DNA of 64,000 bases from Candidatus Nealsonbacteria bacterium (GTDB lineage Bacteria > Patescibacteriota > Minisyncoccia > Minisyncoccales > MHMH01), in NCBI GenBank assembly GCA_016188865.1, contig JACPGX010000001.1, positions 141,197 through 205,196 of the forward strand. The letters run 5' to 3'. A model generated the notes under the pieces. That model worked only from the letters and a program-made list of their open reading frames with translations. It did no database searches and was not told the DNA's origin. This document shows, piece by piece, positions 1 through 64,000 of this stretch. The translations under genes and the position numbers were made by a program. How positions within the stretch are numbered: the first letter of the stretch is position 1; the number at the start of each line of letters is the position of its first letter.

Positions 1-1370
1 ACGGCAAAATTGTCGCCGTCTTTTAGGCGATTTTCAATGCGCCTTAAGGCCCTTAAAACAACGGCTAATGGTTCAGCCAAACAAGCAATTTTTGAATCCA
101 ATTTTTCTGGAATTTTATGAAGATGGATTCCAGGCATAACCATAAATTGGCTGTATGCTCCATTACAATTAATAACCCCGACTTCTTTCCTTTTTTTATC
201 ATCCCTGGACAAAATGCACTCTCCAACAACCCTGTCACCGACCCTAAACAGTTCGCGGCACTTATTATTGGCCCCGATCTTGATAATTTTTCCGGAAAAC
301 TCGTGGCCGGGAATAATGGGATATTTTGCCTGGCCATTTTTATAATAACCCAGCGAGCCATCATAAATCTCCAAATCAGTCCTGCAAATACCGACATAAT
401 CAACCTTTATTAAAATATCTCCGGGATTTATTTTCGGCAAAGGCATTTCTTCAATAACCGCCTTCTGCTTATTTTTTATCACCACTGCCTTATTGACGGT
501 CGGATAAAAAATATCGTATTTATCGCGGTTAAAATCAAGTTGCCGGTCTTTATACCAGCCCTGCCTCGTGCCTTTCCATTGGTAATAGCGAAATCGCGCA
601 ATTTCTTCCAAACGGCCCGGATAAACATTCGGCAAAGAAGCTAATAAGTCCCTGAATAAACTGCTAGCGAACCAAACTAAACCGGGCCTTGCTTGTGGCG
701 GATGGGGCAAGCCAATCCTGGAGGCAGCTATAGCCTCACGCCTATAACGGTTAAAAACTTGATGCCATTTTTCATTGTGAACGTGGCAAACAACGGCTCT
801 CGATTCGTAATATGTCAAAAATCCAAGTCCCCGCATGCGTTTTGCCCATTCAATGTCTTCCAGGCCAAATAAGTATTCATCGAAAGGATGATTTTGCCAG
901 AGATTTTTCTTGACAGCCGAATTGGCATTATTGGGATAAGCGGAGAAATCACTAAAAATTCTCTCAAAATCTTTTTTTTCGGAAAACTTTGAAGTCTCGC
1001 TGCCAATCTGTTTCCCGTACGCCATGGCAACTTTTTCGTCTTGAAGCGGTTTCAAAATACTTCCCAGCCAATGATTATCGGCAGGAACTGCGTGGGCGGA
1101 AACGAAAACCAAATACTTTCCCCCAGTCTTTTGGCAGCCGATATTAAGGGAATAACCAAAGGTAAAATCGCGGCTTTCTATTTTCAAAATATGATTGCAT
1201 CCCCAATCTTTGGCGATTTTCAGGGTATTATCAGTGGAGCCGGAATCAACAATAATTATCTCATAATCTTTATAATCTTGTTTTTTGATGGCCCGCAAAA
1301 GATTGCCGATGTGCTTTTCTTCATTGAAAGTTCTGATGATAATGCTTGTTTCAGGATTTTTTTTATACAT
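1..1370 (-). CDS. Fusion protein: N-terminal family-2 glycosyltransferase plus C-terminal zinc-type medium-chain (GroES-like) alcohol/polyol dehydrogenase; 3' end lies beyond the window
   Basis: Absent from the supplied ORF track because there is no stop inside the window. My own translation from the ATG at 1370-1368 gives MYKKNPETSIIIRTFNEEKHIGNLLRAIKKQDYKDYEIIIVDSGSTDNT (GT2 pattern). It runs without a stop into PGDILIKVDYVGICRTDLEIYDGS...YPIIPGHEFSGKI (Zn-ADH GHE motif) down to position 1. Confidence 0.8.
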   Translation of the reverse strand, partial: MYKKNPETSIIIRTFNEEKHIGNLLRAIKKQDYKDYEIIIVDSGSTDNTLKIAKDWGCNHILKIESRDFTFGYSLNIGCQKTGGKYLVFVSAHAVPADNHWLGSILKPLQDEKVAMAYGKQIGSETSKFSEKKDFERIFSDFSAYPNNANSAVKKNLWQNHPFDEYLFGLEDIEWAKRMRGLGFLTYYESRAVVCHVHNEKWHQVFNRYRREAIAASRIGLPHPPQARPGLVWFASSLFRDLLASLPNVYPGRLEEIARFRYYQWKGTRQGWYKDRQLDFNRDKYDIFYPTVNKAVVIKNKQKAVIEEMPLPKINPGDILIKVDYVGICRTDLEIYDGSLGYYKNGQAKYPIIPGHEFSGKIIKIGANNKCRELFRVGDRVVGECILSRDDKKRKEVGVINCNGAYSQFMVMPGIHLHKIPEKLDSKIACLAEPLAVVLRALRRIENRLKDGDNFA

Positions 1371-2250
1371 AATCAAAATCTCGATGCTTAATTAGTTCAA
1401 ATTGTTTTTCCAAGCTTCCGATTCTCTCGATTGTGCCTGGGTTGGGATAAAAAACTTCTTGGGCTGATAATTCTATAAATTTTCCATCGGCTACGTCTTT
1501 TCTAACGAAAAAGGCGTCATGGCCATAGCAGTCGCATCCGACTAAAATATAACCTTTCTCTTTGGCCAGCTTCGCTAAAGCTGCCAAAGATGCTCCAAAA
1601 TATGAATCTCTTTGATAATGAAAATCTGAATTGTATTTTATAGTTATCGGCCTAAGACCGAAAGCGGCATTATATTCAGCAACGACTACCCGCGGCTTAA
1701 TGGCTGTAATGGCGCGCCAAACCCAATAATCATTGCTGTCAATGTCGAGGGAAAATAAATCAATTTCTCCTTGAAAATTATTGCCCAGCAGCAATTTATT
1801 AATATTTTCCGCATTAACAAAACAATGAACTGGTTTTACTTTTTTATCCTGATAATAAATTTTGGCATTTTCTATCAATTCCTTATTGGCGTCAACAATC
1901 ATCCCCTGCCAGCCGAAATTTATAGATAGGTTGGCGGTATTGCATTCTCTGCCATCTTCAACGCCAATCTCCACAAAAGTGCGATCGGTTACGCCAACTT
2001 TTGAAAAAATATAAAGCAGTATGCCGTCGCCGCCGTTTTTGGAAAAAACCTTGAACTCGGAATTTCTAATGACTGTTTTTTGTGATAAATCTGGGGCGGC
2101 TATCTTCTGATAATAAGTTTTGAACAAAGAATTTAAATTTTCATCAACAATATATATTTTTTCAGGGTAAATCGCCTTTCTAAAAAAGGCGATAATGGAT
2201 CGGGGTAAAATTTTCTTAATTAACTTTTTTTCTCTAGAAGAAACTAGCAT
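1363..2250 (-). CDS. Putative FkbM-like SAM-dependent methyltransferase
   Basis: 295-aa ORF. FVEIGVEDGRECNTANL and GEIDLFSLDIDSNDYWVW recall FkbM-type methyltransferases found in glycan clusters. Its stop overlaps the next start by 8 nt (ATGTATAA). Confidence 0.4.
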   Translation of the reverse strand: MLVSSREKKLIKKILPRSIIAFFRKAIYPEKIYIVDENLNSLFKTYYQKIAAPDLSQKTVIRNSEFKVFSKNGGDGILLYIFSKVGVTDRTFVEIGVEDGRECNTANLSINFGWQGMIVDANKELIENAKIYYQDKKVKPVHCFVNAENINKLLLGNNFQGEIDLFSLDIDSNDYWVWRAITAIKPRVVVAEYNAAFGLRPITIKYNSDFHYQRDSYFGASLAALAKLAKEKGYILVGCDCYGHDAFFVRKDVADGKFIELSAQEVFYPNPGTIERIGSLEKQFELIKHRDFDYV

Positions 2251-2256
2251 ATATTA

Positions 2257-3465
2257 TTAAGCAATAAATTTTTGATAAAAAGCAAAAGTTTGGCGTACTT
2301 GCGATTCCAGACTAAAATGCTCTTGCACCATTAGGTAGCCGGCTTCGCCGAACTGCTTGGTTTTTTCGGGGTTTTTTAATAAATCAACGATTTTCTCCGA
2401 TGTCTGATTAATATCCAAAGGATTAATGACATAGCCAGTTACACCGTCTGCAATATTCTCGGAGGCGTAGGCAATGCAAGAGCCCACTACTGGCTTCTTG
2501 CAGGCCAGGGCCTCCACTAAAATAATGGGCGCAGCGCAAAAATAAATATCAAGCACTGTCACCAGATTAGCGGAATGATAAGCAGATTTCATGTCGTCTC
2601 TCGTCAGCCAGCCGGTAAAAACCACGTTCTCTTTTAAATCGAGCCTCTCAATTAATTTCCCTGCCTCCCCCGAAGAAACATCGGTCCCGACTGCCAATAA
2701 AATCACGTCGGGAATTTCTTTTTTTACTTCTGCCAAAACTTTAATGGCCTGCTCAGCTCCTTTTAAATAGCTCAATCTACCGCCAAAAAAAATAACAGGT
2801 CTTTCACCGAGATTGTATCTTTTTTTAAATTCTTCAATTTTTTGTGGTTCTACTCTCCAATCTGAAACATCTATTCCGTTATAAATAAGCGCAACATTGT
2901 TAATTTTATTTTCTTTAAGCGATCTTTCCAGTTCCTGGCTCACGGCAAATATCTTATCAACATATCTTAAATAATAACGAATAATAATATTACGAAAGGG
3001 GTTGTATCTTTTTTTTGCCTGTTTCACCAAATCCCACCAGGTTATTTTGCCGGAATTGGCCGTTTTGCCGCAGCTATAGAGCATGGTATCGTGAGCTGTT
3101 AAAAAAACTGCCCGGCTATATCTCTTGGCCATTTTTAGACAATGATAAGAAAGCCAGTAATGAATATTCTGAACATGGGTAATATCCGGCTTAATCTCTT
3201 TAATCAACCGCCTGACCTTCCCCACTGTCTGGGGATTATAAAGACTTAAATAATTTCGCCATCTTCCCTTATAATCAGAGCGGATTCTAAAAATATTTAA
3301 ATCCTGATATTGAAAATTCCCTTCATCTTTTTTCTCTCGGCAGGCGGTAATAACAAAAATTTCGTTTCCCATCTCTTTTAATCTTTTCGCTAAATTAAAA
3401 GTGGTCGTGCCGGCTCCCCCAAATACTTGGGGCGGAAACTCATCTGAGAGAATTAATATCTTCAT
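2257..3465 (-). CDS. Glycosyltransferase, GT-B fold, family 4-like
   Basis: The N-terminus MKILILSDEFPPQVFGGAGTTTFNLAKRL and the C-terminal region VEALACKKPVVGS are typical of group-1 glycosyltransferases. 4-nt overlap with the upstream gene. Confidence 0.8.
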   Translation of the reverse strand: MKILILSDEFPPQVFGGAGTTTFNLAKRLKEMGNEIFVITACREKKDEGNFQYQDLNIFRIRSDYKGRWRNYLSLYNPQTVGKVRRLIKEIKPDITHVQNIHYWLSYHCLKMAKRYSRAVFLTAHDTMLYSCGKTANSGKITWWDLVKQAKKRYNPFRNIIIRYYLRYVDKIFAVSQELERSLKENKINNVALIYNGIDVSDWRVEPQKIEEFKKRYNLGERPVIFFGGRLSYLKGAEQAIKVLAEVKKEIPDVILLAVGTDVSSGEAGKLIERLDLKENVVFTGWLTRDDMKSAYHSANLVTVLDIYFCAAPIILVEALACKKPVVGSCIAYASENIADGVTGYVINPLDINQTSEKIVDLLKNPEKTKQFGEAGYLMVQEHFSLESQVRQTFAFYQKFIA

Positions 3466-4592
3466 AATAAAATTTCTAAGACATTTTTGATTATGAAATC
3501 AATCTCTTGATTTTTTAACTTTGGATAAAGGGGCAGAGTAATAGTTCTTTTACTGATTGCTTCGGCATTGGGAAAATCTCCCGGTTTATAACTGTATTTT
3601 TTACGATAAAAAGTCATCAGATGAACCGGCAACGACCATTGATTGGTGGTTGGGATTCCTTTCTTTTTTAATTTTTCTTGTATTTCATTTTTTTGGGATG
3701 GATTTACCCAAATAGTAAACGACCATCGAGCATTTTTTACTCCCGGCAGGGTCTTGGGAAAATTAAGCGCCGGGATGTTTTTAAAAGCTTTCTCATATCT
3801 GCGGCAAATCTCCTGCCTTCTTTGCCAAAATTTTTCTATGCGATCAAGTTGACCCACCAGCAAAGATGCCTGAAGATTGTTCATATTATATTTCCAGCCA
3901 TCAATCGTCATGTCAGGAGAAGAAAACTTTTTTTCGTAGCGCTCGTAAGCTGACTGTTCCAATCCCTGCAAGCGCATTTTTTTTAAGGTTTTGGCGGTTT
4001 GCTCGTCGTTCAAGGCAATAGCCCCTCCCTCACAGCAGGTTATATTTTTTGTGGCATAAAAACTGAAACAGGCGGCATCGCCCAATTGTCCGGGCCTGAC
4101 GCCGTCTCTGTTCCCTTCTACGCAATGAGCGGCATCTTCTATAACTTTTAACTTGTATTTATCGGCTATTTTCCTGATTTTTTTCATATCGACCATCTGG
4201 CCGTACAAATGAACGGGCAGAATAGCTTTGGTTCTCTTGGTAATGGCTTTTTCTATCAAATCAGCATCCATATTGCCGGTTGCAGGTTCAATGTCAACAA
4301 ATACTGGTTTGGCTCCTGTATGAAAAATGGCATTGCTGGTCGCAACAAAAGTAAGGGGCGTAGTGATAACTTCGTCTCCTGAGCCAACGCCAAACGCCAT
4401 CAAAGCCAAATGCATTGCCCCGGTGCAGGAAGTTGTTCCAACGGCATATTGGCAACCTAAATACCGGGCAAGTTTTTTCTCAAAATCATCAACTATTTTA
4501 CCGGTCGATAGAAAAACTCCCCTTAAAACTTTTATAGCACTATTTATATCGCTTTCTGAAATATTATGGCGATAAAATTCTATATGAGGCAT
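3462..4592 (-). CDS. DegT/DnrJ/EryC1/StrS-family PLP-dependent sugar aminotransferase (paralogue 1)
   Basis: Motifs GDEVITTPLTFVATSNAI, VIEDAAHC and SFYATKNITCCEGG (Schiff-base Lys). Close paralogue of 7386-8519. Confidence 0.85.
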   Translation of the reverse strand: MPHIEFYRHNISESDINSAIKVLRGVFLSTGKIVDDFEKKLARYLGCQYAVGTTSCTGAMHLALMAFGVGSGDEVITTPLTFVATSNAIFHTGAKPVFVDIEPATGNMDADLIEKAITKRTKAILPVHLYGQMVDMKKIRKIADKYKLKVIEDAAHCVEGNRDGVRPGQLGDAACFSFYATKNITCCEGGAIALNDEQTAKTLKKMRLQGLEQSAYERYEKKFSSPDMTIDGWKYNMNNLQASLLVGQLDRIEKFWQRRQEICRRYEKAFKNIPALNFPKTLPGVKNARWSFTIWVNPSQKNEIQEKLKKKGIPTTNQWSLPVHLMTFYRKKYSYKPGDFPNAEAISKRTITLPLYPKLKNQEIDFIIKNVLEILL

Positions 4593-4596
4593 AATT

Positions 4597-6075
4597 TTAA
4601 TTGCTGAGGTTCATTTCCAGCCAGCTTGAAAAAAAATTAATAATAATTTTAATCCTCTTAAACAGTTTTTTCCAGCCGTCAACCGTAATAAGAGATTTAA
4701 GCCCAAATCTAACAAGACGCCAAAACCCGTGCCCAAATTGGAAAACAAGAAACTTATAATATTTTTCTATTTCCGCTGAAGTCAATTCTTCGGTATGAAA
4801 ATTAATGTAGCGCCCCGCCGGAGAAAGCTTGTAATAATCCTCGAGATTTTCCAATTTATTATCCAACAAATTGCGTTCTTGGAGATATTGTCTTAATCGA
4901 GAGCCGGGAAGAGGCACAGTAACGTGGAGGCTCACCTCGTCGGGCTTGATCTTCCTTACCAATTGGGCTGACATTTTAATATCTAAAGGCGTTTCTTTGG
5001 GAAAACCCACCATAATAAACATTAAAGATTTAAGGCCGGCCTCTTTAGCTAATCTGAAAGTTCTATAAACGTTCTCTATTGTAATATCCTTATGGATGAC
5101 TTCATCTAAAATCTTCTGGGAGCCCGATTCAACGCCCCACCAAATCCAGGCAAAACCGGCTTCTTTCATTTTTTTCAATGTTTCCAAGTCAATATAGGGA
5201 CTGCAGCGGCCTTGCGTCAAAAACTTCAAATTCAATTTTCTTTTAATGATCTCACTGCAAATATCTTTAACCCACTCATTTTGTTTTGGAGTCATACCGA
5301 CCAATTCGTCATCGTAAAAGGCTACCGATTTGAGCCCAAACTTATTCTTGTAATACTCTATTTCATCTACTATATTTTTAGGATTGCGGGGGCGATAAAG
5401 CTTCGATCCCAAACTACAGAAAGTACACCGGTGCGGACATCCCCGCGAAGCCAATATGGTGATTATCGGCTTTTTGATTTCGTAATGACTCTTGGCGATG
5501 GGCTGACCTGGGTATTTCGAAAAATCGGATGTAAGCAGATGTAAAGCCGGCCAGGGGATGGAATCAATGTCTTTGATATATTCTCGGGTCTTGGTAAGAA
5601 TTAATTTGCCATCCCGTAAAAAAGCTATTCCGGCAATATTTTCTAAATCCTTGATTTTCCCGTCATGCCATTGGACTAATTCCAAAAACGTTATCTCCCC
5701 TTCTCCTAAAACAACGAAATTAATCGCTCCGTCGCTTATTTTCAAAACCTTTTCCGGTTCATTGGTCGGTCCAAACCCTCCGACAACGATCAAGGCTTTG
5801 GGTAAAACCTGCCGAGCTATTTTGGCAGTTTTTATCAGAGCCGGCAACACTATTGAAGTTCCTCCTATCCCGACGATATCGGGATTTTCTCTGGCGAATA
5901 AATCGCCCAAATCCTGCCAGCTCATTTTTTCTATGTCGGCATCAACAACCTTAATGTCAGAATAGCCGTATTTTTCCAGATAACCTGCCAAATAAAGCAA
6001 ACTCAAAGGCGCTGACTCCGATTTACACCTGCCCAAGTCGTTAAAAACCGGCGGGTTAATTAGAAGAATTTTCAT
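4597..6075 (-). CDS. Radical SAM enzyme with cobalamin-binding-type N-terminal domain (class B-like)
   Basis: CxxxCxxC motif in SRGCPHRCTFCS. The N-terminal MKILLINPP...GIGGTS...VVGG flavodoxin-like region matches the B12-binding/radical SAM architecture. Confidence 0.75.
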   Translation of the reverse strand: MKILLINPPVFNDLGRCKSESAPLSLLYLAGYLEKYGYSDIKVVDADIEKMSWQDLGDLFARENPDIVGIGGTSIVLPALIKTAKIARQVLPKALIVVGGFGPTNEPEKVLKISDGAINFVVLGEGEITFLELVQWHDGKIKDLENIAGIAFLRDGKLILTKTREYIKDIDSIPWPALHLLTSDFSKYPGQPIAKSHYEIKKPIITILASRGCPHRCTFCSLGSKLYRPRNPKNIVDEIEYYKNKFGLKSVAFYDDELVGMTPKQNEWVKDICSEIIKRKLNLKFLTQGRCSPYIDLETLKKMKEAGFAWIWWGVESGSQKILDEVIHKDITIENVYRTFRLAKEAGLKSLMFIMVGFPKETPLDIKMSAQLVRKIKPDEVSLHVTVPLPGSRLRQYLQERNLLDNKLENLEDYYKLSPAGRYINFHTEELTSAEIEKYYKFLVFQFGHGFWRLVRFGLKSLITVDGWKKLFKRIKIIINFFSSWLEMNLSN

Positions 6076-6092
6076 ATTAATTTTTATAAAGG

Positions 6093-7319
6093 CTATCTGT
6101 AATTTTCTAAAAAATCCACGAAAGTCTTTTTAAGATATCTAAGGTGTTTTTTTTCCAGACCCTGATGGCATCCGATAAGAAAAGCGTTCTTCATAACCTG
6201 GTTGGCAACTGGATAGCCATTTTCTAATCCCCCGTGTTCAATCTTTTGGAATGCGGGCTGTTTTAGAATGTCACCGGTAAAAACCGGCCTTGTCTGGATG
6301 TTGTTTTCTTCAAGATATTTTGTTAATTCATAACGCGAAAACGGAGCTCCTTCCCTTATCAGAAGCGGAAAGATCAACCAGTTGGTTTTAACTCTCGTGT
6401 CTTGCTTGGGAAGCATAAAAAAGCGTTGATATGGCTTAAAAAAGTTTATCAGTTCAGAAAAATTTGACTGCCGGCGTTTGATAAACCCTTTTAATCTATT
6501 TAATTGCTGAAGTCCGAAAGCGCCGTTCAGTTCAGCTGATTGGAAATTGTATCCAATCTCGCTGAAAATAAACTTGGCATCATATCGCCCTCCTCCCAGC
6601 ATTCCGCTAAATCGCTTTTTAATATCCTCGGATTTTTCATAAGTACCAAAAAGAGTTGATTCTCTTCCCCAGCTGCTCATAACCAGCGCCCTCCTTGCCA
6701 ATTGGGGATCATTGAAACAAACCATGCCCCCTGCCCCGGCTGTAGTAATAATGTGGGAAGCATAAAAACTGGTTACGGAAATGTCGGTGTAGTATCCTGT
6801 TGGTTTACCTTTAAATGTAGCTCCGATGGTATCGCATGAGTCCTCAATAAGGTATAACTTGTGTTTTCTGGCGATCTCTTGAAGCCGAGATAAATCAGGA
6901 ATATTTCCAATAAGGGAAGGAATCATAAGGGCCTTGGTCTTTTTGGTGATCAAAGATTCTATCTGGTCAATATTTGCCAAATACGTTCCCTCTTTTACGT
7001 CAACAAAAACGGGTATCAGCCCCTTCTGAACAATGGGGGCCACTGTTGTTGCAAAGGTTAAAATAGGAGTAATCACCTCCGAACCTCTGGGCAAATCGAG
7101 AACCGACAGGGCAAGGAGGTTGGCCGAAGATCCCGAATTTACCATTACCCCATACTTCTTGCTGAAAAGACGCGCTATTCTGCGCTCAAATTCTTTAACG
7201 GCATTACCGGGAGCAATTCTGGTGGGATTGCTCAAAACTTCGTTAACTGCCCGTATTTCTGGCTTGCCGAAAACAGCTAAGGCAGTTGGTACCCGAAGTT
7301 TTGTTTGTGTTTTTTTCAT
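6093..7319 (-). CDS. DegT-family PMP-type NDP-4-keto-6-deoxyhexose 3-dehydratase-like enzyme (RfbH/ColD type)
   Basis: SFYASHIITTAGAGG aligns with SFYATKNITCCEGG of the neighbouring aminotransferases. His replaces the catalytic Lys, as in the E1/ColD dehydratases. Confidence 0.6.
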   Translation of the reverse strand: MKKTQTKLRVPTALAVFGKPEIRAVNEVLSNPTRIAPGNAVKEFERRIARLFSKKYGVMVNSGSSANLLALSVLDLPRGSEVITPILTFATTVAPIVQKGLIPVFVDVKEGTYLANIDQIESLITKKTKALMIPSLIGNIPDLSRLQEIARKHKLYLIEDSCDTIGATFKGKPTGYYTDISVTSFYASHIITTAGAGGMVCFNDPQLARRALVMSSWGRESTLFGTYEKSEDIKKRFSGMLGGGRYDAKFIFSEIGYNFQSAELNGAFGLQQLNRLKGFIKRRQSNFSELINFFKPYQRFFMLPKQDTRVKTNWLIFPLLIREGAPFSRYELTKYLEENNIQTRPVFTGDILKQPAFQKIEHGGLENGYPVANQVMKNAFLIGCHQGLEKKHLRYLKKTFVDFLENYR

Positions 7320-7385
7320 ATATTTATTAATTAATTATATACCTATTATCTTATTATGCTCCTCAAAAAAATCAAGTTAAAATAA

Positions 7386-8519
7386 TTATAATTTGATTAC
7401 ATCTAAAACATTGGCGATAATAAAATCAACTTCCTTATTCGTTAATTTCGGATAAAAAGGCAGGGTGATGGTTTTTTCTGAAATCGCTTCGGCCACGGGG
7501 AAATCACCCGGTTTATAGCCATACCTTTTCCGATAATAAGTCATTAGGTGGACAGCCGGCCAATAATTAACAACATTTGCCACGCCTCTTTTCTGAAGCT
7601 CCTCTCTGATTTGAGATCGTTTTCCGGAATCAACCCAAATAGTAAAAAGATGGCGAGCGTGTTTAACTCCGTCCAAGGTCTTCGGCAAATTGATGCCGGG
7701 AACATTTTGAAAGGCTTTTGTATATCTTTTGCAAATTTCCTCCCTTCTCCGCCAAAGTTTTTCAATGCGTGAGAGTTGGCCGGCTAAAAGGGATGCCTGG
7801 ATATTATTCATGTTGTATTTCCAACCATAAAAGGCCATATCGGAATGGGTAAATTTTTTTTCATAGCGTTCGTAAGCCGACTGCTCTAAGCCGTGAAGCC
7901 TTGTCTTTTTCAAAAGAGAAGCGGTCTTTTCATTGTTCAGGGAGATGGCGCCTCCCTCCCCGCAGGTTATATTTTTAGTGGCATAAAAACTGAAACAAGC
8001 GGCATCGCTCAACTGGCCCACTCTTGCGCCGTCTCTTGCCCCCTCCATGCAATGAGCAGCATCCTCTATAACTTTCAATTTGTGCTTATCGGCAATCTTT
8101 CTTATTTTTTTCATGTCAGCCATCTGCCCGTATAAATGCACCGGCAGTATCGCCTTAGTTTTTTTGGTAATAGCCCTCTCAATCAAGTCGGCGTTAATAT
8201 TGCCGGTTTCTTCTTCTACGTCAACGAATACAGGATCGGCCCCCGTATGCAAAATGGCATTGCTGGTAGCAACAAAAGTAAGAGGCGTAGTGATAACCTC
8301 GTCTCCCAAACCCACGCCAAAAGCCTCTAGGGCCAAGTGCATGGAAGCCGTGCAAGATGTAGTGCCTACGGCGTATTTGCAGCCGAGATACCCGGCAAAG
8401 GAATTTTCAAAATCGGCCACGTTTTTGCCGGTGGAAAGAAAAATGCCTTTTAAAACCTTTGCGATGTTTTTTATGTCTTGTTCGGAAATATTATGCCTAT
8501 AAAATTCTATGTGAGTCAT
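7386..8519 (-). CDS. DegT/DnrJ/EryC1/StrS-family PLP-dependent sugar aminotransferase (paralogue 2)
   Basis: MTHIEFYRHNISEQDI..., GDEVITTPLTFVATSNAI, SFYATKNITCGEGG. By eye about two-thirds to three-quarters identical to 3462-4592. Confidence 0.85.
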   Translation of the reverse strand: MTHIEFYRHNISEQDIKNIAKVLKGIFLSTGKNVADFENSFAGYLGCKYAVGTTSCTASMHLALEAFGVGLGDEVITTPLTFVATSNAILHTGADPVFVDVEEETGNINADLIERAITKKTKAILPVHLYGQMADMKKIRKIADKHKLKVIEDAAHCMEGARDGARVGQLSDAACFSFYATKNITCGEGGAISLNNEKTASLLKKTRLHGLEQSAYERYEKKFTHSDMAFYGWKYNMNNIQASLLAGQLSRIEKLWRRREEICKRYTKAFQNVPGINLPKTLDGVKHARHLFTIWVDSGKRSQIREELQKRGVANVVNYWPAVHLMTYYRKRYGYKPGDFPVAEAISEKTITLPFYPKLTNKEVDFIIANVLDVIKL

Positions 8520-9550
8520 ATCAATGCAGTTTTAGTTTTTTGCTGCTCCATTAAATGAAGATGCCATTTATCGTTATAATGTATTATATTTTGGGCAATA
8601 TCCGGAGATTTTTCCAAATGTTCCCAAATTTCAAAAACGATTTCTTCCAAAGAACGACTCGGAGTAAACTGGAATGTTTCTTTGAATAAAGTATTGTCCG
8701 CTTTATAATTGCGGCTAATATTCACCGGCCTGGTATTGATTCCGATATCGATTCCTTTGTTTTTTTTCACTATTTCTTTAACCTTTTCGGCTAATACTCC
8801 GGCATTCCAATTGTCGCTGCTGATGTTAAAGATCTTGCCGCCGATTTTTTCCAAAGGCAATTCCAAGGCTTTGGCATAAGCCGAGATGACATCATGGATA
8901 TCGATTATCGGCCTCCAAACCTGGCCGCCCGCATCCACGGTAAGCAATTGCTTGGAAAAAGCATCTTTGGTAAAAGCATTTAATATCAAATCGAATCTCA
9001 TTCTTGGCGACCAGCCGCAAACGGTGCCTTTCCTGAAGATTGTCGGCTGGAAACTGTCATCAGCTATTTCCAAAAGGGCTTGCTCGGCCGATCTCTTGGA
9101 AAGCGAATAAGCGGAAATCGGATTGATATTATCAGTTTCTTTGCTGGGAGCGGGGTCGGGAGGAGTATTATAGGTGAAGTAAACGGAGCAGGAAGAAGAG
9201 AAAATAAATCTTTTTATGCCTCTTTCCTTGGCAAATCTGGCCAACCTTTCCGTGGCCAGATGATTCAATAAATCGGTGTATCTCGGATTATACTGGGAAA
9301 CCGGCTCGGTAGAAAAGCCGGCCAGATGAATCACTCCGTCAATGCCGTCTAAAATTTCAGAGCCGACAGTGCAGACATCTCCTTTAATTAATTCAATCCG
9401 GTTCAGGATTTCTTTTATGGGCTCATCGGTAAAAATCAGCTGGTCCAAAACCCTGACTTTATATCCTTTCTCCAGCAGGGTTTTTACTAAAACGCTTCCT
9501 ATGTAGCCTGCTCCGCCTGTTACCAGAATTTTTTGATTTTTTTCTGACAT
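8516..9550 (-). CDS. NAD-dependent sugar epimerase/dehydratase (extended SDR)
   Basis: Rossmann motif ILVTGGAGYIGS and YxxxK in YSLSKRSAE. 4-nt overlap with the upstream gene. Confidence 0.8.
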   Translation of the reverse strand: MSEKNQKILVTGGAGYIGSVLVKTLLEKGYKVRVLDQLIFTDEPIKEILNRIELIKGDVCTVGSEILDGIDGVIHLAGFSTEPVSQYNPRYTDLLNHLATERLARFAKERGIKRFIFSSSCSVYFTYNTPPDPAPSKETDNINPISAYSLSKRSAEQALLEIADDSFQPTIFRKGTVCGWSPRMRFDLILNAFTKDAFSKQLLTVDAGGQVWRPIIDIHDVISAYAKALELPLEKIGGKIFNISSDNWNAGVLAEKVKEIVKKNKGIDIGINTRPVNISRNYKADNTLFKETFQFTPSRSLEEIVFEIWEHLEKSPDIAQNIIHYNDKWHLHLMEQQKTKTALI

Positions 9551-9556
9551 ATTTAT

Positions 9557-10213
9557 TTAAATTGATTTTAATTCTAAAAATAAGTTACCCTTGGGATTTC
9601 CTTTCGGTCCATAAAACCAGTTATCCTTTATGCCTTCCACTCTGTATTTGGCTTGACTTATGTCAAAATTGCTTTTTTTAAACATTTCAATCCACCATCC
9701 TGAAGGTTGTCTTATAATGTGAGAGGGATCTTTTTCATAGGCGGGAATGATGAAGTGCTCCTCAAAACCTACCGGCACCACAACAAACCACCTGTCTGCC
9801 AAGCTTCTCATTTCTGCAAGCACCGATTTTAAAAAATCTTCGTTTGCGAAAGAGTGCTCCAAAACATCTTTCGTAAAGCCAATATCGTAATGTCCGTCTG
9901 CCAAAAGAGAAACATACTGTTTTATTTCTGGGTCGGCATTTTCAATAGCATACTTGCTGATATCAACTCCGTAAGCCTGATAACCCATTCTTCTTAATGC
10001 TTTAACGAAAAAACCCTTGGCGCAGCCATAATCTATGATGGTTTCTGTCTTTTTGGGATTCATTTCACTTACAAATGCTTTTGCCGCCCTAAGGGTCGTT
10101 TTCGGCATCCAATGATAATTTGTATACATGGATTTGCCGGTTTCAATTCCCCTTTCAAAATAATCACCGTCAAACATTTTGGCTAATTTTTGTTTGGTGT
10201 ATTTCGTTTCCAT
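9557..10213 (-). CDS. Class I SAM-dependent methyltransferase
   Basis: Motif I-like IIDYGCAKGFFVKALRRMGYQAYGVDIS. Confidence 0.7.
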   Translation of the reverse strand: METKYTKQKLAKMFDGDYFERGIETGKSMYTNYHWMPKTTLRAAKAFVSEMNPKKTETIIDYGCAKGFFVKALRRMGYQAYGVDISKYAIENADPEIKQYVSLLADGHYDIGFTKDVLEHSFANEDFLKSVLAEMRSLADRWFVVVPVGFEEHFIIPAYEKDPSHIIRQPSGWWIEMFKKSNFDISQAKYRVEGIKDNWFYGPKGNPKGNLFLELKSI

Positions 10214-10222
10214 TTTTAAAAA

Positions 10223-11224
10223 TTAAGAAAAATCTTTATCGTCAACCTCTTTCAGCAGGGAATATAAAATCTGGTTCTGTTTGGCATACTTGCAGTAAGA
10301 ACAAGCGTGATGAAATACCTGAAAATTATTTTTATAATAATTTTCTATCTCGCTTGCATGGCAAACTCTAAACTTTGTCTGCATGGTTCTATTGTTCTCA
10401 ATGGCCAGCTCTGACGAAGGACAGGCATAAACATAGCCGTCGGTGTATAAGAACGGTTTCCACATGTGCATCAAGCAAGCGTTATCTTCCCTGTCGAATA
10501 AATAAACATTGAAGTCCGAAAGATAAATATATTCGTGATTTTCGTATTTTTCAAGCTCTTTTTTGATTTGATTTATCTGGTTTTTTATGGCTTCCTTGGT
10601 TTGGATGCAATCCGGCGCCAATCTTGAAAGAATTTTATGCTTATTCGTAAATTCTATAACCCTGCCGATATTCTTGCATCCTATTTCTTGGGATACTATA
10701 TAACAAGCGGTGATTTTTGTTTTATCTTGCAGGTATTTTACGTTTTCCTCAAATTTTTTAATGCGGGCCTCGTCATCGCCGTCAAAAACATTCAAGGCAA
10801 CCCTGACCCACTGGAATTTTCCCCAATTTTCTTCCTTAACGTTGTCGATAGACAAGGCATTGGTATTCATGCCCAATTTCATTTTCTTTTCAGCTACGTA
10901 TTCTGTGGCCTCATTGATGTAATGATACAGGGTTGGCTCGCCTCCGCCCGTCCATTCAACAGCCCTAATCCCTAAATTGTAGCTCTGATCCAAGGCGCTC
11001 TTTAGCAATCCAAAATCCAAACTTATCGTTCTTTCTCTTTCGCTAAAACAGCAATGCGCGCAGTTTTGATTGCAAACATTAGTTGGAGCTATATGAATCA
11101 TTACCGGACTTACTCTCCCCTGCTGAATGGCTGCCATTTTATCAAGATGTTTAAACATTTTAACCTCATTTGAGGTCACGCTGTATATAGGAGGCGCTTT
11201 AAATGATTTTTCTATCTTAACCAT
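10223..11224 (-). CDS. Radical SAM enzyme
   Basis: CxxxCxxC in IAPTNVCNQNCAHCCF, followed by a GGGEPT-type motif (WTGGGEPTLY). Confidence 0.75.
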   Translation of the reverse strand: MVKIEKSFKAPPIYSVTSNEVKMFKHLDKMAAIQQGRVSPVMIHIAPTNVCNQNCAHCCFSERERTISLDFGLLKSALDQSYNLGIRAVEWTGGGEPTLYHYINEATEYVAEKKMKLGMNTNALSIDNVKEENWGKFQWVRVALNVFDGDDEARIKKFEENVKYLQDKTKITACYIVSQEIGCKNIGRVIEFTNKHKILSRLAPDCIQTKEAIKNQINQIKKELEKYENHEYIYLSDFNVYLFDREDNACLMHMWKPFLYTDGYVYACPSSELAIENNRTMQTKFRVCHASEIENYYKNNFQVFHHACSYCKYAKQNQILYSLLKEVDDKDFS

Positions 11225-11225
11225 A

Positions 11226-11951
11226 TTACTTCAAAAACCTTTTATTATTCTCGTGCCACTTGCTGTAAAGCTCGAGGAAAAAATTAATAGTCCTTGTGGT
11301 CTCAAGATGACCCGCCATTATCTTAAAAATAGATGGGGGAGCGGTCACAATGTGGGCACCGGCTAAAAAGCAATCAACCACGTCTTTGGGAGTCTTGATG
11401 CTGCCAACGATAATTTCCGTTTTGTTTCCTTCCAGTAATTTACGGCTATTGCGAATAACGGCAAAGGGATCTCCTCCCAGCTCTTTGATATGGCCGCAGA
11501 AAATCGAAAAATAAGCGGGGTTGGTGGAAGCGGCCATTGCCACTTGGGCTTCATTCATGCCCACTGTCACGTTAACCTTAATACCCGCGTCTTCAAGTTT
11601 TTTAATGATGCCCACTTCTCCCCAGCCGATAGGTACTTTAATGTTTAAATTATTATAATTAATCTGCTGGACGAATTCCTTGGCCTGCTCAAACATTTTT
11701 TCGGGGTCGGTTTCCGTAACCATTATGCTTATTGGCACCTCCTGACCGTATTTCTTGCATAATTCAGCCATTTTCTTAACATGATTCACGTAATCAACTT
11801 TCGGGCTTAAGGTCGGCATGGGTTCTTGGGCTATGATAACCGGGTTTGTGGTAATGCCTGACATAATTCCCAGCTTTAAGCCGTCTTCCAGCTCATTCAG
11901 GTTGGCCGTGTCCCAAAATAGCTTTGGATATTGTTTTTGAGAATTGCTCAT
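11226..11951 (-). CDS. Transaldolase / fructose-6-phosphate aldolase family protein (class I aldolase)
   Basis: FWDTANLNELEDG...GITTNPVI and NIKVPIGWGE (Schiff-base Lys context) match the short TalC/FSA-type transaldolases. Confidence 0.75.
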   Translation of the reverse strand: MSNSQKQYPKLFWDTANLNELEDGLKLGIMSGITTNPVIIAQEPMPTLSPKVDYVNHVKKMAELCKKYGQEVPISIMVTETDPEKMFEQAKEFVQQINYNNLNIKVPIGWGEVGIIKKLEDAGIKVNVTVGMNEAQVAMAASTNPAYFSIFCGHIKELGGDPFAVIRNSRKLLEGNKTEIIVGSIKTPKDVVDCFLAGAHIVTAPPSIFKIMAGHLETTRTINFFLELYSKWHENNKRFLK

Positions 11952-11958
11952 AGTATTT

Positions 11959-12735
11959 TTAATTATTATTAATTTTAATTCTTTCTTTTAATTCCGGCAT
12001 TTCAGCAAATTCGCTTTCTACTATAAAGCTGTCCGAATCTTCGTCGTGGGTGGAAGATTCAATTATCACGGGATTGTCCAGACCAGCGGCCTGATGCATC
12101 AACCCCGGAGTAATTTTAATCGTCTGGCCCGGCTCTAACACGTAATATCTGTCTTCGGCATTGTCAGCCCTCAAGCGCAGCAATAATTTACCCGAATGCA
12201 TAAAATAAGTTTCCGTCTTTTTGCAGTGGAAGTGCAAACCGTGGTGATTGCCGGTCTTGAAAAATATCTTCTTGCCGGTAAAGTCCCGATTAATAATCGT
12301 TTCTATTGAATTTTCGGCGTAATCCTTGTGGCGGATATCAAAAGTGGTTGCCTTTTTGATTGTTTTTTCTCTGTCTTTTTGAGGCCAACCGAAAAAAACG
12401 TAAAGAATGCTGTCTTTTCTCGTCTCTATGTTAGAATAATTGGGAAAAGCGCCCAAGGGCAAAAATAAAGTGTCTTCCGGAACCAAATTATATGCTCCTG
12501 CTTGAATTTCGCCTGATTCCAAATAAAATAATACTTCTCTGCCTTGATAATCTTTTGAATCTAAAATAGCGATTTTCCTCTGGCCAATAATAATCTGATC
12601 CATACCATAAATTTCTTCATTAACCGCTCGGCAAAAATAACCCCATGGCTTTTCCTGACGTTCGGGTTTAGAAATCTGCTTTTCAATATCGTCAAAACTA
12701 TAACCGTATTTATAAAGTTGTTTTTGCTGCGGCAT
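11959..12735 (-). CDS. Bicupin protein, type II phosphomannose-isomerase-like
   Basis: EKPWGYF (the RPWGxY-like motif of ManC-type cupin isomerases) and a second cupin core HHGLHFHCKKTETYFMHSGKLLLRL. Confidence 0.5.
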   Translation of the reverse strand: MPQQKQLYKYGYSFDDIEKQISKPERQEKPWGYFCRAVNEEIYGMDQIIIGQRKIAILDSKDYQGREVLFYLESGEIQAGAYNLVPEDTLFLPLGAFPNYSNIETRKDSILYVFFGWPQKDREKTIKKATTFDIRHKDYAENSIETIINRDFTGKKIFFKTGNHHGLHFHCKKTETYFMHSGKLLLRLRADNAEDRYYVLEPGQTIKITPGLMHQAAGLDNPVIIESSTHDEDSDSFIVESEFAEMPELKERIKINNN

Positions 12736-12742
12736 AATATAT

Positions 12743-13681
12743 TTATTTTATTGTATTTATCAGGTCCTGCTTCTTTGGGGGCTCGGTGCCTTGAACGGTA
12801 ACGGCCAAGGCTGCCCAGATATTGGCGATATTTAAACTCTCTTGAGGATATCTCCTATCTCCACAGCTAAAGGCCGCCAAAAAAGCGTCTCCAGCGCCGC
12901 AAGGGTCAACAACCTTTACTTTATAAGGCACGCTTTCAATATAGCTGCCGTTAAACAGGGCCCTGGCTCCTTTGGCCCCGAGTTTGATGACCACATTAGA
13001 TACGCCTAACTTATCTTTTATTTTATTAATATCAATCTTTGGGTCCACGGCCTTGGCCTCCCTTCTATTCAAAAACATGCAGTCAGCTCCCTTGTAAAGA
13101 TGGTGCTTGCCCGGCTTATAGCCGATCTGAGAATCCACATATAAGGGTTTATGATATTGCTTGCTTAATTTTATCAAGTTATCAATTAAATTCTTGGTTA
13201 AAAGGCCGTGCTGATTATCGGCAACCACCGCTAAATCAGCTTCTTTGATAAGCGGCTTTATGGCATTGATTAATTTTTTCTCAATATCAGAATTAATTTC
13301 CCCGTCGGTCACTTGATTCAGCCAGAGCATTTTCTTCCCATCTGCAAAAATTCTGGATTTTGTGGTCGTTTTGCGGTCTTTATCAACTATAAAAAACTTT
13401 TTTAATTTTGGGCGGACAAAATCATTATAATATTCGGCATTCTTATCTGCTCCCATAACAGAAACAAAGAAAACTTTTGCCCCAAATTCCAGCATATTGG
13501 CTGCCACTAAACTGGCTCCTCCAAATGTCCGGAAAACATCTATTTCTTTAACTTGCGGCACTAGGGGGTAGTCAAGGTCTTTACCGACTTTTCTCCCATA
13601 AATATAAGCATCTATAATGGTGTCGCCTACTAGCAATACTTTTTTGTCTTTAAATGATTTTATGATATCTAATTTATCCAT
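12743..13681 (-). CDS. PfkB-family sugar kinase, RfaE/HldE domain I-like (heptose-7-phosphate kinase candidate)
   Basis: VLLVGDTIIDAYIYG at the N-terminus and DPCGAGDAFLAAF at the C-terminus (PfkB signature). Sits next to the adenylyltransferase gene. Confidence 0.7.
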   Translation of the reverse strand: MDKLDIIKSFKDKKVLLVGDTIIDAYIYGRKVGKDLDYPLVPQVKEIDVFRTFGGASLVAANMLEFGAKVFFVSVMGADKNAEYYNDFVRPKLKKFFIVDKDRKTTTKSRIFADGKKMLWLNQVTDGEINSDIEKKLINAIKPLIKEADLAVVADNQHGLLTKNLIDNLIKLSKQYHKPLYVDSQIGYKPGKHHLYKGADCMFLNRREAKAVDPKIDINKIKDKLGVSNVVIKLGAKGARALFNGSYIESVPYKVKVVDPCGAGDAFLAAFSCGDRRYPQESLNIANIWAALAVTVQGTEPPKKQDLINTIK

Positions 13682-13688
13682 TTATTGT

Positions 13689-14096
13689 TTATTTTTTGCT
13701 TATTTTTTTAATAATATTGGTTGTTGAATAATCTCCCAAATGCGGGCAAAATCTAATCTCAACATCTTCTGGCAATCCATCTATTTTCCTAACTTCTTCC
13801 GGAGTATATCCCTCTGCTCCTTTAACCACAATATTAGGTTTTATTTTCTTGACTATATTTCCGGCTCTCAACTCATCAAAAATCACCACCTCGTCCACAA
13901 AACGCAAAGATTCTAAAAGTGCCTTTCGGTCTTCTTGGCTGTTAATGGGCCGGCCTTCTCCTTTCAGCATCTTAATAGTTTTGTCGGAATTAATGCCCAC
14001 AATCAGCTTATCGCCTAAAGACTTGGCGAATTTTAATACTTCAAGGTGCCCTCGATGCAAAATGTCAAAACATCCGTTAGTAAAAACAACTACCAT
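13689..14096 (-). CDS. Cytidylyltransferase-fold nucleotidyltransferase, RfaE/HldE domain II-like (heptose-1-phosphate adenylyltransferase candidate)
   Basis: VVFTNGCFDILHRGHLEVLKFAK carries the (H/T)xGH motif. 135 aa is the typical size. Confidence 0.8.
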   Translation of the reverse strand: MVVVFTNGCFDILHRGHLEVLKFAKSLGDKLIVGINSDKTIKMLKGEGRPINSQEDRKALLESLRFVDEVVIFDELRAGNIVKKIKPNIVVKGAEGYTPEEVRKIDGLPEDVEIRFCPHLGDYSTTNIIKKISKK

Positions 14097-14347
14097 TTTT
14101 CAAGTATTTTTTTAGCTTTATCTTTAAACTTCTTGTAGGTATAGTACACTTCATTTTCAACATGCGGCGAAACCAATCTTAAAATTTCAGCGCCCCAAAT
14201 GCGATATTGACCTCCGACCTTGTAAGCTTTAATGATTCCTTTTTTCAGCAATCTCTTGGAAGTGCTGTCCGATATCTTCAAAAAATCCCTAGCTTCGGCA
14301 GTCGTATAAATTTGATTTGGTTTTATTTCTTCTTGATTTATGGGCAT
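14090..14347 (-). CDS. Small excisionase-family helix-turn-helix DNA-binding protein
   Basis: YTTAEARDFLKISDSTSKRLLKKGIIKAYKVGGQYRIWGAEI fits the excisionase/MerR-type HTH pattern. It is the first gene after a consensus promoter and overlaps the next gene by 7 nt. Confidence 0.65.
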   Translation of the reverse strand: MPINQEEIKPNQIYTTAEARDFLKISDSTSKRLLKKGIIKAYKVGGQYRIWGAEILRLVSPHVENEVYYTYKKFKDKAKKILEKW

Positions 14348-14364
14348 ATTATAATTCTATTTCC

Positions 14365-14393
14365 ATTGTAGAAAGACCAAGCAAGGGTGTCAA
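14365..14393 (-). promoter_or_regulatory. Sigma-70-type promoter, TTGACA-17-TACAAT
   Basis: The minus strand reads TTGACACCTATTGACACCCTTGCTTGGTCTTTCTACAATGG. The -35 is at 14388-14393 and the -10 at 14365-14370. A duplicate TTGACACC lies 10 nt upstream. The -10 is 17 nt from the ATG of the HTH gene. Confidence 0.6.
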
Positions 14394-14474
14394 TAGGTGT
14401 CAAAACGGTTCAAAAACAAAGAGGCGAGTTATCTTAACCTGCCCCTTAAAGTTTTAAAGTATTTATTTCTACGG

Positions 14475-14692
14475 CTAGTTTCTTTCCGAAAAGTACTTAC
14501 GCACGAGAATGATGTCACAGATAATATTAGCCAGCACATTAGTCGCGATTACCTCGTAGAGGCCGTTCCAAACACCATACAGCGTCCAGATGATACTACC
14601 GTCACCCAGCCGAGTATTTCTCTTAACGGGGGCATAACTATCGCTGCTATTATCAAGACCGCCAGAGCAACAGCAACTATCGCGATGGTCAT
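14475..14692 (-). pseudogene. Possible frameshifted small multi-pass membrane protein gene (PQ-loop/SemiSWEET-like remnant?)
   Basis: Frame A from the ATG at 14692 gives MTIAIVAVALAVLIIAAIVMPPLREILGW... and stops at 14549. A second frame reads ...GSIIWTLYGVWNGLYEVIATNVLANIICDIILVRKYFSERN, stops at 14475-14477 and has no start of its own. Together they look like one gene split by a frameshift. Confidence 0.3.
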
Positions 14693-14781
14693 TCTTGCCG
14701 AGGAAGAAAATACCAATCGAATATCAATTTTCGGTCTCTCAATGGAATACTTTGTCGCTAAAATCGCGATGCAGTTAGACG

Positions 14782-14806
14782 ATGTTAGACGTCCGACGTC
14801 TAACAT
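14782..14806. repeat. 25-bp perfect palindrome (REP-like hairpin), copy 1
   Basis: ATGTTAGACGTC-C-GACGTCTAACAT. It is preceded by a partial direct copy, GTTAGACG, at 14774-14781. Confidence 0.9.
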
Positions 14807-14809
14807 CTA

Positions 14810-15496
14810 TTATTCCAAGAGAAAATCCTTGGTGATTATTTTTTTTGGCTTAAGCTTTGCTGTGCTCGTTTTTATAAATTTATAATAACTATTATTATCA
14901 GAGAATTGATTGAGGATAATGTCTGGTTTTAAAAGTTCACCCCAGCGATTATTTTTGACTAAATCTTGACAGCTTGACCATGGATATTTTTCTTCTTTGT
15001 CTTTCCATGCTTCTAATGCTCTTGGATTACGATGGATATATGCTGAAAGATAGAGAAGTTGTTCATCTGTTTCTACTGGAATGGCCCGGAAAGCGCCCTG
15101 GAAAAGATGACCATGTTTTTTATATTTTGTGTTGAAATATTTTGCGTAGCCAGTTTGTATTCTTTGGAGATAATGTGAGATGCCATTACTGTTATCGGTT
15201 TTTTCTTGGACTAAAAGATGAAAATGATTTGGCATAACGGTAAATATATTCAATTCTACAATTCTTTTATCCGCAATTTGGCGTACAGTCTCCTCGGGTA
15301 TATTGAATTGCGAATACTTAAGAAAATATGAACTTTGACGGCCGATATTATAGAAAGATAACGGAGCTTGATACGCAAAAATAAAAAAGAGAAAACGGCT
15401 GTAATCTCTTTCGTCAATAAATATTGCTGATTCGTCGTTGCTGCGATTACAAATATGGTAATAGTTATTTTGCGCAAATTTAAATTTCCTTATCAT
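14810..15496 (-). CDS. IS200/IS605-family Y1 (HUH) transposase, RAYT-like
   Basis: YYHICNRSNDESAIFIDERDYSRFL, HUH motif in MPNHFHLLV, GHLFQGAFRA, and the Tyr region YIHRNP. The start is moved to the ATG at 15496 (MIRKFKF...). The tracked start at 15535 lies inside the palindrome. Confidence 0.8.
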   Translation of the reverse strand: MIRKFKFAQNNYYHICNRSNDESAIFIDERDYSRFLFFIFAYQAPLSFYNIGRQSSYFLKYSQFNIPEETVRQIADKRIVELNIFTVMPNHFHLLVQEKTDNSNGISHYLQRIQTGYAKYFNTKYKKHGHLFQGAFRAIPVETDEQLLYLSAYIHRNPRALEAWKDKEEKYPWSSCQDLVKNNRWGELLKPDIILNQFSDNNSYYKFIKTSTAKLKPKKIITKDFLLE

Positions 15497-15509
15497 GATT
15501 ATAATATAA

Positions 15510-15536
15510 CATGTTAGACGTCCGACGTCTAACATG
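15510..15536. repeat. 27-bp perfect palindrome (REP-like hairpin), copy 2
   Basis: CATGTTAGACGTC-C-GACGTCTAACATG. Its inner 25 bp are identical to 14782-14806. Confidence 0.9.
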
Positions 15537-15540
15537 TTCT

Positions 15541-16845
15541 CTATCTGGTTTTCCGGGCGCTTTCTTTGTCTAAGTTATACATTTCATCGTACAAATTGCT
15601 TTTGGTGATTTTATAAAAATCCTCCATAGTGCAGTCGGTTTCCATCAGCTCCTCCCCCATTTCATAGCCCCTTGGCAAATGAGCCAAAATAGTAAAGACT
15701 TTATTCAAAACGGCTATCTGTTTTTTCCTTTTTTCCGGAAAATTTAAAACGGAATGACTGAATAAATTATCGGCAATATCGTCGTTGTTGCCGTCATAAT
15801 ATCCTTCCTTGGCGCAAAATTCGCCTATGGGAGTTCCTCGAAGCGGTGAAAAAATTGACGTCCAAGCAACCAGAGGATTTATCTGACAATTCATTTTAAG
15901 CAGATCGAGGTCATCCTGAATGGTCGTAGTAGGAAGGCCCAGCATCTGCTGGGTCCTGAAAGTTATGCCGTATTTTCTTAAAACTTCTATGCCGGCGAAT
16001 ATCTGCTCGTTGGTCATATGCCTATTGAGCAGCTCTTTCCTTATTTTCTCGCTGGCTGATTCTATGGAAAAGGTCACGCTCAAGCAGCCTGCTTCCTTAA
16101 AAAGCTTTATTCTCTCATCGGTAGCAAGCTCTATGCGTATATTGCAGTGGAAAGGAAGGTTAATTTCTCTTTTGTATCTTTCGGTAAACTCTTTCATCCA
16201 TTCCAAATTAACGCCAAACGTATCATCCTCAAAAGCGATTAACTTCAAGGGATACTTCAATAGGGTCTTGCATTCTTTTATGACGGAATCTACCGGCCTC
16301 GGATTATATCTATAATTCGTAAATTCTTTCTGAACGATCGAGTTGTAGCAATAAGTGCACTGATAGGGGCAGCAAAAACCGGTGATGATGTTTTTGATGG
16401 GATTATTTCTCCTTTTTTCATTTTGATAAAACGTTTCCCTGCTCGATATGAATAAATCTTGGGGAGCTATGCTTTCCGAATAAATGCCTCCATCCTTTAT
16501 TTCTCCTTCGACTATTTTAAGCAAAATTCTCTCGCCAAAACCCCTGACTACAAAATCGGCATGCTTTTTGCATTCCTCGGAAAATGAAATGGTATATGGT
16601 CCGCCGATGACTATTTTTGCCTTATTTCTTATCTGGTCGGCTATCTTAAGCATTTGGTTGTGAGAGCCGGCTAAAATGCTGAAGCCCACGAAATCATAAC
16701 TTCCAAAATTAAAATTTTGCCTTTCTAAAGATTGGTAGTCGCTTATATCAACCTGGTGTCCCCTCTGTTGGAGATAATCAGTCAGGACCAAAATGCCCAA
16801 GGGTTCTACGACCGTATAATTATAAATTAATAATATTTTTTTCAT
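15541..16845 (-). CDS. Radical SAM enzyme with cobalamin-binding-type N-terminal domain (class B-like)
   Basis: CxxxCxxC in GFCCPYQCTYCYN. The N-terminal MKKILLIYNYT...FVGFSILAGSH...VIGGPY region is typical of B12-binding radical SAMs. Confidence 0.7.
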   Translation of the reverse strand: MKKILLIYNYTVVEPLGILVLTDYLQQRGHQVDISDYQSLERQNFNFGSYDFVGFSILAGSHNQMLKIADQIRNKAKIVIGGPYTISFSEECKKHADFVVRGFGERILLKIVEGEIKDGGIYSESIAPQDLFISSRETFYQNEKRRNNPIKNIITGFCCPYQCTYCYNSIVQKEFTNYRYNPRPVDSVIKECKTLLKYPLKLIAFEDDTFGVNLEWMKEFTERYKREINLPFHCNIRIELATDERIKLFKEAGCLSVTFSIESASEKIRKELLNRHMTNEQIFAGIEVLRKYGITFRTQQMLGLPTTTIQDDLDLLKMNCQINPLVAWTSIFSPLRGTPIGEFCAKEGYYDGNNDDIADNLFSHSVLNFPEKRKKQIAVLNKVFTILAHLPRGYEMGEELMETDCTMEDFYKITKSNLYDEMYNLDKESARKTR

Positions 16846-16862
16846 CTTTTAACCATAACAAA

Positions 16863-17897
16863 TTATTTTGTTCTGAACAAGACAAAATCTCTAGCGGCAT
16901 TAAAAACATTTTCCGGAGTGATTCCTTGAAGCTGATTAGCCAGCCAGCTCTTGCGAGCGGAATCCATAGCGTCGGTAAATGAATACAAATCGCTATTTTT
17001 TTGGGGTAAAATTATGGAATTTTTACCCGTCGGAGACTGCTCCCTGAAATCAAGGCAGCCGCCAATGTTAATTACGGGCGTCTGCACCGCATTGGCGATA
17101 TAAAGAGGTCCTGTATCTACGCTGATAAATAAGCTTAATTTTTTAAGTAAAGCCGGCAATTCGGAAAGCGCAAAACAACCTGCGGAATTAACGCTGCCGC
17201 CCACCATTAAATCTCGAACCCTTTCAATCGCCGGCTGGTCATTGGAGCCGCCGATAAAAATTATTTTAGCTTCCAGCTCTTTTGTCAATCTGTCGGAAAC
17301 TAAGGCAAATCTGCTATCTCCCCAATTTTTAAATCCGACTCCGGCAGTAACGCTAATGCCCACCAATAAATCCTCACTGCTTAAATTTTGCCTGCCTAAA
17401 AAATCCAAAGCTTTCTTCTCTTCTCTTTCACCCCAAAAAAGCTCTTTCTCGTCAGAACCGTCTTTAACACCGATGAATTTTAATAAATTCAGATAATGGC
17501 CCATAAGCCATGTATGGCTTTTGTATTCCAAACGATAATTATTAAAAACGGAGAGAAGCTGGGTTATTCGCCCGGCTTTCCTATGCGTGGTCGCCACCCT
17601 GCTGGGAATCAAGGACCAAAAAGCAATAATATTATTAAAGGAACCGAGCAATAAATTGAACGCCCAATCATATCTTTCTTCTTTTAATTTTTTAATAAGC
17701 CCGAACCTCGAATAATCGTTAATTATTATTATCTCATCTAAATGCGGATTATATTTCAAAAGATCGTGAGTTTGATGAGTAACTAAGGCTGCAAGATGGG
17801 AATCGGGAAATTTCTTTTTAATTTCCCGAAAAACCGGCGTTGTGCAAACTATGTCCCCTATTTTAGCGGTAGAAATAACCAATATTTTGAGATTCAT
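16863..17897 (-). CDS. Glycosyltransferase family 9 (heptosyltransferase-like)
   Basis: MNLKILVISTAKIGDIVCTTPVFREIKKKFP and ISVDTGPLYIANAVQTPVINI match the GT9 pattern. The start is moved to the ATG at 17897. The tracked 36-aa extension is encoded by a GC-rich hairpin. Confidence 0.7.
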   Translation of the reverse strand: MNLKILVISTAKIGDIVCTTPVFREIKKKFPDSHLAALVTHQTHDLLKYNPHLDEIIIINDYSRFGLIKKLKEERYDWAFNLLLGSFNNIIAFWSLIPSRVATTHRKAGRITQLLSVFNNYRLEYKSHTWLMGHYLNLLKFIGVKDGSDEKELFWGEREEKKALDFLGRQNLSSEDLLVGISVTAGVGFKNWGDSRFALVSDRLTKELEAKIIFIGGSNDQPAIERVRDLMVGGSVNSAGCFALSELPALLKKLSLFISVDTGPLYIANAVQTPVINIGGCLDFREQSPTGKNSIILPQKNSDLYSFTDAMDSARKSWLANQLQGITPENVFNAARDFVLFRTK

Positions 17898-17927
17898 CCC
17901 GCCTTCGCCCTTCGGGCTTCGGCGGGC
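17898..17927. repeat. GC-rich imperfect hairpin directly upstream of the GT9 start codon
   Basis: CCCGCCTTCGCCCTTCGGGCTTCGGCGGGC. It shares its first 10 nt, CCCGCCTTCG, with 54965-54998. Confidence 0.6.
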
Positions 17928-18009
17928 AAGCAAAAAATACAGCCAAGGAGCGAAAAAATAAGTCAAAAACAGCCAAAAAAAATTATTGAAATAAGCCTTT
18001 AGCAAGTGT

Positions 18010-19752
18010 TTAAGACCCGAGGTTAAACAAGTAAACTTTAATTTTGTTTTCCTTGTCCTCGTAGGTCTCTTTTAAAAACGGGTATTTATCCAAAGCCCAC
18101 TCGGGCTCTTTTTTCATATCCCAGACAGCGTATTTTATGCTAAATCTTTGGAATAATGCTTGAACCGGAATATTGTAAAGAGCCCTGTAATATTCAATAA
18201 GAGGATAAAAAGCTTCATCGGGGGCGTTTTCCCACTCTCCGAATTTTTGACGGTAATACTCTCCGAAAATTTTCCAGGAAACGAAGCCTCTTTCTCCTGT
18301 TAAAAATATTTTTGAGGCGTCATCTGGCTTTACTCCCTGCAAACGATATTTTAAAAACATTCTCTCGACTAGCTCCTGCCGAGGAACTAAATATTGATTA
18401 ACCCACTTAGAATCGTAAGCATTAAGCGAAGTATAGATGGGAATTAAAACAGAAAAATTGCCGTTTGCTAAAACGACCTCTTCTTTTTTGGCATTTTTAT
18501 CGAGCCAACCCAGAACTGGCCCGTATTTCTGCCTATAAACGATGGAATCATAATCCTGTCCGAGGGTGTAAAAATAATCGATAAAACTCGTGGTAATGCC
18601 GTTTAAAATAAAAGCTGATATGATTGTCCCGGCTGCTAATTTTTTAAAAAATCCGGATGATGTTATCTTTTCCAGCAAATAGAAAAAGATGATGGTCATA
18701 AAAATTAAAGACAAGGGCTTGGAATAATACCAATGGTAATGGTCGTTAATGAGCACCTTGCCCGTAATAATCTGCTGATTCAGGGCTATCAATGGAGAAG
18801 CCAACAAAGCTGCGCAAAATACGTATCTTTTCTTCCAAGCTCGGGGGAAAATAACCAAAAAAACAAGAAATACCGCGGGAATCAGTAGGGCCTGGGTTGG
18901 CTTGTGACTCTCAATAAGGCCCATTCGTCCGGCCGACTCAAAGTATTCGGGGTATTGCATCGATTGGAGGGTGTTTAGAAAATAGGGAATTGCCACTAGC
19001 AGGGATACGGCTGCCACCAAGAGAATCTTTCTAAGGTCTGCCCAGTCTTTCCTAAACAGAAGAAACAGTCCAAATATTCCCATAAAAGCGTAGATCAAAC
19101 TCCAGGTATAGAAGAAGACGTAAAACGACATGCCCAGCAATATACCGCTTATAATACCGAAAATCTTTCTTTCCCTAATTAAAAATAGCCACAAAAACAA
19201 AAGGGAGCTGAAAAACAAAAGAGAACTGATTTGAGGAATAACCGGCCTGGCATAGCCCAAGGACTGGTAAGGAACGATATCTCCTTTGAGCAGATTAAGA
19301 ATAAAAGGACGGGAAAAAACATTGTCAGTAAGCAATAAACCCAATGGAGCAATCAAAGCAACGTATTTCTTTTTAACCAAAAGATAAACAAGTCCGTAAA
19401 CTGACAAGAAAATCAAAGACGGAAAAATAATCCGCGATAAAACAATGGTATCGTTTATGCCCAAGCCAAAAATCTTTCCCGGGAAAGCTGTTATGATTTC
19501 ACCTAAAGGCGGCTGGATATAGGGCCTGTCTTTATATTCTGCAAGCCAAACATTGCCCAAAAAAGCGTGCCCGTCTCTTACTTCCTGAATTCTTCCCCAA
19601 TAGAAATGCTCTGCTCCAGTAAGAGGCATGTCGATCCCCTGATAAGAATCATCGGAGCGAAAATATAATTGGGGGAAGACGATAATCAAGCCTGCTAAAA
19701 ACGCCAGAATAACCGCCCATTTGTGATTTTTTAATATGGTTATTATTTTCAT
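18010..19752 (-). CDS. Large polytopic membrane protein with C-terminal soluble domain (GT-C-like glycosyltransferase/polymerase candidate)
   Basis: 580 aa. There are more than 10 hydrophobic segments in the first ~400 aa, followed by a hydrophilic ~180-aa tail. It sits in a glycan operon. Confidence 0.45.
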   Translation of the reverse strand: MKIITILKNHKWAVILAFLAGLIIVFPQLYFRSDDSYQGIDMPLTGAEHFYWGRIQEVRDGHAFLGNVWLAEYKDRPYIQPPLGEIITAFPGKIFGLGINDTIVLSRIIFPSLIFLSVYGLVYLLVKKKYVALIAPLGLLLTDNVFSRPFILNLLKGDIVPYQSLGYARPVIPQISSLLFFSSLLFLWLFLIRERKIFGIISGILLGMSFYVFFYTWSLIYAFMGIFGLFLLFRKDWADLRKILLVAAVSLLVAIPYFLNTLQSMQYPEYFESAGRMGLIESHKPTQALLIPAVFLVFLVIFPRAWKKRYVFCAALLASPLIALNQQIITGKVLINDHYHWYYSKPLSLIFMTIIFFYLLEKITSSGFFKKLAAGTIISAFILNGITTSFIDYFYTLGQDYDSIVYRQKYGPVLGWLDKNAKKEEVVLANGNFSVLIPIYTSLNAYDSKWVNQYLVPRQELVERMFLKYRLQGVKPDDASKIFLTGERGFVSWKIFGEYYRQKFGEWENAPDEAFYPLIEYYRALYNIPVQALFQRFSIKYAVWDMKKEPEWALDKYPFLKETYEDKENKIKVYLFNLGS

Positions 19753-20381
19753 AATTTTTCACAAATCAATATAATATCAGGAAAAGGAAGGTCTTTTTGC
19801 GCTTTAGCTATCGCAACCCTAAAGCCGAAGTCCTCAAGAGTTTTTTTCCATTCAAAAGCTGAACGATAATAAAGGGGTTTCCCAATGTTCAACGAAGTAT
19901 CAACCAACAGGGAACAAAAGTATTTCCAACGGGGAAAATTATCCGCATCTTGAATTACCAATGTTCCGTCAGAAGCAAGTTTTTCATAAATAATCTTAAA
20001 AAGATTTTTAGAAACGGCCAAGGGGATATGGTGCAGAAAATCGGTCATTACCGCTCCCCGGCAGGATCCCGGGGCCACATCTTTTATGTCTTGGCTGAAG
20101 AACTGAATATTTTTTCTATCGCCTATACTTAATTTTGCGACGGCAATTCTTTCGGCAGAACCATCAATGCCCAGAACCTCTCTTTCTTTTGATTTTAAGG
20201 CCATCAAATTAGCCAGAATGCCGTAGCCGCAACCCAAATCCAAAATTTTGCCTTTTCGAGGAACATACTTTTCAACTTCTTCAAAAGGACAAAGCCGCCA
20301 CCTTAATTTCACGTATAATTTCTGCCTCAAGTTAGCCTTATCATAAAGGTTTTCCAAATCTTTTGGTATGGGGCCTATCAT
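19749..20381 (-). CDS. Class I SAM-dependent methyltransferase
   Basis: Motif I in KILDLGCGYGILANLMA; DFLHHI lies downstream. Confidence 0.7.
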   Translation of the reverse strand: MIGPIPKDLENLYDKANLRQKLYVKLRWRLCPFEEVEKYVPRKGKILDLGCGYGILANLMALKSKEREVLGIDGSAERIAVAKLSIGDRKNIQFFSQDIKDVAPGSCRGAVMTDFLHHIPLAVSKNLFKIIYEKLASDGTLVIQDADNFPRWKYFCSLLVDTSLNIGKPLYYRSAFEWKKTLEDFGFRVAIAKAQKDLPFPDIILICEKL

Positions 20382-20384
20382 ATT

Positions 20385-21812
20385 TTAAGTTAACCTCTTT
20401 ATAATCAACCACTTGATAAATTCTATCCCAGTTTTGAACCAATAGCGAGCTTCTTCTAAATTTCTGATTTTGGAAAGCATATGAATAATATAATCTGGCC
20501 TAAGATAAAAAGAGCGGGTAATTTTTCTTTGCAGATCCATAAGCTGTTTTGGCGTGAAATGCTCCGTCCGCCAATAAGGCAGCTTGTCGAGCATAACGAA
20601 CTTTTCCCAATCTTCCGTAAAAATATAACCTCTCTCTTTCATAAGATTGTAAACTTCTGTGCCGGGATATGGGACCACCCAATTAACGGCGATCAAATCC
20701 GGTTTAATTTCTTTAATCAAATCAACGGTTTCCTCCACATCTTTTATGGTTTCTGAAGGATGGCTGCCGATGATAAACGTTCCTTCAATATATTTAAAAC
20801 CAGCCTGCCTCGCCCACTTAAAGGCATTTTTCACCTGTTCCACTGTAATGTTTTTCTTGATCGATTCCAATATCCTCGGACTGCCCGACTCCACTCCGAA
20901 AACTATTTTTTTGCATCCGGTTTTAACCATCAATTTAAGAAGCTCGGGAGAAACGGTATTGACCCTGGCTCCTTCGCAATGCCATGATTTAACTCCCAGT
21001 TTTTGAAGCCCTTGGCAAATTTTAGCCGCCCTATCTTGATTAATGGTGAAAGTATCATCGCCAATTGCAATGTGGTTAAAATGATATTTATTCAAACATT
21101 CTTCAGCTTCAGCTAAAACATTTTCCGGACTTCGCAAGCGCACCCTTAAACCATTAATTACTTTGCTCGCGCAAAAGATGCAAGCAAAGGGACATCCCCG
21201 GGAAGTAAAAATCTGGGTATTTCTCAAACGATTGCTTATTCCACGAGAAATATGGCCCTTGCGTTTCAAATTAAGGTTGAACAAATTGCGGCTGGGAAAA
21301 GGAAGCTCGTCCAAATTTTCAATTAAAATCCTTCTTTGTTCTTCCTTGATGCCATCGTGGCTCCTCCAAACTAAACCCTTGATTCCCTGCCAGCCTTTAT
21401 TATTTTCTACAGCCCGACAAACCTCCAAAAGGGTTTCCTCGCCCTCCCCCACTGCTGCCAAATCAAAATAAGGAAATTCCTCCAAAGTTCCCTTAGGAAA
21501 AGCCGCAGAATGAGGACCGCCAACTATAGTAATTATTGAAGGAAAATTTTCTTTTACTATTCTCGCCAGTTTGTGACCGATCACAATGGTGGGCGTAAAG
21601 CAGCTGAAGCCAATTATTGCAGGACTTAAAGTCCTTATTCTACTGATAAAACTTTCCGAAAAAAACTGCTCCGCTTCGTAATCCCAGAGTTCTACGGAGT
21701 AACCTTTTTTAATTAAGAAAGCTGCTAAATATCCCAAATTCATCGGGGCGGCATGAGAAAGTATGGAAACCCCTCCTCTCGGGTCAGGCGGCCTAATTAA
21801 AACAATTTTCAT
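20385..21812 (-). CDS. Radical SAM enzyme with cobalamin-binding-type N-terminal domain (class B-like)
   Basis: CxxxCxxC in SRGCPFACIFCAS. The N-terminal MKIVLIRPP...IIGFSCFTP...IVGGPH region is B12-binding-like. Confidence 0.75.
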   Translation of the reverse strand: MKIVLIRPPDPRGGVSILSHAAPMNLGYLAAFLIKKGYSVELWDYEAEQFFSESFISRIRTLSPAIIGFSCFTPTIVIGHKLARIVKENFPSIITIVGGPHSAAFPKGTLEEFPYFDLAAVGEGEETLLEVCRAVENNKGWQGIKGLVWRSHDGIKEEQRRILIENLDELPFPSRNLFNLNLKRKGHISRGISNRLRNTQIFTSRGCPFACIFCASKVINGLRVRLRSPENVLAEAEECLNKYHFNHIAIGDDTFTINQDRAAKICQGLQKLGVKSWHCEGARVNTVSPELLKLMVKTGCKKIVFGVESGSPRILESIKKNITVEQVKNAFKWARQAGFKYIEGTFIIGSHPSETIKDVEETVDLIKEIKPDLIAVNWVVPYPGTEVYNLMKERGYIFTEDWEKFVMLDKLPYWRTEHFTPKQLMDLQRKITRSFYLRPDYIIHMLSKIRNLEEARYWFKTGIEFIKWLIIKRLT

Positions 21813-21814
21813 AA

Positions 21815-22840
21815 TTAATGCATTTCAATTTTGCCATCTTTGGTTTTAATGGGCACCAACCTCATGTCTTTCTGTTTTTCCCACCAACTTTCATTATTCT
21901 TGTACCACTCGATGGTCTTTTTCAAGCCATCCTTAAAGGGTATTTCTGCCTGAAAACCGAGCAATTCTTTAGCTTTTTGGGTAGAAGCCAAATGTCTGGC
22001 AACTTGACCGGGCCGGTCACTGATGTATTCAATCAAGGTTTCTGGTTTGCCCAAATTCTCTAAAACCATTTTAGCTATTTCAATATTGCTCAAATCTTTT
22101 CCGTAGGCAATATTAATAATTTCAAACTTAATCTTTTCTAAATCGGCGTGAAGGGCCCTATCAATGGCCCGGCAAGTATCCTCTACGAAAATCCAATCAC
22201 GCAAATATTCACCTCTGCCATGAATGGTTAAGGGTTCATTTTTTAAGGCAGAGGTAATGAATCTGGGAATAACTTTTTCCAAGTGCTGATTGTAGCCGTA
22301 ATTATTAAAAGGCCTTAAAATTATCGCTGGAATTTCGTAAGTTAGCATGTAAGAACGCACCAAACGATCGGCTCCTGCCTTGGCTGCGGCATATGGGCTT
22401 CTGGGTTCTAGGGGATGGCCTTCAGTCATCGGCGCCTCGCGAGAGGTGCCGTAAACCTCTGAACTGGAAATATGAATAAAACGTTCAATATTTTTATTAG
22501 CTACCACCGCATTGCTTATAACTTGGGTGCCAATGACATCTGTTTCAAAAAACTTGGAATCGTCGAAAATAGAGCGGGAAACATGCGTTTCTGCAGCCAA
22601 ATGCACGATTGCATCGGCTCTTTTAGCCAGCTGATTTACAATAGCCGGATCACAGACATTTCCGTGCCAAAACTCGTATCTGTCGCTCTTTTTTATCTCC
22701 TCAGGAATATTATCCAAAGTTCCGGCATAAGTAAGAGCATCCAGAACTATAAAGTGATATTCAGGATATTTATTGAAAAGAAGTTTTAACAAGTTGCTGC
22801 CGATGAAACCGGCCGCTCCCGTAATTAAAATAGTCCTCAT
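21815..22840 (-). CDS. rfbB: NDP-glucose (dTDP-glucose-type) 4,6-dehydratase
   Basis: ILITGAAGFIGSNL, LDALTYAGTLDNI, HLAAETHVSRS, YAAAKAGADRLVRSY and RPFNNYGYNQHLEKVIPRF closely follow the RmlB pattern. The start is moved to the ATG at 22840, 1 nt after the upstream stop. Confidence 0.8.
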   Translation of the reverse strand: MRTILITGAAGFIGSNLLKLLFNKYPEYHFIVLDALTYAGTLDNIPEEIKKSDRYEFWHGNVCDPAIVNQLAKRADAIVHLAAETHVSRSIFDDSKFFETDVIGTQVISNAVVANKNIERFIHISSSEVYGTSREAPMTEGHPLEPRSPYAAAKAGADRLVRSYMLTYEIPAIILRPFNNYGYNQHLEKVIPRFITSALKNEPLTIHGRGEYLRDWIFVEDTCRAIDRALHADLEKIKFEIINIAYGKDLSNIEIAKMVLENLGKPETLIEYISDRPGQVARHLASTQKAKELLGFQAEIPFKDGLKKTIEWYKNNESWWEKQKDMRLVPIKTKDGKIEMH

Positions 22841-22841
22841 G

Positions 22842-23774
22842 TTACCAAATTTTTTCCTTAATAATATAAAGCGGCCTTCCCTTGGTTTCAATATAAATCC
22901 TTCCGACATATTCTCCGACGATCCCTAAAATTATAAGCTGGATTCCGCCCAGGAAAAAAACCGCGAGAATTATTGAAAAATATCCCGACGCAGATGAACC
23001 GTGCGCTGTCATGTCCCAAACAAAATATAGGCCCATCAAAAAAGCGATGGCCGAGATGAAAAATCCTATAACGCTTGCTATTTTAAGAAGGCGGTTTGAA
23101 AAAGAAAACGTTGCGTCCAAAGCTAATCTAAAAAGCTTGCCTATGGTATATTTGGATTTTCCGCGGAATCTTGCCTCGTGGGGAACCCAAACAAAAGCTT
23201 GCGGGAAACCTAACCAGTTTATTAAGCCAATAACGTATCTATTTCTTTCCTGGCATTGTCGAAGATTTTCTACAACCCGACGGGCCATTGCCCGAAAAAC
23301 AATCGTGTCTATTTCGGTCTCTTCATCGACTAATCTTCTCATCAAAAAATAGAAGACCCTCGAAATAATTTTTCTAAATAAGGGGTCTTTGCGGCTCATT
23401 CTTTTGCCGCAAACCATATCGTATCCCTCTCCCATTTTATCGAGCAGTTTGGGAATGTCTTCAGGCCGGTCCTGCAGGTCACCATCCATGGTCAGAACGA
23501 TATCACCGGAAGCGAAATCCAAGCCGGCCGAAAAAGCGATGTGCTGGCCGAGATTGCGGGCAAACTGAAGAATCTTTACTGCGTCATCCTTGGCATGTAG
23601 TTCCCTTAAAATCAAGGGAGTCTTATCTTTACTGCCATCGTCAACGAAGATAATCTCGTAAATTTTAGCAGATTTCAAGAGGACAGCCCTGAGGCGTCGA
23701 TACAATTCTTCAACGTTCTCTTCTTCATTATAAACAGGTATTATGACAGATAAATCAATATTTTTTGACTCCAT
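22842..23774 (-). CDS. Family-2 glycosyltransferase with C-terminal TM helices (polyprenyl-phosphate sugar synthase, ArnC/GtrB-like)
   Basis: LSVIIPVYNEEENV, FVDDGSKDKT and MDGDLQDRPEDI (DxD), followed by two C-terminal hydrophobic helices. Confidence 0.75.
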   Translation of the reverse strand: MESKNIDLSVIIPVYNEEENVEELYRRLRAVLLKSAKIYEIIFVDDGSKDKTPLILRELHAKDDAVKILQFARNLGQHIAFSAGLDFASGDIVLTMDGDLQDRPEDIPKLLDKMGEGYDMVCGKRMSRKDPLFRKIISRVFYFLMRRLVDEETEIDTIVFRAMARRVVENLRQCQERNRYVIGLINWLGFPQAFVWVPHEARFRGKSKYTIGKLFRLALDATFSFSNRLLKIASVIGFFISAIAFLMGLYFVWDMTAHGSSASGYFSIILAVFFLGGIQLIILGIVGEYVGRIYIETKGRPLYIIKEKIW

Positions 23775-23797
23775 AAAAATACTATAAAATAAATCTA

Positions 23798-24205
23798 CTA
23801 ATTTTTCAAGCCGGGAGCTGGCCTTTTGAAAAACATCAAAAATATGCCGGAAATTACGACCACAATGCCGAAAACCTGGGGTAGGGACAAATTTTCCTTA
23901 AAAATAAATGAGGAGGCTATGGCCACGAAGATAATCGTACCGCTAATCATCACCGGGTAAACAATATTGAGCTGGGTTCGCGAGAGAATCAAAAGGTATA
24001 AAAGAAAAGTTAAAACCATAAAAAATAATCCTGCTACCAGCCAATAATTGCTGATGATGCGTAAAAATAAAAAAAACGTATTTGACAGAGAAAATTCAAA
24101 GTCTGTCAGATCAAGATTCAAAACTCCCCTCTTCTGTAAAACTTGTCCGCTAGTGGAAAATGAAATTAAAATCAGAACTGACAAAAATTTGGCGATAATA
24201 GACAT
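23798..24205 (-). CDS. Small 4-TM DMT/SMR-like membrane protein (ArnE/ArnF-like flippase subunit candidate)
   Basis: 135 aa with four hydrophobic segments. It is paralogous in layout to 25446-25844. Confidence 0.5.
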   Translation of the reverse strand: MSIIAKFLSVLILISFSTSGQVLQKRGVLNLDLTDFEFSLSNTFFLFLRIISNYWLVAGLFFMVLTFLLYLLILSRTQLNIVYPVMISGTIIFVAIASSFIFKENLSLPQVFGIVVVISGIFLMFFKRPAPGLKN

Positions 24206-24210
24206 TTGAG

Positions 24211-25449
24211 TTAAAAGCCGGACAAATAATAATGAAAATCGTTGTAATTGAAAATCTGATAAATATTAATGCTGGAAATAAGCATTATTATTCCGATAAT
24301 TATTGCCTGAAAAATGCTGGATTTATTCAATCTTTCCATGCCCAGAACGGCCGTTGGATAAATGATGGGAAAAAGCAGAAAGACATGGCGGATGAAGTAA
24401 GCGCCCATGATGAGGCCCAAAAGGAATACGGAGGAAAGAGAACCAAAATAAATCGCATTTTTATGTTTGAAGGGAAGCTTTCGAAAGCCCAAAACCGATA
24501 AAATTACCGGTATCACCAGAAAACTGAAGGTAAGAGCGGTAACAAAATCTGGCAAAACATTAACGAAAATCTGAAAAGTTTTCTGCCAGGGCCAATAAAA
24601 TATTTCAAAAAACCAAACTCCAAAATGCCAATTTTGGACTTCGTTGACAAAATAAGGAATATGCCAAACCTGTCTCACCCATAAATACCACAGAAAAAGT
24701 GGCGCCAAATGAATCATTAAAAAAATAACTCCTTCTTTGCAGCGTTTAAAACAAATTGCCAAAAGTAAAATAAAAATCGACAGGGCAAAAAACATTTTCC
24801 CCAACATGAATATCCCGACAATCAAAGAAAAAAGTACCAGCTTAAAGACCGATGATTTTTGAATGTAATTGTGAAGTAAAAAGCAACTAAGCACAACAAA
24901 GAAAGCCATGAGCATTTCGGCTAATGGTTGATTGATGTAACCGTGAACGTATGGAGAAAAAATCAGCAATAAAGAAGACAACCAAGCCACCTTCAAAGAG
25001 AATAATTTTCGGAGAAGAAAGAAAAACAGAATAACCGTTGCGCTTATTAAGATAAAATTAAGCAGAATGGACAAGCCGAAAATTACGCCATAAGAAGTAG
25101 GAATAAAAAATTTGGTCGGCAGAGAAGCTAAAAAAATCAAAAAGGGATGAAGGGGCCGCTGTAAAAATGGGCTGCCCGCGAAATACTCTTTAGAAAAATT
25201 GCGGCCGAGTTCCAGATAATGGCCGACATCGGAATTCAAACGGTATTGAGGAGAAATCAGAGGATAAATTTTACTTAAAAGAAAATTATCGGAACTTTCA
25301 GACGAAAATTTCTCCAAGTATTGGCTTATCGGCAGCCAAGCTGAAGTCTGGCCGTTAGAGGGAAACAAAAAACTGTAAATTAATTGAAAAATAATAAAAG
25401 AAATCAAAACAAAAAAAACAAACCATTGTTTTTGAAATATATTTGTCAT
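24211..25449 (-). CDS. Polytopic membrane protein, GT-C (ArnT/PMT-like) glycosyltransferase candidate
   Basis: 412 aa with about 10 or more TM segments. The first loop, SDVGHYLELGRNF, resembles the D-x3-Y-x-E loop motif of ArnT/PMT enzymes (from recollection, not verified). Confidence 0.45.
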   Translation of the reverse strand: MTNIFQKQWFVFFVLISFIIFQLIYSFLFPSNGQTSAWLPISQYLEKFSSESSDNFLLSKIYPLISPQYRLNSDVGHYLELGRNFSKEYFAGSPFLQRPLHPFLIFLASLPTKFFIPTSYGVIFGLSILLNFILISATVILFFFLLRKLFSLKVAWLSSLLLIFSPYVHGYINQPLAEMLMAFFVVLSCFLLHNYIQKSSVFKLVLFSLIVGIFMLGKMFFALSIFILLLAICFKRCKEGVIFLMIHLAPLFLWYLWVRQVWHIPYFVNEVQNWHFGVWFFEIFYWPWQKTFQIFVNVLPDFVTALTFSFLVIPVILSVLGFRKLPFKHKNAIYFGSLSSVFLLGLIMGAYFIRHVFLLFPIIYPTAVLGMERLNKSSIFQAIIIGIIMLISSINIYQIFNYNDFHYYLSGF

Positions 25450-25844
25450 TTAATTACTAAAAGTAAAATACCGAAAATTATAATCACGATTCCGGAAATT
25501 TGATAAAAAGTCATTGTTTCTTTCAATAGAAAGCGGGAGGCAAAAAACACTAAAATGACGCTGCCGCTGACTGCGACGGGATAAGCAATATCAAGCTGCA
25601 AATTAGCTAAAGCAAAGATATAAGAGAGAAAACTTATCACGTATAAAATTATACCGGACAGCAGCCAGCGATTTTTTAAAATCCGCGAAATTAAATAAAA
25701 AACATTGGAGAAAGAAATTTCTAAATTTCCCAATCGCAACATTCCCTTTTTTAAAAAAACCTGGGCAGAACTGGACGTTAGAATGGAAACGAGCAGAAAC
25801 AAAAAAGTCATTATCTTAACAAATTGAATTTCATTATGTACCAA
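25446..25844 (-). CDS. Small 4-TM DMT/SMR-like membrane protein (ArnE/ArnF-like flippase subunit candidate)
   Basis: 132 aa with four hydrophobic segments. It overlaps both neighbouring genes. Confidence 0.5.
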   Translation of the reverse strand: MVHNEIQFVKIMTFLFLLVSILTSSSAQVFLKKGMLRLGNLEISFSNVFYLISRILKNRWLLSGIILYVISFLSYIFALANLQLDIAYPVAVSGSVILVFFASRFLLKETMTFYQISGIVIIIFGILLLVIK

Positions 25845-26509
25845 AGCGCGGCTAAGCCGTCTTTGGCGCGCACTTTTTTACCTTCTTTAGCTGTGCGAAG
25901 AATACCCTGAAAAGAAAGAGGGACTTCACAAATTCGATATTTTTTCTTAGCGATAAATGCAGTTAATTCTGGTTCGATTTCAAATCTATTGCCGGTCAAG
26001 TATGGCCCAATTTGCTCGATAACCTCTTTTTTAAAAGCTTTATGGCAGGTAAGCATGTCGGTTAAATGAAATCCTGTAAGTAAATTGGAAAAACCGGTCA
26101 AAACTTTGTTGGCTAAATGATAAAGCCTAGAAAGATGGCGGTATTCCGGATTCAAAAACCTAGATCCAAAAACAACATCCGCCTCGTCTTGCAAGATTGG
26201 CCTTAATAAATTGGGGTAATTTTCCGGGTTATATTCTAAATCGGCATCTTGAATCAAAATTATGTCGCCCGTAACATGGGTAAAACCCGCTCTAATGGCA
26301 GCTCCCTTGCCCTGATTTTTCGGCTGATAAATAATTTTGTATTTACTTTCCAATTTTTTTAAAATATCTCTCGTGCCATCAGTGGAACAGTCGTCAACTA
26401 AAATAATTTCTTTTTTAATTTCTTTTAAATCGATTCTTTCCACTTTTTCCAAAATATCTAAAATTGTATTTTTCTCGTTGAAAATTGGGATAACTATAGA
26501 GAGTACCAT
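25811..26509 (-). CDS. Family-2 glycosyltransferase (dolichyl/polyprenyl-phosphate sugar synthase-like, soluble form)
   Basis: LSIVIPIFNEKNT, LVDDCSTDGT and IQDADLEYNP (DxD). Confidence 0.75.
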   Translation of the reverse strand: MVLSIVIPIFNEKNTILDILEKVERIDLKEIKKEIILVDDCSTDGTRDILKKLESKYKIIYQPKNQGKGAAIRAGFTHVTGDIILIQDADLEYNPENYPNLLRPILQDEADVVFGSRFLNPEYRHLSRLYHLANKVLTGFSNLLTGFHLTDMLTCHKAFKKEVIEQIGPYLTGNRFEIEPELTAFIAKKKYRICEVPLSFQGILRTAKEGKKVRAKDGLAALWYIMKFNLLR

Positions 26510-26513
26510 AATT

Positions 26514-27395
26514 TTATATTATCTTCTTTTCCTTAAATTCCCCTATCACTGATTTTATCCCCTCTTTAATATTAGTCTTGGGATTAAACGATAAAACTTC
26601 TTTTGCTTTTTTAGGGTCGGCATAACACTTATTCGTGCTGTAGGAGGGGCCAGTAATATATTTAATCTTACTTTTGCTTTTTAATTCCTTAACAATTATT
26701 TTAGCTAAATCTTTTAAATAAACTGGCTTGCCGAAAGAGAGAATAAAATCGTCATGCAATTTTTGCGACTTTTCTACTTCTTGCATGCATTTCCAAATGC
26801 CATCTAAAATATCATCTATGTGAGTGAAATCAAATATCTCATGACCTGTCCCATAAATAGTCAGGGTGTCATTTTTTGCGGCTAAAATAATAAATTTTGG
26901 AATTATTCTCTGCAATTTATCGTCTTGCCCCCCATAAACGCTGGTAAAACGGAGAATCCTCGTTTTCAAACCGTAACTTTCTGAATAAGCTCTGCATAAT
27001 TCTTCTCCGGCAAATTTAGTTATTCCATAAATACTCACTGGTTTTCTGGGAGTCTTTTCGGTTATGGGAAGAATTTTAGCTTGACCAAATACCTCTCTAG
27101 AGGAAATGAAAATTACCCAGGGACATCCTGCCTGCCTTGCTGCCTCCAAAATATTAGCGGTTCCCCCTATATTTATATTTACACAACCTAGGGGATTATC
27201 AAAGGTTGATTTTGGCTGACTCATGGCAGCTAAGTGCACGATTCCCGTCGCTCCTTTCATTTTAGATTTTAAATTTTTAAAATTTAGTATATTATCCTTC
27301 TGATCGTAAGAAATTGCTTGAACTCTTTTTTTTTCTAAAAAATTCTTGAGAGAGCTGCCGATAAAGCCGGAACTCCCTGTAAGCAAAATTTTCAT
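26514..27395 (-). CDS. NAD(P)-dependent sugar epimerase/reductase (extended SDR)
   Basis: MKILLTGSSGFIGSSL and YxxxK in YGITKFAGE. Confidence 0.75.
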   Translation of the reverse strand: MKILLTGSSGFIGSSLKNFLEKKRVQAISYDQKDNILNFKNLKSKMKGATGIVHLAAMSQPKSTFDNPLGCVNINIGGTANILEAARQAGCPWVIFISSREVFGQAKILPITEKTPRKPVSIYGITKFAGEELCRAYSESYGLKTRILRFTSVYGGQDDKLQRIIPKFIILAAKNDTLTIYGTGHEIFDFTHIDDILDGIWKCMQEVEKSQKLHDDFILSFGKPVYLKDLAKIIVKELKSKSKIKYITGPSYSTNKCYADPKKAKEVLSFNPKTNIKEGIKSVIGEFKEKKII

Positions 27396-28402
27396 AGGTT
27401 AATCCATCTTTTATTTTGGTCGATTACCATCCATTTTATCATTTTGTCAAAACTTTCTTCGAAAGACAGCTTAGCTTCCCAGCCTAATTCTTTCGCCTTG
27501 GTCCCATCGAGGGCATATCTTTTATCATGCCCCGGCCGGGCTGTATGAAATTCGATATATTCTATCTCGTCTTTCAGGAGCGGCCTCCCCTTAATAATTT
27601 GGGAAATTCTGTTTGCCAGATCCAGAACGTTTCTTTCTTCCCCCTTAATGTTATAAATTTCTTTAGAATGTCCCTTATCCATTAAAAAAATTAAAAAGTC
27701 GGCAACATTCCTGGCGTGGATCCAACAACGCGAGCTTAATTCACTCTCCGAGCCATGAATAATGACTTTTTTATTCTCTAAAATAGCTTTGACTGTCTTG
27801 GGAATGAATTTCTCCGGATATTGCCTCTCCCCGAAAACATTCATGCATCTGGTAATAATAACGGGGATGCCAAAAGCATGCGCAAATGAATAAGCCATCA
27901 TATCGGCCCCAGCCTTTGAGGCAGAGTAAGGATTAGAGGGCCTTAAATGAGCGTCTTCGGTATAAAATATGCCGTCGGGAGCTGCGCCATAAACTTCATC
28001 TGTCGAAAATTGAATAAATTTTTTTAAATTCGGCTGATGACATTTTACGTGCTCCAGCAAATTGGCTGTTCCTAGAACATTATTGGTGACAAAAGGAATG
28101 GCATCCTCCAGGCTTTTATCAATATGACTTTCAGCAGCCAAATGCCAGATATAATCAACCGGGCCGATCATTTTATTGGTGGTTTCCGAAATTGGAGATT
28201 TCAAATCATGCCAAATAAATTTAACTCTGTGTTTTTGGCTTTCCCATGGACCGATGTCTGTCAGTTTGTTCAGATTTCCGGCATAAGTCAAACTATCCAA
28301 ACCAATCACATTCCAATCGGTCTGCTTGAGTACGCCCTCCAAAATGTGGTGGCCGATAAAACCGGCCATTCCGGTGATTAAAACTGTTTTTTTATTATCC
28401 AT
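27392..28402 (-). CDS. Second NDP-hexose 4,6-dehydratase-like SDR
   Basis: VLITGMAGFIGHHI, LDSLTYAGNLNKL, HLAAESHIDKS and YSASKAGADMMAYSF (RmlB-like). Confidence 0.7.
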   Translation of the reverse strand: MDNKKTVLITGMAGFIGHHILEGVLKQTDWNVIGLDSLTYAGNLNKLTDIGPWESQKHRVKFIWHDLKSPISETTNKMIGPVDYIWHLAAESHIDKSLEDAIPFVTNNVLGTANLLEHVKCHQPNLKKFIQFSTDEVYGAAPDGIFYTEDAHLRPSNPYSASKAGADMMAYSFAHAFGIPVIITRCMNVFGERQYPEKFIPKTVKAILENKKVIIHGSESELSSRCWIHARNVADFLIFLMDKGHSKEIYNIKGEERNVLDLANRISQIIKGRPLLKDEIEYIEFHTARPGHDKRYALDGTKAKELGWEAKLSFEESFDKMIKWMVIDQNKRWINL

Positions 28403-28787
28403 AAAAATTATACTTTACAGTATCTTCCGGCTTAAAACGCTTCTTTGAAAATTCAATGGCGTGGCCAGCCTTAATGGTTTTAAGCCTATGAGCGAATTTT
28501 GGAGGGATTGAAATGAGGTCTCCGTCTTTCACCTTGATTTTTTCTATTACTCCGGTATCTGAATCAACCATTTCCATTTCCATTATCCCCCGAATAATAT
28601 AAAAATATTCGTGGCGGGTATGGTAATGCCCGCCCCTGGTTTTTCCTTTAGGAAATTCAATGTAAGCAATATGCCTGATGGGTTCCGGCGAATTATATAT
28701 TTCAGCCAGCTCGCCTTTTTCAAGAAAAATCCTCTTCGGCTCCCATATTTTGACCTTTCCCCTAAATAACTTCTTCACTAAACCCAT
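28395..28787 (-). CDS. Small cupin protein (NDP-sugar isomerase/epimerase candidate)
   Basis: 130 aa. Cupin core GGHYHTRHEYFYIIRGIMEM...PPKFAHRL. Confidence 0.5.
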   Translation of the reverse strand: MGLVKKLFRGKVKIWEPKRIFLEKGELAEIYNSPEPIRHIAYIEFPKGKTRGGHYHTRHEYFYIIRGIMEMEMVDSDTGVIEKIKVKDGDLISIPPKFAHRLKTIKAGHAIEFSKKRFKPEDTVKYNFYG

Positions 28788-28793
28788 ATATAC

Positions 28794-28822
28794 TTTTTAC
28801 ATCATGATTTCTCTTGAGTCAA
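28794..28822 (-). promoter_or_regulatory. Weak promoter candidate, TTGACT-17-TAAAAA
   Basis: It follows the terminator at 28826-28861. The -10 lacks the conserved final T. There are 6 nt between the hexamer and the ATG at 28787. Confidence 0.3.
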
Positions 28823-28825
28823 GAT

Positions 28826-28861
28826 GTAAATAAAAGGCAGAGTCTTCAAGAACTCTGCCTT
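28826..28861 (-). terminator. Rho-independent terminator
   Basis: The minus strand reads AAGGCAGAGT-TCTTGAAG-ACTCTGCCTT followed by TTATTT. The hairpin includes the stop codon of 28846-29805. Confidence 0.55.
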
Positions 28862-29805
28862 AATTCATCTAGCCAACCCACTGTCTTTTTGAGGCTGGTC
28901 TTTAAATTAGTAAGCTCAATCAAATTTTTGTCATTAATCTCCAGCACAATGCTCAAGTCTTGACCTAAGGAAAATTCCGAAAAATACCGGAGAAGCTCCT
29001 TAAAAATCTTTTCTCCAATCCTCCCCTCGCCCGGCACCACCCCCTCTTCGGCAAGGGAAACAAAAGGCTGCCAAACCCTCTTAATGTCGGTAAAGTGAAC
29101 GTGCTGCAATCCGCCGCCCAACTGCTTGATTTCTCCCAGCAATTGGGATGAATCGTAAACAGCGGCCAGATGGCAAGTATCAACGGTAGCAAAAATATTA
29201 TTTCCGGGATTAACTACGCTCAAAAAATCCTTCAAGTCGACAAAGCAGGTTTCATAAATCATGTCGTTGGGATCCGGAGCCAAATCGTGATCCCAGCAAT
29301 ACGGCATATTTTCCAAACAAATTTTCTGTTGAGGATATCTCGAATGAGCCTCCGCTAAGACCGCGCCCACTCTTTCTATCAGCTCTCTTTTGCGAATTTC
29401 TAGGTTGCCGGCAGCACTTATTTTTCTTAATTCATCATTCGTGCAGAATAAGGAAGCGTGAAGGTTCACCAAATGAACCCCGAAAAAATCGGCCAAATAA
29501 AAAACATGGAGAAGATTGGTAAATCCTTTATCGGAACTGAAAAAATTCCTTTTCCAGTTGACTCTCGCGTCGTAAGGAGCGTGCAACGAAAGATACAAAG
29601 ATTCGGGCAAACTGCGCAGGCTTTTCTGAATAACTTTAACATTTTTGAGAGAGAAAAAATCATTCCAGGGCCCGACTATTTCAATCCCAAATTGATAACC
29701 CGTATCTTTGTAATCCTCCAATAATCCTAACTTTGCTCTTAATTGCTCTCCATCAGTCACCCTGCAGGGGACTTGCAATGCCAGCATTCTGCTGCCTCCT
29801 TCCAT
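28846..29805 (-). CDS. Xylose-isomerase-like TIM-barrel protein (sugar-phosphate isomerase/epimerase family)
   Basis: VNLHASL, CLENMPY, VDTCHLAAV and HVHFTD form a metal-ligand-like pattern typical of the AP-endonuclease-2/xylose-isomerase-like fold. Confidence 0.5.
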   Translation of the reverse strand: MEGGSRMLALQVPCRVTDGEQLRAKLGLLEDYKDTGYQFGIEIVGPWNDFFSLKNVKVIQKSLRSLPESLYLSLHAPYDARVNWKRNFFSSDKGFTNLLHVFYLADFFGVHLVNLHASLFCTNDELRKISAAGNLEIRKRELIERVGAVLAEAHSRYPQQKICLENMPYCWDHDLAPDPNDMIYETCFVDLKDFLSVVNPGNNIFATVDTCHLAAVYDSSQLLGEIKQLGGGLQHVHFTDIKRVWQPFVSLAEEGVVPGEGRIGEKIFKELLRYFSEFSLGQDLSIVLEINDKNLIELTNLKTSLKKTVGWLDELRQSS

Positions 29806-29838
29806 ATCTAAATTTAAAAAAACTCTTGATTTATGACT

Positions 29839-29867
29839 ACCTTATCATAAATTTAAAATAATGTCAA
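29839..29867 (-). promoter_or_regulatory. Promoter candidate, TTGACA-17-TAAGGT with TG at the extended -10 position
   Basis: The minus strand reads TTGACATTATTTTAAATTTATGATAAGGT, upstream of 28846-29805. Confidence 0.3.
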
Positions 29868-29875
29868 CTTATTTT

Positions 29876-30955
29876 CTAACGATTGAGTAAAAAATTATAG
29901 ATTATATCCACGAAAAGTATTTTTTGGTTTACTGAAACGAAAAAATAATTTAAAACTATGACAGCCGAGATAACTAAAACCATCGCCCATGGTTTTATTT
30001 TTTTAAAGCCGTGGCTGGCAAGCAATATTCCCAGAGGAGCAAAGATAAAAACTGCTCTGGCGCTGCCGGTCGTTGACCAGACAAAAAAAGAAAATGAAGC
30101 CGGCAGCAGGGCCAAATATATTTTAATTCTTTCCCAATTTCTCTCCCGCCACTCTTTTGTGATTCCCATAAAAATGAAAATCCAGAGAATTCCCAGAATC
30201 CTGAATAATTGGCCAAAGTATCTTAACAACGACAGAAAAATGCTTTCCCCGCGGCTGCCCGGCGGATTTCTTAAGTACCAATCCAAAGAAGTGTAATTAA
30301 AATAATGGTAGACAAAAACCTGTATTACTATAGTGGGGATTAAAAACAATGTCCCGAAGTAAATCAATTTTTTAATCTTTTCTTTGGCGCTGAATTCTTT
30401 TGAAAGAAAAATCATCAAGCCGAAAAACAAAATTCCCAATCCCCCGTTTTCTTTTATAAGAACGGCCAGCCCGGATATTAGAGCATTTACGGTGATTAAC
30501 CAATCCTCTCTTCTTTTAAAATAAAGCAGAGTTAAAAATATGGAGAACAAATAGAAAAACCAGGCTCCTGTGTCAGTCAAATAAGCCAATCCTGATTCAA
30601 TCACCGGGGTGGCCGTAACAAAAAACAAAGAGGCGAAAAATGCCTGCTTTTTGTCGTGATAAATTATTTCAACAATTTTAAATACGAGAAAGGCGCAGAG
30701 CAGATAAAAAAATATGTTTTGGACTACCAGTCCGGCTCCTTCTCCCAAAAATTCAAAAGGCAGAGCCAAGAAGGGTCCCAGGGGCCTCAAAATTCTAGCC
30801 ATTTCGGCTTGACCCCCCTCCCCCTGCAACCAATTGATTAAAGCAATGTTTTCGCCTGTGTCCCCGTATTTTTGCGGCCCGAAAATACCAAAAACAGCTC
30901 CCATGTTCAAAAGAGCAAAAATTATAGCTAAGATTAAAAATTTGCGGGTTTTCAT
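29876..30955 (-). CDS. Polytopic membrane protein (GT-C-like / glycan polymerase candidate)
   Basis: 359 aa with about 10 hydrophobic segments, inside the glycan island. Confidence 0.4.
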   Translation of the reverse strand: MKTRKFLILAIIFALLNMGAVFGIFGPQKYGDTGENIALINWLQGEGGQAEMARILRPLGPFLALPFEFLGEGAGLVVQNIFFYLLCAFLVFKIVEIIYHDKKQAFFASLFFVTATPVIESGLAYLTDTGAWFFYLFSIFLTLLYFKRREDWLITVNALISGLAVLIKENGGLGILFFGLMIFLSKEFSAKEKIKKLIYFGTLFLIPTIVIQVFVYHYFNYTSLDWYLRNPPGSRGESIFLSLLRYFGQLFRILGILWIFIFMGITKEWRERNWERIKIYLALLPASFSFFVWSTTGSARAVFIFAPLGILLASHGFKKIKPWAMVLVISAVIVLNYFFVSVNQKILFVDIIYNFLLNR

Positions 30956-32347
30956 TTAAGAGATTAATTTATAAATGGGCCTGCCTTCTTCTGAATTGCC
31001 AATAAATTCGGCCTTCTTAAAACAAGAATTTTCAATAATAAAATTAACAAATTGATCCGGGGCATAACTCTTGTAAAATGGCCTGGAGCCGAATTCTTTC
31101 GGCAAATAAGACTCAAAAAACAATTCCCTAACCTTGAGTTTTTGCAAAAATTTAATCAGATTTGAATAACTATCCTTACTTTCCAGAAAATGATGGAAAA
31201 TGCTTAAAGCCAATACCACGTCAAAAACTACCTCCTGATTACTTTTGTATTCAAAGAGTGATTCGGGGATTATCTCAAATCTTCTGTTTTCTGCTTTTTT
31301 TAATTTTCTTAAGAAATAAAGGCACATTCGATTTTCTTCTAAAGCGTAGCAATGGAATCCCTCCTCTTCGAATTTATGGCAGAAATATCCCAAATTAGCT
31401 CCGATATCCAGCAGGGTTTTATTTTCCAGAGAAAGATTGTCTTTAATTATTTTAAAGCGCAAATCTTCCCTGCGATGCGGTATATCCTGCAAGTCGGGAT
31501 GCGTCAAGGGCTGGTAAAGCTGTCCCCCTTGATAATTTTTGGAAAAAGTAATCAATTCTCTTTTGAAATTCATCCATTCAGCATGGCGAGCGATAATTCT
31601 GACTGGAATTTCGGGAATATTAAGCAGCTTGGCTATGGCAAGCCTATGCCTTCCGTCAATAAACAAAAGTTGCCCGGTTCTCCCTACGGCAACGGACACA
31701 TCATCTAAAACAGCTGAAGATTTTTCCAATTTACCAAGCCATCCTTCTGGAGAATGAAGTTCTTCCTTGGATTTGTACCCGTTCTTCTTTATCCGGCTAT
31801 ACAGTAAATCTATATTCTTGAATCTCTCATCCAGCTCTTCTTTATTTTTGCACCCCCTGTTTACTTCCCCATTTGCTATATAACCGAGAATTCTTTTGTA
31901 AAACTCTGTCTCTTCCCATTTTTTACCCTCAAGAAATCTCTGCTGAATCGCCTTATATGAATCTAATTCTTCAAACTTGGGACCGAGCTTATCCCAGTCT
32001 CCCGCCAATATTTTTCCGTAATTACGCCACTTGTTAAACGGCGCACTCAAACAAAATTCTATTTTTTGCGGACTGACCAAATAAATTTTATCTAAATCCG
32101 GAGCATTGCTTCCGTAATCAATTTTAGCCTTTATTTTCAATGCTCTTTTTTCTGTTATAAATTTTAAGGCGCAAAGCAGCCTCCAAACCGCAACCAGTGG
32201 TTTTCCGATAATGGGAAACCTCTTTTCCAAACGGAAAATAAACTGCCTGGCGCTGAAAATAATTTTATTTTTTATTTTTCTCAAGAAAGCAATTCTCATA
32301 AATCTTCTGGGCTCGTTTCTGCCAAGTAAATTCCTTGACGTCTTCAA
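30956..32347 (-). CDS. Fusion: ParB/sulfiredoxin-like nucleotide-binding domain plus class I SAM methyltransferase
   Basis: LLFIDGRHRLAIAKLLNIPEIPVRII fits the ParB-N/Srx DGxHR pattern. It is followed by LLDIGANLGYFCHKFEEEGFHCYALE (methyltransferase motif I). The start is uncertain because the ORF overlaps the upstream gene by 83 nt. Confidence 0.55.
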   Translation of the reverse strand: MKTSRNLLGRNEPRRFMRIAFLRKIKNKIIFSARQFIFRLEKRFPIIGKPLVAVWRLLCALKFITEKRALKIKAKIDYGSNAPDLDKIYLVSPQKIEFCLSAPFNKWRNYGKILAGDWDKLGPKFEELDSYKAIQQRFLEGKKWEETEFYKRILGYIANGEVNRGCKNKEELDERFKNIDLLYSRIKKNGYKSKEELHSPEGWLGKLEKSSAVLDDVSVAVGRTGQLLFIDGRHRLAIAKLLNIPEIPVRIIARHAEWMNFKRELITFSKNYQGGQLYQPLTHPDLQDIPHRREDLRFKIIKDNLSLENKTLLDIGANLGYFCHKFEEEGFHCYALEENRMCLYFLRKLKKAENRRFEIIPESLFEYKSNQEVVFDVVLALSIFHHFLESKDSYSNLIKFLQKLKVRELFFESYLPKEFGSRPFYKSYAPDQFVNFIIENSCFKKAEFIGNSEEGRPIYKLIS

Positions 32348-33386
32348 AGGCTTTCGCTAAAATTTTATCAGATAAATTATGATCCTGCAAAACAATTTTA
32401 ATGCCCTCAGCCAACTTTTCCGGACTATCTGGTTCCACTAAAACCGCATTATCTTCGTTTAAAACTTCTCTTATCGAAGGCAGGTCAGAGGCAACGATTG
32501 GTATTCCAGAAGCCATATATTCAAACATTTTTAGCGGCGAAGTCCACTTTCTGGAGATCTCTTCTTTGCCGGAATTCGGCAAAACCAAAACATCAGCCGC
32601 TTGCAGCCAAAGAGGAATCTCTGGATATGGCCGATGACCAACTACATTTAAATTTTTAATTTTAAATTTTTCTACATCTTCTTTGGTGCCACCCACGAAA
32701 TAAACATCGACATTTTCTGGCAAATACTGCGAAGCTTCAGAGAGGGTTTGGACTCCTTTCCACTCGTACAAATGACCGGCATACAGCACTATTTTTTTAT
32801 CCAACGGCAAATTTAGCATTCGTCTGGTTTCGGATTTCGTGCTTCGGATTTCGAATTTCGTTAAGTCTACTCCATCCGGAGCTACTAAAATTTTTTCCGG
32901 ACTAATCCCATTCTTAACAAACAAATTTTTAAGTCCATGAGTTATAACTACCATTCCCTTCAATTTTTTCAAAAATGGAAAATATAAAAAATAACGTTTA
33001 GGAAAGGTATGGGCTTCAAAAATAATATTTTTTTTAAAAAAACTAAAGGGCAGAAGAAACTTGTCTCGGCTGTAAATTATATCGGCTTTTTTAAAAATTA
33101 TATAAATTAAGGCTGGGAAGAAAAAAGTCAAACCCTCCAGCCATAATCCAAAATGGCCGATATGCTTATGGAAACGAATCAAATCTAAACACGGAAGTTT
33201 TTTTATCCTAAAAGTTTCGGCTATCCCGTAATAATCAAAGGGTCTCTCCTTAATCCAGTTATACCTCTCCGGGACAACCAGCTCCACATTTGATTCTTTA
33301 GCCAATGCTTCGCACATTTTCATTACCTGAATACCATGAGCTTTTTCCGTGGGGATTCTGCTGTTTGTAATGTAGAGCAATGTCAT
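32265..33386 (-). CDS. Glycosyltransferase, GT4-like
   Basis: GVDLTKF...KKIVLYAGHLYEWKGV and FEYMASGIPIVASD (EX7E region). Confidence 0.8.
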   Translation of the reverse strand: MTLLYITNSRIPTEKAHGIQVMKMCEALAKESNVELVVPERYNWIKERPFDYYGIAETFRIKKLPCLDLIRFHKHIGHFGLWLEGLTFFFPALIYIIFKKADIIYSRDKFLLPFSFFKKNIIFEAHTFPKRYFLYFPFLKKLKGMVVITHGLKNLFVKNGISPEKILVAPDGVDLTKFEIRSTKSETRRMLNLPLDKKIVLYAGHLYEWKGVQTLSEASQYLPENVDVYFVGGTKEDVEKFKIKNLNVVGHRPYPEIPLWLQAADVLVLPNSGKEEISRKWTSPLKMFEYMASGIPIVASDLPSIREVLNEDNAVLVEPDSPEKLAEGIKIVLQDHNLSDKILAKAFEDVKEFTWQKRAQKIYENCFLEKNKK

Positions 33387-34480
33387 AATAAAACTTCTAA
33401 TTTTCTAATATTTTCTTTAATATCGTATTTTTGAGCTGTTACTTTGCAATTTTCAGAGAAATAAGCCTGCCCCCTGCCTGCAATTTCCTGCATTTTCCGA
33501 GAAACATCTTCTTTATCCCCTTCAACCAGATATCCATTCAGGCCGTCAATAACGTACTCGTCGGGGCCGGCTACCTTAGTTGAAACCACAGGCAAACCCA
33601 AGGACATGGCCTCAATGCAAGCAATAGCGAATCCTTCAATTTTTGAGGTAAGAACAAAAAATTCAGAAATAAACATATACTCAAAAACGTTTTTCTTGCG
33701 GCCCAGCAAAAATATTTTATCTTCTAAATTTAATTCTTTTACGTACCCGGTCAAAAAATCCAACATCGGTCCCTGGCCCAAAATAATTAATTTATAGCCG
33801 CTGTTTCTTTTAATAAATTCGGCGAAGCCGTCAATCAATAATTTATGATTTTTTTGCGGCCACAATTTTGCCACGTTAATTATGAATTTATCTTCTTTTT
33901 TAAAGCCGAGTTTTTCCTTCAGATCGTCCTTGTTATAATTTTTAATCTTTGCCTGTATATCACTATAATCTATGGCGTCGGGAATAACCGCAAATTTATT
34001 TTGATTGATTTTTTCCTGATCTGCCGTAAACAGTTTAACTGTTTCCGATACGGCGACTATTTTGTAGGTGAAATAAGAAAAAATTTTGTCAGCCATTATT
34101 TGCCATTTCTTTTTTTTAGTATAAGTATTGTGCTCATAAATAATAACTTTATAACCAAAAAATGGCTTCAAGGCCCTTAAAACCGTATTGCTAAAAAACA
34201 AATTAGATAAAATGATATCTGGCCTATACTCCCTCAAAATACGGCAGGTTTCCAGCCAGTTTTTAATGTCGCAAAAACCCTTAAAATTCAATCTATAGTT
34301 TTTAAGATTTCCCGGGAGTAAATCAAAAAAATTATTATCATCTTTGGGCTGGAAAAAACTCAATAAGGCGAGCTCGTATTTGTTTCTATCAAGATTATTA
34401 ATTATGTCGGCTGCCAATTTAGGAGCTCCAGACATATCAAATTCCGTAATGCCTACCAATAATTTAATTTTTGGATTCAT
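33383..34480 (-). CDS. Glycosyltransferase, GT4-like
   Basis: GFAIACIEAMSLGLPVVSTKVAGPDEYV and the typical two-domain length. Confidence 0.75.
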   Translation of the reverse strand: MNPKIKLLVGITEFDMSGAPKLAADIINNLDRNKYELALLSFFQPKDDNNFFDLLPGNLKNYRLNFKGFCDIKNWLETCRILREYRPDIILSNLFFSNTVLRALKPFFGYKVIIYEHNTYTKKKKWQIMADKIFSYFTYKIVAVSETVKLFTADQEKINQNKFAVIPDAIDYSDIQAKIKNYNKDDLKEKLGFKKEDKFIINVAKLWPQKNHKLLIDGFAEFIKRNSGYKLIILGQGPMLDFLTGYVKELNLEDKIFLLGRKKNVFEYMFISEFFVLTSKIEGFAIACIEAMSLGLPVVSTKVAGPDEYVIDGLNGYLVEGDKEDVSRKMQEIAGRGQAYFSENCKVTAQKYDIKENIRKLEVLL

Positions 34481-35489
34481 ATATAGAACAAGTTTTACAC
34501 AAAGGATACCCTCTTTTTTGGGCTATTTTGCGTCTTTCTCTGACGACTGGATCAAACCAAATATCTTTTAATTTCTGCGATAAAACATTGCCGTAAAAAT
34601 ATCGACCGTTTAAGTCATAACAGCACATCGACACTGACCCGTCTGCCAAAACTACCAAATGTGACTTGGCCAAGGGACATTTATCGGGGGGATTTTTTAT
34701 TTTCAGTTTGCCATCTTCTTTTTTGTATCTTACGGACCTGTCGTTTTCTGACTTGTCAGGAAAAAACTTTCTAGATAATTCCTCTCTTTCTTTTTCGGAA
34801 TAAGCATACTCTCCCAGATTAAAAGATCTTATGGAGAGTCTGTCGACTTTTAAATCTTTTGCTATTTTTTTGACATCTTCCAACTCATTTTGATTTAATT
34901 TATTAAAAACAAACTGCAATTCAATAAACGGTCTTCTCAGCTTTAGGGCCTGCTTCTGTCGGCAGAAATAAGTAATATTGCCCAAAACCTGCTCGAAATT
35001 GGCTCCCACTCTAAATTGCTCATAAGATTCCTTGGAGGTTCCATCTAAATCAAGAATGATCCTGTCTAATTTTGAACGAAATAAATCATTCGTCATCTCC
35101 CTATTCAGCAAAACCGCATTAGTGCTTATTTCAGTATATAAGCCATTTTGGTGGGCATACCCTGCCATTCTAGAAATATCGGGGTTGAGCAAGGGCTCAT
35201 TGGTAAAATATAAAAGTACGACCTGTACCGAATCTTTGATGTTATCAATGACTTTTTTGAAATTATCGAAAGACATCAGTTCTCTTTTTCTGCAGATTTT
35301 ACCGGCTGGCGTAGGGCAGGTGGGGCATCGCAAATTACAATAATTCCCCACCTCAATCAGGGCAGCATAGGGATGCCCAAAAAGCCGATATTTAATATTG
35401 GCTTTTATAAAATGCCATGGCTTAGAAAAATTTCTTTCTAATATATTGATTAAAATATGCTTCTTAAAAGCCGGGTAAATGCGATTCAT
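34464..35489 (-). CDS. Radical SAM enzyme with Cys-rich C-terminal (SPASM-like) extension
   Basis: CxxxCxxC in VGNYCNLRCPTCPT. C-terminal cysteines occur in CPLAKSH...SMCCYD...PLCKTCSIY. Confidence 0.7.
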   Translation of the reverse strand: MNRIYPAFKKHILINILERNFSKPWHFIKANIKYRLFGHPYAALIEVGNYCNLRCPTCPTPAGKICRKRELMSFDNFKKVIDNIKDSVQVVLLYFTNEPLLNPDISRMAGYAHQNGLYTEISTNAVLLNREMTNDLFRSKLDRIILDLDGTSKESYEQFRVGANFEQVLGNITYFCRQKQALKLRRPFIELQFVFNKLNQNELEDVKKIAKDLKVDRLSIRSFNLGEYAYSEKEREELSRKFFPDKSENDRSVRYKKEDGKLKIKNPPDKCPLAKSHLVVLADGSVSMCCYDLNGRYFYGNVLSQKLKDIWFDPVVRERRKIAQKRGYPLCKTCSIYESKN

Positions 35490-36529
35490 TTAAATTCAAA
35501 GATTATTTTATCAATAAAATTGTTTAAATTATGGTTTTTGACAACTATTTCTCTTAGGGCGGGGTCTTCCGCGGCTCCCATTAAATTAAGCATCTTTTGA
35601 GCTAAATCTTTCTCATCTCCTTTTTTGAACATGTACTTTTGAGCCAAAATCTCTCGATATGCCTCATTGCAGGTAAGAACCAGGCAACCCGAAGACATGG
35701 CTTCTAAAACCACCTTATCCAGACTGCCGGTTGAGCTGGGATTAACGAAAAGGTCGGCCCAATTAAAGTATTCCGGCATTTCAGAAAAAGAAACTCCGCC
35801 GGCAAACTCAATATGGCTCTCCAAATTATAATTTTTAACCAAATTTTTCAAATCGGCTAAGTATTCTTCCTGAGATTTTAAAAGCGGCCGGCCGAGGATC
35901 CTCGCCTTTAAATTATTAATGTTCTTTTGATTGACTAAGATATTAACTGCCTCAATTAAAGTTTTGTGGTCTTTCACCGGCACAAGTCGGGCGGCGTACA
36001 GAATTTTGATTACGCGAGGTTTGACCTCCTCGGGGGGTCGAACCTCTTTAATTGGTTTAAAAAATTCCGTATCTATCGCCTGTCCGACTACTTCAATTTT
36101 TTTACTTTTTAACCGGCAGCCGGCAGAAGATGAGGTAACAATAACATTCACTAATTTTTCTGCTAATTTCAGCTTCCAGGGAAGAGCGCCGTGGGCATAC
36201 CATAAAACCAGTTTTTTGCCGAAAAGCTTAGCCAAAGGAAAAGCGGCTATAGCGAAAATAGAACCCATGTGGCAATAAACGCCGTCTGATTCCGGCAGGC
36301 ATTTAAATAGAATTTTCTGCATTCTAAAAAACTGCCTTATTTTGGAATAGCCCTTTTCTTTGCCCAAAGAAAAAACCTCAACGTTTTCCGGCAAATGATG
36401 CTCTCCAACCTGCAACCCTACAACAAAAACTTTTTCCAGTTTTTCTGAAAATTTTTCCAAAATCCTATGAAAAAAACTTAAGTTATCATCGTTAAAATCT
36501 ACTCTTTGAACGATAATTAAGAGTTTCAT
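35486..36529 (-). CDS. Glycosyltransferase, GT4-like
   Basis: GSLDKVVLEAMSSGCLVLT and ILYAARLVPVKD. It carries the 31-nt palindrome at 36016-36046 in its interdomain linker. Confidence 0.75.
   Translation of the reverse strand: MKLLIIVQRVDFNDDNLSFFHRILEKFSEKLEKVFVVGLQVGEHHLPENVEVFSLGKEKGYSKIRQFFRMQKILFKCLPESDGVYCHMGSIFAIAAFPLAKLFGKKLVLWYAHGALPWKLKLAEKLVNVIVTSSSAGCRLKSKKIEVVGQAIDTEFFKPIKEVRPPEEVKPRVIKILYAARLVPVKDHKTLIEAVNILVNQKNINNLKARILGRPLLKSQEEYLADLKNLVKNYNLESHIEFAGGVSFSEMPEYFNWADLFVNPSSTGSLDKVVLEAMSSGCLVLTCNEAYREILAQKYMFKKGDEKDLAQKMLNLMGAAEDPALREIVVKNHNLNNFIDKIIFEFK
36016..36046. repeat. 31-nt palindromic element (type B, degenerate copy) inside a GT4 gene
   Basis: GAGGTTTGACCTCC-TCG-GGGGGTCGAACCTC. 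Translated on the minus strand as EVRPPEEVKP. Confidence 0.75.
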
Positions 36530-36576
36530 TCTTTATTTACCATCCTAACAAAAAACTGCCTTTTTGGCAATTGTCC

Positions 36577-36597
36577 GGGAGTCCGACTCCCCCCCCC
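36577..36597. repeat. Intergenic GTCCGAC-centred hairpin followed by a C9 tract
   Basis: GGGAGTC-C-GACTCCC (36577-36591) runs into a run of 9 C (36589-36597). It lies between two GT4 genes. Confidence 0.8.
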
Positions 36598-36629
36598 AGA
36601 AATTGAATGTCTTTAATGGCGTTCGCTAG

Positions 36630-37631
36630 TCAGCCCTGTGGATAATTTATCATTCTCAAATAATTATCTGTGTATTTTTCGTTGGAAAATTTGTTTTGAA
36701 CTAACTCGCGGCCGCGCCTGCCCATTTCAACGGCTATATTTTTATTCCTTAATAAAGTTCTTAATTTTTCAGCTAGTTGCTCGACATTACCAACTTCAAA
36801 TAAGAAACCGGTCTGGCCATCTTTGACCAAATCGGGTATACCCCCCACATTGCTGGCAATTACCGGTTTCCCTAAGGCCATGGCCTCTAATATAACTCTT
36901 GGCAAACCCTCCGATAAAGATGGAACAATCAAGCAATAACAATCCCTCATTCTTTCCCTAACTTCTATCAGAGACAATTTACCATCGGGCAAACCTTCGC
37001 CCGCTAAAACCAATTTAAAATCTAAAAATTCCTGCTTAATCTTATCAAATGCTTCCACCAAATATTTTACCCCCTTAACCGGATCATTCCTTCCCACCAA
37101 TAAAACAAAATTATTGAATTTTATATCGCTTTCAGTCAAAAAATCGTCTAAATCGGTAAAGGTCGGAAAAATAAAATATGGTTTGTCGGGAGCAATTTTC
37201 TCTGCCTTATCGATAAGATATTGTGCCACTCCCCTAATCTTATCTGCGTTGCGAAAACTAAACGGAGCTAAAAAGGCAATACTCTTTTTGACTTCCCAGT
37301 CGCCGTGCATTTCAATAATCAGCTCTTTACCTAATATCTTCTTCAAAATAACTCCGACAAAACCCTCCATTAATGGCGATTGAGCCACAATAACGTCAAT
37401 TCTTTTAAACAAACACAGCCAAAAAGACAAACAAAAAGCCGAGGGCCAGAAAAAAACATTTCTGGGCAAAAGATAAAATTCTGCACCCCAAAGCTTTTTG
37501 CCAAAAGTCATTTTCCCCCGAGCCAAAACATAGGACTTTATTCCTCTGGCCAGCCCTTCGAACTTTTTTCTCAAATGGACGTCCTTTTCTAAATCATATT
37601 TAGTTACGCTGATGAATAGAACGTTTTTCAT
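36630..37631 (-). CDS. Glycosyltransferase, GT4-like
   Basis: EGLPRVILEAMALGKPVIASNVGGIPDLV. Confidence 0.8.
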   Translation of the reverse strand: MKNVLFISVTKYDLEKDVHLRKKFEGLARGIKSYVLARGKMTFGKKLWGAEFYLLPRNVFFWPSAFCLSFWLCLFKRIDVIVAQSPLMEGFVGVILKKILGKELIIEMHGDWEVKKSIAFLAPFSFRNADKIRGVAQYLIDKAEKIAPDKPYFIFPTFTDLDDFLTESDIKFNNFVLLVGRNDPVKGVKYLVEAFDKIKQEFLDFKLVLAGEGLPDGKLSLIEVRERMRDCYCLIVPSLSEGLPRVILEAMALGKPVIASNVGGIPDLVKDGQTGFLFEVGNVEQLAEKLRTLLRNKNIAVEMGRRGRELVQNKFSNEKYTDNYLRMINYPQG

Positions 37632-37647
37632 GGTTTTATGATATCCG

Positions 37648-37702
37648 ACTTAGGACTTAGGAACTTAGTTTCTAAGTAAACTTAGAAACTAAGTTCCTAA
37701 GT
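37648..37702. repeat. 48-bp perfect palindrome (22-bp arms, 4-nt loop) preceded by an extra ACTTAGG unit
   Basis: ACTTAGGAACTTAGTTTCTAAG-TAAA-CTTAGAAACTAAGTTCCTAAGT at 37655-37702, with an extra ACTTAGG at 37648-37654. It covers the stop codon of 37697-38689. Confidence 0.9.
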
Positions 37703-38689
37703 TCGTTTTAATATCCGTAACGTTTTCTCCACTAAATTATCCCAGCTAAAATCTTTTAATTTCTCTCTAGAATTGCGGATAAATTTTTCCTGCAAACTCT
37801 TGTCGCTCCACAACTTCAAAATAGCTTGCTTTATCTGTTCTTTATTCTTGTATTCTACCAAAAAACCATTAAAATTATCTTCAATTAATTCCGGATTGCC
37901 CCCTTCACTGCTGGCTATCACCGGCACTCCAAAACTCATTGCTTCCAATATGACATGAGACAGACCCTCATAGCCTGAATTTAAAACAAACATATCGGCA
38001 GCCTTAAAGTAAAAAGGCATTTCTTCATGGGGAACTTTTTTATCCTCTCCGACAATTACTAATTTGAAATTTGGATTTTCTTTAAGCAAGTCTGGCATAA
38101 TGGCCCTTAAGTCGTCGAAGCCCTTCCATGGCACAGGACGTCCAACTGATAAAATAATATTTCCGTCAATGCCAATATTTTTTTTGGCATCCTCCTTAGA
38201 AATATCCGGTCGAGAACCGTTCTCGACCGCATTATAAATAACCTCTATTTTGTTCTCCGATACGCGCCAAGAAGCCACCATTTTTTTAACATACCTGCTG
38301 GGAACAATAATTTTATCAGCTCCTCTGGCAACATAAGCCTGAATACTTTTTAAATAATTCTTCTTCTGCTCCCAGGCTGCATCCCCGACAACCTTTAAAA
38401 CAAATTTTTTTCTTAATAATTTTGCCGCCCAGAAAGCCGGCAATCCTGCGCTAGTCGGATTTTGAGCATAAATAACATCAGCCTCTTTTGCCAGCCGAAG
38501 CAAACCCAAGAAATATAAAAAATGCTTTAAACCTTTAGGGTATTTTTTCAATCTTCCTGAATAACTAATAACTGGCTGATTCAATTCTTTGGCCAGCCTT
38601 TTAACATATGTCGCTGGCCCGCCAATGTCAGGCGGATATATGCCGGTGGCTAAGACAATTTTCATATATTTTAAATACCTCTTGGGCAA
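37697..38689 (-). CDS. Glycosyltransferase, GT4-like
   Basis: MKIVLATGIYPPDIGGPATYV and EGLSHVILEAMSFGVPVIASSEGGNPELI. The likely true start is the ATG at 38665. Confidence 0.8.
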   Translation of the reverse strand: MPKRYLKYMKIVLATGIYPPDIGGPATYVKRLAKELNQPVISYSGRLKKYPKGLKHFLYFLGLLRLAKEADVIYAQNPTSAGLPAFWAAKLLRKKFVLKVVGDAAWEQKKNYLKSIQAYVARGADKIIVPSRYVKKMVASWRVSENKIEVIYNAVENGSRPDISKEDAKKNIGIDGNIILSVGRPVPWKGFDDLRAIMPDLLKENPNFKLVIVGEDKKVPHEEMPFYFKAADMFVLNSGYEGLSHVILEAMSFGVPVIASSEGGNPELIEDNFNGFLVEYKNKEQIKQAILKLWSDKSLQEKFIRNSREKLKDFSWDNLVEKTLRILKRT

Positions 38690-39740
38690 TATTCTGCCAA
38701 TCGTATCTCGTTAATCCTGCAATAGCAAAATTAACGAGGCGCTCTCTTAATTCTGGATTATTATAAATTCTTAATATGGCTTTGGCAATCTCCTCTGGAT
38801 TTCCCGGCGTCACCAAAAGACCATTTTTCTCATTTTCGATAATATCTAAAATTCCGCCAACCTTGCTTGCAATAACCGGGACCCTAGCTGCTATGGCTTC
38901 CAAGATAGCTATGCCGAAGCCCTCTTTCAGGGAAGGCAAAACGAAACAGTCCGCCATAGCCAGATATTCTGGAATGCCTTCTGGAGGAATCGGTCCCAAA
39001 AATTTTACTTTCTTCACTAAGCCGAGCTCTCTGGTCAAATTTTCTAAATTTTTTCTTTCAGAACCATCGCCGATAATGAATAATTGGAGATCCGACCCCG
39101 CCAAGGCGAGATCGGATCTTGTAAAAGCCCTAATCAAATATTCTATCCCCTTTACTTTTTCCAACCTCGCCACCGTCATCACCACAAAACCATCTTTTTG
39201 TTGTTTCTTTAAATTCTCAAATCTTTTTAAATCAACGCCGTTAGGTATTACCTCAATATTTGAGCATCCGATTTCTTTAAAATATTCTTTGATGGCGGAA
39301 CTTGCAGCAATGCAGACTTTAGCGTTTCTATAAACTATTTTTTTTAAGAAATTATTCCCCTCCAACCTCTGAACGGTCACAATGTAGGGTATGTTGACAA
39401 TTTTTGAAATATAATATCCTATGCAGGCCCCCAGAAATCCTTGGCAGTGTAAAAGATTAATTTTCTGTAATAATATTAGAAAAAAAGAGCGCGAAAATAT
39501 GAATGGCATAGCTGTCAAAATGTGAAAGAACGAAGAATAGGAAAGGTCTTTCAGGGCAAATAAAGATGTCCGAAAAATTTTAACTCCATTTTTAACTTCG
39601 TGTTTGGCGCTATCCCCAACCCTAGCTGTAACAACAAAAATTTCGGCTTTATTCGCAAGCTTTTCGGCAATATTTTGCGTCCAGGTCTCTAATCCTCCGA
39701 TCACGGGATAATAATGTAAAACCGGCATTAAAATTCGCAT
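38628..39740 (-). CDS. Glycosyltransferase, GT4-like
   Basis: MRILMPVLHYYPVIGGLETW and EGFGIAILEAIAARVPVIASKVGGILDII. Confidence 0.8.
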   Translation of the reverse strand: MRILMPVLHYYPVIGGLETWTQNIAEKLANKAEIFVVTARVGDSAKHEVKNGVKIFRTSLFALKDLSYSSFFHILTAMPFIFSRSFFLILLQKINLLHCQGFLGACIGYYISKIVNIPYIVTVQRLEGNNFLKKIVYRNAKVCIAASSAIKEYFKEIGCSNIEVIPNGVDLKRFENLKKQQKDGFVVMTVARLEKVKGIEYLIRAFTRSDLALAGSDLQLFIIGDGSERKNLENLTRELGLVKKVKFLGPIPPEGIPEYLAMADCFVLPSLKEGFGIAILEAIAARVPVIASKVGGILDIIENEKNGLLVTPGNPEEIAKAILRIYNNPELRERLVNFAIAGLTRYDWQNIAQEVFKIYENCLSHRHISA

Positions 39741-40828
39741 AGTACATTTTTTATTGATTCCAACATCGTTCTAATATCTTTTTCCGCGTAGTAATTCTGC
39801 AAGGGGAAATTGATGATTCTCTTGGCGACTTCAAAGGTGTTGGGGAATTCTTCCCGGCTTAAAACAATAGGCGTGTGCCAAATGCGGGTGCAGAAAACTC
39901 GGTACCTTCTCAATCCCGCCACAATTTCATCTCTTTTATTTTCCAAATTTTTGGGGACTAAAGCGGAAAGATAACAAAAAACGTTGTTTTCGTGCTCTTG
40001 AACTTCAAAACCTAAATTTTGAAGCTCTTGCTGAAAAAACTTAGCAAGCTTTATCCTGTTTTGCATAGATTTTTCAAAATCTTCCAGAGAATAATAGAAA
40101 AGGGCCAAAGATAACTTATTGAGGCCTGCGGGCTCCGGTAATTTTTCCTTTCTTAGCATCTTCGGAGCGATATCGTTGCCAAACTTTTTAAAAATAAAGG
40201 CGAAAAAAGGAAGGCAATTCAGTAAAGAAATGAAATCCCTGAAATTAAAATTGGTTTTTGGCAGAGAGATTTGCCAATCCTTGGGACAAACTAACAATCC
40301 GCCTCTTAATGCCGGGAATTGCTTGTAAAGACTGAAAAATGCAATATCACTTTTCGGCTTAACCCCGAAAGCATGAGCGCAATCTTCAATAATCGCAATA
40401 TCGGAGGTCCGACCTCCCGACAAATATGACGGGAGGTCGGACCTCAATCCATCAACATCGAACGGGAGACCGTAGGTGTGGCACACTAAAATCGCCTTTG
40501 TCCGGGGAGTAATCTTCCTAAAGATTTCTTCTCTTTTAATATGAAAAGTTTTCAAATCAATATCCAAAAAAATCGGTTTTATATTATATTTCTCTAAAAT
40601 TGGCTGGAATATATCGCAAATATAAGCCGGCATCATTATTTCTGAATTTTGAAGATTCAACTTTCCAATAATAATTTTGAAAGCAGACCGGCCCATGTCG
40701 GTGAAAATAAGCTGTTTACTCGGAAAATATGACTCAAGTTTTTGAGCTAAATTAATCTTCTTGAAATTATTAAGTTTTATTTGCGGGTGGACGAAAAACA
40801 TACTAGTCTTACTCTGGCTAGGCACCAT
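39728..40828 (-). CDS. Divergent DegT-family PLP-dependent aminotransferase carrying an in-frame palindromic element
   Basis: HTYGLPFDVDG, IIEDCAHAFG and FFSLYKQFPALRGG (Lys retained). The residues LRSDLPSYLSGGRTSD are encoded by the repeat at 40403-40445. Confidence 0.65.
   Translation of the reverse strand: MVPSQSKTSMFFVHPQIKLNNFKKINLAQKLESYFPSKQLIFTDMGRSAFKIIIGKLNLQNSEIMMPAYICDIFQPILEKYNIKPIFLDIDLKTFHIKREEIFRKITPRTKAILVCHTYGLPFDVDGLRSDLPSYLSGGRTSDIAIIEDCAHAFGVKPKSDIAFFSLYKQFPALRGGLLVCPKDWQISLPKTNFNFRDFISLLNCLPFFAFIFKKFGNDIAPKMLRKEKLPEPAGLNKLSLALFYYSLEDFEKSMQNRIKLAKFFQQELQNLGFEVQEHENNVFCYLSALVPKNLENKRDEIVAGLRRYRVFCTRIWHTPIVLSREEFPNTFEVAKRIINFPLQNYYAEKDIRTMLESIKNVLCEF
40403..40445. repeat. 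42/43-nt nested double-hairpin element (type A), copy 1, inside a DegT-family gene
   Basis: GGAGGTCCGACCTCC-CGACAAATATGAC-GGGAGGTCGGACCTC. Its reverse complement matches 46914-46955 at 40 of 42 positions. Confidence 0.9.
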
Positions 40829-41475
40829 CCAAACGGCCTGCCAAAAATATTTTCAAATGATAAAAAAAATTTAGGAGATAAATTCAAATTTAATGGAGGA
40901 TAAGTATTAAAAATCTTCTGTTTCCTGAAAACGAAGCCTTCTTTTTTAAACTCTCGTTTGATGCCGGAGAGTGAAAGATAGTAAGGGGAGTTTCTGTTGA
41001 TAAGCCTTTTCAGGCTGCCAAAAATCTTATAAAAAGACAGGCAATTTATAAAGTCGCAGATTAAAGTGCCCCCTGGCTTTAAAACTCTGACAATCCCTCT
41101 TTGAACTCCCGGATAGGTAGCGGCCGAAACGTAGCCGAAGCTGGTCACAACATCAAAATAATTATCTGGATATTTAAGATTATAAACATCTCCCTCTTCT
41201 ATATTAATTCTGTTTTCGAGGCCGGCTTTTCTAACTTTTTCCCTGGCGGTCTCAATCGCTTTTTTTGAAATATCAAACCCGATTATTGCAAAATCAGTGT
41301 TCTTGGCCAAAAGAATATCAATTTCGCCTAAGCCGCAGCCGATATCCAGCAGTCTGCCGCTTTTTTTCTCGCCCAAAAGCGCCAAAGTATTTTCTAAGGT
41401 TAAGGTAATTGTAGCCTGCCGCGCTGAATTTAATCTGTAATTTTTTTGACTATATTGCTCCCACTTTTCGCTCAT
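40777..41475 (-). CDS. Class I SAM-dependent methyltransferase
   Basis: Motif I in RLLDIGCGLGEIDILLA; LKPGGTLI lies downstream. Confidence 0.75.
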   Translation of the reverse strand: MSEKWEQYSQKNYRLNSARQATITLTLENTLALLGEKKSGRLLDIGCGLGEIDILLAKNTDFAIIGFDISKKAIETAREKVRKAGLENRINIEEGDVYNLKYPDNYFDVVTSFGYVSAATYPGVQRGIVRVLKPGGTLICDFINCLSFYKIFGSLKRLINRNSPYYLSLSGIKREFKKEGFVFRKQKIFNTYPPLNLNLSPKFFLSFENIFGRPFGWCLARVRLVCFSSTRK

Positions 41476-42458
41476 AATTTATATTTTAATAAATACGGGC
41501 TTAATTTTTTAATTAAAAATGGCGGTAAAAGGCCGAAAATATTTCTGAGGGTTTCGAAGTCCAGCTTCCCTGGAAGGCCGGACTTCATCGTTCCTCCGCA
41601 ATTCGTTAATTCAAAAATCGGATATTCCCTGCCTCCCCAGCCCTGTTTGAAAATTTGCAAAGGAGAACCAATTCTTGTCCCTCCAAAATCGAAAATTTTA
41701 TTATCCTGCAAACTCTTTTGAATTTGTTCCCATAGTATTAAATAATTGGCTCCCAAATTTTTATACTTTTCATCGATGGCATTTTGAAAATAATGGACGA
41801 ATTTTTCATAAAAGAGAAAGGCGCTTCCGGCTATAACAAGGTTATTCTTTTTGGCTAAAATAATCTCCGATTCATTGGAGTTAAAAAAATAATCAAAAAA
41901 AGAAAATGGATATGCCGGAATTTTGTGTCTTTTAGCGCTTTTAAGATATAAATTATAAAAATTTTTAAGGTCTTTCTGGCTTTGACATTTCTCAACTTGA
42001 ATATTATTGGCCTTGGCTTTTTCTATTTCGTGGCGCGTAGTTTTCCTTAAATCAATATCCTCCAAAAAATAACTTACCCTGCCCGACTGGTCGAGAACGC
42101 TTCTCGCCCCATCGAGAGCGAGAAACGTTCTCGCTAGTTGGGGGTGGAAGTTGATTCTGACGCGATTCTTGAATTCAGACAATAAATCCTGCTTAAATTT
42201 TTCGGCATCAATATTTTCCAGCAAAGGCAATGGCCCGCCGTATTCGCAAAATGGATGAGAAATCAATTTATCCCCCACTCTGGCCATGCTTAATAATGCC
42301 TTATCATCGTACATATACCTTTCAAATTTCAACCATTTAAATTGCCTTTCAAGGAATTCCTCCCATTCCATATAATGAAAAAAAGTCTTGAATAAGACTT
42401 TTCCCAACAAATCCTGCCATTCATTTTTGTTTGTAATTTTGGTAAATTTGTTCTCCAT
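41472..42458 (-). CDS. FemAB/GNAT-like acyl- or aminoacyl-transferase family protein
   Basis: The HPFCEYGGPL, LYLKSAKRHKIPAYPFSFF and AGSAFLFYEKFVHYFQNA pattern resembles FemAB-type (Acetyltransf_6-like) proteins. It contains two in-frame palindromes. Confidence 0.45.
   Translation of the reverse strand: MENKFTKITNKNEWQDLLGKVLFKTFFHYMEWEEFLERQFKWLKFERYMYDDKALLSMARVGDKLISHPFCEYGGPLPLLENIDAEKFKQDLLSEFKNRVRINFHPQLARTFLALDGARSVLDQSGRVSYFLEDIDLRKTTRHEIEKAKANNIQVEKCQSQKDLKNFYNLYLKSAKRHKIPAYPFSFFDYFFNSNESEIILAKKNNLVIAGSAFLFYEKFVHYFQNAIDEKYKNLGANYLILWEQIQKSLQDNKIFDFGGTRIGSPLQIFKQGWGGREYPIFELTNCGGTMKSGLPGKLDFETLRNIFGLLPPFLIKKLSPYLLKYKL
41557..41585. repeat. 29-nt imperfect palindrome (type C) inside the FemAB-like gene
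   Basis: AAGTCCAGCTTCCCTGGAAGGCCGGACTT. Translated on the minus strand as KSGLPGKLDF. Confidence 0.55.
42092..42133. repeat. 42-nt nested palindrome (16-nt arms, 10-nt spacer) inside the FemAB-like gene
   Basis: CGAGAACGCTTCTCGC-CCCATCGAGA-GCGAGAAACGTTCTCG, with one arm mismatch. Each arm is itself a CGAGAA..TTCTCG hairpin. Translated as ARTFLALDGARSVL. Confidence 0.8.
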
Positions 42459-43146
42459 TTAAAAATTGGTAATTTTTGCTTTCTAGTAATTTTATGATTT
42501 TTTTGAAATTTTTCAAACTATCCCAGGAGTGAATGCTTAAAGTTATAAAACCCGGACAATAAATAAAAAATAAAATTTTATATAATAAATATGGCAATCT
42601 GCTAATCCATGCGCCGGCTAGAGGAATGCCAAACATTTGCCCTCTAACCGGAATTTCGAGTAATCTAGGTAATTTCAGGTGGTAATAAGGAATTAAGGGA
42701 AATCTGCCCTTATAGCCGCGGTATTTCTTAAATGGCGGGTAATGCGGGACAATACTGCTGTCGTATAAAAACCCATTTTTCTCTAAAATTTCCAGGCCAT
42801 GCTCATCAATAATGTGAGAAGGAGCGCGGAAACCCAGCGGTAACCTTTTGAAAAAACGCCGGTAAAGATCAATAAAATTATCTAATTCTTTTTTTCTTTC
42901 TTCATGGCTTAGAGTATTCCAGAAACGATGAGTAAAGCTATGACAGGCAATTTCATAATCTTCGGCCCATTTCAAAATTTGTAATTGATATTTTTCTAGG
43001 ATTTGGCCGGTTGCAAAAAGAGTGGCAACGACTTTATTCTCTTTGAAAATATCGATAATCTCCTCCATCTTTTCTATGTCGCGCTCGACGTCAACGGAAA
43101 CAAAGCAAACTTTATCTGGCATCTTGCTTTTTACCGTAATAATCAA
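42421..43146 (-). CDS. Polysaccharide deacetylase (NodB/CE4 family)
   Basis: FVSVDVERD, ATLFATGQILEKY and EIACHSFTH (metal-binding His motifs). Confidence 0.7.
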   Translation of the reverse strand: MIITVKSKMPDKVCFVSVDVERDIEKMEEIIDIFKENKVVATLFATGQILEKYQLQILKWAEDYEIACHSFTHRFWNTLSHEERKKELDNFIDLYRRFFKRLPLGFRAPSHIIDEHGLEILEKNGFLYDSSIVPHYPPFKKYRGYKGRFPLIPYYHLKLPRLLEIPVRGQMFGIPLAGAWISRLPYLLYKILFFIYCPGFITLSIHSWDSLKNFKKIIKLLESKNYQFLNGEQIYQNYKQK

Positions 43147-44098
43147 TAATTCTCTTGAGGCTTTCTTCTAACGAAATTTTCGGCTCGTAACCTATAAATT
43201 TTTGGATCTTTGAAAGATCGGGTTTTCTGCGGGCCATATCGTCAAAATCCTCGCCGTAAACTTTGGCGTAAGGAATAAAAGCAATGCTTGATTTGCTGTT
43301 TGCCAATTTTTTGATTTTTTGGGCTAATTCTTTTATCGAAATTTCCTCGTCAGAACCCAAATTAAAAATATGGCCTATCGCTTTGGGGTTATCCGCAAGT
43401 TTAATTAAGGCATCTACCACATCGTCGATATAGCCGAAGCACCTCGTCTGGTAGCCGTCTCCGTAAATGGTTATTGGTCTCCCGGCTAAAGCTTGCTGCA
43501 CGAATCTGGGAATGACCATACCATACACTCCTGTTTGCCTGGGACCTATTACATTGAAAAGTCTGACGGTGATGGCGGGAAGCCCTTTTTCTCTGTAATA
43601 AGCTAAAGCTAAAAATTCATCTGCTCCTTTGGACATGGCATACCCCCAGCGATTATGATAAGCAGAACCGTAAACCCTATCTGATTCTTCGGTAAAGGGC
43701 AACTTATCGTTTTTCCCGTAAATTTCAGAGGTAGAAGCAACAAGAACCGGAACTTTATATTGTAACGCAGCGTTTAGAACAATTTCCGTCCCCCTGATAT
43801 TTAAAAGAAACGAATCTAACGGCTTATCGATAATTGTTTTCACGCCAACGGCAGCGGCTAAGTGATAAATCTGATTAACTTTTTTTGCTAATTTTTCTAT
43901 TTTTTGGCTATCAAGAATTGTGCCTTTTATAAAATGAAAATTTTTGTTTTTCTTTAAATGCGCGATGTTTTTTAAGCTGCCGGTTGATAAATCGTCAATT
44001 ACAAAAACCTCTTCGCCTGATTTGAGAAGTTTTTCTACAAGATGAGAGCCGATAAACCCCGCGCCACCCGTGACTAATGTTTTATTGGTTTTTGTCAT
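43112..44098 (-). CDS. NAD-dependent sugar epimerase/dehydratase (extended SDR)
   Basis: TLVTGGAGFIGSHLVEKL and YAMSKGADEFLALAYY. Confidence 0.8.
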   Translation of the reverse strand: MTKTNKTLVTGGAGFIGSHLVEKLLKSGEEVFVIDDLSTGSLKNIAHLKKNKNFHFIKGTILDSQKIEKLAKKVNQIYHLAAAVGVKTIIDKPLDSFLLNIRGTEIVLNAALQYKVPVLVASTSEIYGKNDKLPFTEESDRVYGSAYHNRWGYAMSKGADEFLALAYYREKGLPAITVRLFNVIGPRQTGVYGMVIPRFVQQALAGRPITIYGDGYQTRCFGYIDDVVDALIKLADNPKAIGHIFNLGSDEEISIKELAQKIKKLANSKSSIAFIPYAKVYGEDFDDMARRKPDLSKIQKFIGYEPKISLEESLKRIIDYYGKKQDAR

Positions 44099-44997
44099 TT
44101 TTCTGATTCTAGCAATCTTTTAATGCCTTCTTCTAGGGCTATTTCCGGTTGCCAGCCAAGCAATTCTCTGGCTTTGGCAATATCAGCTAAAGTATCGCGC
44201 ATTTCTCCCACGGGCAGGGGAATATATTTTTTCTCTCCACCAATAAGATTGGCTATTTCATTCATGCTGTGATTGTGACCCCCTCCGACATTAATTACCT
44301 CTCCCTTGCCAGTTTTCTCTGATTCCATGGCTAAAATATTCGCTCGTGCCACATCGTAAACATTGGTAAAATCACGAGTTTGCTCGCCATCGCCGCTGAT
44401 AGTCAATGGTTTCCCTTCTTTTTTTTGTGTTAAAAAAATCCCGATTACCGGAGTGTAGGCTCCCTCCCTTGGCTGGCGTAGCCCGTAAACATTAAAGTAT
44501 CTCAAAGAAACAGTTTTGAGTCCATAAATATCAAAGAAAATTTTACAGTAAAGCTCGCCAACATATTTTTGCAAAGCATAGGGATTTAAGGGAGAACATG
44601 GCATATCCTCACGCATGGGAAGCGATGCTTGATGGCCGTAAGCCGAAGAAGATGCGGCGTAAATAAATTTTTTGACTCCGGCCTCTTTTGAGGCAATCAA
44701 AGCATTGAGTGTTCCACCGATATTTACATCATTGGTTTCTTTTGGCTTAGCAATCGACAAAGGAATTCTCGGCAAGGCCGCCTCGTGAAAAACAAAGTCA
44801 GCTCCTTCAAAAATTGGACGGATTCTTTCAAAATTACGCAAATCTTCTTTAAAAAACTTAACTCGTGTGTTAAGATTTTCTTTTTTGCCTGTGCTTAAAT
44901 TATCAATAACAAAAACTTCGTGCTCCTTTTTAATAAGGGCGTCTATTATGTGAGAACCAATAAATCCGGCGCCGCCGGTAACGATTATTTTTGGCAT
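44095..44997 (-). CDS. NAD-dependent nucleotide-sugar 4-epimerase-like SDR
   Basis: IIVTGGAGFIGSHIIDAL and YALQKYVGELYCKIF. Confidence 0.8.
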   Translation of the reverse strand: MPKIIVTGGAGFIGSHIIDALIKKEHEVFVIDNLSTGKKENLNTRVKFFKEDLRNFERIRPIFEGADFVFHEAALPRIPLSIAKPKETNDVNIGGTLNALIASKEAGVKKFIYAASSSAYGHQASLPMREDMPCSPLNPYALQKYVGELYCKIFFDIYGLKTVSLRYFNVYGLRQPREGAYTPVIGIFLTQKKEGKPLTISGDGEQTRDFTNVYDVARANILAMESEKTGKGEVINVGGGHNHSMNEIANLIGGEKKYIPLPVGEMRDTLADIAKARELLGWQPEIALEEGIKRLLESEK

Positions 44998-44999
44998 AA

Positions 45000-45836
45000 T
45001 TAAAATGTTTTTCTCACGCCGTATTTTTCGGGGTCGTCAATGTTCTGCTGCTTCATCAATTCGGCATTAATAGACTCGGCGGCTTTGTGAAGCTTGAGGT
45101 CAACGCCTTTTACGTCTGCCAGCTGAATAAAAGCCTTAATGTCTTTCGGCAGGCATTTCCCCCCATATCCCCTGTAGCCTTTGTGAAAAACATTAAGATG
45201 AGTTCGGCCGATTCTTTTATCGGCAGCTGCAGCCTCCACCATTCTATCGTAGTCTGCTCCCAAGGCCTGGCAAACATCATACATCTGATTGGCGAAGCTA
45301 ACCTTAATTGAAAACCAGGTATTGCCAAAATACTTTACCAATTCCGCTTCGGTGGCGGGTACGATTCTTTCGAAAGGAGCTAAGGGTAATAATTGCATTA
45401 AATCGCCGGCCACATCGTGGCTTTTTTCTGTATAACCCACAATCTGACGGTCGGGATACATCATATCCTGATCAGCGGTTTCTTCGGTTAAAAATTCGGG
45501 ATTCATTAAAAGCTTATGCTGGTGATATTTTTTCTGGAGCATTTCAGTGGTACCCGGCAAAACTGTTGATTTAATAACAACTACTTTCTCGCCCGAAAGC
45601 CAAGAAAGAGTTTCTTCAACATAAGACAAATCAAAACCGGTGCCATCTTTTAAGTAGGGAGTTGGCACGCAAATAAAAACGACTTCGGCTTTATTCACTT
45701 CTTCCGGCGAACCCAAATTCTGTCCCTTATCATACACAAAAAGCCCAAGGCCCTCCTTTTTCTCGCAGTATCTCTTCATCGCTCCTCCCACCATCCCAAC
45801 TCCTACAACGCCTACTTTGGTAAATCTTTTATACAT
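45000..45836 (-). CDS. Short UDP-glucose/GDP-mannose dehydrogenase-family protein (lacks the usual C-terminal nucleotide-sugar-binding domain)
   Basis: VGVVGVGMVGGAM Rossmann motif and the catalytic-Cys motif GGKCLPKD. It is only 278 aa, whereas this family is usually about 390-450 aa. Confidence 0.65.
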   Translation of the reverse strand: MYKRFTKVGVVGVGMVGGAMKRYCEKKEGLGLFVYDKGQNLGSPEEVNKAEVVFICVPTPYLKDGTGFDLSYVEETLSWLSGEKVVVIKSTVLPGTTEMLQKKYHQHKLLMNPEFLTEETADQDMMYPDRQIVGYTEKSHDVAGDLMQLLPLAPFERIVPATEAELVKYFGNTWFSIKVSFANQMYDVCQALGADYDRMVEAAAADKRIGRTHLNVFHKGYRGYGGKCLPKDIKAFIQLADVKGVDLKLHKAAESINAELMKQQNIDDPEKYGVRKTF

Positions 45837-45847
45837 ACCTATAATTT

Positions 45848-45876
45848 ATTATTAGGCAACCCAAAAAATAAGTCAA
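45848..45876 (-). promoter_or_regulatory. Promoter candidate, TTGACT-17-AATAAT
   Basis: It lies directly after the terminator at 45884-45917 and upstream of the dehydrogenase-family gene. Confidence 0.4.
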
Positions 45877-45883
45877 CCCCAAT

Positions 45884-45917
45884 AAAAAAGCCCGAGGCGT
45901 TAGCCTAGGGCTTTTTT
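45884..45917 (-). terminator. Rho-independent terminator with bidirectional shape (A6 and T6 flanks)
   Basis: AAAAAAGCCC-T-AGGC-TAAC-GCCT-C-GGGCTTTTTT. It includes the stop codon of the YdcF-like gene. Confidence 0.6.
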
Positions 45918-46526
45918 GATTAGTTGTTCTTGCTCTTCTTTGGGCAAGGACATAAGTTTTTGAAAAACAGGATAAAGCCTGCTGGGAGACTCGACTACAA
46001 CTGGCCATTTGCCTTTTTCTCCGTAAAGGATTTGGCTGGGCCATACCGAGAAATTGCCGAAATAAGATCTAAAATCTGTGATTTCAGAAAAAATATTCAT
46101 GGCATCTCTCATGCATCGCGAGGCGTGATCGGGACTGGAAACGGAAACAATCATTTCCATCCCGGCATCTTTGAAAATCCTAGTGGAGTATAGTATTTCC
46201 TCAAAAGTATTTTTTGACCTAGTTTCCAAACGGGAAATCTCGGCGATTCTCTTTCGGAGTTTCTCTAAATCAATACCCAAAAAATCAGGCAATACCGCCA
46301 ATTCATCAACATATTCCAACAAATAATCTCTCATGATTTCGGCCTCGACTTTGCCGTCTTTGATGCTGGCTCCAGTGCCAAAAACTATTAACTCCGGTTT
46401 TATCAAAGAAACTACTCTTGCTCCCTGCGGCAGCCTTCCAATTAGCTCTGGGCTTTTCCGCCAGACTACCTCTTGCCAATTTGGCGAATTGACATTATAG
46501 CCATGAATCAAAACTCCCGTCTTCAA
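45900..46526 (-). CDS. DUF218/YdcF-like protein
   Basis: The VSVSSPDHASRC region resembles YdcF/ElyC-family proteins. TTG start at 46526 is preceded by AAAGGAGGTAAAAA (SD 7 nt upstream). Confidence 0.45.
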   Translation of the reverse strand: MKTGVLIHGYNVNSPNWQEVVWRKSPELIGRLPQGARVVSLIKPELIVFGTGASIKDGKVEAEIMRDYLLEYVDELAVLPDFLGIDLEKLRKRIAEISRLETRSKNTFEEILYSTRIFKDAGMEMIVSVSSPDHASRCMRDAMNIFSEITDFRSYFGNFSVWPSQILYGEKGKWPVVVESPSRLYPVFQKLMSLPKEEQEQLIKKALG

Positions 46527-46570
46527 TTTTTACCTCCTTTGCTATATACTAGAACTGCATATCAAATTTT

Positions 46571-47713
46571 ATGGAAACTGTCAATACCGCAAAACGCAAA
46601 ATACTCTTTCTGGTCACCCAATCTGAAATGGGCGGCGCGCAGAGGTATATTTATGAAGTATCAAAAATACTGTCAGAAAGACACGAGATTTTGGTTGCGG
46701 CCGGAGAGGGAGATGGAGAGTTCTTCCAGAAACTAAAAAATACACCGGTTGAACCGGTGTATCTGAAACATCTGCAAAGAACTCCTGAACCGCATTCAAT
46801 TATCATGGCTATCGTTGAAATAATAAAACTTCTCAAGGCAGAAAGGCCGGATGTTTTGTTTTTGTGTTCTACTACTGCTGGGCTACTCGGCTCCATTGCC
46901 GCCCGAATTTACAGAGGTCCGACCTCTCGTCAGATTTGTCGGGAGGTCGGACCTCGCGTAATCTATCGTATTGGCGGCTGGGCCTTCAACGACCCTCGCC
47001 CATTCTGGAAAAATTGGCTTATCCTGCTGGCGGAGAAATTAACCGCCCGATTTAAAGATATAATCGTAGTGAACTCCGAATATGACCTGCGGATTGCGTT
47101 AGAAAAACGAATCGTTTCTCCGGAAAAAATAGTGAAAATCTATAATGGGCTTGATCGAAATTCTTTGAATTTCTTGCCCAAAGACGAAGCCCGTGGTCTG
47201 TTGACATCCGATGTCAACAGACGAATGATTGGGTGCGTGGCGAATTTTTATAAGACTAAAGGGCTAAAGTGCCTTATTGACGCTTTCGATTTTCTGATGT
47301 CCGGCTTCCCGAAGAAGTCGGACATCAAGCTATTCGTCATCGGCGATGGGAAACTGCGGTCGGAACTTGAAGCTCAAATAAAAAAACTCGACTTAGAAGA
47401 CAGGGTGATTTTAGCCGGCAGAATGCCCGACGCCTATAAATATCTAAAGGCATTTGATGTCTTCGTGCTTCCCTCTCTTAAGGAGGGTTTTCCATGGGTC
47501 ATACTGGAAGCTGCGGTAGCTGACGTTCCGATTGTCGCCACAAAAGTAGGAGCCATACCAGAAATATTGCCGGAAGAATTTTTAGTAAAACCAGGCGATG
47601 CCCAAGCTTTGGCAAAAAAAATTGGCTGGATGCTTGAACATCCAGCCGTACCAAAACTCAAGCAGAACTTCTCTCTGCAAAAAATGGCAGAGGAAACCGA
47701 GAGGCTACTCTAA
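46571..47713 (+). CDS. Glycosyltransferase, GT4-like (only plus-strand gene) carrying in-frame palindromic elements
   Basis: SEMGGAQRYIYEV and EGFPWVILEAAVADVPIVATKVGAIPEIL. RGPTSRQICREVGPRV is encoded by the repeat at 46913-46955. Confidence 0.8.
   Translation: METVNTAKRKILFLVTQSEMGGAQRYIYEVSKILSERHEILVAAGEGDGEFFQKLKNTPVEPVYLKHLQRTPEPHSIIMAIVEIIKLLKAERPDVLFLCSTTAGLLGSIAARIYRGPTSRQICREVGPRVIYRIGGWAFNDPRPFWKNWLILLAEKLTARFKDIIVVNSEYDLRIALEKRIVSPEKIVKIYNGLDRNSLNFLPKDEARGLLTSDVNRRMIGCVANFYKTKGLKCLIDAFDFLMSGFPKKSDIKLFVIGDGKLRSELEAQIKKLDLEDRVILAGRMPDAYKYLKAFDVFVLPSLKEGFPWVILEAAVADVPIVATKVGAIPEILPEEFLVKPGDAQALAKKIGWMLEHPAVPKLKQNFSLQKMAEETERLL
46913..46955. repeat. 42/43-nt nested double-hairpin element (type A), copy 2, inside a GT4 gene
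   Basis: AGAGGTCCGACCTCT-CGTCAGATTTGTC-GGGAGGTCGGACCTC. Confidence 0.9.
47297..47325. repeat. 29-nt imperfect palindrome (type C) inside the plus-strand GT4 gene
   Basis: ATGTCCGGCTTC-CCGAA-GAAGTCGGACAT. Translated as MSGFPKKSDI. Contains GTCGGAC. Confidence 0.55.
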
Positions 47714-47717
47714 TATT

Positions 47718-49247
47718 TTACTTCCCTAAGAGAGAGTTTAATTTTGCGCGGGTGGCGGAACCAATCAGGCCGGTTCCTTTGGTAAGACCCGAGGGAGTTA
47801 GAATATCTGAAGCATACTTTTCCTGAAATTTAATCACAGCAGTTTTAGTCAGAGGACCAAACATGCCGGTATCTAATCCTTCTGATAAAAGTCCCTGACT
47901 AATCAAAATAATCTGTAAATATTTAACTGCACTGCTAGAATGACCCTGCTTAAGAGTGCCGGTAAAAGCAAAGTCAGATGGTACCCCGGCAATACCTTCT
48001 GCGGCAGTTAATTCAGTTAATTGGACCCGCAATTGCTGAACTGCGGCCAATATCTCTATAATTTTGGCCTCCAATTCTGCTTTAGTCATTTGAGAAATTG
48101 GTTTTTCCGCTGGAATGGCCGGCGTTGCGGGAGTCGCAGGAGTTGCAGGAGTTGCTGGAACTGCGGGAGTTACTGGCGTTGCCGGCGTTGCCGGTATCGC
48201 TGGCACTGCTGGAACCGCCGTAGTTGCAGACGCCGGCGCCTCGGTTTTTAAAGTAATGGTGTCGGAAACAGCAGCCGAATTTATTCCGTCAGCGCTGACA
48301 AATTTAGCATAAACTGTTTTTACTTCGTCACCCTCGGTTAATGTCCAAGTTTTGGTTGCTGCATAATTTTCCAAAGAACAATTAAGGAAATCTGAACGGT
48401 TGCAAATAGTCATCAAACTGGCGTCTCCTGCTTTTAAAGCAAGGGTAACTGCCCTGGTATTAACAACGGCAGCTCCCGCATTGATAACCAAAGAATCAGA
48501 ATAGGTGGTTGGCGCTACCCTGTTTACTCCGCCCGCTATAGCGGCTGTGGTAGCGGCTTTGATGGTGGCATAACTTGCGCTTGTCGTGGATAGGTTAGCG
48601 ACAGTGGTAGAAGCCCATAAACTGAAATAGTAAGTATGCTCCTTAGGCAAATTATTAAAAGTTATAAATGCCACAGAAGGAAGATCTCCCCATGAACCGC
48701 TTGAAGTCGCAGTGGGATAATCAGTGCCGTCATTGTATCTAATCGCGGTTTTTATAGATCCGGTGCCTGCTGTCCATATTATTTTTATACTATCTTCCGT
48801 GCTTTTTGACGATAAACTGGTTGGCGTATCTACGCCAGTCAAAAATGTCAGCTCACTGCCATACTTTAAGTCTAGGCTGACTGCGCCATCCCCACTTGCG
48901 GAAGTGGAAGAAGCGGCGTAAGCCCTAAAATAATAGACTGTGCCGGCAGACAAACTGGTGGTTGCATGGCTAAAATTTCCGTCTCCTGAAAAAGCTCCGC
49001 TTTCCGTAGAACTCCCCATGTTGTAATTTCCTGCGCTGGCACTAGCCGTACCTAAATTAAAACCCCTTATATCATATTTTTCGGTGGCTCCGGAGATATC
49101 TATTGTTCCGCTCAAAGTAACTGAAGTAAGGCCGGTTGAGGCAGCATTAGAAGTGACACTAGTGATGGCAGCCAAAGAAACCGCTGGGGAAATTAAAAAA
49201 AACCCCCCGATAAATAATAAAGAAAGTATTAAAAAACTATTCCGCAT
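47718..49247 (-). CDS. Secreted surface protein: FN3-like repeats, Pro/Ala/Thr linker, coiled coil, C-terminal peptidoglycan-binding (PG_binding_1-like) domain
   Basis: Signal/anchor MRNSFLILSLLFIGGFFLISPAVSLA, then PATPATPVTPAVPATPATPATPATPA. The C-terminus GHSSSAVKYLQIILISQG...FGPLTKTAVIKFQEKYA fits the PG-binding repeat pattern. Confidence 0.7.
   Translation of the reverse strand: MRNSFLILSLLFIGGFFLISPAVSLAAITSVTSNAASTGLTSVTLSGTIDISGATEKYDIRGFNLGTASASAGNYNMGSSTESGAFSGDGNFSHATTSLSAGTVYYFRAYAASSTSASGDGAVSLDLKYGSELTFLTGVDTPTSLSSKSTEDSIKIIWTAGTGSIKTAIRYNDGTDYPTATSSGSWGDLPSVAFITFNNLPKEHTYYFSLWASTTVANLSTTSASYATIKAATTAAIAGGVNRVAPTTYSDSLVINAGAAVVNTRAVTLALKAGDASLMTICNRSDFLNCSLENYAATKTWTLTEGDEVKTVYAKFVSADGINSAAVSDTITLKTEAPASATTAVPAVPAIPATPATPVTPAVPATPATPATPATPAIPAEKPISQMTKAELEAKIIEILAAVQQLRVQLTELTAAEGIAGVPSDFAFTGTLKQGHSSSAVKYLQIILISQGLLSEGLDTGMFGPLTKTAVIKFQEKYASDILTPSGLTKGTGLIGSATRAKLNSLLGK
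48110..48240 (-). repeat. Coding low-complexity 9-nt-periodic tract (Pro-Ala-Thr linker)
   Basis: Repeated GGNGTTGCN units on the + strand also generate the spurious antisense GVAGVAG ORF at 48115-48312. Confidence 0.8.
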
Positions 49248-49259
49248 ATTTTTATTTAT

Positions 49260-49298
49260 CCCCCCACCTTTCAGAATACCCCACCGAAAGGTGGGAGG
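49260..49298 (-). repeat. Structured 5'-leader element with two mutually exclusive hairpins
   Basis: On the + strand, CCCCCCACCTTTC (49260-72) can pair with GAAAGGTGGGAGG (49286-98). Alternatively CCCACC (49280-85) pairs with GGTGGG (49290-95) through a 4-nt loop. Confidence 0.6.
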
Positions 49299-49335
49299 AT
49301 TTAATTAATTATTTTTAATTGCAATTGCTAAGTTT

Positions 49336-49362
49336 ATTGTACCATATGGGGGGGGCAGTCAA
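49336..49362 (-). promoter_or_regulatory. Promoter candidate, TTGACT-15-TACAAT, with extended -10 (TGG) and a C8 tract in the spacer
   Basis: The minus strand reads TTGACT G CCCCCCCC ATATGG TACAAT, about 90 nt upstream of the 509-aa surface protein ATG. Confidence 0.45.
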
Positions 49363-49414
49363 AAGAAAAGTTATCCACAGGCCTTCGCTAAAGCTATGGC
49401 CCGCAATGCACCCC

Positions 49415-50452
49415 TTAAAAACGCGATTCAAGCCAATTGGCAAAAGATTCGAATGCACTGAAAAGACTGGCTTGGGCTGCGGAAATTTGCTGCTGCAAAA
49501 GCTGAATTAATTGCGCAAGCAAATTAATGATTTTTTGCTGGAGTTCTTGAATTAAAGCCCGGAGTTCTTCTGGAGAAAGAGGACCACCGGTGCCGGTGGG
49601 AGCGGGTTCTTCTTCCTTTATTTGTTGAGGTTCGACCTCCTCGGGAGGTCGAACCTCTTCGATTTCGGGCAGTGGCAGAGTTTTAACGTCCGGGAAAACC
49701 GTTAAAGCAGAAACTAAATTTTGCCCTCGGTCGTTAAAAGCTTTTATCTGCCTTCCAGAATATTCCGTATCAGGCCTTAAGCCTGTTTCGTCAAGATAAG
49801 AAATGTTTGCTCCGCCCGAAGCTACCGTATTCAGATTCTCATCTAAAATTTTAAAGCCGAACTCATTATTGGATAAATCCGTAAAATGCCACCTGATTGT
49901 TGAAGTGGATATTGCCTCGCCTGACTTTGCCAAGGGAGAAACAGGAGCAGAAGGAGTGTCGCTTCCTGCCAGAATCATTCTTTCAAGGCCAATAATTTTT
50001 TTGTCAGTGGGACCCTTAAGACTGACGTCAGGAAAAACTGCTGAATTTATTTGTATTTCCGGTTTAATTGTTTTTCCAGTATAGGTAGTAGAAGCGATGT
50101 CTACGGTAATAAAAATCCTTTGCTTTGTAAAAGTTCCATTGAGAGTTGTGTCAAAAAAAGGAGAAAATGATTTCCTCAATTTTTCAGATTCATCGCCGTC
50201 CCAACCCGGCGAAACGCCGTCTTCATAAATTGAAAGCTGGGAAATATCATATTGCTGAACAGTTCCGGTGTTATCAATTTTTATTGAAGTTAAACCGGCG
50301 CCGGGAAGAGTCAAATCTAAAATCAAGAGGTTAGTAGTGCCAGCCGGCACAGCGTAAGTTGACTGCGGGTTGACTATAAAATCATTGGCTGTTGAAGCAA
50401 AAGAAAAACCAGGCGCTAAAACAAAAACTAAAACTAAAATAATTTTCCTCAT
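49415..50452 (-). CDS. Secreted protein with FN3-like domain and C-terminal coiled coil
   Basis: Signal peptide MRKIILVLVFVLAPGFSFAS. STIRWHFTDLSNNEFGFKILDENLN...TEYSGRQIKAFNDRG is FN3-like. The C-terminus is LRALIQELQQKIINLLAQLIQLLQQQI. Confidence 0.6.
   Translation of the reverse strand: MRKIILVLVFVLAPGFSFASTANDFIVNPQSTYAVPAGTTNLLILDLTLPGAGLTSIKIDNTGTVQQYDISQLSIYEDGVSPGWDGDESEKLRKSFSPFFDTTLNGTFTKQRIFITVDIASTTYTGKTIKPEIQINSAVFPDVSLKGPTDKKIIGLERMILAGSDTPSAPVSPLAKSGEAISTSTIRWHFTDLSNNEFGFKILDENLNTVASGGANISYLDETGLRPDTEYSGRQIKAFNDRGQNLVSALTVFPDVKTLPLPEIEEVRPPEEVEPQQIKEEEPAPTGTGGPLSPEELRALIQELQQKIINLLAQLIQLLQQQISAAQASLFSAFESFANWLESRF
49584..49599. repeat. 16-nt palindrome inside the 345-aa secreted protein gene
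   Basis: CCACCGG-TG-CCGGTGG, translated as PTGTGG. It lies 27 nt from the type B element. Confidence 0.6.
49627..49657. repeat. 31-nt perfect palindromic element (type B) inside the 345-aa secreted protein gene
   Basis: GAGGTTCGACCTCC-TCG-GGAGGTCGAACCTC (14-bp arms). Translated as EVRPPEEVEP. Confidence 0.85.
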
Positions 50453-50458
50453 TATTAA

Positions 50459-50467
50459 ATTATATCA
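50459..50467 (-). promoter_or_regulatory. Extended -10 promoter TGATATAAT, 6 nt from the ATG
   Basis: The minus strand reads GTTATGATATAAT-TTAATA-ATG, immediately after the terminator of the giant gene. Confidence 0.45.
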
Positions 50468-50469
50468 TA

Positions 50470-50496
50470 ACAAAAACGCCCCGAGAAGGGGCGTCT
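50470..50496 (-). terminator. Rho-independent terminator of the giant surface protein gene
   Basis: The minus strand reads ACGCCCC-TTCTC-GGGGCGT followed by TTTTTG. Confidence 0.65.
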
Positions 50497-50518
50497 TTGC
50501 GTTTCCACAAGGATGAAA

Positions 50519-53500
50519 CTATTTGCTCAAACTAAGCGTGGCTGTCGGGAAAGTAGCAATTTTGTACTCGTTACTCCAGTCGGTGCTGACGTAATTATGA
50601 GTAGCGCCAGAGCCAGATTGGTCTGACCAGACAAAGGTCGGAGCGGTAGAAGTGACATAGTTGTGAGCGTTCGGCGAAGCCATATCGGTGGAAGTAGCAA
50701 ATGAGGCAGCTGTGAAGAAGTTAACGGTAGAAGTAGCAGTAGCTCTCTTGGCAATCTTGGTAGAAATTGAGTCGCCGGCTTTTCCGCCGTACAAAATGTC
50801 TCCCCTTAACTCATAAGTCTTGGTTGCGCCAGCAGAAACAACTTGTTCTGTTTTTGCAACAAAGGCTACTCTGGCCCCTCCTGCGTAATAGTTGTAAACA
50901 CTAACACCTGCATCCGTTTGAACGTCAGTAGTCGTGCCGAGAATCTGATCGCCAGTGGCCACGTCGTAAACCTTGAGCGTGCTGCTGGATATCAATAGTT
51001 TGGCTACAGCGTTAAAGCTTCCTGAATCGCCCGGAGTAGTGGTGGTACCCATGTAAATACCAAAGGTAGTGGTAGCTCCACCAGCGCCGATGGTATAAGT
51101 ATCAGAACCAATCTGAACGGAACCAGACACATCAAAGATCACCTTTACCCAACCGATTGCGCCCTCTGGGCCAGCAGTCACTGTCCATCTATAGAGCGTC
51201 TTTTCGCCGGCAGAAAAAGTGGTGCTCGGCAGAGAAGACGCGGCTATTGTAGGTTTGGACTTATGAATAAGCTGCCAGTTGCCGCAAAGTTTCCCTGCAT
51301 CAGTAGTGCCGGAAGGATTAATTACAACTCCAGAGCTTACTCCTTTAACAGTGCTTGTCGCATAGCAAAGCGCAGGAGTGTCTCCGGTGGTAGCGCCCGC
51401 CTGATCAGCTGATTTTACTCCATAAAGATCTGCCTTAATGGTCAAGACCTTAGTGGTGTCTTTAGGAACTACCCAGAAAGAACCAGCTGAAAAATTAAAG
51501 GTGGTTGATGAGTTAGCTAGACCGTAGTTAACCAAAACCTGGTCTGTCCCCAATTGAGTAGTGCCATCCCACAAACTAACATTGACAAAATCAGAATCTG
51601 CAGTGGTGGTTCCGGTTCCAAATTTCCTTTCTATGACAATGGATTGTACGCTGATATCTTCTCTAGCGGCAGTAAAGTTGACTTTCGTAAAGACAACATC
51701 CTGCTTGATACTGCCAGTTGGACCAACAGTTACGATAGTTGAATCCGGAGTATCGGCTGCGCTAGTTATAGCTAAAGTACCAGAACTTTGTAAGGTAATA
51801 TAGCTTAGCGAGCTCTCGGTAGAAGTGGCAAAGTTAGCTGTGCCATGCACGCCGGTGATAGTAGTAGTCGGGGTTGTATTGGAAGAAAGACCGGTAAAGG
51901 TTACATCTCTTGTCCCATTCAATCCGCTCATGCCGGAAGCCAAATCAGAAGAGCTGGCAATACCAATAGCAACGATATCGCTCGCATTGCCGGTTGAAAG
52001 AAAATCACTTTTTACGGTAATCGTCTTCTGGGCTCCTTTGGTAATGGTAATGCCTTGCGCGTTCAAGAAGTCAGAAGCTGAAAAGGTAACGGTGGTAGCT
52101 GAAGTGGAATCCCAGCCTTTTACTGAAGTTAATCTGGTGGCTCCATCGTAAAGGGCGAAATTGGAGAAGTCTGCTTGGAATTCTGTTGCTGAAGGAGTAC
52201 CGCCTCCTTGAGAACCGGTTAATTTAATTCTGGTTATTCTGACATCTTCAGCTGAACCGGCCGTAAAGACCAAACCAACTACTGGAACCGCATCGGAGCC
52301 AATAATTATATTTTGGTCGCCGGGATTAGCTGCAGCAGAAACAGTTAAGGCACCCTGTCCAAAGGTCATGGTTTTGCCATAAACCGATGTAGCTGTTTCG
52401 GTAATGGTGGCAGTTGAAGCAGATCCTTGAGTGGTTATCTTGGTGGCATTAGTCACCTGAACGCTGCCGGTGCTCAAAGCTGTATTGCTGGGAATATCGG
52501 CCACCACTTTCAGGGTTATTGTTTCTGAAGCAGGTACTGTTAAATTAAAACTGAAAGAAGCGTTGGTAGTCGGAGAAGGGACAGTAGAACCCAACTGAGT
52601 GCCATCTAGCTTCAAAAGTTTGACATTGGTGTAATCTCCTGAAGCAGCGTTGGTGGGCGAAGACGCCGCATCGCCGCTATTCAGGTTTACTTCCAAAGAC
52701 GATACAAGCATATCTTCCCCAGAATCAGCCGTTAAATTGATTCTCATCATTTCAATGCCCGATGCTCCCTTAATAATGGTTTGAGCTGCCGGGGTATTGG
52801 CTGATAAAGCTAACGTTAAGGCTCCGCTGGCTGTAACCGTATGAAGGTTGCCATTACCGGAAGTCAAAACAATGTTAGTTGTGCTTTGGGTAATATCGTA
52901 CTTTGACTCTAAACCGTCAATCCAGATATCGCTATAAGTATCAATATCTAGATCAAGCGTGTTATTGGTCGTAGCGCCGCTCGGAACGTCAGCTTTAACT
53001 TGCAAAGTCTTGTTGCTTGACTTCGCTATATCAATGATGCCCGGGTCATCCCAGCCAATGGTGTTTGAACCAAAGGTTGCATATGAACCGATCAAAGATA
53101 CTGGGCCGCCTACCTGAGTAGTTCCGTCCCAAAGGGTGATATTGGAAATATCAGTAGCTGAACCGCTTCCATTACTGAGCTTAAGCCTTAGCTTAACCAA
53201 TCTTACGCCCTCTCTTGAACCAGCGGTAAACTTAAATGCCGAAATTAATCGGTTAGAAGTTCCCTTAACATAGTTCTGGGCAGCAGGATTGTAAGCTGCG
53301 TCAACATTAACGGTTAATGAACCCTGCCCAATAGTCATGGTGTTACCGGTTGATTTCTGATAGGCTTGGGTATCATTGTGAGAAGCTTCAATTTGCCCAC
53401 CTGAATTGGCGCCATAAGCAGTCACATCATTGAATTGAGTGATTTCAAAGATGACTGTTCGGTTTGTCCAGATTCCGGGAGCAATATCAGCGTAAGCGTA

Positions 53501-54796
53501 AACTGTCTTAGATTGGCTGGCTAAAAGTGCCAATGGGCTGGCTGATAAATCAAAAGTGGCCTGATTTTGAGCGTCCAAAGCAGTTACTGTTGCGCCAATC
53601 TGCGCGCCGGCATACTTCAACTTAATGTTGGAAATGTCGGTGGCGGCAGCTGAACCAGTATGAGTAATAGTAATTGAGTGGACATCAGTAGCTTCAGTTG
53701 AAGAAGCTTCAAAGGTAAAGCCAGCTATTTCCTGATCGACAGATCCTGATAAAATCGTAGCGGCAGCCGGAGAAGTTGAAGTGGCAACAAACAACTCGCC
53801 AACTGAAGTTCCTGCTATTGTTAAGGCTTTTCCGTTTATCGGGAAAACGCCCGTAGGAGCAACAGTGGAAGTAATGTCGCCCGCCGCTTCAATGCCTAAC
53901 TCTAAACCGTCGCCAACTGTGGCAACTCCTTTAGCCGCAATGCTCACTTTCACGGTCAAGTACTTGGTTTCTCCTGCTGGGATTATCCAGCTAAGGCCGG
54001 AAAAAGTGGCTTTGTGCGTGTTGGTGTTTAAAGCTTGCGATGAACCGAGTTGTTTTGCGCCATCATAAAGTTTGATGGCGGAAACATCGGCATCAGTCGA
54101 AACTCCGCCTCGCTTTATAATTATTTTGGAAACCGTGTAATCAGAAGCGCCAGCAGTGAATTGAATCTTAGTAGCAACACTATTGACTGCTCCCAAGGCT
54201 ATTTGTTTAGCCGCAGACGTGTCGGCAGCCAAAGAAACTGAAGCTACAGTTGAAACTGGCGTAGTCGGGGTTGTTGGTGTAGTTGGAGTTGTCGGGGTGG
54301 TTGGAGTTGTTGCTCCTAACATAGAGTTTAATTTAGCTCTTGTTCCCGAACCGACAAAACCAGTGCCCGAAGTTAAACCAATGGGCGTTAAAACATCAGA
54401 AGCGTATTTGTTCTGAAATTTGACAACTGCCGCTTTGGTTAAAGCGCCAAAGAAAGTGGTTTCACTTCCTTTAGAACCTACTCCCGAAGCAGCAATCTGC
54501 GTTGCAGAATCCGAGTTCAAAACAATCTGCAGATATTTCACTGCATTGCCTGAACTGCCCTGCTTCAAGTTGGCTGTAAAGCTGAAATCAGCCGGAACGC
54601 CTGTAATAGCGCCTCCAGCTGCTGGTGTTTCTACAGTAGCTAACTGGGACTGCAAAAGAGCCAATTGAGCCATTAGGGCGTCAATTTGCGTTTGCAATTC
54701 AGCAGCTGTCAAAGCAAAAGCAGAACCCGGAATCATCCAAGCAGCTACAGTCATAGTCGTCACAACCGCAATAATCTTTTTCTTTAAGTTATTCAT
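50519..54796 (-). CDS. Giant (1425 aa) surface protein: N-terminal anchor, coiled coil, PG-binding domain, (TTP)n linker, six tandem Ig-like modules and a distinct C-terminal domain
   Basis: MNNLKKKIIAVVTTMTVAAWMIPGSAFA; AELQTQIDALMAQLALLQSQL; GSSGNAVKYLQIVLNSD...FGALTKAAVVKFQNKYA; TTPTTPTTPTTPTTPTTP. There is a recurring motif of the form D(I/F)SN(I/F)xL(W/Y)DG(T/A)xQ(L/V)G. Confidence 0.75.
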   Translation of the reverse strand: MNNLKKKIIAVVTTMTVAAWMIPGSAFALTAAELQTQIDALMAQLALLQSQLATVETPAAGGAITGVPADFSFTANLKQGSSGNAVKYLQIVLNSDSATQIAASGVGSKGSETTFFGALTKAAVVKFQNKYASDVLTPIGLTSGTGFVGSGTRAKLNSMLGATTPTTPTTPTTPTTPTTPVSTVASVSLAADTSAAKQIALGAVNSVATKIQFTAGASDYTVSKIIIKRGGVSTDADVSAIKLYDGAKQLGSSQALNTNTHKATFSGLSWIIPAGETKYLTVKVSIAAKGVATVGDGLELGIEAAGDITSTVAPTGVFPINGKALTIAGTSVGELFVATSTSPAAATILSGSVDQEIAGFTFEASSTEATDVHSITITHTGSAAATDISNIKLKYAGAQIGATVTALDAQNQATFDLSASPLALLASQSKTVYAYADIAPGIWTNRTVIFEITQFNDVTAYGANSGGQIEASHNDTQAYQKSTGNTMTIGQGSLTVNVDAAYNPAAQNYVKGTSNRLISAFKFTAGSREGVRLVKLRLKLSNGSGSATDISNITLWDGTTQVGGPVSLIGSYATFGSNTIGWDDPGIIDIAKSSNKTLQVKADVPSGATTNNTLDLDIDTYSDIWIDGLESKYDITQSTTNIVLTSGNGNLHTVTASGALTLALSANTPAAQTIIKGASGIEMMRINLTADSGEDMLVSSLEVNLNSGDAASSPTNAASGDYTNVKLLKLDGTQLGSTVPSPTTNASFSFNLTVPASETITLKVVADIPSNTALSTGSVQVTNATKITTQGSASTATITETATSVYGKTMTFGQGALTVSAAANPGDQNIIIGSDAVPVVGLVFTAGSAEDVRITRIKLTGSQGGGTPSATEFQADFSNFALYDGATRLTSVKGWDSTSATTVTFSASDFLNAQGITITKGAQKTITVKSDFLSTGNASDIVAIGIASSSDLASGMSGLNGTRDVTFTGLSSNTTPTTTITGVHGTANFATSTESSLSYITLQSSGTLAITSAADTPDSTIVTVGPTGSIKQDVVFTKVNFTAAREDISVQSIVIERKFGTGTTTADSDFVNVSLWDGTTQLGTDQVLVNYGLANSSTTFNFSAGSFWVVPKDTTKVLTIKADLYGVKSADQAGATTGDTPALCYATSTVKGVSSGVVINPSGTTDAGKLCGNWQLIHKSKPTIAASSLPSTTFSAGEKTLYRWTVTAGPEGAIGWVKVIFDVSGSVQIGSDTYTIGAGGATTTFGIYMGTTTTPGDSGSFNAVAKLLISSSTLKVYDVATGDQILGTTTDVQTDAGVSVYNYYAGGARVAFVAKTEQVVSAGATKTYELRGDILYGGKAGDSISTKIAKRATATSTVNFFTAASFATSTDMASPNAHNYVTSTAPTFVWSDQSGSGATHNYVSTDWSNEYKIATFPTATLSLSK
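51400..54250 (-). repeat. Six divergent tandem protein modules (~110-140 aa each) inside the 1425-aa gene
   Basis: Module anchors: VSAIKLYDGAKQLGS, DISNIKLKYAGAQIGA, DISNITLWDGTTQVGG, YTNVKLLKLDGTQLGS, FSNFALYDGATRLTS, FVNVSLWDGTTQLGT. Each is preceded by an FTA(G/x)S..E motif and followed by a KT(L/I)xVKAD motif. Boundaries are approximate. Confidence 0.6.
54255..54312 (-). repeat. Coding 9-nt tandem repeat encoding (Thr-Thr-Pro)6
   Basis: GGNGTNGTN units on the + strand are translated on the minus strand as TTPTTPTTPTTPTTPTTP. Confidence 0.8.
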
Positions 54797-54964
54797 TTTT
54801 TGTTAATTTTTATTTTATTTTCGACTATTTATGGTGAATTTATTGAACCATTTTAATAATCGATTTAATTTAATTCTTATTTAATTTAATGATTATTTTT
54901 GGCCTCGTTTGTCGACCGGACCATCGCCTTTTGAATATCAATAATTATTAATTTGGGAGCTCCC

Positions 54965-54998
54965 CCCGCCTTCGTCCCGTTAAGCGGGACTACTGCGG
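54965..54998. repeat. GC-rich nested hairpin in the region upstream of the giant surface protein gene
   Basis: CCCGCCTTCG-TCCCG-TTAAG-CGGGA-CTACTGCGG. The inner stem is GTCCCG/CGGGAC. It shares CCCGCCTTCG with 17898-17927. Confidence 0.6.
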
Positions 54999-55011
54999 AC
55001 ACAAGCATATT

Positions 55012-55037
55012 CAAAAAGTGAGGTTAAAAACGACCTC
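55012..55037 (-). terminator. Weak terminator-like hairpin after the anti-sigma-like gene
   Basis: The minus strand reads GAGGTCGTTTTTAACCTC followed by ACTTTTTG. The stem is only 5 bp. The arms resemble the GAGGTCGAACCTC arm of the type B element. Confidence 0.3.
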
Positions 55038-55055
55038 TAAATTCAAAATTAATTA

Positions 55056-55751
55056 TTATTTATTTGATAAGAACCAAAGTTTTTCCAAAGCTAGAGTATA
55101 TGCGCCCGCTTCAAAAGATTCTTTGGCTTCTGCTAATAATTGCTGGCCTTGTTCGTCTAGGGTTCTATTCTCTAAATCGGCAATAAGATAGCCTGCTAAT
55201 TGTTTTTCCAATTTTTCTGTTTCACCGCCAATCTGTACGCCCAAAACGCTTTCCACTTTCTGTTTGTTTGCTTCCAATTTTTGAGTTTCTGCCACTAGTC
55301 CTTTGAGCGTTGCCGAATTCATTTGAGATAAGCCATCCAAGGCTCCTGTTATATTATCTTGAAATGCCTTAATGGTCGGAGACAAGCTTCTTACTTTATT
55401 GGCCTCGGCTATTCCATTTAGCTCTTCTAGGCGCTTGTTGGCTAATCTTAAATGAACTTCTGACTTTTCTCCTGTCAAAGAAAGGCCAATTTCCATGGTT
55501 TCGGTAACTTGCTTAACCGGAAAAAGAAAATCTCCCGGCACCGTATTGCTGGCAAAACCGAAGAGCCCGATTACAACCACAAGAGAAATTACTGGAGCAA
55601 ACGCCATCTTCCAATGAAATATGTTAGACACCGAGTACCCAACAATTTCTTCTTCTGGTAAAATCTGGCGTTTAGTCAAAAGCACCCAGTCTTTTCCGGG
55701 CTTGATTGCCTTAAGTTCTTTGAGTTGCTTTATGAGGTCTTTTTCCGTCAT
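55056..55751 (-). CDS. Single-pass membrane protein, anti-sigma-factor-like (DUF5667-like ectodomain)
   Basis: TM helix MAFAPVISLVVVIGLFGFA is followed by PGDFLFPVKQVTE and a helical ectodomain. It lies immediately downstream of the sigma factor gene. Confidence 0.5.
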   Translation of the reverse strand: MTEKDLIKQLKELKAIKPGKDWVLLTKRQILPEEEIVGYSVSNIFHWKMAFAPVISLVVVIGLFGFASNTVPGDFLFPVKQVTETMEIGLSLTGEKSEVHLRLANKRLEELNGIAEANKVRSLSPTIKAFQDNITGALDGLSQMNSATLKGLVAETQKLEANKQKVESVLGVQIGGETEKLEKQLAGYLIADLENRTLDEQGQQLLAEAKESFEAGAYTLALEKLWFLSNK

Positions 55752-55775
55752 TCTATAGTTATGACGGAATTTAAG

Positions 55776-56273
55776 CTATTTTATTACACCGCGAAGAGCG
55801 TTTATGGCGCGATGAATCTGTACCCTTACTGCTTCCTCTGACTTGCCGAGAATTTTAGCTATTTCCGGCGCTGATAGCTCATCTAAATAATACCAAATAA
55901 TTATCTCACGATAATCGTCGTTTAGGTTGGCCAAAGCCGCTTTCACGTTGTTGACATCTGATTTTAGCATTGATTTCTCTTCTAAACCCATACTGGAATC
56001 GATCAAGGGAAGAGCGTCGGTAGAAACCAACTGGGCTTGGCCTTTTTGTCGATAATGGTCGACAACTAAATTACGGGCTATTTGGTACAAAAAGGCTTGA
56101 AGATTCTTAATGTCGCATTTATTTTTTTTAAAGCTTTCCCAACCTCTGGTAAAGACCTCAGAAGTTAAATCTTCGGCTATTTCTTGCGAATTTACTTTTA
56201 AAAAAACAAAACGATAGATTTTTTCTATATATTTGTCGTAAATTTCGCCGAATTGTTTCTGTAATTGCGACAT
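55776..56273 (-). CDS. ECF-type sigma-70 family RNA polymerase sigma factor
   Basis: Region 2 is IYDKYIEKIYRFVFLKVNSQEIAEDLTSEVFTRGW. Region 4 is YREIIIWYYLDELSAPEIAKILGKSEEAVRVQIHRAINALR. Confidence 0.85.
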   Translation of the reverse strand: MSQLQKQFGEIYDKYIEKIYRFVFLKVNSQEIAEDLTSEVFTRGWESFKKNKCDIKNLQAFLYQIARNLVVDHYRQKGQAQLVSTDALPLIDSSMGLEEKSMLKSDVNNVKAALANLNDDYREIIIWYYLDELSAPEIAKILGKSEEAVRVQIHRAINALRGVIK

Positions 56274-56280
56274 GTCTTAT

Positions 56281-56835
56281 TTAATGTGTCCCATTTTTAA
56301 CATAATATACTCCCCTGCCGGCGCCATTCCTTACCATTATGCCGGTTTGACAAAGCTTATCTAAATCTCGGAGAACGGTTCTCCGATTAATTTCTGGGAA
56401 AAGCCCAACCACATCGCCTATTCTAAATCGGCCGTTTCCGTTAATGTATGCAATAATTTTCTCCTGTCGCCCCGCCTTTGCCAAGGCTTCGGTAGGCAGA
56501 TAGTTATCCACAGTTTTTCCAGAGTCGTGTTGCCCAACATCCGATGTTTGACATAGCTGACTCAACTTATTATATTCTCTCCTTAGGACCTCAAAATTCC
56601 TCGAATCCACCCAATTATTCTGCTTGGCTAAATCAAAAAGCCCAAAAATCTCTGTAATCTTACGAGAACACATCTCGTCCTGACGAGAAATGTTCTCGTA
56701 AGATTCCACCATTATTCTATCAGCTAATTCTCTTATTTTAGAAGCCAAATCCTCTCCAACGGGAAAAAGAGCGGTCACTTTATAGACCGCTAAAGTCAAT
56801 TTTAGAAGATGTTCTTTGTCCAGATTTTGCCGCAT
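56281..56835 (-). CDS. Putative transcriptional regulator: N-terminal four-helix-bundle domain plus C-terminal winged HTH
   Basis: HLLKLTLAVYKVTALFP...IRELADRI is four-helix-bundle-like. INRRTVLRDLDKLCQTGIMVRNGAGRGVYY is a DeoR-like wHTH. Confidence 0.5.
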   Translation of the reverse strand: MRQNLDKEHLLKLTLAVYKVTALFPVGEDLASKIRELADRIMVESYENISRQDEMCSRKITEIFGLFDLAKQNNWVDSRNFEVLRREYNKLSQLCQTSDVGQHDSGKTVDNYLPTEALAKAGRQEKIIAYINGNGRFRIGDVVGLFPEINRRTVLRDLDKLCQTGIMVRNGAGRGVYYVKNGTH

Positions 56836-56841
56836 TTCTCC

Positions 56842-56869
56842 ATTTTATAATTGCGACATCATCTGTCAA
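56842..56869 (-). promoter_or_regulatory. Promoter candidate, TTGACA-16-TAAAAT, 6 nt from the ATG
   Basis: The minus strand reads CTTGACAGATGATGTCGCAATTATAAAATGGAGAAATG. It heads the regulator / sigma / anti-sigma-like operon. Confidence 0.45.
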
Positions 56870-56884
56870 GTGTGAATATCTTAA

Positions 56885-56918
56885 AATAAAAATGCGACAC
56901 CCTTACGGCGCCGCATTT
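56885..56918 (-). terminator. Imperfect terminator-like hairpin after the PP2C gene
   Basis: The minus strand reads ATGCGGCGCC-GTAA-GGGTGTCGCAT followed by TTTTATTTT. Confidence 0.35.
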
Positions 56919-56929
56919 AATTTTGTTGA

Positions 56930-57754
56930 TTATCTAAAAAAATCAATCCCGATTGCCGCCATATCGTCATGCTGTTTGAGTCTGGGATATTTCCAGCAAT
57001 AAGGATCTGTCTTCTCCAGTTCTCTTATATAGTCAGCCAAACCTTCTAAGCCGCCACTTTGATAAAGTTTAACAAATAGCGGCCATTTTTCCGGTTTCTC
57101 AACATCTCTTTTTGGTATAAGCAACCCATCAGTGAAAAGCACCAATGATCTCACGTTCGCCAGCGGAATCTTGCCGAGCTCAAAGAATCGTTCCGCTTCC
57201 TTTTCTCCGGTCAAAAAACCATAGGTCACATTCGCTTCTCGTCTTACTTTAATAATTTGTTCAATTAATTCCGCTCTAATGTTCTTTACTTTTTGAGCCG
57301 CTAAATTTTTGCACAAACGAAGATTTTCCAAGTCATGATTGACGATTACATCAGGAAATTGCCTGAAAGAACCATCCTGGAATATGGCCAGGATAAAACA
57401 GTCGCTAATTTGGAAAAAATCGGCTTCATGATCAAGCAATCTGAACGCTGCCACCCCCACCATCCAGAGTCCTTCTTTTTGTTGTAAATCAACGCCCTCG
57501 CTTGCCATCGCTTTCCCGAGCCGCTGATTCGCCTCAATCGCTAATTCTTTCAATGGTTTATCATTCTGGGCAAAAGTTTCTTTAACAATCTCGGCGCCAA
57601 TTCTACCGCCCGTCTTGCCCTCTTTGTTTTTAAATGGCACTATACTGGTTGCTCCGTCAAAAACAGCGAAAAGATTATCTCCAATAAGCAATTCGTCTTC
57701 GCTTATTTCTTTAGTTCCCTTCCGATAAATTTTTTGGACTTTAATTTTGGACAT
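56930..57754 (-). CDS. PP2C-family protein serine/threonine phosphatase-like protein
   Basis: LFAVFDGATS, LVLFTDGLL and DDMAAIGIDF fit the PP2C/SpoIIE metal-binding Asp motifs. Confidence 0.55.
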   Translation of the reverse strand: MSKIKVQKIYRKGTKEISEDELLIGDNLFAVFDGATSIVPFKNKEGKTGGRIGAEIVKETFAQNDKPLKELAIEANQRLGKAMASEGVDLQQKEGLWMVGVAAFRLLDHEADFFQISDCFILAIFQDGSFRQFPDVIVNHDLENLRLCKNLAAQKVKNIRAELIEQIIKVRREANVTYGFLTGEKEAERFFELGKIPLANVRSLVLFTDGLLIPKRDVEKPEKWPLFVKLYQSGGLEGLADYIRELEKTDPYCWKYPRLKQHDDMAAIGIDFFR

Positions 57755-57765
57755 TTCTTTCCTCC

Positions 57766-58509
57766 CTACCTATAGATGTTGTCAGGCCATAAGTCTGGAT
57801 GGCAACAAAAGAAAATAAACCACAAGGAGTTTGATATGCCCATCCGATAAACAGCCCCATCTGCTTTTCCGACGCCTACTCTTCTAATCAATTCTCTGAC
57901 GGAAATATATTCGGCTTTATATATGGGTTCCGTAGCGTCTTTTTTCCTTTCCACTATCTTCTGCAAATCCACTTCAACAAAACACAGGTCAGTCCAGGAA
58001 CGCACAAAACTAGGACATGCATTCTGGTATGGATATGGCGGAACTTCGATGGCGAGGATTACGGAAGCACCTGCTTCTTCGGCCGTCTCCCTTTTGGCCG
58101 CATCCGTAAAATGCTCCATTTCTTCTTTCCCTATGAGTTTATCCATAAAACCCATGGGAAGCTGGCCGAATACCATTTCTTCGGTGGAGCTGCGATCCTC
58201 AGGGTCGTCAGCATGCGGCCTGGGTTGATGGATTACGGCGATTTTAACCTCGCCTGTCACGGCATCGCGGCCCCAAGCAACAATACTAACGCCCGGAGCT
58301 TCAGAATAGCTAGGCCTGTCAAATAATGGCCTGCCCTCTTTGTCTACCACCACGGCCGCCTCAACGCTGCCAAACCTGCTTTTTACTTTCCAGTCCGTTC
58401 CCGGAGGAAACCGTTTCCCATCAACCTCAAGAATCCAATTATTTTCTCCCTTGTCCTCGCAAAATTTTTCAAAGTTATTTACTTCGATCGGTCTTTTCGT
58501 CGCCGCCAT
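57766..58509 (-). CDS. NUDIX hydrolase (ADP-ribose pyrophosphatase-like)
   Basis: NUDIX box core AAKRETAEEAGA. It is preceded by a consensus promoter and an AAGGAGGG SD 6 nt before the ATG. Confidence 0.65.
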   Translation of the reverse strand: MAATKRPIEVNNFEKFCEDKGENNWILEVDGKRFPPGTDWKVKSRFGSVEAAVVVDKEGRPLFDRPSYSEAPGVSIVAWGRDAVTGEVKIAVIHQPRPHADDPEDRSSTEEMVFGQLPMGFMDKLIGKEEMEHFTDAAKRETAEEAGASVILAIEVPPYPYQNACPSFVRSWTDLCFVEVDLQKIVERKKDATEPIYKAEYISVRELIRRVGVGKADGAVYRMGISNSLWFIFFCCHPDLWPDNIYR

Positions 58510-58537
58510 CTAATCCCTCCTTCTTATTTGATTTGAT

Positions 58538-58566
58538 ATTATATTATACTACCTCAAATCAGTCAA
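58538..58566 (-). promoter_or_regulatory. Consensus sigma-70 promoter, TTGACT-17-TATAAT
   Basis: The minus strand reads CTTGACTGATTTGAGGTAGTATAATATAATATC. It is followed by the AAGGAGGG SD and the NUDIX ATG. Confidence 0.6.
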
Positions 58567-58567
58567 G

Positions 58568-58595
58568 AAAAAAAACGGACGATTTATCGTCCGCT
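58568..58595 (-). terminator. Rho-independent terminator
   Basis: The minus strand reads CGGACGA-TAAA-TCGTCCG followed by T8. Confidence 0.7.
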
Positions 58596-58605
58596 CTTGT
58601 TTTTG

Positions 58606-58971
58606 TTATAAAATAACTTCAAATGTTACTGCGTATAGCTTTGTTCCAGCTGCGGGAGAATCCTTTAATTCTTCTCCAGCAAAGGTAGTTTTACTGCGTC
58701 CTTGCTCAATGCCAGCAAGCACATTCCAACAGCAATAACCTTCCACGACAAACTTATCTTCCGTGCCTTCCGCAGCTACGGTAACGCGATACTTCGCGCA
58801 AGCTAAATAATCAGGCGTATCATTAAGAAGGTATCCGGCGAGGACCATACCCTCAAAAGTGCGGCCATCCGGAACGGGAGTCCAGCCAGCTCTTTCCAGC
58901 CGCTTAATCAGATGAACAGAACCATAACCTTCATAAATTTCTTGGCAGCCTTTGACGGGTTTCTTTCTCAT
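58606..58971 (-). CDS. Hypothetical protein (121 aa)
   Basis: The start is moved to the ATG at 58971 (MRKKPVKGCQ...). GAGGAGGAGCAGA lies directly upstream (SD GGAGG, 6-nt spacing). I recognised no family. Confidence 0.55.
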   Translation of the reverse strand: MRKKPVKGCQEIYEGYGSVHLIKRLERAGWTPVPDGRTFEGMVLAGYLLNDTPDYLACAKYRVTVAAEGTEDKFVVEGYCCWNVLAGIEQGRSKTTFAGEELKDSPAAGTKLYAVTFEVIL

Positions 58972-59029
58972 TCTGCTCCTCCTCTTTGTCAAGGTCTCTA
59001 TTTTATCCTATAAAATACCAAAATAAAAA

Positions 59030-59836
59030 TCAATCCCTGTTATTTTTCAAACGTTCACGGATATCGCCAATGAGGCCGCCAACTTTTAAGAGTTCTTCAA
59101 AGGCAAGAAACATAATACTTAATCCGCCATAAAAAAAGAAATGACTGAAATAAACAATTTGATACTCGGGAATCCCTGCCCCGTCTTCTATAAATTCATA
59201 AAAAATATTAAAAAGCATGGAAACCGTCACAAAAATAAGCATAGCTTTAAGAGAGCGGAAAAAACCGACAAATGAAGGATTTAAAGATTTTCTAAGGCGT
59301 AAAAGGCGCCTCCAGAATAAAAATGCCAAAAGCAATGACGCTGCCCCATAAAGATAAGGAGTAATGCCTTCGGGCTCCAAAGAAATAGCTTCTGGCCTCA
59401 CGGAAAAAAGGAAAGAAAGATAGATGAATATGGCGATAAGGATGCCGCCGATTATAATAAAAATTCTTGAACGGCGATATCCAGAATATGCCCGGATAAA
59501 TATTTCTGAACCCAGTATCATAAAAAGTATGCTTGTCAGATAAAAATTAACCGTAATCGCGAAAATGTGGTCATTATATCCTCCGGAAAAATGAAACTGA
59601 ATAAATTCAGAAATATGAGAAGCTGAAAACAAAATAAAGGCAAATATGCTGGCTATTAAAAATTTTTTAAATATGGGGTCGGCCAGATAATAATTTCTTG
59701 CCAAAGATATGCCTGCCGTAATCACAAAAAGTAAGGCGATAATATGAATTATGCCCTCGTCAAAAAACAAGGTACCGAACAACTCGGTAGTTAAAATAAT
59801 CAAGGCGTTAATTAATATAAAAATATAGGCCTTCAT
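59030..59836 (-). CDS. Polytopic membrane protein, unknown function
   Basis: 268 aa with about 8 hydrophobic segments. An extended -10 (TGGTATAAT) lies 11 nt upstream of the ATG. Confidence 0.55.
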   Translation of the reverse strand: MKAYIFILINALIILTTELFGTLFFDEGIIHIIALLFVITAGISLARNYYLADPIFKKFLIASIFAFILFSASHISEFIQFHFSGGYNDHIFAITVNFYLTSILFMILGSEIFIRAYSGYRRSRIFIIIGGILIAIFIYLSFLFSVRPEAISLEPEGITPYLYGAASLLLAFLFWRRLLRLRKSLNPSFVGFFRSLKAMLIFVTVSMLFNIFYEFIEDGAGIPEYQIVYFSHFFFYGGLSIMFLAFEELLKVGGLIGDIRERLKNNRD

Positions 59837-59847
59837 GGGTTTATTTT

Positions 59848-59856
59848 ATTATACCA
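59848..59856 (-). promoter_or_regulatory. Extended -10 promoter candidate, TGGTATAAT
   Basis: It lies 11 nt upstream of the ATG at 59836. The -35 would fall in the end of the protease gene. Confidence 0.4.
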
Positions 59857-59861
59857 ACAAA

Positions 59862-60557
59862 CTAAAACCCAATAAACTGGCGAATTTTGGTGACAGGAAC
59901 CGCCCAAACCCTACCCGTCTCGCCAATTACGCTTAAACCAACCACATTTCCCTCGATATTGAAAAGCGGCGAACCATTAACTGCGGAGGTATCAAGAATA
60001 TTAGTCTGAATTATATCTTTATCAAAAGTTTTAATAATGCCCTCATTAACTGCTAATTTCGGGGTGCTGGAGCTGAATTCAAACCCCAATAAAAAAACTC
60101 TCTCTCCTATTTTTATTTTCTCTAAATCGGCAAATCCGGCGGTGGCGAATCCTCCGCCATCAACTTTAATCAATGCCAAATTATTCCTAAAATCTCTCTT
60201 TAAAATTTCGTAATTCGGCCATTTGGCATCGACATAAAAAGCAAAATCAGACCCTTGAGGCACAAGCTCGGCTAAAGTAACAAAAAAGCCATCATTGGTG
60301 ACCATTAGGCCGGAGCCTTTTGAATTTTTAACTCCGACAACTGTCCGGGCAACTTTTTCCGCTGCTTCTCTTAAGGCAACATTTTCTTGAATATAATTAG
60401 TTATTTCTCTTCTCTCGGTTACATAAACCGGCGTCTGCTCCAATCGATACTTTAAAAAAAGCGGCCTTTCCACAAAATAAGGCCACAAAATCTGGTCGGC
60501 AAAAATCCCGCCAACTGTCCCAATAATAAAAATGGCTAAAAATTTAAACAGAAACAT
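59862..60557 (-). CDS. Membrane-anchored trypsin-like serine protease (HtrA/S1C-like, no PDZ domain)
   Basis: N-terminal TM helix, then [19 protein letters not shown] and [19 protein letters not shown] (Ser-containing GxSGxP-like site). Confidence 0.6.
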
Positions 60558-63228
60558 TTGAATCGCTGGGAGTTCTAAAAATCACTTTTTCTCCATCGGC
60601 GTCAATAACCACCCTGTCTTTCTCTGTAATCTGGCCGGTAACAATTCTCAAGGCTAAAGGATCCAAAACTAATTTTTGGATAACTCTTTTCAAGGGCCTT
60701 GCTCCCAAATTTTGGTCAAAGCCTTTTTCTGCTAGAAGTTCTTTAGCCGGCTGGCTAACTTTAATTTCAATTCCTTTTTGTAAAAGCCGATCTGCCACTT
60801 TCTTCAGCTCGAGTTCAACAATTTCTCTGATTTCCGGTTTGCCCAAATGATTAAAAATAACAATTTCATCTATTCTATTTAAAAATTCCGGCTTAAAGTT
60901 ATCGCGCAAAGCTTCCATAACTTTATCTCTTAAATCCTGTTTTTCTTCTTCGGCTTTATTGTTGCCTAAAAATCCCAAAGAGCTCATTTTGGCAATATGT
61001 TCTGAGCCAAGATTGGAAGTCATAATCAAAATAGTATTTTTAAACGAGGCTGTTCTGCCTTTAGCGTCTGTTAATCTGCCGTCTTCCAAAATCTGCAAAA
61101 GAATATTAAAGACTTCGGGGTGAGCCTTTTCAATTTCATCAAAAAGAATAACAGCATAAGGCCTTCTTCTTATTTTTTCAGTCAGCTGGCCGCCTTCCTC
61201 ATAGCCCACATAGCCGGGCGGAGAGCCTATAATTTTAGAAACCGTATGCTTTTCCATATATTCTGACATATCCAGCCGAACTAAGGCCTTCTCATCGTTA
61301 AATAAAAACTCAGCCAAGGCCCTGGCGGTTTCAGTTTTGCCCACTCCTGTCGGGCCCAAAAAGATGAAAGAGCCCATTGGTTTTGATTCTTCAGAAATAC
61401 CTGCCCGCGACCTGCGAATAGCGTTAGAAACTGCCATAATTGCCTCTTTTTGGCCGATAACTCTCTTTGCCAAGATATCCTCCATTTTCTCCAATTTTCT
61501 TGCTTCCTCCTCTATAAGCCGCATTACTGGAATGCCTGTCCAGCGAGAAACAACCCTGGCTACATCTTCTTCTGACACTTCTTCTTTTAAGAGACGATTC
61601 TTTTTCTGAAAAGCAGTCAGCTCTTTTTCTTTTTTCTGAATATCTTTTAAGAGCATGGGCACTTTGCCGTATTTAATTTCGGCCACTTTCTGCAAATCTC
61701 CTTCTCTTTGCAGGGCCTCTGCTTGAAAATTCACATCCTCCATTTCTTTTCTCATAGCTCTTATGCTTTGAATCAAATCTTTTTCGGTTTTCCACTTAAG
61801 TTCTAAATTTTTTGCTTTTTCTCCTAAATCAGCTAAAGACCTGTCAATGATAGTAATTTTTCTTTTTAACAAAGGGGACGGCTTCTCTGATTTTAAAGCC
61901 GCTTTTTCAATTTCCAATCTTTGGATTTCCTGCTTTAATTCTTCCAATTCCGAGGGCTCTGATTCAATTTCCAAACGCAAGGCAGAAGCAGCTTCATCCA
62001 TTAAATCTACGGCTTTATCCGGCAAAAATCTGTCGGTGATATAGCGCGAGGCAAGCTCGGCGGCTGCCACAATGGCTGAATCTTTTATTTTTACGCCGTG
62101 GTGAACTTCGTATTTTTCTTTTAAGCCCCTTAAAATGGCGATGGCGTCTTCTACTGACGGTTCTGAAACATAAATTGGCTGAAATCTTCTTTCCAGAGCC
62201 GGATCTCTTTCGATATATTTTTGATATTCTTTGAGCGTAGTGGCTCCAATGGCCTTTAATTCGCCTCTGGATAAAGCCGGCTTCAGCAAATTAGAAGCGT
62301 CAATAGCGCCTTCAGCGGCTCCTGCCCCCACTAAGGTATGAAGCTCGTCAATAAATAAAAGATAACGGCCGCCAGCCCTGCTTAGCTCTTTTAAAAGGGC
62401 TTTTATTCTGTCTTCAAACTCCCCTCGGTATCTGGTGCCAGCTATCATAGCACCCAAATCAAGGGCAATAATTTCTTTGTTTCTAATGGATTCCGGAACG
62501 TCTCCCTTGATGATTTTCTGAGCCAAACCTTCGACAACGGCTGTTTTGCCCACGCCAGCTTCGCCGATTAATACAGGATTATTTTTAGTTCTACGAGAGA
62601 GCACCTGCATTAATCTGCGAATTTCGTTGTCTCTGCCGATAACCGGATCTAATTTTCCTACCCTTGCCAATTGAGTGAGATTTCTGGCATACCTTTCAAT
62701 GACCTGATATTTTGATTCTGGCTCAGGATCGGTAATTCTTGTTCCGCCCCTGATTTGAGATAAAATTCTAAGCGCTTCTTGATAATTTAACCTGCCCGAT
62801 TCTAAGGAAGCTATTCCTCCGCCAGATTGCAAAAAATTGGCTTTTTCTAAAATTTCCTTAGCTTTGGTATCGGTATCCAATAATGCTAAAAACATATGCT
62901 CTACCGAAATAAACTCGTCGGACATTTTCATTGATTCTTGACGGGCTCTGTCTAAAACTTTAGCCATATCTTGAGTCAGGTAAAACTGGCCGAAAGTTTG
63001 CGGAGTGGCGATGACGGGAAGCCTTTCTAGCGCTGATTGAGCTTTCCTCTTTAATCCTTCAACGTCAACTCCTAATTTCTGGAGCAATGTTAAAACCACG
63101 CTTCCTTCCTGCGACATTAAAGCCAAAAGCAAATGCAGGGCGTCAATTTGCTGCTGCCCCCTTTCTCTGGCTATGTCTTGCGCCACCAAAACAGCTTCCT
63201 GCGCTTTGTGAGTAAAATTGCCGTTCAT
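60544..63228 (-). CDS. clpB: ATP-dependent chaperone ClpB (two AAA+ modules plus coiled-coil M-domain)
   Basis: Clp N-domain [37 protein letters not shown]. Walker A motifs [15 protein letters not shown] and [15 protein letters not shown]. There is a long coiled-coil middle region. Confidence 0.9.
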
Positions 63229-63235
63229 ATTTTTT

Positions 63236-63244
63236 AATTTAACA
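63236..63244 (-). promoter_or_regulatory. Extended -10 candidate, TGTTAAATT, 7 nt from the clpB ATG
   Basis: The minus strand reads TTTTATGTTAAATTAAAAAATATG. Confidence 0.35.
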
Positions 63245-63252
63245 TAAAATAT

Positions 63253-63612
63253 TTAAAAAATCAATGGCCAAAATATCAAAACTCCTATAATAACTGACGC
63301 AATGGAAGCAATCAACACAATGCCTGCCAGCATGTCTTTAATGATTTTAATCCGGCCGTCTATATTGGGATGAATAAAATCCAAAAATTTTTCAACTATT
63401 GAATTAACCACTTCCAAAGTCAAAACCAAGGTAATTATCATAAACAAAACGGCTTTTTGCGTCAGCGACAAATTAAAATAAAACATAGCGGCTGTCACCA
63501 AAGCCGCGATATAAAGCATAATACGAAAAGGCTGTTCTTCCTTGAAAATCGTTTTTATGCCCGAAAAAGCAAATCTAAAACTCGCAACTAACTTTTTAAA
63601 ATTAATAAACAT
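63253..63612 (-). CDS. dgkA: Diacylglycerol kinase family protein (DgkA-like)
   Basis: FRFAFSGIKTIFKEEQPFR and LTLEVVNSIVEKFLDFIHP fit the prokaryotic DAGK pattern. The start is moved to the ATG at 63612 because the tracked ATG at 63660 lies inside a terminator-like hairpin. Confidence 0.65.
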   Translation of the reverse strand: MFINFKKLVASFRFAFSGIKTIFKEEQPFRIMLYIAALVTAAMFYFNLSLTQKAVLFMIITLVLTLEVVNSIVEKFLDFIHPNIDGRIKIIKDMLAGIVLIASIASVIIGVLIFWPLIF

Positions 63613-63639
63613 ATTCAAATATATCTTAGTCTTTTTGTG

Positions 63640-63675
63640 GAAAAAAATAAAGAAGCTCATTTTATATGAGCCCCT
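63640..63675 (-). terminator. AT-rich terminator-like hairpin
   Basis: The minus strand reads GGGGCTCAT-ATAAA-ATGAGCTTC followed by TTTATTTTTTT. Confidence 0.45.
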
Positions 63676-63696
63676 TGATAATGAACGTCTACGAAC

Positions 63697-64000
63697 TCAA
63701 TCTTTTCTTAACCGATGATCTACCCAGATACCGAATATGTAATTTGACGTGATATATGCCTTCTGTTGTTTCTCAATATACCAAGATACTATCTCTAATT
63801 CCGGATGCGCATTTTCAAATGCGGTGAGAACGCCAAGGATTGTTGAAATATGTTCAGAAGGATTTCCGCTAATATTGAGTGGAATATAAGAACGATTGCC
63901 GATAGTTTGCACGACACTCATGTCATATTGCTGCTCACCAGGCTCAAGCTCAACCGGCGGTTTTAACGTCGACGGCCCGCACCCGGTAAATGCAATCAAC
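63697..64000 (-). CDS. Probable lipoprotein, 5' end beyond the window
   Basis: The ORF is open to the window edge. A lipobox-like AFTGC occurs near the visible N-terminus. I recognised no family. Confidence 0.45.
   Translation of the reverse strand, partial: LIAFTGCGPSTLKPPVELEPGEQQYDMSVVQTIGNRSYIPLNISGNPSEHISTILGVLTAFENAHPELEIVSWYIEKQQKAYITSNYIFGIWVDHRLRKD

Follow-up and report, generated by a model that had tools for sequence, protein, structure and literature searches.

The analyzed window is a 64,000-nt stretch of a Candidatus Nealsonbacteria genome in which three minus-strand ORFs lie side by side: gene A (50519..54796, 1425 aa), which encodes a probable S-layer or major surface-array protein, gene B (49415..50452, 345 aa), and gene C (47718..49247, 509 aa). 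A glycan biosynthesis island of ~45 genes (1363..47713) adjoins C; a GT4 gene at 46571..47713 is on the plus strand and the others are on the minus strand.

Protein A begins with a predicted signal peptide (MNNLKKKIIAVVTTMTVAAWMIPGSAFA/LT, cleaved before LT; 54713..54796, minus strand), in which a Lys-rich n-region, a hydrophobic core, and an AFA cleavage motif can be read from the sequence. This is followed, all on the minus strand, by an anchor module (aa 29-161; 54314..54712) made of an amphipathic helix of ~3 heptads and a PG_binding_1 domain with an inserted loop, a (TTP)6 Pro/Thr linker (aa 162-185; 54242..54313), an Ig-like body of about seven tandem beta-domains, R1-R7 (aa 186-1350; 50747..54241), delimited by motif periodicity and repeat alignment, and a C-terminal tail after R7 (50522..50746). 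Directly 3′ of the A stop codon on the minus strand is a hairpin resembling an intrinsic terminator (50476..50494; GACGCCCC-TTCTC-GGGGCG, then TTTTTG); the site scan listed the plus strand only, and the minus-strand form with its T-run was read by eye.

A portable wall-anchor module shared by A and C

The preliminary description had proposed that A and C carry the same coiled-coil plus PG-binding module at opposite ends, and the alignment bears this out: residues 29-161 of A and 387-508 of C share 56% identity over 133 aa (E 8e-37). The peptides quoted there are all present, namely AELQTQIDALMAQLALLQSQL and GVPADFSFT in A, AELEAKIIEILAAVQQLRVQL and GVPSDFAFT in C, the strings AVKYLQI, GSGTRAKLNSMLG, and GSATRAKLNSLLG, and the linker sequences (TTP)6 in A and PATPATP in C. 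The likeness of the two modules is far above chance. By tblastn, the 64-kb window holds only these two copies; that of A is N-terminal, immediately behind the signal peptide, and that of C is C-terminal (aa 387-509; 47721..48089, minus strand).

The C module matches Pfam PG_binding_1 (PF01471; E 6.1e-6, 26.8 bits against a cut-off of 23), and C also matches the PG-binding domain of PDB 1LBU (E 1.6e-4). The Pfam model gives no match to A's own module at E ≤ 0.1. Among 81 homologues of the module, many have a precomputed PF01471 match, and all those named at taxon level are Patescibacteria apart from one MAG labeled Thermodesulfobacteriota. Compared across genomes, both placements recur in other Patescibacteria, and two loci (L012 and L016) encode a B-type body with the full module. 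Because such hybrids exist and both end placements recur, the earlier term "shuffled module" is apt.

The bodies that carry the module include FN3, beta-helix/NosD, cohesin, CARDB, ice-binding-like, SBP_bac_5, GDSL, and SMP-30 domains, as well as a protein with an HExxH motif (L004). A concern raised beforehand was that the module might be a generic domain of unrelated cytoplasmic proteins; the bodies are indeed many and unrelated, but as they are of extracellular rather than cytoplasmic type, this concern is not borne out. Judged from these sequences, Patescibacteria use the module promiscuously, as a portable cassette for wall anchoring at either end of diverse exoproteins.

According to its Pfam description, PG_binding_1 can sit at the N- or at the C-terminus of proteins, and Kuroda et al. 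2024 likewise describe such domains at either end. Wall-binding domains of cell-wall enzymes are close known parallels, for instance the helical PG-binding domain of the Streptomyces albus Zn D-Ala-D-Ala carboxypeptidase (PDB 1LBU), to which there is a sequence match. In contrast to PG_binding_1 cell-wall enzymes, a conserved amphipathic helix (ELQAQIxxLxAQLxxLQxQL) always precedes the domain here, many copies have an inserted loop, and the domain anchors non-enzymatic Ig/FN3 bodies instead of hydrolases; domain profile searches detected no catalytic domain in A, B, or C. With its ~3 heptads, the short coiled coil may oligomerize several PG_binding_1 domains and thereby raise avidity.

The Ig-like body of A

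The seven tandem repeats of A are 150-190 aa each and share the signature D-[IVF]-S-N-[IV]-x-L-[YW]-D-G. An AF2 model of aa 334-1425 is all-beta (pLDDT 88.6). A Foldseek search of the PDB with this model returned only generic strings of Ig domains; the Haloferax S-layer protein did not stand out. The composition of A (pI 5.0, 47% Thr+Ala+Ser+Gly, 2 Cys) is S-layer-like.

We found more than 425 homologues of A, the best of which match at full length (100% coverage, ~1350-1500 aa); A itself belongs to the 1350-1450-aa size class of the family. Where named, the homologues are mostly from Patescibacteria. A-like genes occur in 80 species-representative genomes; 65 of the 69 complete ones have the module. 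Across 37 homologues, mean identity drops from 0.59 in R2 to 0.45 in R7 and 0.36 in the tail, a gradient that fits an exposed C-terminus.

A conserved regulator cassette and a structured leader RNA

Upstream of A on the minus strand, a cassette opens with a DeoR-type HTH protein (56281..56835, 184 aa; HTH_DeoR E 4.2e-5), preceded by a near-consensus promoter match, TTGACA-16-TAAAAT, at 56842..56869. An ECF-type sigma-70 factor follows (55776..56273, 165 aa; Pfam Sigma70_r2 and r4_2), which scores 93.7 bits against TIGR02937 sigma70-ECF (cut-off 42.9). The third gene encodes a 231-aa single-pass membrane protein with DUF5667 (55056..55751; PF18915, E 5.5e-11). Given the hydrophobic segment read at aa ~48-70, it is a candidate anti-sigma factor or envelope sensor. 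Of 65 species-level loci, 58 have all three genes ahead of the A-like gene; taken singly, the sigma factor is found in 64, the HTH protein in 62, and DUF5667 in 59 of the 65.

Between the DUF5667 gene and A, a covariance model places a structured leader RNA, which we refer to as type N (54894..55041, minus strand). The model (R2) has a single match in the window (63.2 bits, E 3.6e-9). The leader consists of an outer stem P1, an inner stem Pb (CUUUUUGAAUAU / AUAUUCAAAAG), and a GC-rich apical hairpin, a structure backed by covariation statistics. A near-invariant GGUCGA is unpaired (54912..54917), and GGTCGA occurs in 61 of 73 leaders, compared to 3.0 expected. No Rfam family matches the leader. 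In the window's clade, the leader lies immediately next to the upstream gene, an arrangement suggestive of a processed polycistronic RNA; at type U loci, the outer stem would be located at the very 5′ end of the mRNA.

Stabilizing structured 5′ leaders precede highly expressed envelope-protein mRNAs such as Escherichia coli ompA and Lactobacillus slpA. The A leader resembles these in being long, structured, and placed before a gene for a presumably very highly expressed surface protein, but it has no sequence or structure similarity to them, is conserved across much of the phylum, and contains the near-invariant unpaired GGUCGA. It may stabilize or process the A mRNA, making A far more abundant than its regulators, and together the conserved cassette and the leader RNA would organize A expression. 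A term search of the supplement of bioRxiv 10.1101/2024.05.28.596244 returned no relevant passage on the sigma cassette or the leader RNA, and the conserved regulator genes and folded RNA ahead of the A gene appear not to have been described so far.

The adjacent glycan island and the O-glycosylation hypothesis

The ~46-kb glycan locus that had been noted beside these genes is present. We scanned 21 of its ORFs (20 on the minus strand plus the GT4 gene), and 17 have matches above Pfam cut-offs, in the classes sugar-nucleotide, glycosyltransferase, aminotransferase, deacetylase, acetyl- or methyl-transferase, and B12-radical-SAM. The families include UDPG_MGDP_dh, epimerases/dehydratases, Polysacc_deac_1, FemAB/Acetyltransf_6, DegT (twice), many GT4, and three B12-radical-SAM enzymes. 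The other four ORFs comprise two with sub-threshold matches (a methyltransferase and a weak PMT_2, GT-C, at 24211..25449), one xylose-isomerase-like TIM barrel, and one with no match. The island most likely makes a cell-envelope glycan.

Its proximal genes are syntenic in other loci (among them L001 and L002), and homologues of island genes lie downstream of A, within 8 kb, in 30 of 51 species-level loci; the remaining 21 have none nearby. The proposed linkage to glycan genes is thus real but partial.

It had also been proposed that the Pro/Thr linkers of A and C are O-glycosylation targets. At the linker position, orthologues have spacers that are EEVVEE-containing, PTPEP-containing, or Asp/Glu-rich. 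This proposal is unsupported because the linkers are not conserved and their composition varies; judging by sequence, they resemble flexible spacers of a generic kind rather than conserved acceptor sites. A glycoprotein S-layer, in which the island glycan would be attached by O-linkage to the Thr-rich linkers in both A and C, is a doubtful reading, although several observations speak for it. Adjacency to the island is kept in many relatives, as counted above; in one locus (L005) the A-like gene is directly followed by a gene for a Wzy_C plus TPR membrane protein, a family that includes O-oligosaccharyltransferases; and the weak PMT_2 protein lies inside the island. S-layer glycosylation (slg) clusters adjoin S-layer genes in Geobacillus, Paenibacillus, and Tannerella, and in Firmicutes this arrangement is an established precedent. 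The present locus is like these in having a large glycan locus directly beside a probable S-layer structural gene, with the linkage kept in many relatives. It differs in that the proposed acceptor linkers are variable, orthologues replacing the TTP and PATP repeats by acidic or Pro-rich spacers, and in that the scanned window ORFs include no clear protein O-oligosaccharyltransferase of the Wzy_C or PglL type, the sub-threshold PMT_2-like match being the only one of the kind; glycosylation here is hypothetical. The 21 loci without such genes also argue against this reading, and a wall polymer, a capsule, or a lipid-linked glycan would be equally possible products of the island.

B and C as neighbors of A

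Protein B has a signal peptide, an A-type Ig-like domain (aa ~22-157; 49982..50389), an FN3-like domain (aa ~165-250; 49703..49960), a Pro/Glu linker, a coiled coil (aa ~293-330; 49463..49576), and an aromatic tail, all encoded on the minus strand. Pfam finds no PG-binding domain in it. B had been described as keeping only the terminal coiled coil of the module. This is literally true, but the coiled-coil matches are marginal (BLASTP E 0.04 and 0.024 over 22-27 low-complexity residues), and the module does not link B to A or C. Instead, the N-terminal domain of B matches the A repeat HMM (E 1e-4), and hhalign aligns the two families with a probability of 88.9% (E 2.4e-6; B 53-136 on A 371-455). 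As these matches indicate, the true tie of B to A is the A-type repeat domain, which by sequence comparison is homologous to the A repeat unit. B orthologues form ~10 full-length clusters. The central domain of B occurs up to 23 times in giant proteins.

Protein C consists of a signal peptide, three FN3/Ig-like beta-sandwich domains (48249..49160), a disordered PATP linker (48111..48230), and the anchor module, likewise on the minus strand. Its AF2 model (pLDDT 81.3) has a 26-residue helix at 389-414 followed by the PG-binding helices, and has FN3-like matches in the PDB. There are ~22 full-length orthologues. C would be a smaller FN3-type surface protein with the same anchor cassette at its C-terminus, and B would most plausibly take part in the coat via its A-type domain or by pairing of its coiled coil with A or C.

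Of 55 loci, 10 have a B-like gene 3′ of A and 2 have a C-like gene there. Such dispensable neighbors would be expected if A, B, and C were unrelated secreted wall proteins of a general envelope island, neither forming a joint structure nor connected with the glycan genes. The promiscuity of the module, fused to so many unrelated bodies, points the same way, as do the apparently separate promoter- or terminator-like signals of the three genes and the lack of glycan genes at part of the loci. We regard this explanation as improbable. B holds a domain homologous to the A repeat; B-like genes, where present, are at most 1.5 kb downstream of the A-like gene; B-type body/C-type module hybrids occupy the same slot in other loci; and a genome in which the A protein has only 62% identity still has A, B, and C in this order. 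L001 keeps the triad, a B orthologue following A. The domain homology, proximity, kept order, and hybrids suggest a functionally linked set.

An S-layer reading of the locus

That Patescibacteria have S-layer proteins built as a series of Ig-like domains has been predicted (bioRxiv 10.1101/2024.05.28.596244), so that the prediction for the A family is already made in that 2024 preprint. AF2-multimer modeling there, of proteins of 1131-1274 aa, gave closed p6 lattices; the sole measured Patescibacteria lattice constant, 13 nm, fitted a three-domain and not a six-domain protein. The examples are from Nealsonbacteria (A0A1G2EN61, 1131 aa), Parcubacteria (GMX59286.1, 1185 aa), and Yanofskybacteria (GMX57981.1, 692 aa, three-domain), and such proteins carry a PG-binding domain (Kuroda et al. 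2024). We note that the S-layer assignment of the family consists of AlphaFold-multimer lattice predictions in an unreviewed preprint together with transcript abundance.

A fits this family, being alike in phylum, signal peptide, serial Ig-like domains, and very large family size; it is longer (1425 aa, ~7 repeats plus tail). The assignment is by architecture, taxonomy, and synteny and not by alignment. The expressed 692-aa member has the same HTH, ECF sigma, and DUF5667 context as A. The corresponding Yanofskyibacterium locus (00353-00350) has the order HTH, ECF sigma, DUF5667, signal-peptide protein, and this last gene, the positional equivalent of A, has an expression value of 16.7 compared to 7.6-12.5 for the others (Kuroda et al. 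2024). PG-binding-domain proteins are among the five highest-expressed signal-peptide genes of unknown function examined in that study. Cryo-EM of Ca. Nealsonbacteria showed an apparent S-layer, and three PG-binding proteins were noted in the genome. The wall-anchored, S-layer-like coat of the preliminary description thus agrees with independent literature on the A family (the 2024 preprint; Kuroda et al. 2024).

In logic, this arrangement is that of SLH or coiled-coil-stalk S-layer proteins, which combine a dedicated anchor with a spacer and serial Ig-like lattice domains. In Bacteroides S-layer proteins, a trimeric coiled coil at the N-terminus leads into Ig-like domains, and Haloferax volcanii csg forms a six-Ig spiral (bioRxiv 10.1101/2024.05.28.596244). 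In contrast to Bacillota SLH, Bacteroides, and Haloferax proteins, the anchor of A and C is PG_binding_1 and not SLH, a lipid, or a transmembrane helix; Pfam finds no SLH domain in A, B, or C, and no sequence relationship to SLH, Bacteroides, or Haloferax S-layer proteins is detectable, the fold search having returned generic Ig domains only.

The same architecture, an anchor, a repeated Ig-like stalk, and a most variable distal end, is also that of a fibrillar adhesin. A, and possibly B and C, could be host-attachment adhesins instead of a self-coating S-layer, the N-terminal PG anchor holding the stalk on the wall of the symbiont while the variable tip at the C-terminus binds the host surface. 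Such a role would suit Patescibacteria, which live as episymbionts or parasites; the best PDB matches of A include Ig-like domains of the adhesin PrgB, and the central domain of B is found again in giant surface proteins with many repeats. As a rule, both the number and the architecture of host-specific adhesins are variable. The A-like gene occurs once per retrieved locus, in a fixed context across hosts and habitats, and is conserved over its full length, which makes an adhesin unlikely. Highly expressed PG-binding-domain proteins have been read as host-attachment factors (Kuroda et al. 2024), but the expression of A's positional equivalent is among the very highest in the same work, and the preprint models closed into p6 lattices (bioRxiv 10.1101/2024.05.28.596244). 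The two roles are not exclusive, since an S-layer can also mediate contact.

We consider it likely that this is an S-layer (surface-array) locus of an ultra-small Patescibacteria bacterium, with a portable anchor to the wall and expression of A organized by the upstream cassette; B and C are probable accessory surface proteins. On the S-layer reading, A would leave the cell by its Sec signal peptide and the module would fix it to peptidoglycan from its N-terminus. Beyond the flexible (TTP)6 spacer, the ~7 Ig-like beta-domains would form the outer array, and the C-terminal end of A, its most variable part, would face outward.

Two of the three surface proteins carry a shared, predicted wall-anchor module

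Reading of the ORFs confirmed the three minus-strand surface-protein genes of the preliminary description, A (50519..54796, 1425 aa), B (49415..50452, 345 aa) and C (47718..49247, 509 aa), as well as every peptide motif quoted there. By tblastn, the window holds just two copies of the module that combines a coiled coil with a peptidoglycan (PG)-binding domain, one in A (residues 29-161) and one in C (387-508), which are 56% identical over 133 columns (E 8e-37). As had been proposed, the module is N-terminal in A, where it comes right behind the signal peptide, and C-terminal in C, which closes with …LNSLLGK and the stop codon.

The C copy matched PG_binding_1 (PF01471) with 26.8 bits against a Pfam cut-off of 23 (E 6.1e-6, aa 438-478). 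No direct PG_binding_1 match was obtained from Pfam for the A copy at E<=0.1, probably because of an inserted loop (NSDSATQIAASGVGSKGSETTFFG) that the model does not accommodate. Judged by their alignment, the A module is clearly homologous to the C module despite this miss, and many module homologues have a precomputed PF01471 match. The C module also matched the PG-binding domain of Streptomyces albus carboxypeptidase 1LBU (N-terminal domain, E 1.6e-4) and 5TV7 (E 6.9e-3). Structure prediction, which the preliminary description had suggested as a check, yielded AF2 monomers in which A is an all-beta string of Ig-like domains and the C module is a helix followed by PG-binding helices. Specifically, the C model (pLDDT 81.3) contains a 26-residue helix at 389-414 and then a helical domain, with helices at 439-450, 465-477 and 497-508 (pLDDT about 90). 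We predict that the A/C module is a peptidoglycan-binding domain. Its distinctive feature is the conserved helix ahead of that domain (consensus ELQAQIxxLLAQLxxLQxQL), which may serve to oligomerise the anchor.

A module-only query returned 81 homologues, for which the taxon-level names given by the source were all Patescibacteria except for one MAG labelled Thermodesulfobacteriota. These were just short proteins (77-229 aa), many of the named ones flagged as partial, and architectures were taken from full-length searches. Among the module homologues both termini are used, bearing out the positional shift first noted between A and C: P0006, P0008 and P0047 carry the module at the N-terminus, P0005 and P0015 at the other end. 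Searches with C found it at the C-terminus of FN3, Pur_ac_phosph_N, beta-helix/NosD, cohesin and CARDB bodies, and of ice-binding-like, SBP_bac_5, GDSL lipase and SMP-30 bodies too. This range of bodies suggests that the module is a portable wall-anchor cassette for exoproteins.

A 578-aa protein at one homologous locus in a relative (L004, 14595-16331) also ends in the module and contains an HExxH motif (HEFIH), suggesting that it may be a metalloprotease. Proteins of ~560-620 aa that end in the module follow the A-like gene at L017, L018, L027, L028, L030, L032, L040 and L061 as well. Pfam recognized only the PG_binding_1 part of these proteins, and the window lacks any gene of this L004 type.

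A is a probable long-form S-layer protein

The body of A comprises about seven tandem repeats of 150-190 aa each, with the signature D-[IVF]-S-N-[IV]-x-L-[YW]-D-G. The repeats were found through motif periodicity and an HMM; BLASTP of A against itself at relaxed settings listed no off-diagonal repeat pair. AF2 modeled residues 334-1425 (57 sequences) confidently as consecutive all-beta domains (pLDDT 88.6). In Foldseek searches of the PDB, A matched generic strings of Ig-like domains alone, at 6-13% identity, and C matched generic Ig/FN3 strings alone; the Haloferax S-layer protein was absent from the top 50 PDB matches listed for these two queries. The A body is covered by no Pfam or NCBIfam family, NCBIfam returned no match for A or B and just SleB, far below its cut-off, for C, and Pfam detected no SLH domain in A, B or C at E<=0.1. 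The protein is acidic (pI 5.0), consists of 47% Thr+Ala+Ser+Gly with 2 Cys, has a signal peptide as read from its sequence, and uses the coiled coil and PG_binding_1 module as its anchoring device.

We found more than 425 homologues of A, the best of them full length and 44-62% identical, with those named by the source mostly from Nealsonbacteria or other Patescibacteria. Identity to these homologues is 0.59 at repeat 2 and falls to 0.36 in the C-terminal tail. A scan of one genome per species identified 80 A-like loci; the A-like ORFs fall into two size classes, of about 1100-1200 and about 1350-1450 aa, and the module is present in 65 of the 69 complete ones.

A scan of a Nealsonbacteria genome has previously yielded a putative S-layer protein whose six Ig-like assembly domains form a left-handed spiral that was likened to the Haloferax volcanii S-layer protein (bioRxiv 10.1101/2024.05.28.596244). 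The proteins listed in that preprint are 1131-1274 aa long, and the three-domain forms are shorter, at about 640-730 aa; for the six-domain form, a lattice constant of roughly 18.5 nm has been predicted. By cryo-EM, Chen et al. observed what looked like an S-layer on Ca. Nealsonbacteria, and they noted three PG-binding protein genes in the genome. Kuroda et al. read highly expressed PG-binding-domain proteins as host-attachment factors. In the table of Kuroda et al., PMX_810_sub_00350 (2079 nt) has the top expression value of its locus, 16.7; its length corresponds to 692 aa, which is the length of the preprint's GMX57981.1. Upstream of it on the same strand are 00351 (DUF5667, 12.5), 00352 (ECF sigma, 7.6) and 00353 (HTH DeoR, 10.4). 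The gene order 00353-00350 in Ca. Yanofskyibacterium is exactly the HTH, ECF sigma, DUF5667, A order of the window, and 00350 is the positional equivalent of A.

Compared to the six Ig-like domains described for the preprint's family, A has one repeat more. A-family matches of 1100-1200 aa share the architecture of A, and the published 692-aa member lies in identical synteny. Among the clusters of ten A-family proteins, none of the preprint's accessions (A0A1G2EN61, GMX59286.1 and others) was present. Based on architecture, taxonomy, family size and synteny, we provisionally assign A to this Ig-like S-layer family. A is probably an S-layer protein of a long form and, as an S-layer candidate, would add a new and longer member to the family that was predicted in 2024. 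The wall-anchored, S-layer-like coat initially proposed for this locus is the best reading for A; the part of that proposal concerning glycosylated linkers is unsupported, as described below.

B and C are variable companions of A

B had originally been tied to the module through its terminal coiled coil. A Gln/Leu-rich helix of B does match over 22-27 residues (E 0.04 and 0.024), a marginal result that is unconvincing alone, and we replaced this tie with homology to the repeats of A. The N-terminal domain of B matched a profile of the A repeats (E 1e-4), and a profile-profile comparison of the two families placed it on A 371-455 with a probability of 88.9% (E 2.4e-6). B, for which there are about ten full-length orthologue clusters, thus contains a single A-type repeat unit. 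We also observed that the central FN3-like domain of B (aa 165-250; window 49703-49960) is repeated in tandem, as many as 23 times, in giant proteins that are 1500-6000 aa long.

For C, about 22 full-length orthologues were found. Its three FN3/Ig-like sandwiches are followed by a disordered linker and then by the module. Two members of its family (P0222, P0223) have the terminal coiled coil without a PG-binding domain.

The A-B-C order is kept at L001, a locus in a Nealsonbacteria MAG (A 62%, B 43% and C 46% identical). Across 55 loci, A is followed by a B-like gene in 10, by a C-like gene in 2 and by some other module-bearing protein in 19. At L012 and L016, the slot after A is occupied by a hybrid of a B-type body, a PATP-type linker and a full module, the last being 74% identical to that of C in the L016 hybrid. 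These hybrids document, within the locus itself, the module shuffling that had been suspected from A and C.

Linker composition and the neighboring glycan island

The Pfam domains of the adjoining 46-kb region agree with its initial description as a glycan locus. Its A-proximal genes are syntenic with relatives and encode a GT4, a UDP-sugar dehydrogenase-like protein, two epimerases/dehydratases, a deacetylase, a FemAB-like acetyltransferase, a DegT and more GT4 proteins; at 30 of 51 loci, homologues of island genes are found no more than 8 kb from A.

The Pro/Thr-rich linkers had been taken as O-glycosylation targets. The TTP and PATP linkers are present but unconserved, with orthologues having EEVVEE-, PTPEP- or Asp/Glu-rich spacers in their place, and the argument from linker composition fails. 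We scanned 21 ORFs, about half of those in the island, and found no O-oligosaccharyltransferase of the Wzy_C, PglL or WsaB type among them. A 412-aa membrane protein (24211..25449) resembles PMT_2, a GT-C glycosyltransferase, below the Pfam threshold and is the sole candidate among the scanned ORFs of the window for transfer of glycan to protein or wall. At L005, a Wzy_C-TPR protein lies right after the A-like gene. Taking these three observations together, protein glycosylation is possible but unsupported.

Several other features of the island are worth recording. The segment 24001-26000 is a compositional outlier (GC 0.35, AT skew +0.27) that coincides with the PMT_2-like ORF. Three B12-binding radical-SAM enzymes (4597-6075, 15541-16845 and 20385-21812) suggest unusual sugar modifications, such as C-methylation, and a 580-aa ORF (18010-19752) has no Pfam match at E<=1e-4.

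A conserved, putatively regulatory cassette precedes A

Domain searches identified a cassette of three genes upstream of A and on its strand (55056-56835, minus), encoding a DeoR-type HTH protein, an ECF sigma factor and a DUF5667 protein. At the 65 species-level loci for which 3 kb or more of upstream sequence was available, we found the sigma gene at 64, the HTH gene at 62 and the DUF5667 gene at 59, with all three in this order at 58.

The sigma factor of the window contains Sigma70_r2 and r4_2 only (regions 2 and 4) and scores 93.7 bits with TIGR02937 (cut-off 42.9); its best subfamily-level similarity in NCBIfam is to a BldN-type model, below the cut-off of that model. The DUF5667 gene starts 24 nt after the sigma gene, and its product appears to be a single-pass membrane protein. 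Pfam and NCBIfam detected DUF5667 alone in it and no zf-HC2, RskA or other anti-sigma domain; from its position, it may act as an anti-sigma factor. Ahead of the HTH gene is a near-consensus match to a promoter (TTGACA-16-TAAAAT), preceded in turn by a terminator-like hairpin, and another terminator-like hairpin lies directly 3′ of A.

DUF5667 goes unmentioned in the literature we searched, and a search of the preprint's supplement (bioRxiv 10.1101/2024.05.28.596244) for sigma and anti-sigma factors, gene neighborhood and UTRs gave no relevant passage. The cassette, together with the leader RNA described below, seems to be undescribed, and the two seem to be the most interesting by-products of this analysis.

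We note that homologues of an 894-aa ORF (60544-63228) and a 231-aa ORF (59862-60557) of the window, spanning 59862-63228, are found upstream of the cassette in relatives (L001, L002, L041, L050, L062, L082 and L085), so that synteny reaches beyond the S-layer locus. At L001 and L002, these homologues have Clp_N/AAA and Trypsin_2 domains (ClpB-like and trypsin-like).

A structured leader RNA lies between the DUF5667 gene and A

The hexamer GGTCGA is present in the spacer between the DUF5667 gene and A at 61 of 73 loci, compared to 3.0 expected from shuffles. It belongs to a leader with two related architectures, types U and N, in which GGUCGA is near-invariant. For type U, RNAalifold predicted a hairpin of 9 bp whose UACGUAA loop is invariant; compensatory double changes occur at five of the nine pairs, in only eight sequences, and a covariance model matched 25 loci at E<0.01.

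Type N, found in the clade of the window, combines an outer stem (P1), the 3′ strand of which comes right after GGUCGA, with an inner stem, CUUUUUGRAU / AUYCAAAAG. In an alignment of 16 type N sequences, assembled manually from hand-trimmed leaders, 88.7% of cells pair, compared to 81.1±1.0 in shuffles (0/500) and 39-52% with the partners slid. Twelve pairs have double changes versus 5.8 expected (0/500), with the caveat that these controls ignore phylogeny. P1 was independently predicted by RNAalifold, with compensatory changes at six of its seven pairs. Its complementarity is 5.74 bp within a locus and 4.96 bp between loci, and none of 5000 permutations reached the observed mean, although choosing the best 5′ box for each locus biases this test slightly. 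At E<0.01, the type N covariance model matched 20 sources, including four from outside the seed, and it had a single match in the window, the type N leader at 54894..55041 (minus strand, 63.2 bits).

All 44 confident locus matches of the two types share the strand of the gene, with 18-311 nt separating their 3′ ends from the A-like start codon, and the leader is invariably flanked by the DUF5667 gene on one side and the S-layer gene on the other. The type N leader starts at most 14 nt after the DUF5667 stop codon in the window and at 9 of 19 type N loci, while type U leaders are usually preceded by a GC hairpin and an AT-rich, -10-like sequence. A third variant (L050, L064, L083 and L084), with a long, near-perfect inner hairpin between GUCGUUUG and GGUCGACAAACGAC, was captured by neither covariance model. 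Rfam returned zero matches in the whole window at gathering scores, rRNA families included, and the best match of a permissive scan over 54700..55150 had an E of 3.8. No tRNA genes are present in the window, and the taxonomic placement was drawn from the homologues.

We explored the hypothesis that the GGTCGA and UACGUAA boxes are the -35 and -10 elements of an ECF promoter (TTGAYA...CGTAA). The sequence between them shows compensatory base-pair changes, and the spacing, as judged by eye, is unlike that of known ECF promoters. We therefore rejected a promoter as the main explanation; one may overlap the leader element. Similarly, the first hairpin of the window's leader (GAGGU...ACCUC with a U-run) was considered as a terminator and rejected, as it is unconserved in related leaders.

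As a structured RNA, the leader could serve as a processing site, or it could stabilise the A mRNA at its 5′ end. Either role would explain the higher transcript level of the A equivalent (16.7, versus 12.5 for DUF5667) at the locus of Kuroda et al. A sensing role is also possible.

Discussion

A large part of bacterial diversity belongs to the Patescibacteria (CPR), which are almost all uncultured and whose envelope mediates their episymbiotic life. To our knowledge, components of this envelope are known from predictions alone. The window offers a complete example of such a locus: a probable long-form S-layer protein, a wall-anchor cassette that many other exoproteins share, two putative accessory proteins and neighboring glycan genes.

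Tentatively, we suggest a bolder and less likely joint reading in which the S-layer gene would belong to a fixed, undescribed unit found throughout the phylum and consisting of the DeoR-type HTH protein, the ECF sigma factor, a DUF5667 membrane sensor and the GGUCGA leader with its lineage-specific inner domains (types U and N). The leader would be a cis-regulatory RNA, either responsive to a protein or ligand or acting as a defined processing site, that couples coat production to envelope status. On this reading, a hetero-oligomeric coiled coil would join B and C to the array as its accessory subunits.

The coiled coil and PG_binding_1 cassette could be used as a simple sequence marker for the wall-attached exoproteome of Patescibacteria. 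The leader is a candidate for a new RNA family, and the regulatory cassette gives DUF5667 a first functional context. Together, the cassette and the leader provide handles on how a bacterium with a minimal genome controls what is probably its most abundant envelope protein.

What the first reader, a model, noticed from the sequence alone, without database searches (positions are those of the whole stretch)
49336..49362. A poly-C tract lies inside the -35/-10 spacer of a surface-protein promoter
The minus strand reads TTGACT-G-CCCCCCCC-ATATGG-TACAAT. Both hexamers are good and TG sits at the extended -10 position, but the spacer is only 15 nt and consists largely of a C8 run. Gain of one or two C residues would bring the spacer to the optimal 16-17 nt. 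Spacer homopolymers that tune or phase-vary expression of outer-surface proteins are well established in Neisseria and Haemophilus. Here the regulated gene would be the 509-aa PG-binding surface protein.
Basis: partly seen in the sequence, partly recalled or inferred. Interest (0 to 1): 0.55.

Follow-up and report, generated by a model that had tools for sequence, protein, structure and literature searches.

The report
Conserved poly-C run in promoter spacer
An eight-cytosine run does sit inside the promoter of a cell-surface protein gene in an uncultured groundwater bacterium (Candidatus Nealsonbacteria), and 7-9-base G/C runs persist at the same spot in distant relatives, so it is a credible but unproven candidate for the slippage-based expression dial known from pathogens.

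Summary
The minus strand 49362..49336 reads TTGACT-G-C8-ATATGG-TACAAT, with a 15-nt spacer and TGn at the extended -10 position. The motif match alone is not beyond chance. The promoter is validated by orthology: ten divergent lineages (45-63% protein identity) share the -10, and in five of them the ATG lies 6-8 nt after it, so the mRNA would be leaderless.

The G/C homopolymer recurs between the TTG of the -35-like element and the -10. It is C8 in three lineages, then C9, C7, G7 (opposite strand), interrupted C6, and absent in three. TTG-to-(-10) spacers range from 13 to 17 nt. The run is therefore maintained by selection, differs by +/-1 between lineages, and does not depend on strand. That fits a slippage-prone tract.

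Direct evidence of hypermutability is missing. Six assemblies all show C8, but they are clonal (0 mismatches), and no strain-level relatives are publicly available. The -35 is not conserved and the extended -10 weakens dependence on the spacer.

Verdict: a real promoter and a plausible candidate contingency locus, which would be the first described in a CPR bacterium. It is unproven.

The parts
49368..49379 (-). Invariant 12-mer TGTGGATAACTT. Its first nine bases are the reverse complement of the DnaA-box consensus TTATCCACA. It lies about -50..-39 relative to the predicted start and is a putative operator for a dsDNA-binding regulator.
   Evidence: It is the only exact match in the window. 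It is perfect in 9 of 10 orthologous promoters and has 1 mismatch in L010. It is inverted in L161. It is the only DnaA-type box in each 4-6.5-kb orthologous locus.
49357..49362 (-). -35-like hexamer TTGACT (5/6 match to TTGACA).
   Evidence: Only the TTG is semi-conserved in orthologues (TTGCCC, TTGCCG, TTGCCA, TTGACA, TTGTAT). Its distance to the -10 varies from 13 to 17 nt.
49348..49355 (-). C8 homopolymer (G8 on the + strand) inside the 15-nt spacer. Candidate slippage tract.
   Evidence: The orthologous position holds C8 (L009, L013), C9 (L010), C7 (L152), G7 (L161) and C6TCCC (L153-155). There is no run in L011, L151 and L156. It is invariant at C8 in 6 clonal assemblies.
49336..49344 (-). 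Extended -10: TG-G-TACAAT.
   Evidence: The columns are invariant or nearly invariant in alignment A1. TGn is present in 9 of 10 lineages. The ATG lies 6-8 nt downstream in L009, L010, L011, L152 and L156.
49258..49300 (-). 5'-UTR hairpin that pairs UCCUCCCACCUUUCGG with CUGAAAGGUGGGGGGA and buries the G-rich Shine-Dalgarno sequence. It is specific to this lineage.
   Evidence: MFE -31.2 kcal/mol, z = -5.1, 0 of 200 shuffles as stable; inverted repeat I1. No Rfam family reaches threshold. It is absent from the leaderless orthologues.
47718..49247 (-). Regulated gene: a 509-aa secreted protein with a signal peptide, fn3-like repeats, a Pro/Ala/Thr linker, a coiled coil and C-terminal PG_binding_1.
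   Evidence: homologues carry PF01471, PF00041 and PF16656. The synteny of a ~1400-aa gene, a ~340-aa gene, the ~500-aa gene and a convergent GT4 gene is conserved.
49415..50452 (-). Upstream 345-aa gene (MBI2450095.1, Ca. Nealsonbacteria). Its stop lies 35 nt before the box.
36589..36597 (-). The second long G/C run in the window: G9 on the coding strand, intergenic between two glycosyltransferase genes, 38 nt downstream of an AAATTATCCACA box-like sequence and ~22 nt upstream of a TTGCCA-17-TGtTAGGAT promoter.
   Evidence: It is invariant at G9 in 4 clonal assemblies.

Best explanation
The region is the sigma-70-type, extended -10 promoter of a conserved cell-surface (peptidoglycan-binding) protein gene in a Candidatus Nealsonbacteria genome.

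Between a -35-like TTG and the -10 lies a G:C homopolymer that selection has kept uninterrupted at 7-9 bp across deeply diverged lineages. The most likely reason for keeping such a tract is its mutability. Slipped-strand mispairing during replication adds or removes one C. That changes the distance between the upstream elements (the -35-like TTGACT and the invariant TGTGGATAACTT operator) and the -10.

The result would be heritable, reversible shifts in transcription of the surface protein. Because the TGn extended -10 should give basal activity, this would act as a volume control, not a clean on/off switch. The present C8 (15-nt spacer) would be a low or intermediate state, and C9-C10 (16-17 nt) would be stronger.

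Shown here: the promoter, the tract, its conservation, and its +/-1 differences between lineages. Inferred: hypermutability within populations, and any effect on expression.
For: (1) The promoter is real. The -10 with TGn aligns across 10 lineages, and five have a leaderless geometry.

(2) The tract is selected, not chance. Runs of 7 or more occupy the same ~25-nt segment in 6 of 10 lineages whose proteins are only 45-63% identical. They fall on both sides of the deepest split of the protein tree. The rest of the intergenic DNA is unalignable. In each orthologous locus this is the only intergenic G/C run of 7 or more.

(3) Length differs between lineages (C7, C8, C8, C8, C9, G7), and so does the TTG-to-(-10) spacing (15, 15, 15, 16, 16). 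So slippage-size changes have occurred and been tolerated. L010 is the predicted '+1' allele.

(4) Strand independence. L161 carries G7 instead of a C-run in a TTGACA-15-TGcTATAAT promoter. That points to a duplex property such as slippage, not an oriented sequence signal.

(5) The run has decayed by interruption or loss in four lineages (C6TCCC, CCATCCACC, none). This is the usual fate of contingency tracts once selection lapses.

(6) Target classes are typical. This is a surface protein, and the window's only other long G/C run sits between glycosyltransferase genes.

(7) G8 tracts are already hypermutable in a species lacking mismatch repair (C. jejuni, 1e-4 to 1.6e-3 per division, with an insertion bias at G8; PMC8355987).

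(8) Normal promoters in this genome have 16-17-nt spacers, so 15 nt is suboptimal.
Against: - No length variation is seen where it could be looked for. C8 is found in 6/6 assemblies and G9 in 4/4 from the SRR121133xx-SRR121134xx runs. However, these are 100% identical to the window over up to 5.8 kb, so they represent one clonal population and consensus calls only.
- Exactly C8 in three deep lineages could equally mean that the length is constrained.
- The -35 hexamer is not conserved. L009 lacks a TTG, and lineages with no run have spacers of 13 and 15 nt. With a TGn extended -10, the -35/-10 spacing may therefore matter little.
- From my recollection, C8 is shorter than the classic Neisseria promoter tracts.
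- The mismatch-repair status of this organism is unknown (one search found nothing relevant).
- No transcription start site or expression data exist.
Confidence: 0.45

Rival explanations
1. Static promoter architecture. The G:C run is a fixed structural or recognition element of this promoter, for example a rigid A-philic spacer segment or part of the site of the protein that binds TGTGGATAACTT. It is kept for what it is, not for its mutability, and its length is effectively constant within populations.
For: - C8 is identical in three deeply separated lineages, and the overall range is narrow at 7-9.
- No variation is seen in any assembly.
- The run usually starts 5-7 nt after the invariant box (L009, L010, L013, L153).
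- The same order of DnaA-type box, short T-rich linker, then C-run is seen at oriC-like DnaA-box clusters in unrelated taxa (L147, L150).
Against: - The run's position relative to the box (5-12 nt) and to the -10 (5-15 nt) is not fixed.
- It is dispensable in three or four lineages that keep the box and the -10.
- It occurs on the opposite strand in L161, where the box is also inverted.
- No other promoter in the window has such a run.
Confidence: 0.3
2. A neutral relic or compositional accident. The run has no function and sits in a promoter by chance or by shared ancestry.
For: The hexamer match is not beyond chance. The lineages share ancestry, so the ten promoters are not independent observations.
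Against: - At 45-63% protein identity the flanking intergenic sequence is saturated, yet uninterrupted runs of 7-9 persist in six lineages.
- My estimate for a run of 7 or more in a 25-nt segment at this composition is about 1e-3 per lineage.
- An independent G-strand run occurs in L161.
Confidence: 0.1
3. Replication-origin-type element. The DnaA box, G/C cluster and AT-rich DNA form a DnaA-dependent unwinding module (oriC or a DnaA-titration site), not a promoter feature.
For: The box matches TTATCCACA 9/9. It is followed by a G/C cluster and then AT-rich DNA. The same layout is seen at multi-box oriC-like regions in other taxa.
Against: - There is a single box only.
- All genes on both sides are on the same strand, and GC skew is negative both before 48 kb and after 54 kb, with only a local rise over the three surface-protein genes at 48-54 kb. 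So there is no replichore switch.
- The AT-rich segment is a -10 with a leaderless ATG in five lineages.
- E. coli DnaA prefers closely spaced pairs of sites (PMC11317965 abstract).
Confidence: 0.03
4. RNA-level role. In read-through transcripts from the upstream gene, the C8 pairs with the G-rich Shine-Dalgarno sequence (GGUGGGGGG) and modulates translation.
For: The inverted repeat I3 pairs the C8 region with the G6 SD region at 72% complementarity.
Against: Five orthologues with or without runs are leaderless and have no SD to pair with. L161 has a G-run instead. The SD is already sequestered by a much stronger local hairpin.
Confidence: 0.02

Closest known systems
Neisseria meningitidis porA (poly-G) and opc (poly-C) promoter-spacer tracts (van der Ende 1995 and Sarkari 1994, as listed in the references of PMC5084427)
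   Same: A G/C homopolymer lies between the -35 and -10 of an outer-surface protein gene. The proposed effect is a graded change in transcription as slippage alters the spacer length.
   Different: - Here the tract is shorter (C8).
- The promoter has a TGn extended -10 and a non-conserved -35.
- No length polymorphism within a population has been shown.
- The organism is an uncultured CPR bacterium from groundwater, not a host-adapted pathogen.
- An invariant DnaA-box-like operator sits immediately upstream.
Campylobacter intergenic and intragenic G/C tracts (PMC8355987)
   Same: G8-G10 tracts. Hypermutability is attributed to the lack of functional mismatch repair. Targets are surface structures and glycosyltransferases. 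A minority of tracts are intergenic.
   Different: Most Campylobacter tracts are inside ORFs and act by frameshift. Mutation rates have been measured there. Here neither the rates nor the repair status are known.
Haemophilus influenzae hifA/hifB TA-repeat promoter (van Ham 1993, listed) and the N. meningitidis nspA poly-A promoter tract (PMC6389960)
   Same: A simple repeat in or near the promoter spacer tunes expression of a surface protein.
   Different: The repeat unit differs (TA or A, against C). Those cases are experimentally verified.
DnaA-regulated promoters (PMC8203912)
   Same: A perfect TTATCCACA box lies next to core promoter elements. DnaA is known to activate or repress transcription from such boxes.
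   Different: There is a single box, with no evidence of DnaA binding. The target, a surface protein, is not a known DnaA regulon class. Another regulator could recognise the 12-mer.

Membership tests
SSR-mediated transcriptional phase variation (promoter-spacer homopolymer) | The homopolymer lies between the -35 and -10 elements of a functional promoter. | tested here: met
   The C8 lies between TTGACT and TGgTACAAT. The -10 is validated by orthology and leaderless geometry. The -35 is inferred only.
SSR-mediated transcriptional phase variation (promoter-spacer homopolymer) | Tract length is polymorphic within a population or among strains of a species. | tested here: inconclusive
   6/6 assemblies are C8, but all are clonal with 0 mismatches. 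The protein clusters at 90% identity have no other members. No reads are available.
SSR-mediated transcriptional phase variation (promoter-spacer homopolymer) | Orthologous tracts differ in length between related lineages. | tested here: met
   C7, C8, C8, C8, C9, G7, C6-interrupted and none x3 across ten lineages.
SSR-mediated transcriptional phase variation (promoter-spacer homopolymer) | The tract is long enough to be hypermutable in the host's repair background. | tested here: inconclusive
   C8 equals the shortest mutable class in mismatch-repair-deficient C. jejuni. The mutS/mutL status of this genome could not be examined.
SSR-mediated transcriptional phase variation (promoter-spacer homopolymer) | Expression level changes with tract length. 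| not testable with these tools
   This needs reporter fusions or allele-resolved transcriptomics.
Extended -10 (TGn) sigma-70 promoter | TG at -15/-14, one base upstream of a TAnnnT -10 hexamer. | tested here: met
   TGG-TACAAT. TGn is present in 9 of 10 orthologues.
Extended -10 (TGn) sigma-70 promoter | The transcription start lies ~7 nt downstream of the -10. | tested here: inconclusive
   It is indirectly supported: the ATG lies 6-8 nt after the -10 in five orthologues. No 5'-end data exist for the window.
DnaA box / DnaA-controlled site | A 9-mer matching TTATCCACA. | tested here: met
   9/9 match in nine lineages and 8/9 in L010.
DnaA box / DnaA-controlled site | Clustered or paired boxes. 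| tested here: not met
   There is one box per locus. The nearest other boxes in the window are more than 7 kb away.
DnaA box / DnaA-controlled site | DnaA binding. | not testable with these tools
   This needs EMSA or ChIP with the cognate DnaA.
Chromosomal replication origin (oriC) | A switch in gene orientation and GC skew at the site. | tested here: not met
   Genes are collinear on the minus strand across the whole window. Skew is negative both before 48 kb and after 54 kb, with only a local rise over the surface-protein genes.
Invertible-promoter switch (fimS type) | Inverted repeats bracket the promoter. | tested here: not met
   No flanking inverted-repeat pair was found. The only inverted repeats are the UTR hairpin, a CDS palindrome and weak A/T-rich pairs.

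The most novel reading that the evidence does not exclude
A composite control module governs the principal cell-wall-anchored surface protein of Nealsonbacteria and is conserved across the group. It consists of an invariant DnaA-box operator, a slippage-prone G:C tract and an extended -10. The gene's expression would then be coupled both to the state of the replication initiator (or another box-binding regulator) and to stochastic tract-length switching.

This would be the first contingency locus described in the Candidate Phyla Radiation. It would imply that these episymbionts diversify their surface within clonal populations, for example against hosts or phages. The G9 next to a second box-like sequence between glycosyltransferase genes at 36.6 kb would be a second member of the same 'phasome'.
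Probability: 0.12. Interest if true: 0.75.

Novelty: new member of a known kind. Interest (0 to 1): 0.5.

Why it matters
Phase variation through simple repeats is regarded mainly as a strategy of host-adapted pathogens. The literature held here contains no report of it for CPR/Patescibacteria. These organisms are ultra-small, uncultured and probably episymbiotic, and their surface proteins are thought to mediate attachment to host cells.

A selectively maintained, slippage-sized G/C tract in the promoter of a conserved surface protein would give a concrete locus for testing whether these organisms use stochastic surface variation. The test can be done from existing metagenomic reads.

Independently of that, the invariant TGTGGATAACTT box and the leaderless extended -10 geometry are among the few comparative anchors for how CPR promoters are built and regulated.

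Tried and rejected
1. Tract variation in independent assemblies. Six assemblies of this locus and four of the G9 locus show no variation, but all are 100% identical to the window, so this was uninformative and does not refute the idea.
2. Strain-level relatives. The 90%-identity clusters of the neighbouring proteins have only one member each, and the 509-aa sequence itself is not in the collection. The closest homologue is 61% identical.
3. Genome-collection scan for box + C6 or longer. It only re-found L009 and L013, so it is not usable as a census.
4. Metagenome scan. It gave 18 hits, none from this gene family.
5. Reading promoter states from N-terminally over-called homologues. None were extended.
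6. Known RNA family in the leader. Nothing reached threshold.
7. Invertible-promoter switch. No bracketing inverted repeats were found.
8. oriC. Rejected on gene orientation and skew.
9. The spurious 47-aa ORF 49315-49458 that spans the tract. It is not conserved and overlaps the promoter, so I rejected it.
10. A shared box upstream of the neighbouring ~340-aa gene. It is absent; a different motif is present there.
11. The G8 in L153. It lies inside the UDP-glucose dehydrogenase CDS (GTG GGG GGG GCG, the Rossmann motif), so it is not a promoter tract.
12. Mismatch-repair status of CPR bacteria from the literature. Nothing usable was found.

Full report
**1. What is there**

On the minus strand, 49362..49336 reads TTGACT G CCCCCCCC ATATGG TACAAT.
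- The spacer is 15 nt.
- TG lies at the extended -10 position (TGn).
- The ATG of a 509-aa ORF (47718-49247) follows 88 nt later.
- The ORF has a signal-peptide-like N-terminus and a C-terminal PG_binding_1 domain.
- The neighbouring proteins are annotated in NCBI as Candidatus Nealsonbacteria (MBI2450095.1 and MBI2450093.1, on a 271-kb contig).
- The window is 40% GC, 93% coding, and almost entirely transcribed from the minus strand.

**2. Is it more than chance?**

The tract is unusual. Only two G/C runs of 7 or more occur in 64 kb, this one and a C9/G9 at 36589-36597. About 0.3-0.4 runs of 8 or more are expected from composition (my arithmetic). Both are intergenic.

The hexamer match is not unusual on its own. 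A strict scan (at least 10/12 matches, TGn, spacer 14-19) finds only this site, but shuffled sequence gives 2.2. The standard scan missed it because of the 15-nt spacer.

Other intergenic regions of the window show classical TTGAC(A/T)-16/17-TAnAAT promoters. So sigma-70-type promoters are used here, and 15 nt is short for this genome.

**3. Comparative evidence for the promoter**

Full-length homologues of the 509-aa protein exist at 45-61% identity. I retrieved nine further lineages with their upstream DNA. Most keep the synteny of a ~1400-aa gene, a ~340-aa gene, the ~500-aa gene and a convergent GT4 gene.

Alignment A1 shows invariant columns in only two blocks.

The first block is the -10 region.
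- TGn-TAnAAT is present in 9 of 10 lineages.
- In five lineages (L009, L010, L011, L152, L156) the ATG lies 6-8 nt after the -10 hexamer. That is a leaderless arrangement, and it independently fixes the transcription start.

The second block is a 12-mer, TGTGGATAACTT.
- It starts 35-40 nt upstream of the -10.
- It is perfect in nine lineages and has one mismatch in L010.
- It is present in inverted orientation in L161.
- Its first nine bases are the exact reverse complement of the DnaA-box consensus TTATCCACA (consensus cited from PMC8203912).
- It is the only such box in every orthologous locus.
- It is absent upstream of the neighbouring ~340-aa gene.

**4. The homopolymer across lineages**

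Between the box and the -10, the lineages carry the following:

| Lineage | -35-like hexamer | Spacer (nt) | Run |
|---|---|---|---|
| window | TTGACT | 15 | C8 |
| L013 | TTGCCC | 15 | C8 |
| L009 | none (TTTCCC) | 20 | C8 |
| L010 | TTGCCC | 16 | C9 |
| L152 | TTGCCG | 16 | C7 |
| L161 | TTGACA | 15 | G7 (opposite strand) |
| L153-155 | TTGCCC | 17 | C6TCCCTC (interrupted) |
| L151 | TTGCCA | 15 | none |
| L156 | TTGACT | 13 | none |
| L011/L012 | TTGTAT | 17 | none |

On a protein tree, the run-bearing lineages lie on both sides of the deepest split. The surrounding non-box intergenic sequence is unalignable.

The simplest reading has four parts:
- The G:C run is ancestral and has been kept uninterrupted by selection in most lineages.
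- It has changed by +/-1.
- It has been recreated or retained on the other strand in one lineage.
- It has decayed or been lost in three or four lineages.

Strand independence and a floating position argue against an oriented sequence signal. The run lies 5-12 nt from the box and 5-15 nt from the -10. Both points favour a property of the duplex tract itself. The obvious candidate is slippage, and DNA stiffness is the alternative.

**5. What could not be shown**

The defining feature of phase variation is length heterogeneity within a population, and it could not be tested properly.
- Six Logan assemblies covering the tract all show C8. Four covering the G9 all show G9.
- Every one of these contigs is 100% identical to the window over up to 5.8 kb. 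They therefore sample one clonal groundwater population, and they are consensus calls only.
- No protein more than 90% but less than 100% identical to the flanking genes exists in the 15-billion-protein collection. No strain-level comparison is possible from public assemblies.
- The contig breaks near the locus are explained by a 14-bp perfect palindrome in the upstream CDS (49627-49657), not by tract heterogeneity.

**6. How it most likely works**

I commit to the following model.

An extended -10 promoter drives a surface-protein gene. The promoter's upstream contacts are the -35-like TTGACT and a regulator bound at the box. A slippage-prone C8 separates them from the -10.

C8 gives a short 15-nt spacer. 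A gain of one or two C residues would bring it to 16-17 nt, and L010 is a natural 16-nt allele.

The TGn motif should sustain basal transcription, so I expect graded modulation and not a strict on/off switch.

In C. jejuni, which lacks functional mismatch repair, G8 tracts mutate at about 1e-4 to 1e-3 per division with an insertion bias (PMC8355987). So C8 is not too short in principle.

Points against the model:
- The -35 is poorly conserved.
- Lineages with no run have 13- and 15-nt spacers.
- C8 is identical in three deep lineages.
- There is no population evidence.

I put this model at about 0.45. A static structural or operator role for the run gets about 0.3, a neutral relic about 0.1, and oriC-type or RNA-level roles a few per cent each.

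**7. The origin idea**

A DnaA box followed by a G/C cluster and then AT-rich DNA resembles origin unwinding modules. My scans did pick up multi-box oriC-like regions with that layout in other taxa (L147, L150).

Here, however:
- there is a single box;
- gene orientation does not switch, and GC skew is negative on both sides of the surface-protein genes;
- the AT-rich part is a -10 with a leaderless start codon.

DnaA does act as a transcription factor through such boxes (PMC8203912). E. coli DnaA prefers paired sites (PMC11317965 abstract). Whether DnaA or another protein binds the 12-mer remains open.

**8. Comparison with known systems and novelty**

The closest analogues are the porA poly-G and opc poly-C promoter tracts of N. 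meningitidis (references listed in PMC5084427) and the intergenic G/C tracts of Campylobacter.

The architecture meets the positional criterion and the between-lineage criterion. The within-population and expression criteria are untested.

The held literature has no paper linking phase variation or homopolymeric tracts with the Candidate Phyla Radiation.

I classify it as a candidate new member of a known kind. It has one unusual addition, the invariant DnaA-box-like operator.

**9. Other features**

- The window's 88-nt leader folds into a 17-bp hairpin that buries the G-rich Shine-Dalgarno sequence (-31.2 kcal/mol, z = -5.1). It matches no Rfam family and is lineage-specific.
- The second long tract, G9, lies between two glycosyltransferase genes. 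It is 38 nt downstream of a box-like AAATTATCCACA. By my arithmetic, such a co-occurrence has a chance probability of about 0.004, but its geometry differs from the promoter described here.

Noticed in passing
window 49368-49379 (minus strand): An invariant 12-mer TGTGGATAACTT, a perfect DnaA-box sequence, lies 35-40 nt upstream of the -10. It is conserved in all ten orthologous promoters and inverted in L161.
   Followed up: yes
window 49258-49300 (minus strand): The 5' UTR forms a 17-bp hairpin (MFE -31.2 kcal/mol, z = -5.1) that sequesters the G-rich Shine-Dalgarno sequence GGUGGGGGG. A competing local hairpin, CCCACC-UUUC-GGUGGG, would free it, so this may be a translational switch. No Rfam family matches, and the hairpin is absent from the leaderless orthologues.
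   Followed up: partly
window 36589-36648: The window's only other long G/C run (G9 on the coding strand) is intergenic between two GT1/GT4 glycosyltransferase genes. It is 38 nt downstream of a box-like AAATTATCCACA at the end of the upstream CDS and ~22 nt upstream of a TTGCCA-17-TGtTAGGAT promoter. It is invariant in 4 clonal assemblies.
   Followed up: partly
window 49627-49657: A 14-bp perfect palindrome (GAGGTTCGACCTCC TCG GGAGGTCGAACCTC) lies inside the 345-aa CDS. Four Logan contigs begin exactly here, so it acts as a de Bruijn assembly breakpoint.
   Followed up: partly
L011 ~1280-1320, L013, L153, L156 (window 50490-50515): Just after the stop of the ~1400-aa surface-protein gene there is a conserved motif, CCGCATCTTTCTTCCTTGTGAGAGATTGAGCGG (the window has a shorter CCTTGTGGAAACGC). 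It is followed by an intrinsic terminator and a TGnTATAAT promoter with a leaderless ATG for the ~340-aa gene.
   Followed up: no
L001 1729-1783 / L006 (window 50465-50521): The Logan gene calls extend the 1425-aa ORF 54 nt through its TAG stop to the next TGA, although the DNA is identical to the window. This is probably a gene-caller artefact, but I did not check it for stop-codon reassignment.
   Followed up: no
L144 1894-1921 and L140 5459-5488: Two homologous GC-rich metagenome contigs carry the box, then TTTT(T)C(A/T), then a C-run, then ATTAATACC. The run is C8 in one and C11 in the other, which is a real example of length change in a box-adjacent C-run in an unrelated taxon.
   Followed up: no
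L036, L083, L095, L098, L109, L065: A near-identical ~70-nt sequence occurs in taxonomically diverse genomes (Competibacter, Anaerolineae, Bacillota, Albidovulum): CTGTGGATAACTTTCACGTCCGGCGCCTCCCCCCAGACCCCCCTGAAA.CGAGTTCGCTTCGCTCAC. It looks like the end of a mobile element.
   Followed up: no
L069 (Saccharibacteria) minus strand ~6485-6550: Another CPR promoter has the same flavour: box, then a C-rich stretch, then TTGACA-C9TCCCCTGA-TAGTAT (17-nt spacer made largely of C9). It lies upstream of a small membrane-protein ORF.
   Followed up: partly
window 49195-49208 (minus strand, codons ~14-18 of the 509-aa gene): A G6T8 double homopolymer lies inside the signal-peptide coding region. It is a potential frameshift-prone site and is identical in all assemblies that cover it.
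   Followed up: no

Follow-up and report, generated by a model that had tools for sequence, protein, structure and literature searches.

The window (the whole 64-kb stretch of DNA analyzed here, from a Candidatus Nealsonbacteria MAG) contains a gene for a 345-aa secreted protein, whose translation includes ...PEIEEVRPPEEVEPQQIKEEEPAPTGTGGPLSPEE... and whose linker region harbors two palindromes separated by 27 nt:

49415..50452, minus strand: gene for the 345-aa secreted protein, with both palindromes inside
49584..49599, no strand: 16-nt palindrome CCACCGGTGCCGGTGG (CCACCGG-TG-CCGGTGG), incidental and not a repeat element
49627..49657, no strand: 31-nt perfect palindrome GAGGTTCGACCTCC-TCG-GGAGGTCGAACCTC, with perfect 14-bp arms

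This protein has a hydrophobic helix at its N terminus and a long helix at its C terminus; between them lie a beta-rich body that resembles FN3 and, after it, a disordered linker rich in acidic residues and proline. In the AlphaFold model, residues 33-240 make up the beta-rich body, residues 274-290 are a linker of low confidence and residues 294-344 form the long helix; some homologs carry an FN3 annotation or PF00041. A sequence-only reading had described the same protein architecture and the same pair of palindromes, with their positions, spacing and 14-bp perfect arms; the model and homologs support the former and the sequence confirms the latter.

Only the longer of these two palindromes exceeds chance. 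The 16-mer consists of a tandem ACCGGY repeat encoding Thr-Gly-Thr-Gly, and is palindromic for the sole reason that ACCGGT is self-complementary. Its fold is modest (-10.2 kcal/mol, z = -1.3; 24 of 200 shuffles are as stable), neither the window nor 884 kb of related loci has a second copy, and as DNA it is conserved in no ortholog compared. It is an incidental duplication of a Thr-Gly codon pair, real but within chance. The 31-mer is repeat DNA, far above chance: even with three mismatches allowed, 100 shuffles yielded no match, and perfect arms longer than 12 bp did not arise in any of 30 shuffles. It is a doublet of a 13-nt mini-palindrome (GAGGTTCGACCTC / GAGGTCGAACCTC) with CTCGG as its middle, and forms an RNA hairpin of -27.5 kcal/mol (z = -7.8). 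Translated from the minus strand, it yields the 11 residues EVRPPEEVEPQ (266-276), which open the disordered linker between body and C-terminal helix. The suggestion that disordered linkers are built from repeat DNA is supported in part: for the 31-mer, which has repeat copies and supplies 11 linker residues, but not for the 16-mer, a codon duplication.

An intrinsic terminator was considered for the 31-mer and rejected: the palindrome lies inside an ORF, consensus matches are weak and do not outnumber those in shuffles. Family-wide, terminator polarity is reversed, with a T bias upstream and an A bias downstream of the hairpin. A search against Rfam at gathering thresholds gave no match in the whole window. 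The arms hold Shine-Dalgarno-like GGAGGT and anti-Shine-Dalgarno-like ACCTCC, and a GGTTCGA in the element recalls a tRNA T-arm; we found no supporting evidence for a role of either.

Three further copies lie in the window, giving a total of four family doublets in 64 kb, all inside genes that have homologs:

36016..36046, no strand: second copy of the 31-mer (29/31 nt), palindrome imperfect, encoding EVRPPEEVKPR in the same frame as the copy at 49627
35486..36529, minus strand: GT4 glycosyltransferase ORF hosting the copy at 36016, unrelated to the 345-aa secreted protein
40404..40445, no strand: 42-nt family member whose 16-bp arms enclose a 10-nt loop, read as LRSDLPSYLSGGRTS
about 39728..40852, minus strand: DegT-like aminotransferase ORF hosting the copy at 40404
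46914..46955, no strand: 42-nt family member, read as RGPTSRQICREVGP
46571..47713, plus strand: GT4 ORF hosting the copy at 46914

In gene-sense orientation the copies at 46914 and 40404 are identical at 40 of 42 positions, and their reading frames differ. Unrelated genes share identical middles or loops: CTCGG at 36016 and 49627, and the 10-nt loop at 40404 and 46914. The folded 42-nt and 31-nt hairpins are stable, with energies between -27.5 and -39 kcal/mol and z-scores of about -7 to -8. In the model of the GT4 protein encoded at 46571..47713, pLDDT falls below 50 only at residues 118-124, within the element peptide. The element had been tied to linkers of surface proteins, an association that proves too narrow: it also occurs in enzyme loops, those of two GT4 glycosyltransferases and one DegT-like aminotransferase, and between genes.

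The family unit is a 13-nt GAGGT-YSR-ACCTC palindrome, present as two inverted copies around a variable middle; doublets measure 29-43 nt, with one 92-nt variant. A scan of public genomes with the pattern GAGGTYYGACCTC-N3-18-GRGGTCGRACCTC returned at least 111 loci, against a chance expectation of about 0.1 by our own estimate from information content. Among the matches listed, nearly all named records are Patescibacteria or Omnitrophota, including a 1.43-Mb Omnitrophota chromosome (bin17) with at least eight doublets among those matches. In all, more than 115 copies are found across the two groups, and the MAGs that contain them stem from numerous independent studies and assemblers. The 884 kb of related loci contain 269 arms where 0.6 would be expected, as 132 adjacent pairs and 11 solo arms, which is the inverted-pair layout of REPINs. 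In 110 of 115 copies, the center of one arm is the complement of the other (TC..GA or CC..GG), against about 50% for independent variation by our own estimate, and compensatory arm changes occur among homologous loci (L085/L086 and L041/L043/L107). Middles are common to copies within a genome and not to copies in different genomes, which argues for copying within genomes. Palindromy extends past the conserved arms in about 17% of copies, so the boundaries of the element are not sharp.

Of 98 copies, 46 are inside read-through ORFs that extend for 60 aa or more to both sides; intergenic copies are about as common as genic ones. Genic copies use all three frames (EVRP.., RGSTS..GGRTS and RFDL..RSNL), and no positional logic relative to gene starts or ends was seen among the copies compared. 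The arms are free of stop codons in all six frames. Stop codons are depleted across the six frames (59% versus 20%), but the control was not matched to the GC content of the middles, and we therefore claim no adaptation from this depletion. GC content is 62% in the element and averages 44% in the loci. Beside the copies we found no target-site duplication, direct repeats or target rule, only a weak symmetric T-rich/A-rich flank bias. The arms themselves might have represented a duplicated palindromic target site, a possibility we rejected: they are reverse complements with flipped centers and not direct copies. The family pattern gave no match in a scan of viral_contigs, and hence IMG/VR shows no sign of a phage vector.

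Orthologs of the host genes differ in whether they contain the element. Such a comparison, proposed by the sequence-only reading for each palindrome, gave a positive outcome for the 31-mer, which is present, absent or replaced at the linker site (empty in L116 and L117), and a negative one for the 16-mer. Where the linker-site element is present, 28-32 of 33 nt are identical, versus 60-74% in the remaining gene, and this near-identity spans 52% amino-acid divergence. One old neutral insertion would be hard to reconcile with such near-identity, which needs hairpin selection, repeated insertion or gene conversion. The site of the 36016 copy (GT-347) is filled in about five of 119 orthologs, and the closest ortholog lacks the element. 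At the site of the 46914 copy, a single junction is empty in one ortholog (L121), carries a solo arm in another (L120), 42-nt doublets in the window and L122, and in L119 a version of 92 nt whose arms are the same. Since three frames are used, intergenic copies exist and synonymous positions are kept, conservation acts at the DNA level.

A putative source of mobility is found elsewhere in the window, where a transposase gene is bracketed by palindromes of its own:

14810..15535, minus strand: IS200-like Y1 (HUH) transposase gene resembling RAYTs, with HUH motif MPNHFHLL and the tyrosine in YIHRNP
14781..14807, no strand: palindrome GATGTTAGACGTC-C-GACGTCTAACATC, 2 nt (14808-14809) past the stop codon of the RAYT-like gene
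15508..15538, no strand: palindrome AACATGTTAGACGTC-C-GACGTCTAACATGTT, at the start of the RAYT-like gene

The two palindromes have a 25-nt core in common, in a REP-RAYT-REP layout. The protein scores 39.7 bits against Pfam Y1_Tnp (PF01797; cut-off 23), and in alignment A3 MPNHFH is invariant, and all four full-length sequences there have a tyrosine within a YIHxNP-like motif. NCBIfam NF047646, the curated RAYT equivalog, is the best and only match for the window protein (45 bits) and the L017 protein (25.5 bits), both below its cut-off of 80; these scores suggest distant RAYT relatives or a separate Y1 group. The palindrome flanking the window gene is GTTAGACGTC-C-GACGTCTAAC, with CGTC in its stem, and is not of the GAGGT type; no RAYT-like gene cognate to that type was found within the 64-kb window. 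GAGGT-type palindromes do flank RAYT-like genes at five or six other loci (L047, L103, L135/L136, L157 and L173), and the L017 gene is likewise flanked on both sides by its own palindrome. Of 67 metagenomic relatives, 17 have the same palindrome on both sides, versus none of 17 control ORFs from a set cleared of RAYT ORFs and their antisense frames (p = 0.018), and the center base flips between the two flanks (for example, in L126 and L195). We rejected another arrangement, a transposase gene between elements 725-765 nt apart: in L006 the genes concerned are two adjacent metabolic genes, which contain a 51-nt element, and in L017 the RAYT-like gene adjoins the pair and does not lie between its members.

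Our favored reading, with a probability of about 0.68, is of the 31-nt palindrome as a REPIN-like element, very short and tolerated where coding loops are permissive. The linker of the secreted protein is one permissive landing site for such a REP/REPIN-like element, and members of the family are found within numerous genes of very small groundwater bacteria, translated as loop or linker residues. By analogy with RAYT systems, the element was probably spread by a hairpin-cutting Y1 transposase, and we infer that a single-stranded hairpin is the route of mobilization: the hairpin would be recognized in single-stranded DNA, cut and rejoined by an IS200-like Y1 HUH transposase, and cutting and rejoining would copy the element to new sites. 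The element is small and its arms are free of stops; copies that keep the frame may be tolerated in structurally permissive coding DNA, for example in surface loops, in connectors between domains or in disordered linkers, and would then be translated within the host protein; here, EVRPPEEVEPQ would have joined the linker in this way.

Alternatively, the hairpin may be a cis element selected by the host at the RNA or DNA level (an mRNA stabilizer, an RNase III site, a translational pause or attenuator, or a protein-binding site) and kept for its use whatever its origin. The contrast between 28-32 of 33 identical nucleotides at the orthologous site and 60-74% identity in the rest of the gene is what such selection would produce, as are the compensatory arm changes and the very stable hairpins (-27.5 to -39 kcal/mol); the Shine-Dalgarno-like and anti-Shine-Dalgarno-like motifs in the arms also fit, and REPs in enterobacteria have gained host functions. 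However, all three sites compared have many orthologs without the element, which is therefore dispensable for those genes. Nor is there any positional logic to gene starts or ends or an Rfam match, terminator-like matches are no commoner than in shuffles, and the flank bias is opposite to that of a terminator. Identical 31- and 42-mers in unrelated genes would in any case still demand a copying mechanism. We consider this explanation unlikely.

The palindromes may also have formed in place by template switching or fold-back synthesis, GAGGT-YSR-ACCTC being a hot-spot motif and not a mobile element. Many other nested arm-center-arm palindromes of different sequence are found nearby, palindromy at times extends past the arms, and correction within the hairpin could yield perfect complementarity. 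Yet formation in place leaves unexplained why unrelated genes of one genome have identical middles or loops, why the same 13-nt arms recur more than 100 times in different phyla and why such palindromes flank Y1 transposase genes, and we hold it to be quite improbable. A third possibility is that EVRPPEEVEP was selected as an acidic/proline linker peptide and that the DNA palindrome is a by-product of the direct EV.P EV.P repeat. The peptide does recur in several orthologs of two different proteins, and EVRP plus EVEP is a direct repeat suited to a disordered linker, but the use of three frames already contradicts this view: copies are read as RGSTS..GGRTS or RFDL..RSNL, or are intergenic. Synonymous positions are kept besides (32 of 33 nt, versus 60% in the rest of the gene), and arm centers co-vary as base pairs and not as codons, all of which makes peptide selection very hard to credit. 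Least credible of all is coincidence or assembly artefact: the 16-mer by itself is within chance and chimeric inverted joins can occur in metagenome assemblies, but no shuffle in 100 matched the 31-mer, the element is present in MAGs of many independent studies and assemblers, and frames are kept across it with homology on both sides.

Of the known systems, the closest to the REPIN-like element favored here is REP/REPIN-RAYT. A REP is some 20-40 nt long and a REPIN some 60-110 nt; the GAGGT unit has only 13 nt and its doublet 29-43 nt, and we know of no REP or REPIN as short as these arms and doublets. REPs, REPINs and RAYTs have been described by Bertels and Rainey (2011; PMC3116915, PMC3337134), Messing et al. 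(2012; PMC3479197) and Bertels et al. (2017; PMC5581495). Our family resembles them in its short palindromic unit, probably present in multiple copies per genome, in the inverted pair that folds around a spacer into one hairpin, in Y1/HUH genes flanked on both sides by an inverted cognate palindrome with flipped center base, and in palindromes that differ between transposase lineages. However, REPs are extragenic by definition, whereas about half of the GAGGT copies lie in ORFs and are translated; the hosts are Patescibacteria and Omnitrophota and not mainly Proteobacteria; and the transposases fall below the curated NCBI threshold for RAYTs. A GTAG or CGTC tetranucleotide at one end is a further feature of REPs (Di Nocera et al. 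2013; PMC3733652), whereas the GAGGT-type flanks have neither tag.

Other systems share particular traits. In Rickettsia palindromic elements (RPEs), reportedly the subject of Ogata et al. in 2000, palindromic repeats likewise lie in frame in genes, are translated at surface-exposed, tolerant positions and vary among orthologs. RPEs, however, are about 100-150 bp long, restricted to Rickettsia, unrelated in sequence and without an identified transposase partner, whereas GAGGT elements have only a third to a quarter of that length and occur in association with Y1 transposase genes; the resemblance is one of behavior only. RPEs are mentioned in PMC2635572. IS200/IS605 elements and their PATEs or MITEs offer a parallel in the Y1 HUH family (PF01797), which recognizes single-stranded end hairpins, and in short derivatives mobilized in trans, but an IS has a different imperfect hairpin at each end, and its cleavage and target tetranucleotides are defined; here, one perfect palindrome is found at both flanks, and the dispersed units have no cargo. 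Yeast and other fungal mitochondrial genomes contain GC-rich palindromic clusters, short hairpins also found in coding sequence. These too are GC-rich hairpins in an AT-richer genome with coding insertions, but they are eukaryotic and organellar, unrelated in sequence and without a Y1 transposase.

Literature searches for the arm sequences and for CPR palindromic repeats returned nothing relevant. More tentatively, and at slightly less than even odds, we may have found an undescribed, phylum-spanning family of very short REPIN-like elements in Patescibacteria and Omnitrophota, genic in three frames, with near-identical DNA at orthologous sites where the host genes have diverged to about 50% amino-acid identity, maintained by a Y1 transposase or by hairpin selection, and systematically supplying surface and glycosylation proteins with loop and linker peptides. 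If the REPIN-like reading holds, REP/REPIN-RAYT systems, textbook extragenic repeats investigated for the most part in Proteobacteria, would extend to Patescibacteria and Omnitrophota, and the minimal REP-like unit would shrink to a 13-nt palindrome. The genomes of these bacteria are very small and gene-dense, with little intergenic space; the elements would survive in them by residing in genes and being translated, a behavior best known from RPEs. Short, so far unexplained insertions in CPR proteins (for example EVRPPEEVEP, RGPTS, GGRTS or RSDL) would become recognizable as element-derived, so that they could be masked in alignments and structure predictions of CPR proteins, and the elements could be used as strain-level markers. 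Many other nested palindromes in the window and related loci have the same arm-center-arm design, with different sequences.

The 31-nt palindrome in the gene for the 345-aa surface protein is best explained as a REPIN-like element of very small size, built as a doublet of a REP-like unit of 13 nt. On this reading, its family is associated with Y1 transposases of the IS200-like type resembling RAYTs (REP-associated tyrosine transposases), and the element sits in a permissive stretch of coding DNA whose translation forms part of the linker. The gene carries these features:

49415..50452, minus strand: host ORF of both palindromes, 345 aa
49584-49599, within this ORF: 16-nt palindrome CCACCGG-TG-CCGGTGG
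49627-49657, within this ORF: 31-nt palindrome GAGGTTCGACCTCC-TCG-GGAGGTCGAACCTC

Both palindromes, 27 nt apart, are present where the sequence-only reading had placed them, and the linker peptide it quoted is found in the translation of this ORF. The exact database record is hypothetical protein HYV47_01005, from a Candidatus Nealsonbacteria MAG (271-kb contig). An AlphaFold model built with 40 homologs as input (mean pLDDT 82) has a hydrophobic helix at the N-terminus, a beta-rich body (residues 33-240), a low-confidence stretch (274-290) and one long helix (294-344). Since some homologs also carry an FN3 annotation, the earlier description of an FN3-like body, a linker and a C-terminal coiled coil is sound. 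The 31-mer is far beyond chance: it had no match in 100 shuffles, no perfect palindrome arms longer than 12 bp arose in 30 shuffles, and its RNA fold reaches -27.5 kcal/mol (z = -7.8). The 16-mer is within chance expectation (fold z = -1.3, equalled by 24 of 200 shuffles). It consists of a duplicated ACCGGY (Thr-Gly) codon pair, ACCGGT being self-complementary, and is incidental.

When up to 3 mismatches were allowed, a window search turned up another copy of the 31-mer (29/31 nt) at 36016-36046, inside an unrelated GT4 glycosyltransferase ORF, 35486..36529(-). A half-site search added two longer relatives:

40404-40445, in a DegT-like aminotransferase ORF: 42-nt relative
46914-46955, in another GT4 ORF, 46571..47713(+): 42-nt relative

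The two 31-mers are read in the same frame (EVRPPEEVKP in the 36016 copy, EVRPPEEVEP in the 49627 copy); the 42-nt relatives, 40/42 identical in gene-sense orientation, are translated in different frames (LRSDLPSYLSGGRTS versus RGPTSRQICREVGP). Judged by these copies, the 31-mer is repeat DNA. In the shared design, 13-nt arms GAGGT[T/C]CGACCTC and their reverse complement GAGGTCG[A/G]ACCTC, each a small palindrome in itself, flank a variable middle that often lengthens the stem. Middles are common to copies of one genome and differ between genomes, the pattern expected of copying within genomes: CTCGG occurs in both window 31-mers, a 10-nt loop is common to both 42-mers, and a 51-nt version is found in two adjacent genes of Omnitrophota bin17. 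The ends of the element are not sharp, because the palindrome runs past the arms in about 17% of copies, and we found no target rule or target duplication. The same 8 nt, GCGTAATC (..P-R-V-I..), follow the element in three independent genes (window 36016-36046 and 46914-46955; related loci L076, L082 and L109), which could reflect a target preference, co-copied flanking DNA or coincidence in GT-like genes.

In a scan covering a single genome of each GTDB species, the pattern GAGGTYYGACCTC-N3-18-GRGGTCGRACCTC, for which about 0.1 chance matches are estimated from its information content, matched at least 111 loci. Among the matches listed, records come from many independent studies and cover many Patescibacteria lineages (including Nealson-, Giovannoni-, Zambryski-, Chisholm-, Levyi- and Saccharibacteria and Paceibacterota) as well as Omnitrophota; a few are titled Gammaproteobacteria, Dehalococcoidales, Anaerolineae or Bdellovibrionales. 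The pattern had no match in IMG/VR. The 884 kb of retrieved loci contain 269 arms against 0.6 expected by base composition, in 132 adjacent pairs versus 11 solo arms. The palindrome is maintained: although the search pattern let the two arm centres vary independently, of its 115 matches in these loci 110 have complementary centres (TC..GA or CC..GG), with compensatory switches of arm type between homologous loci (L085/L086; L041/L043/L107).

Conservation is of DNA, not of protein. All three frames are used across loci (EVRP../EVEP.., RGSTS../GGRTS.., RFDL../RSNL..), in ORFs of up to 1759 aa, and the element has no preference for coding DNA: read-through ORFs contain 46 of 98 copies, compared with 59% for positions drawn at random from these loci. 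Surface-protein orthologs with 52-72% amino-acid identity have the element at the same linker position; in four of them it matches the window copy at 30/33, 28/33, 29/33 and 32/33 nt, the remainder of the gene being 60-74% identical. Such near-identity at orthologous sites calls for selection, re-insertion or gene conversion. An ortholog comparison had been proposed for each palindrome: the 31-mer proved present in these four, absent from L116 and L117, and replaced in L115 by a different palindrome plus a single GGAGGTCGGACCTCC, whereas the 16-mer is conserved at the DNA level in no ortholog compared.

Where the window's GT4 gene carries the 46914 copy, orthologs display four states at one junction (TAY A|...|GY GTA ATC):

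empty, TAT AAA TTA AAA ATT ATC: L121
one solo arm: L120
42-nt doublet: window, and L122 with arm centres swapped
92-nt version sharing these arms: L119

AlphaFold models this enzyme with a mean pLDDT of 89.6; only residues 118-124 fall below 50, and they belong to the peptide that the element encodes, located between a helix and a strand. The peptide of the second 31-mer is found in about 5 of the 119 orthologs of its 347-aa GT, with decayed forms in 3 more, and the closest ortholog (79% identity) lacks it. In the DegT-like protein, 7 residues at LSGGRTS are missing from the best solved homolog. All of these are places, surface loops or linkers, where extra residues are tolerated. The suggestion that disordered linkers are built at least in part from repeat DNA is partly supported: it stands for the 31-mer, which supplies 11 linker residues, but not for the 16-mer, and the phenomenon is not specific to linkers.

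The window also contains a gene of the transposase type in question:

14810..15535, minus strand: RAYT-like gene, Pfam Y1_Tnp (IS200-like), 39.7 bits versus a cut-off of 23
14781-14807 and 15508-15538: palindrome copies, core ATGTTAGACGTC-C-GACGTCTAACAT, bracketing this gene

Its product has the HUH motif MPNHFHLL and the tyrosine in YIHRNP, its sole NCBIfam match is the RAYT equivalog, below threshold (45 vs 80 bits), and the arrangement is the REP-RAYT-REP layout. No cognate transposase gene of the GAGGT type was seen within the 64-kb window. A phmmer search of all ORFs of the retrieved loci yielded four further RAYT-like genes, two of them directly flanked by GAGGT-type palindromes: the L047 gene has a single arm upstream and a doublet starting 3 nt past its stop codon, and the L103 gene a doublet and a 25-nt solo palindrome just upstream of its start codon. 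A metagenome scan with an alignment of these RAYT-like proteins gave 555 relatives, and 80 loci were retained from them. The same palindrome lies on both sides of 17 of 67 testable genes, versus 0 of 17 control ORFs (p = 0.018). The centre base is flipped between upstream and downstream copies. GAGGT-type units flank the genes of L135/L136, L157 and L173; in L135, L136 and L173 such arms are also found within the RAYT-like gene, about 170-180 nt in. Palindromes differ between RAYT-like lineages and keep the arm-centre-arm design, in agreement with the several other palindrome families in the window and related loci. A second RAYT-like gene in L017 (Nealsonbacteria MHMD01000028) has the palindrome GGAGGCC-G-GGCCTCC immediately beyond its 3' end and an identical copy, likewise flanked by TGTT..CTCAAT, within the gene's coding sequence (4272-4288, 4745-4761).

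By analogy with IS200/IS605 and RAYT enzymes, we infer that a Y1 transposase would mobilize the element through single-stranded hairpins; such repeats would land anywhere and survive where proteins tolerate the insert. The element would work like REP/REPIN-RAYT systems (PMC3116915, PMC3337134, PMC5581495), and Rickettsia palindromic elements behave similarly inside genes. However, it is not a plain REP member, because it is not extragenic, as REPs by definition are, it lacks the defining GTAG/CGTC tag (PMC3733652), and the transposases score below the curated RAYT threshold. Our literature search, of incomplete coverage, found no description of these repeats in CPR (Patescibacteria) or Omnitrophota, which is absence of evidence only.

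All four GAGGT-type window copies lie at 36-50 kb, inside a glycosylation and cell-surface cluster that takes up much of the window (~13.7-54.8 kb, as far as annotated) and includes several GT4, DegT-like, B12-radical-SAM, FemAB-like and cytidylyltransferase genes and surface proteins of 509 aa (matching PG_binding_1) and 1425 aa; of the 64 window ORFs with 100 aa or more, 62 run on the minus strand. The GT4 gene 46571-47713 contains at least five palindromes (46740-46762, 46914-46955, 47196-47222, 47295-47327, 47624-47647). Its loops at 47196 and 47295 carry other palindromic inserts in orthologs (for example, LLTSDFN..LKSEVN, RSDLHYSRSD), so the same loops were hit repeatedly. At the interdomain loop that holds the second 31-mer in the 347-aa GT, other orthologs (P0231, P0232, P0256, P0279, P0322, P0323 and P0329) have AT-rich repeated peptides, for example KIQNSKFKIQNSKF or QTTNYKL, so this hot spot may host additional repeat families that are AT-rich.

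Another palindrome family shares the arm-centre-arm design of the GAGGT family and has the core GAGAAC-S/W-GTTCTC. It occurs as solo units and doublets at 38207-38229, 42092-42133, 56368-56386 and 56656-56705, in a GT4, a FemAB-like and a DeoR-HTH gene, and further Nealsonbacteria loci contain doublets of this core (L014 4380-4423, L070 4123-4158, L076, L085). A perfect 48-nt palindrome with 23-bp arms, ACTTAGGAACTTAGTTTCTAAGT-AA-ACTTAGAAACTAAGTTCCTAAGT, AT-rich with ACTTAG-like units, occupies 37655-37702 in the short gap between GT4 genes 36630..37631 and 37697..38689; a search of the window and of the 884 kb of related loci revealed no further copy. In contrast to the intragenic palindromes, the hairpin AAAAAAGCCCGAGGC-GTTA-GCCTAGGGCTTTTTT at 45884-45917 separates two genes of the minus strand and has an A-run on one side and a T-run on the other; it looks like a bidirectional intrinsic terminator of the ordinary kind. 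Finally, the surface-protein gene is separated from the next gene by 167 nt, which contain an imperfect GC-rich hairpin (ATCCCCCCACCTTTC..GAAAGGTGGGAGGAT, 49258-49300) with a Shine-Dalgarno-like GGAGG, just upstream of the next gene's start at 49247, whose ribosome-binding site it could sequester.
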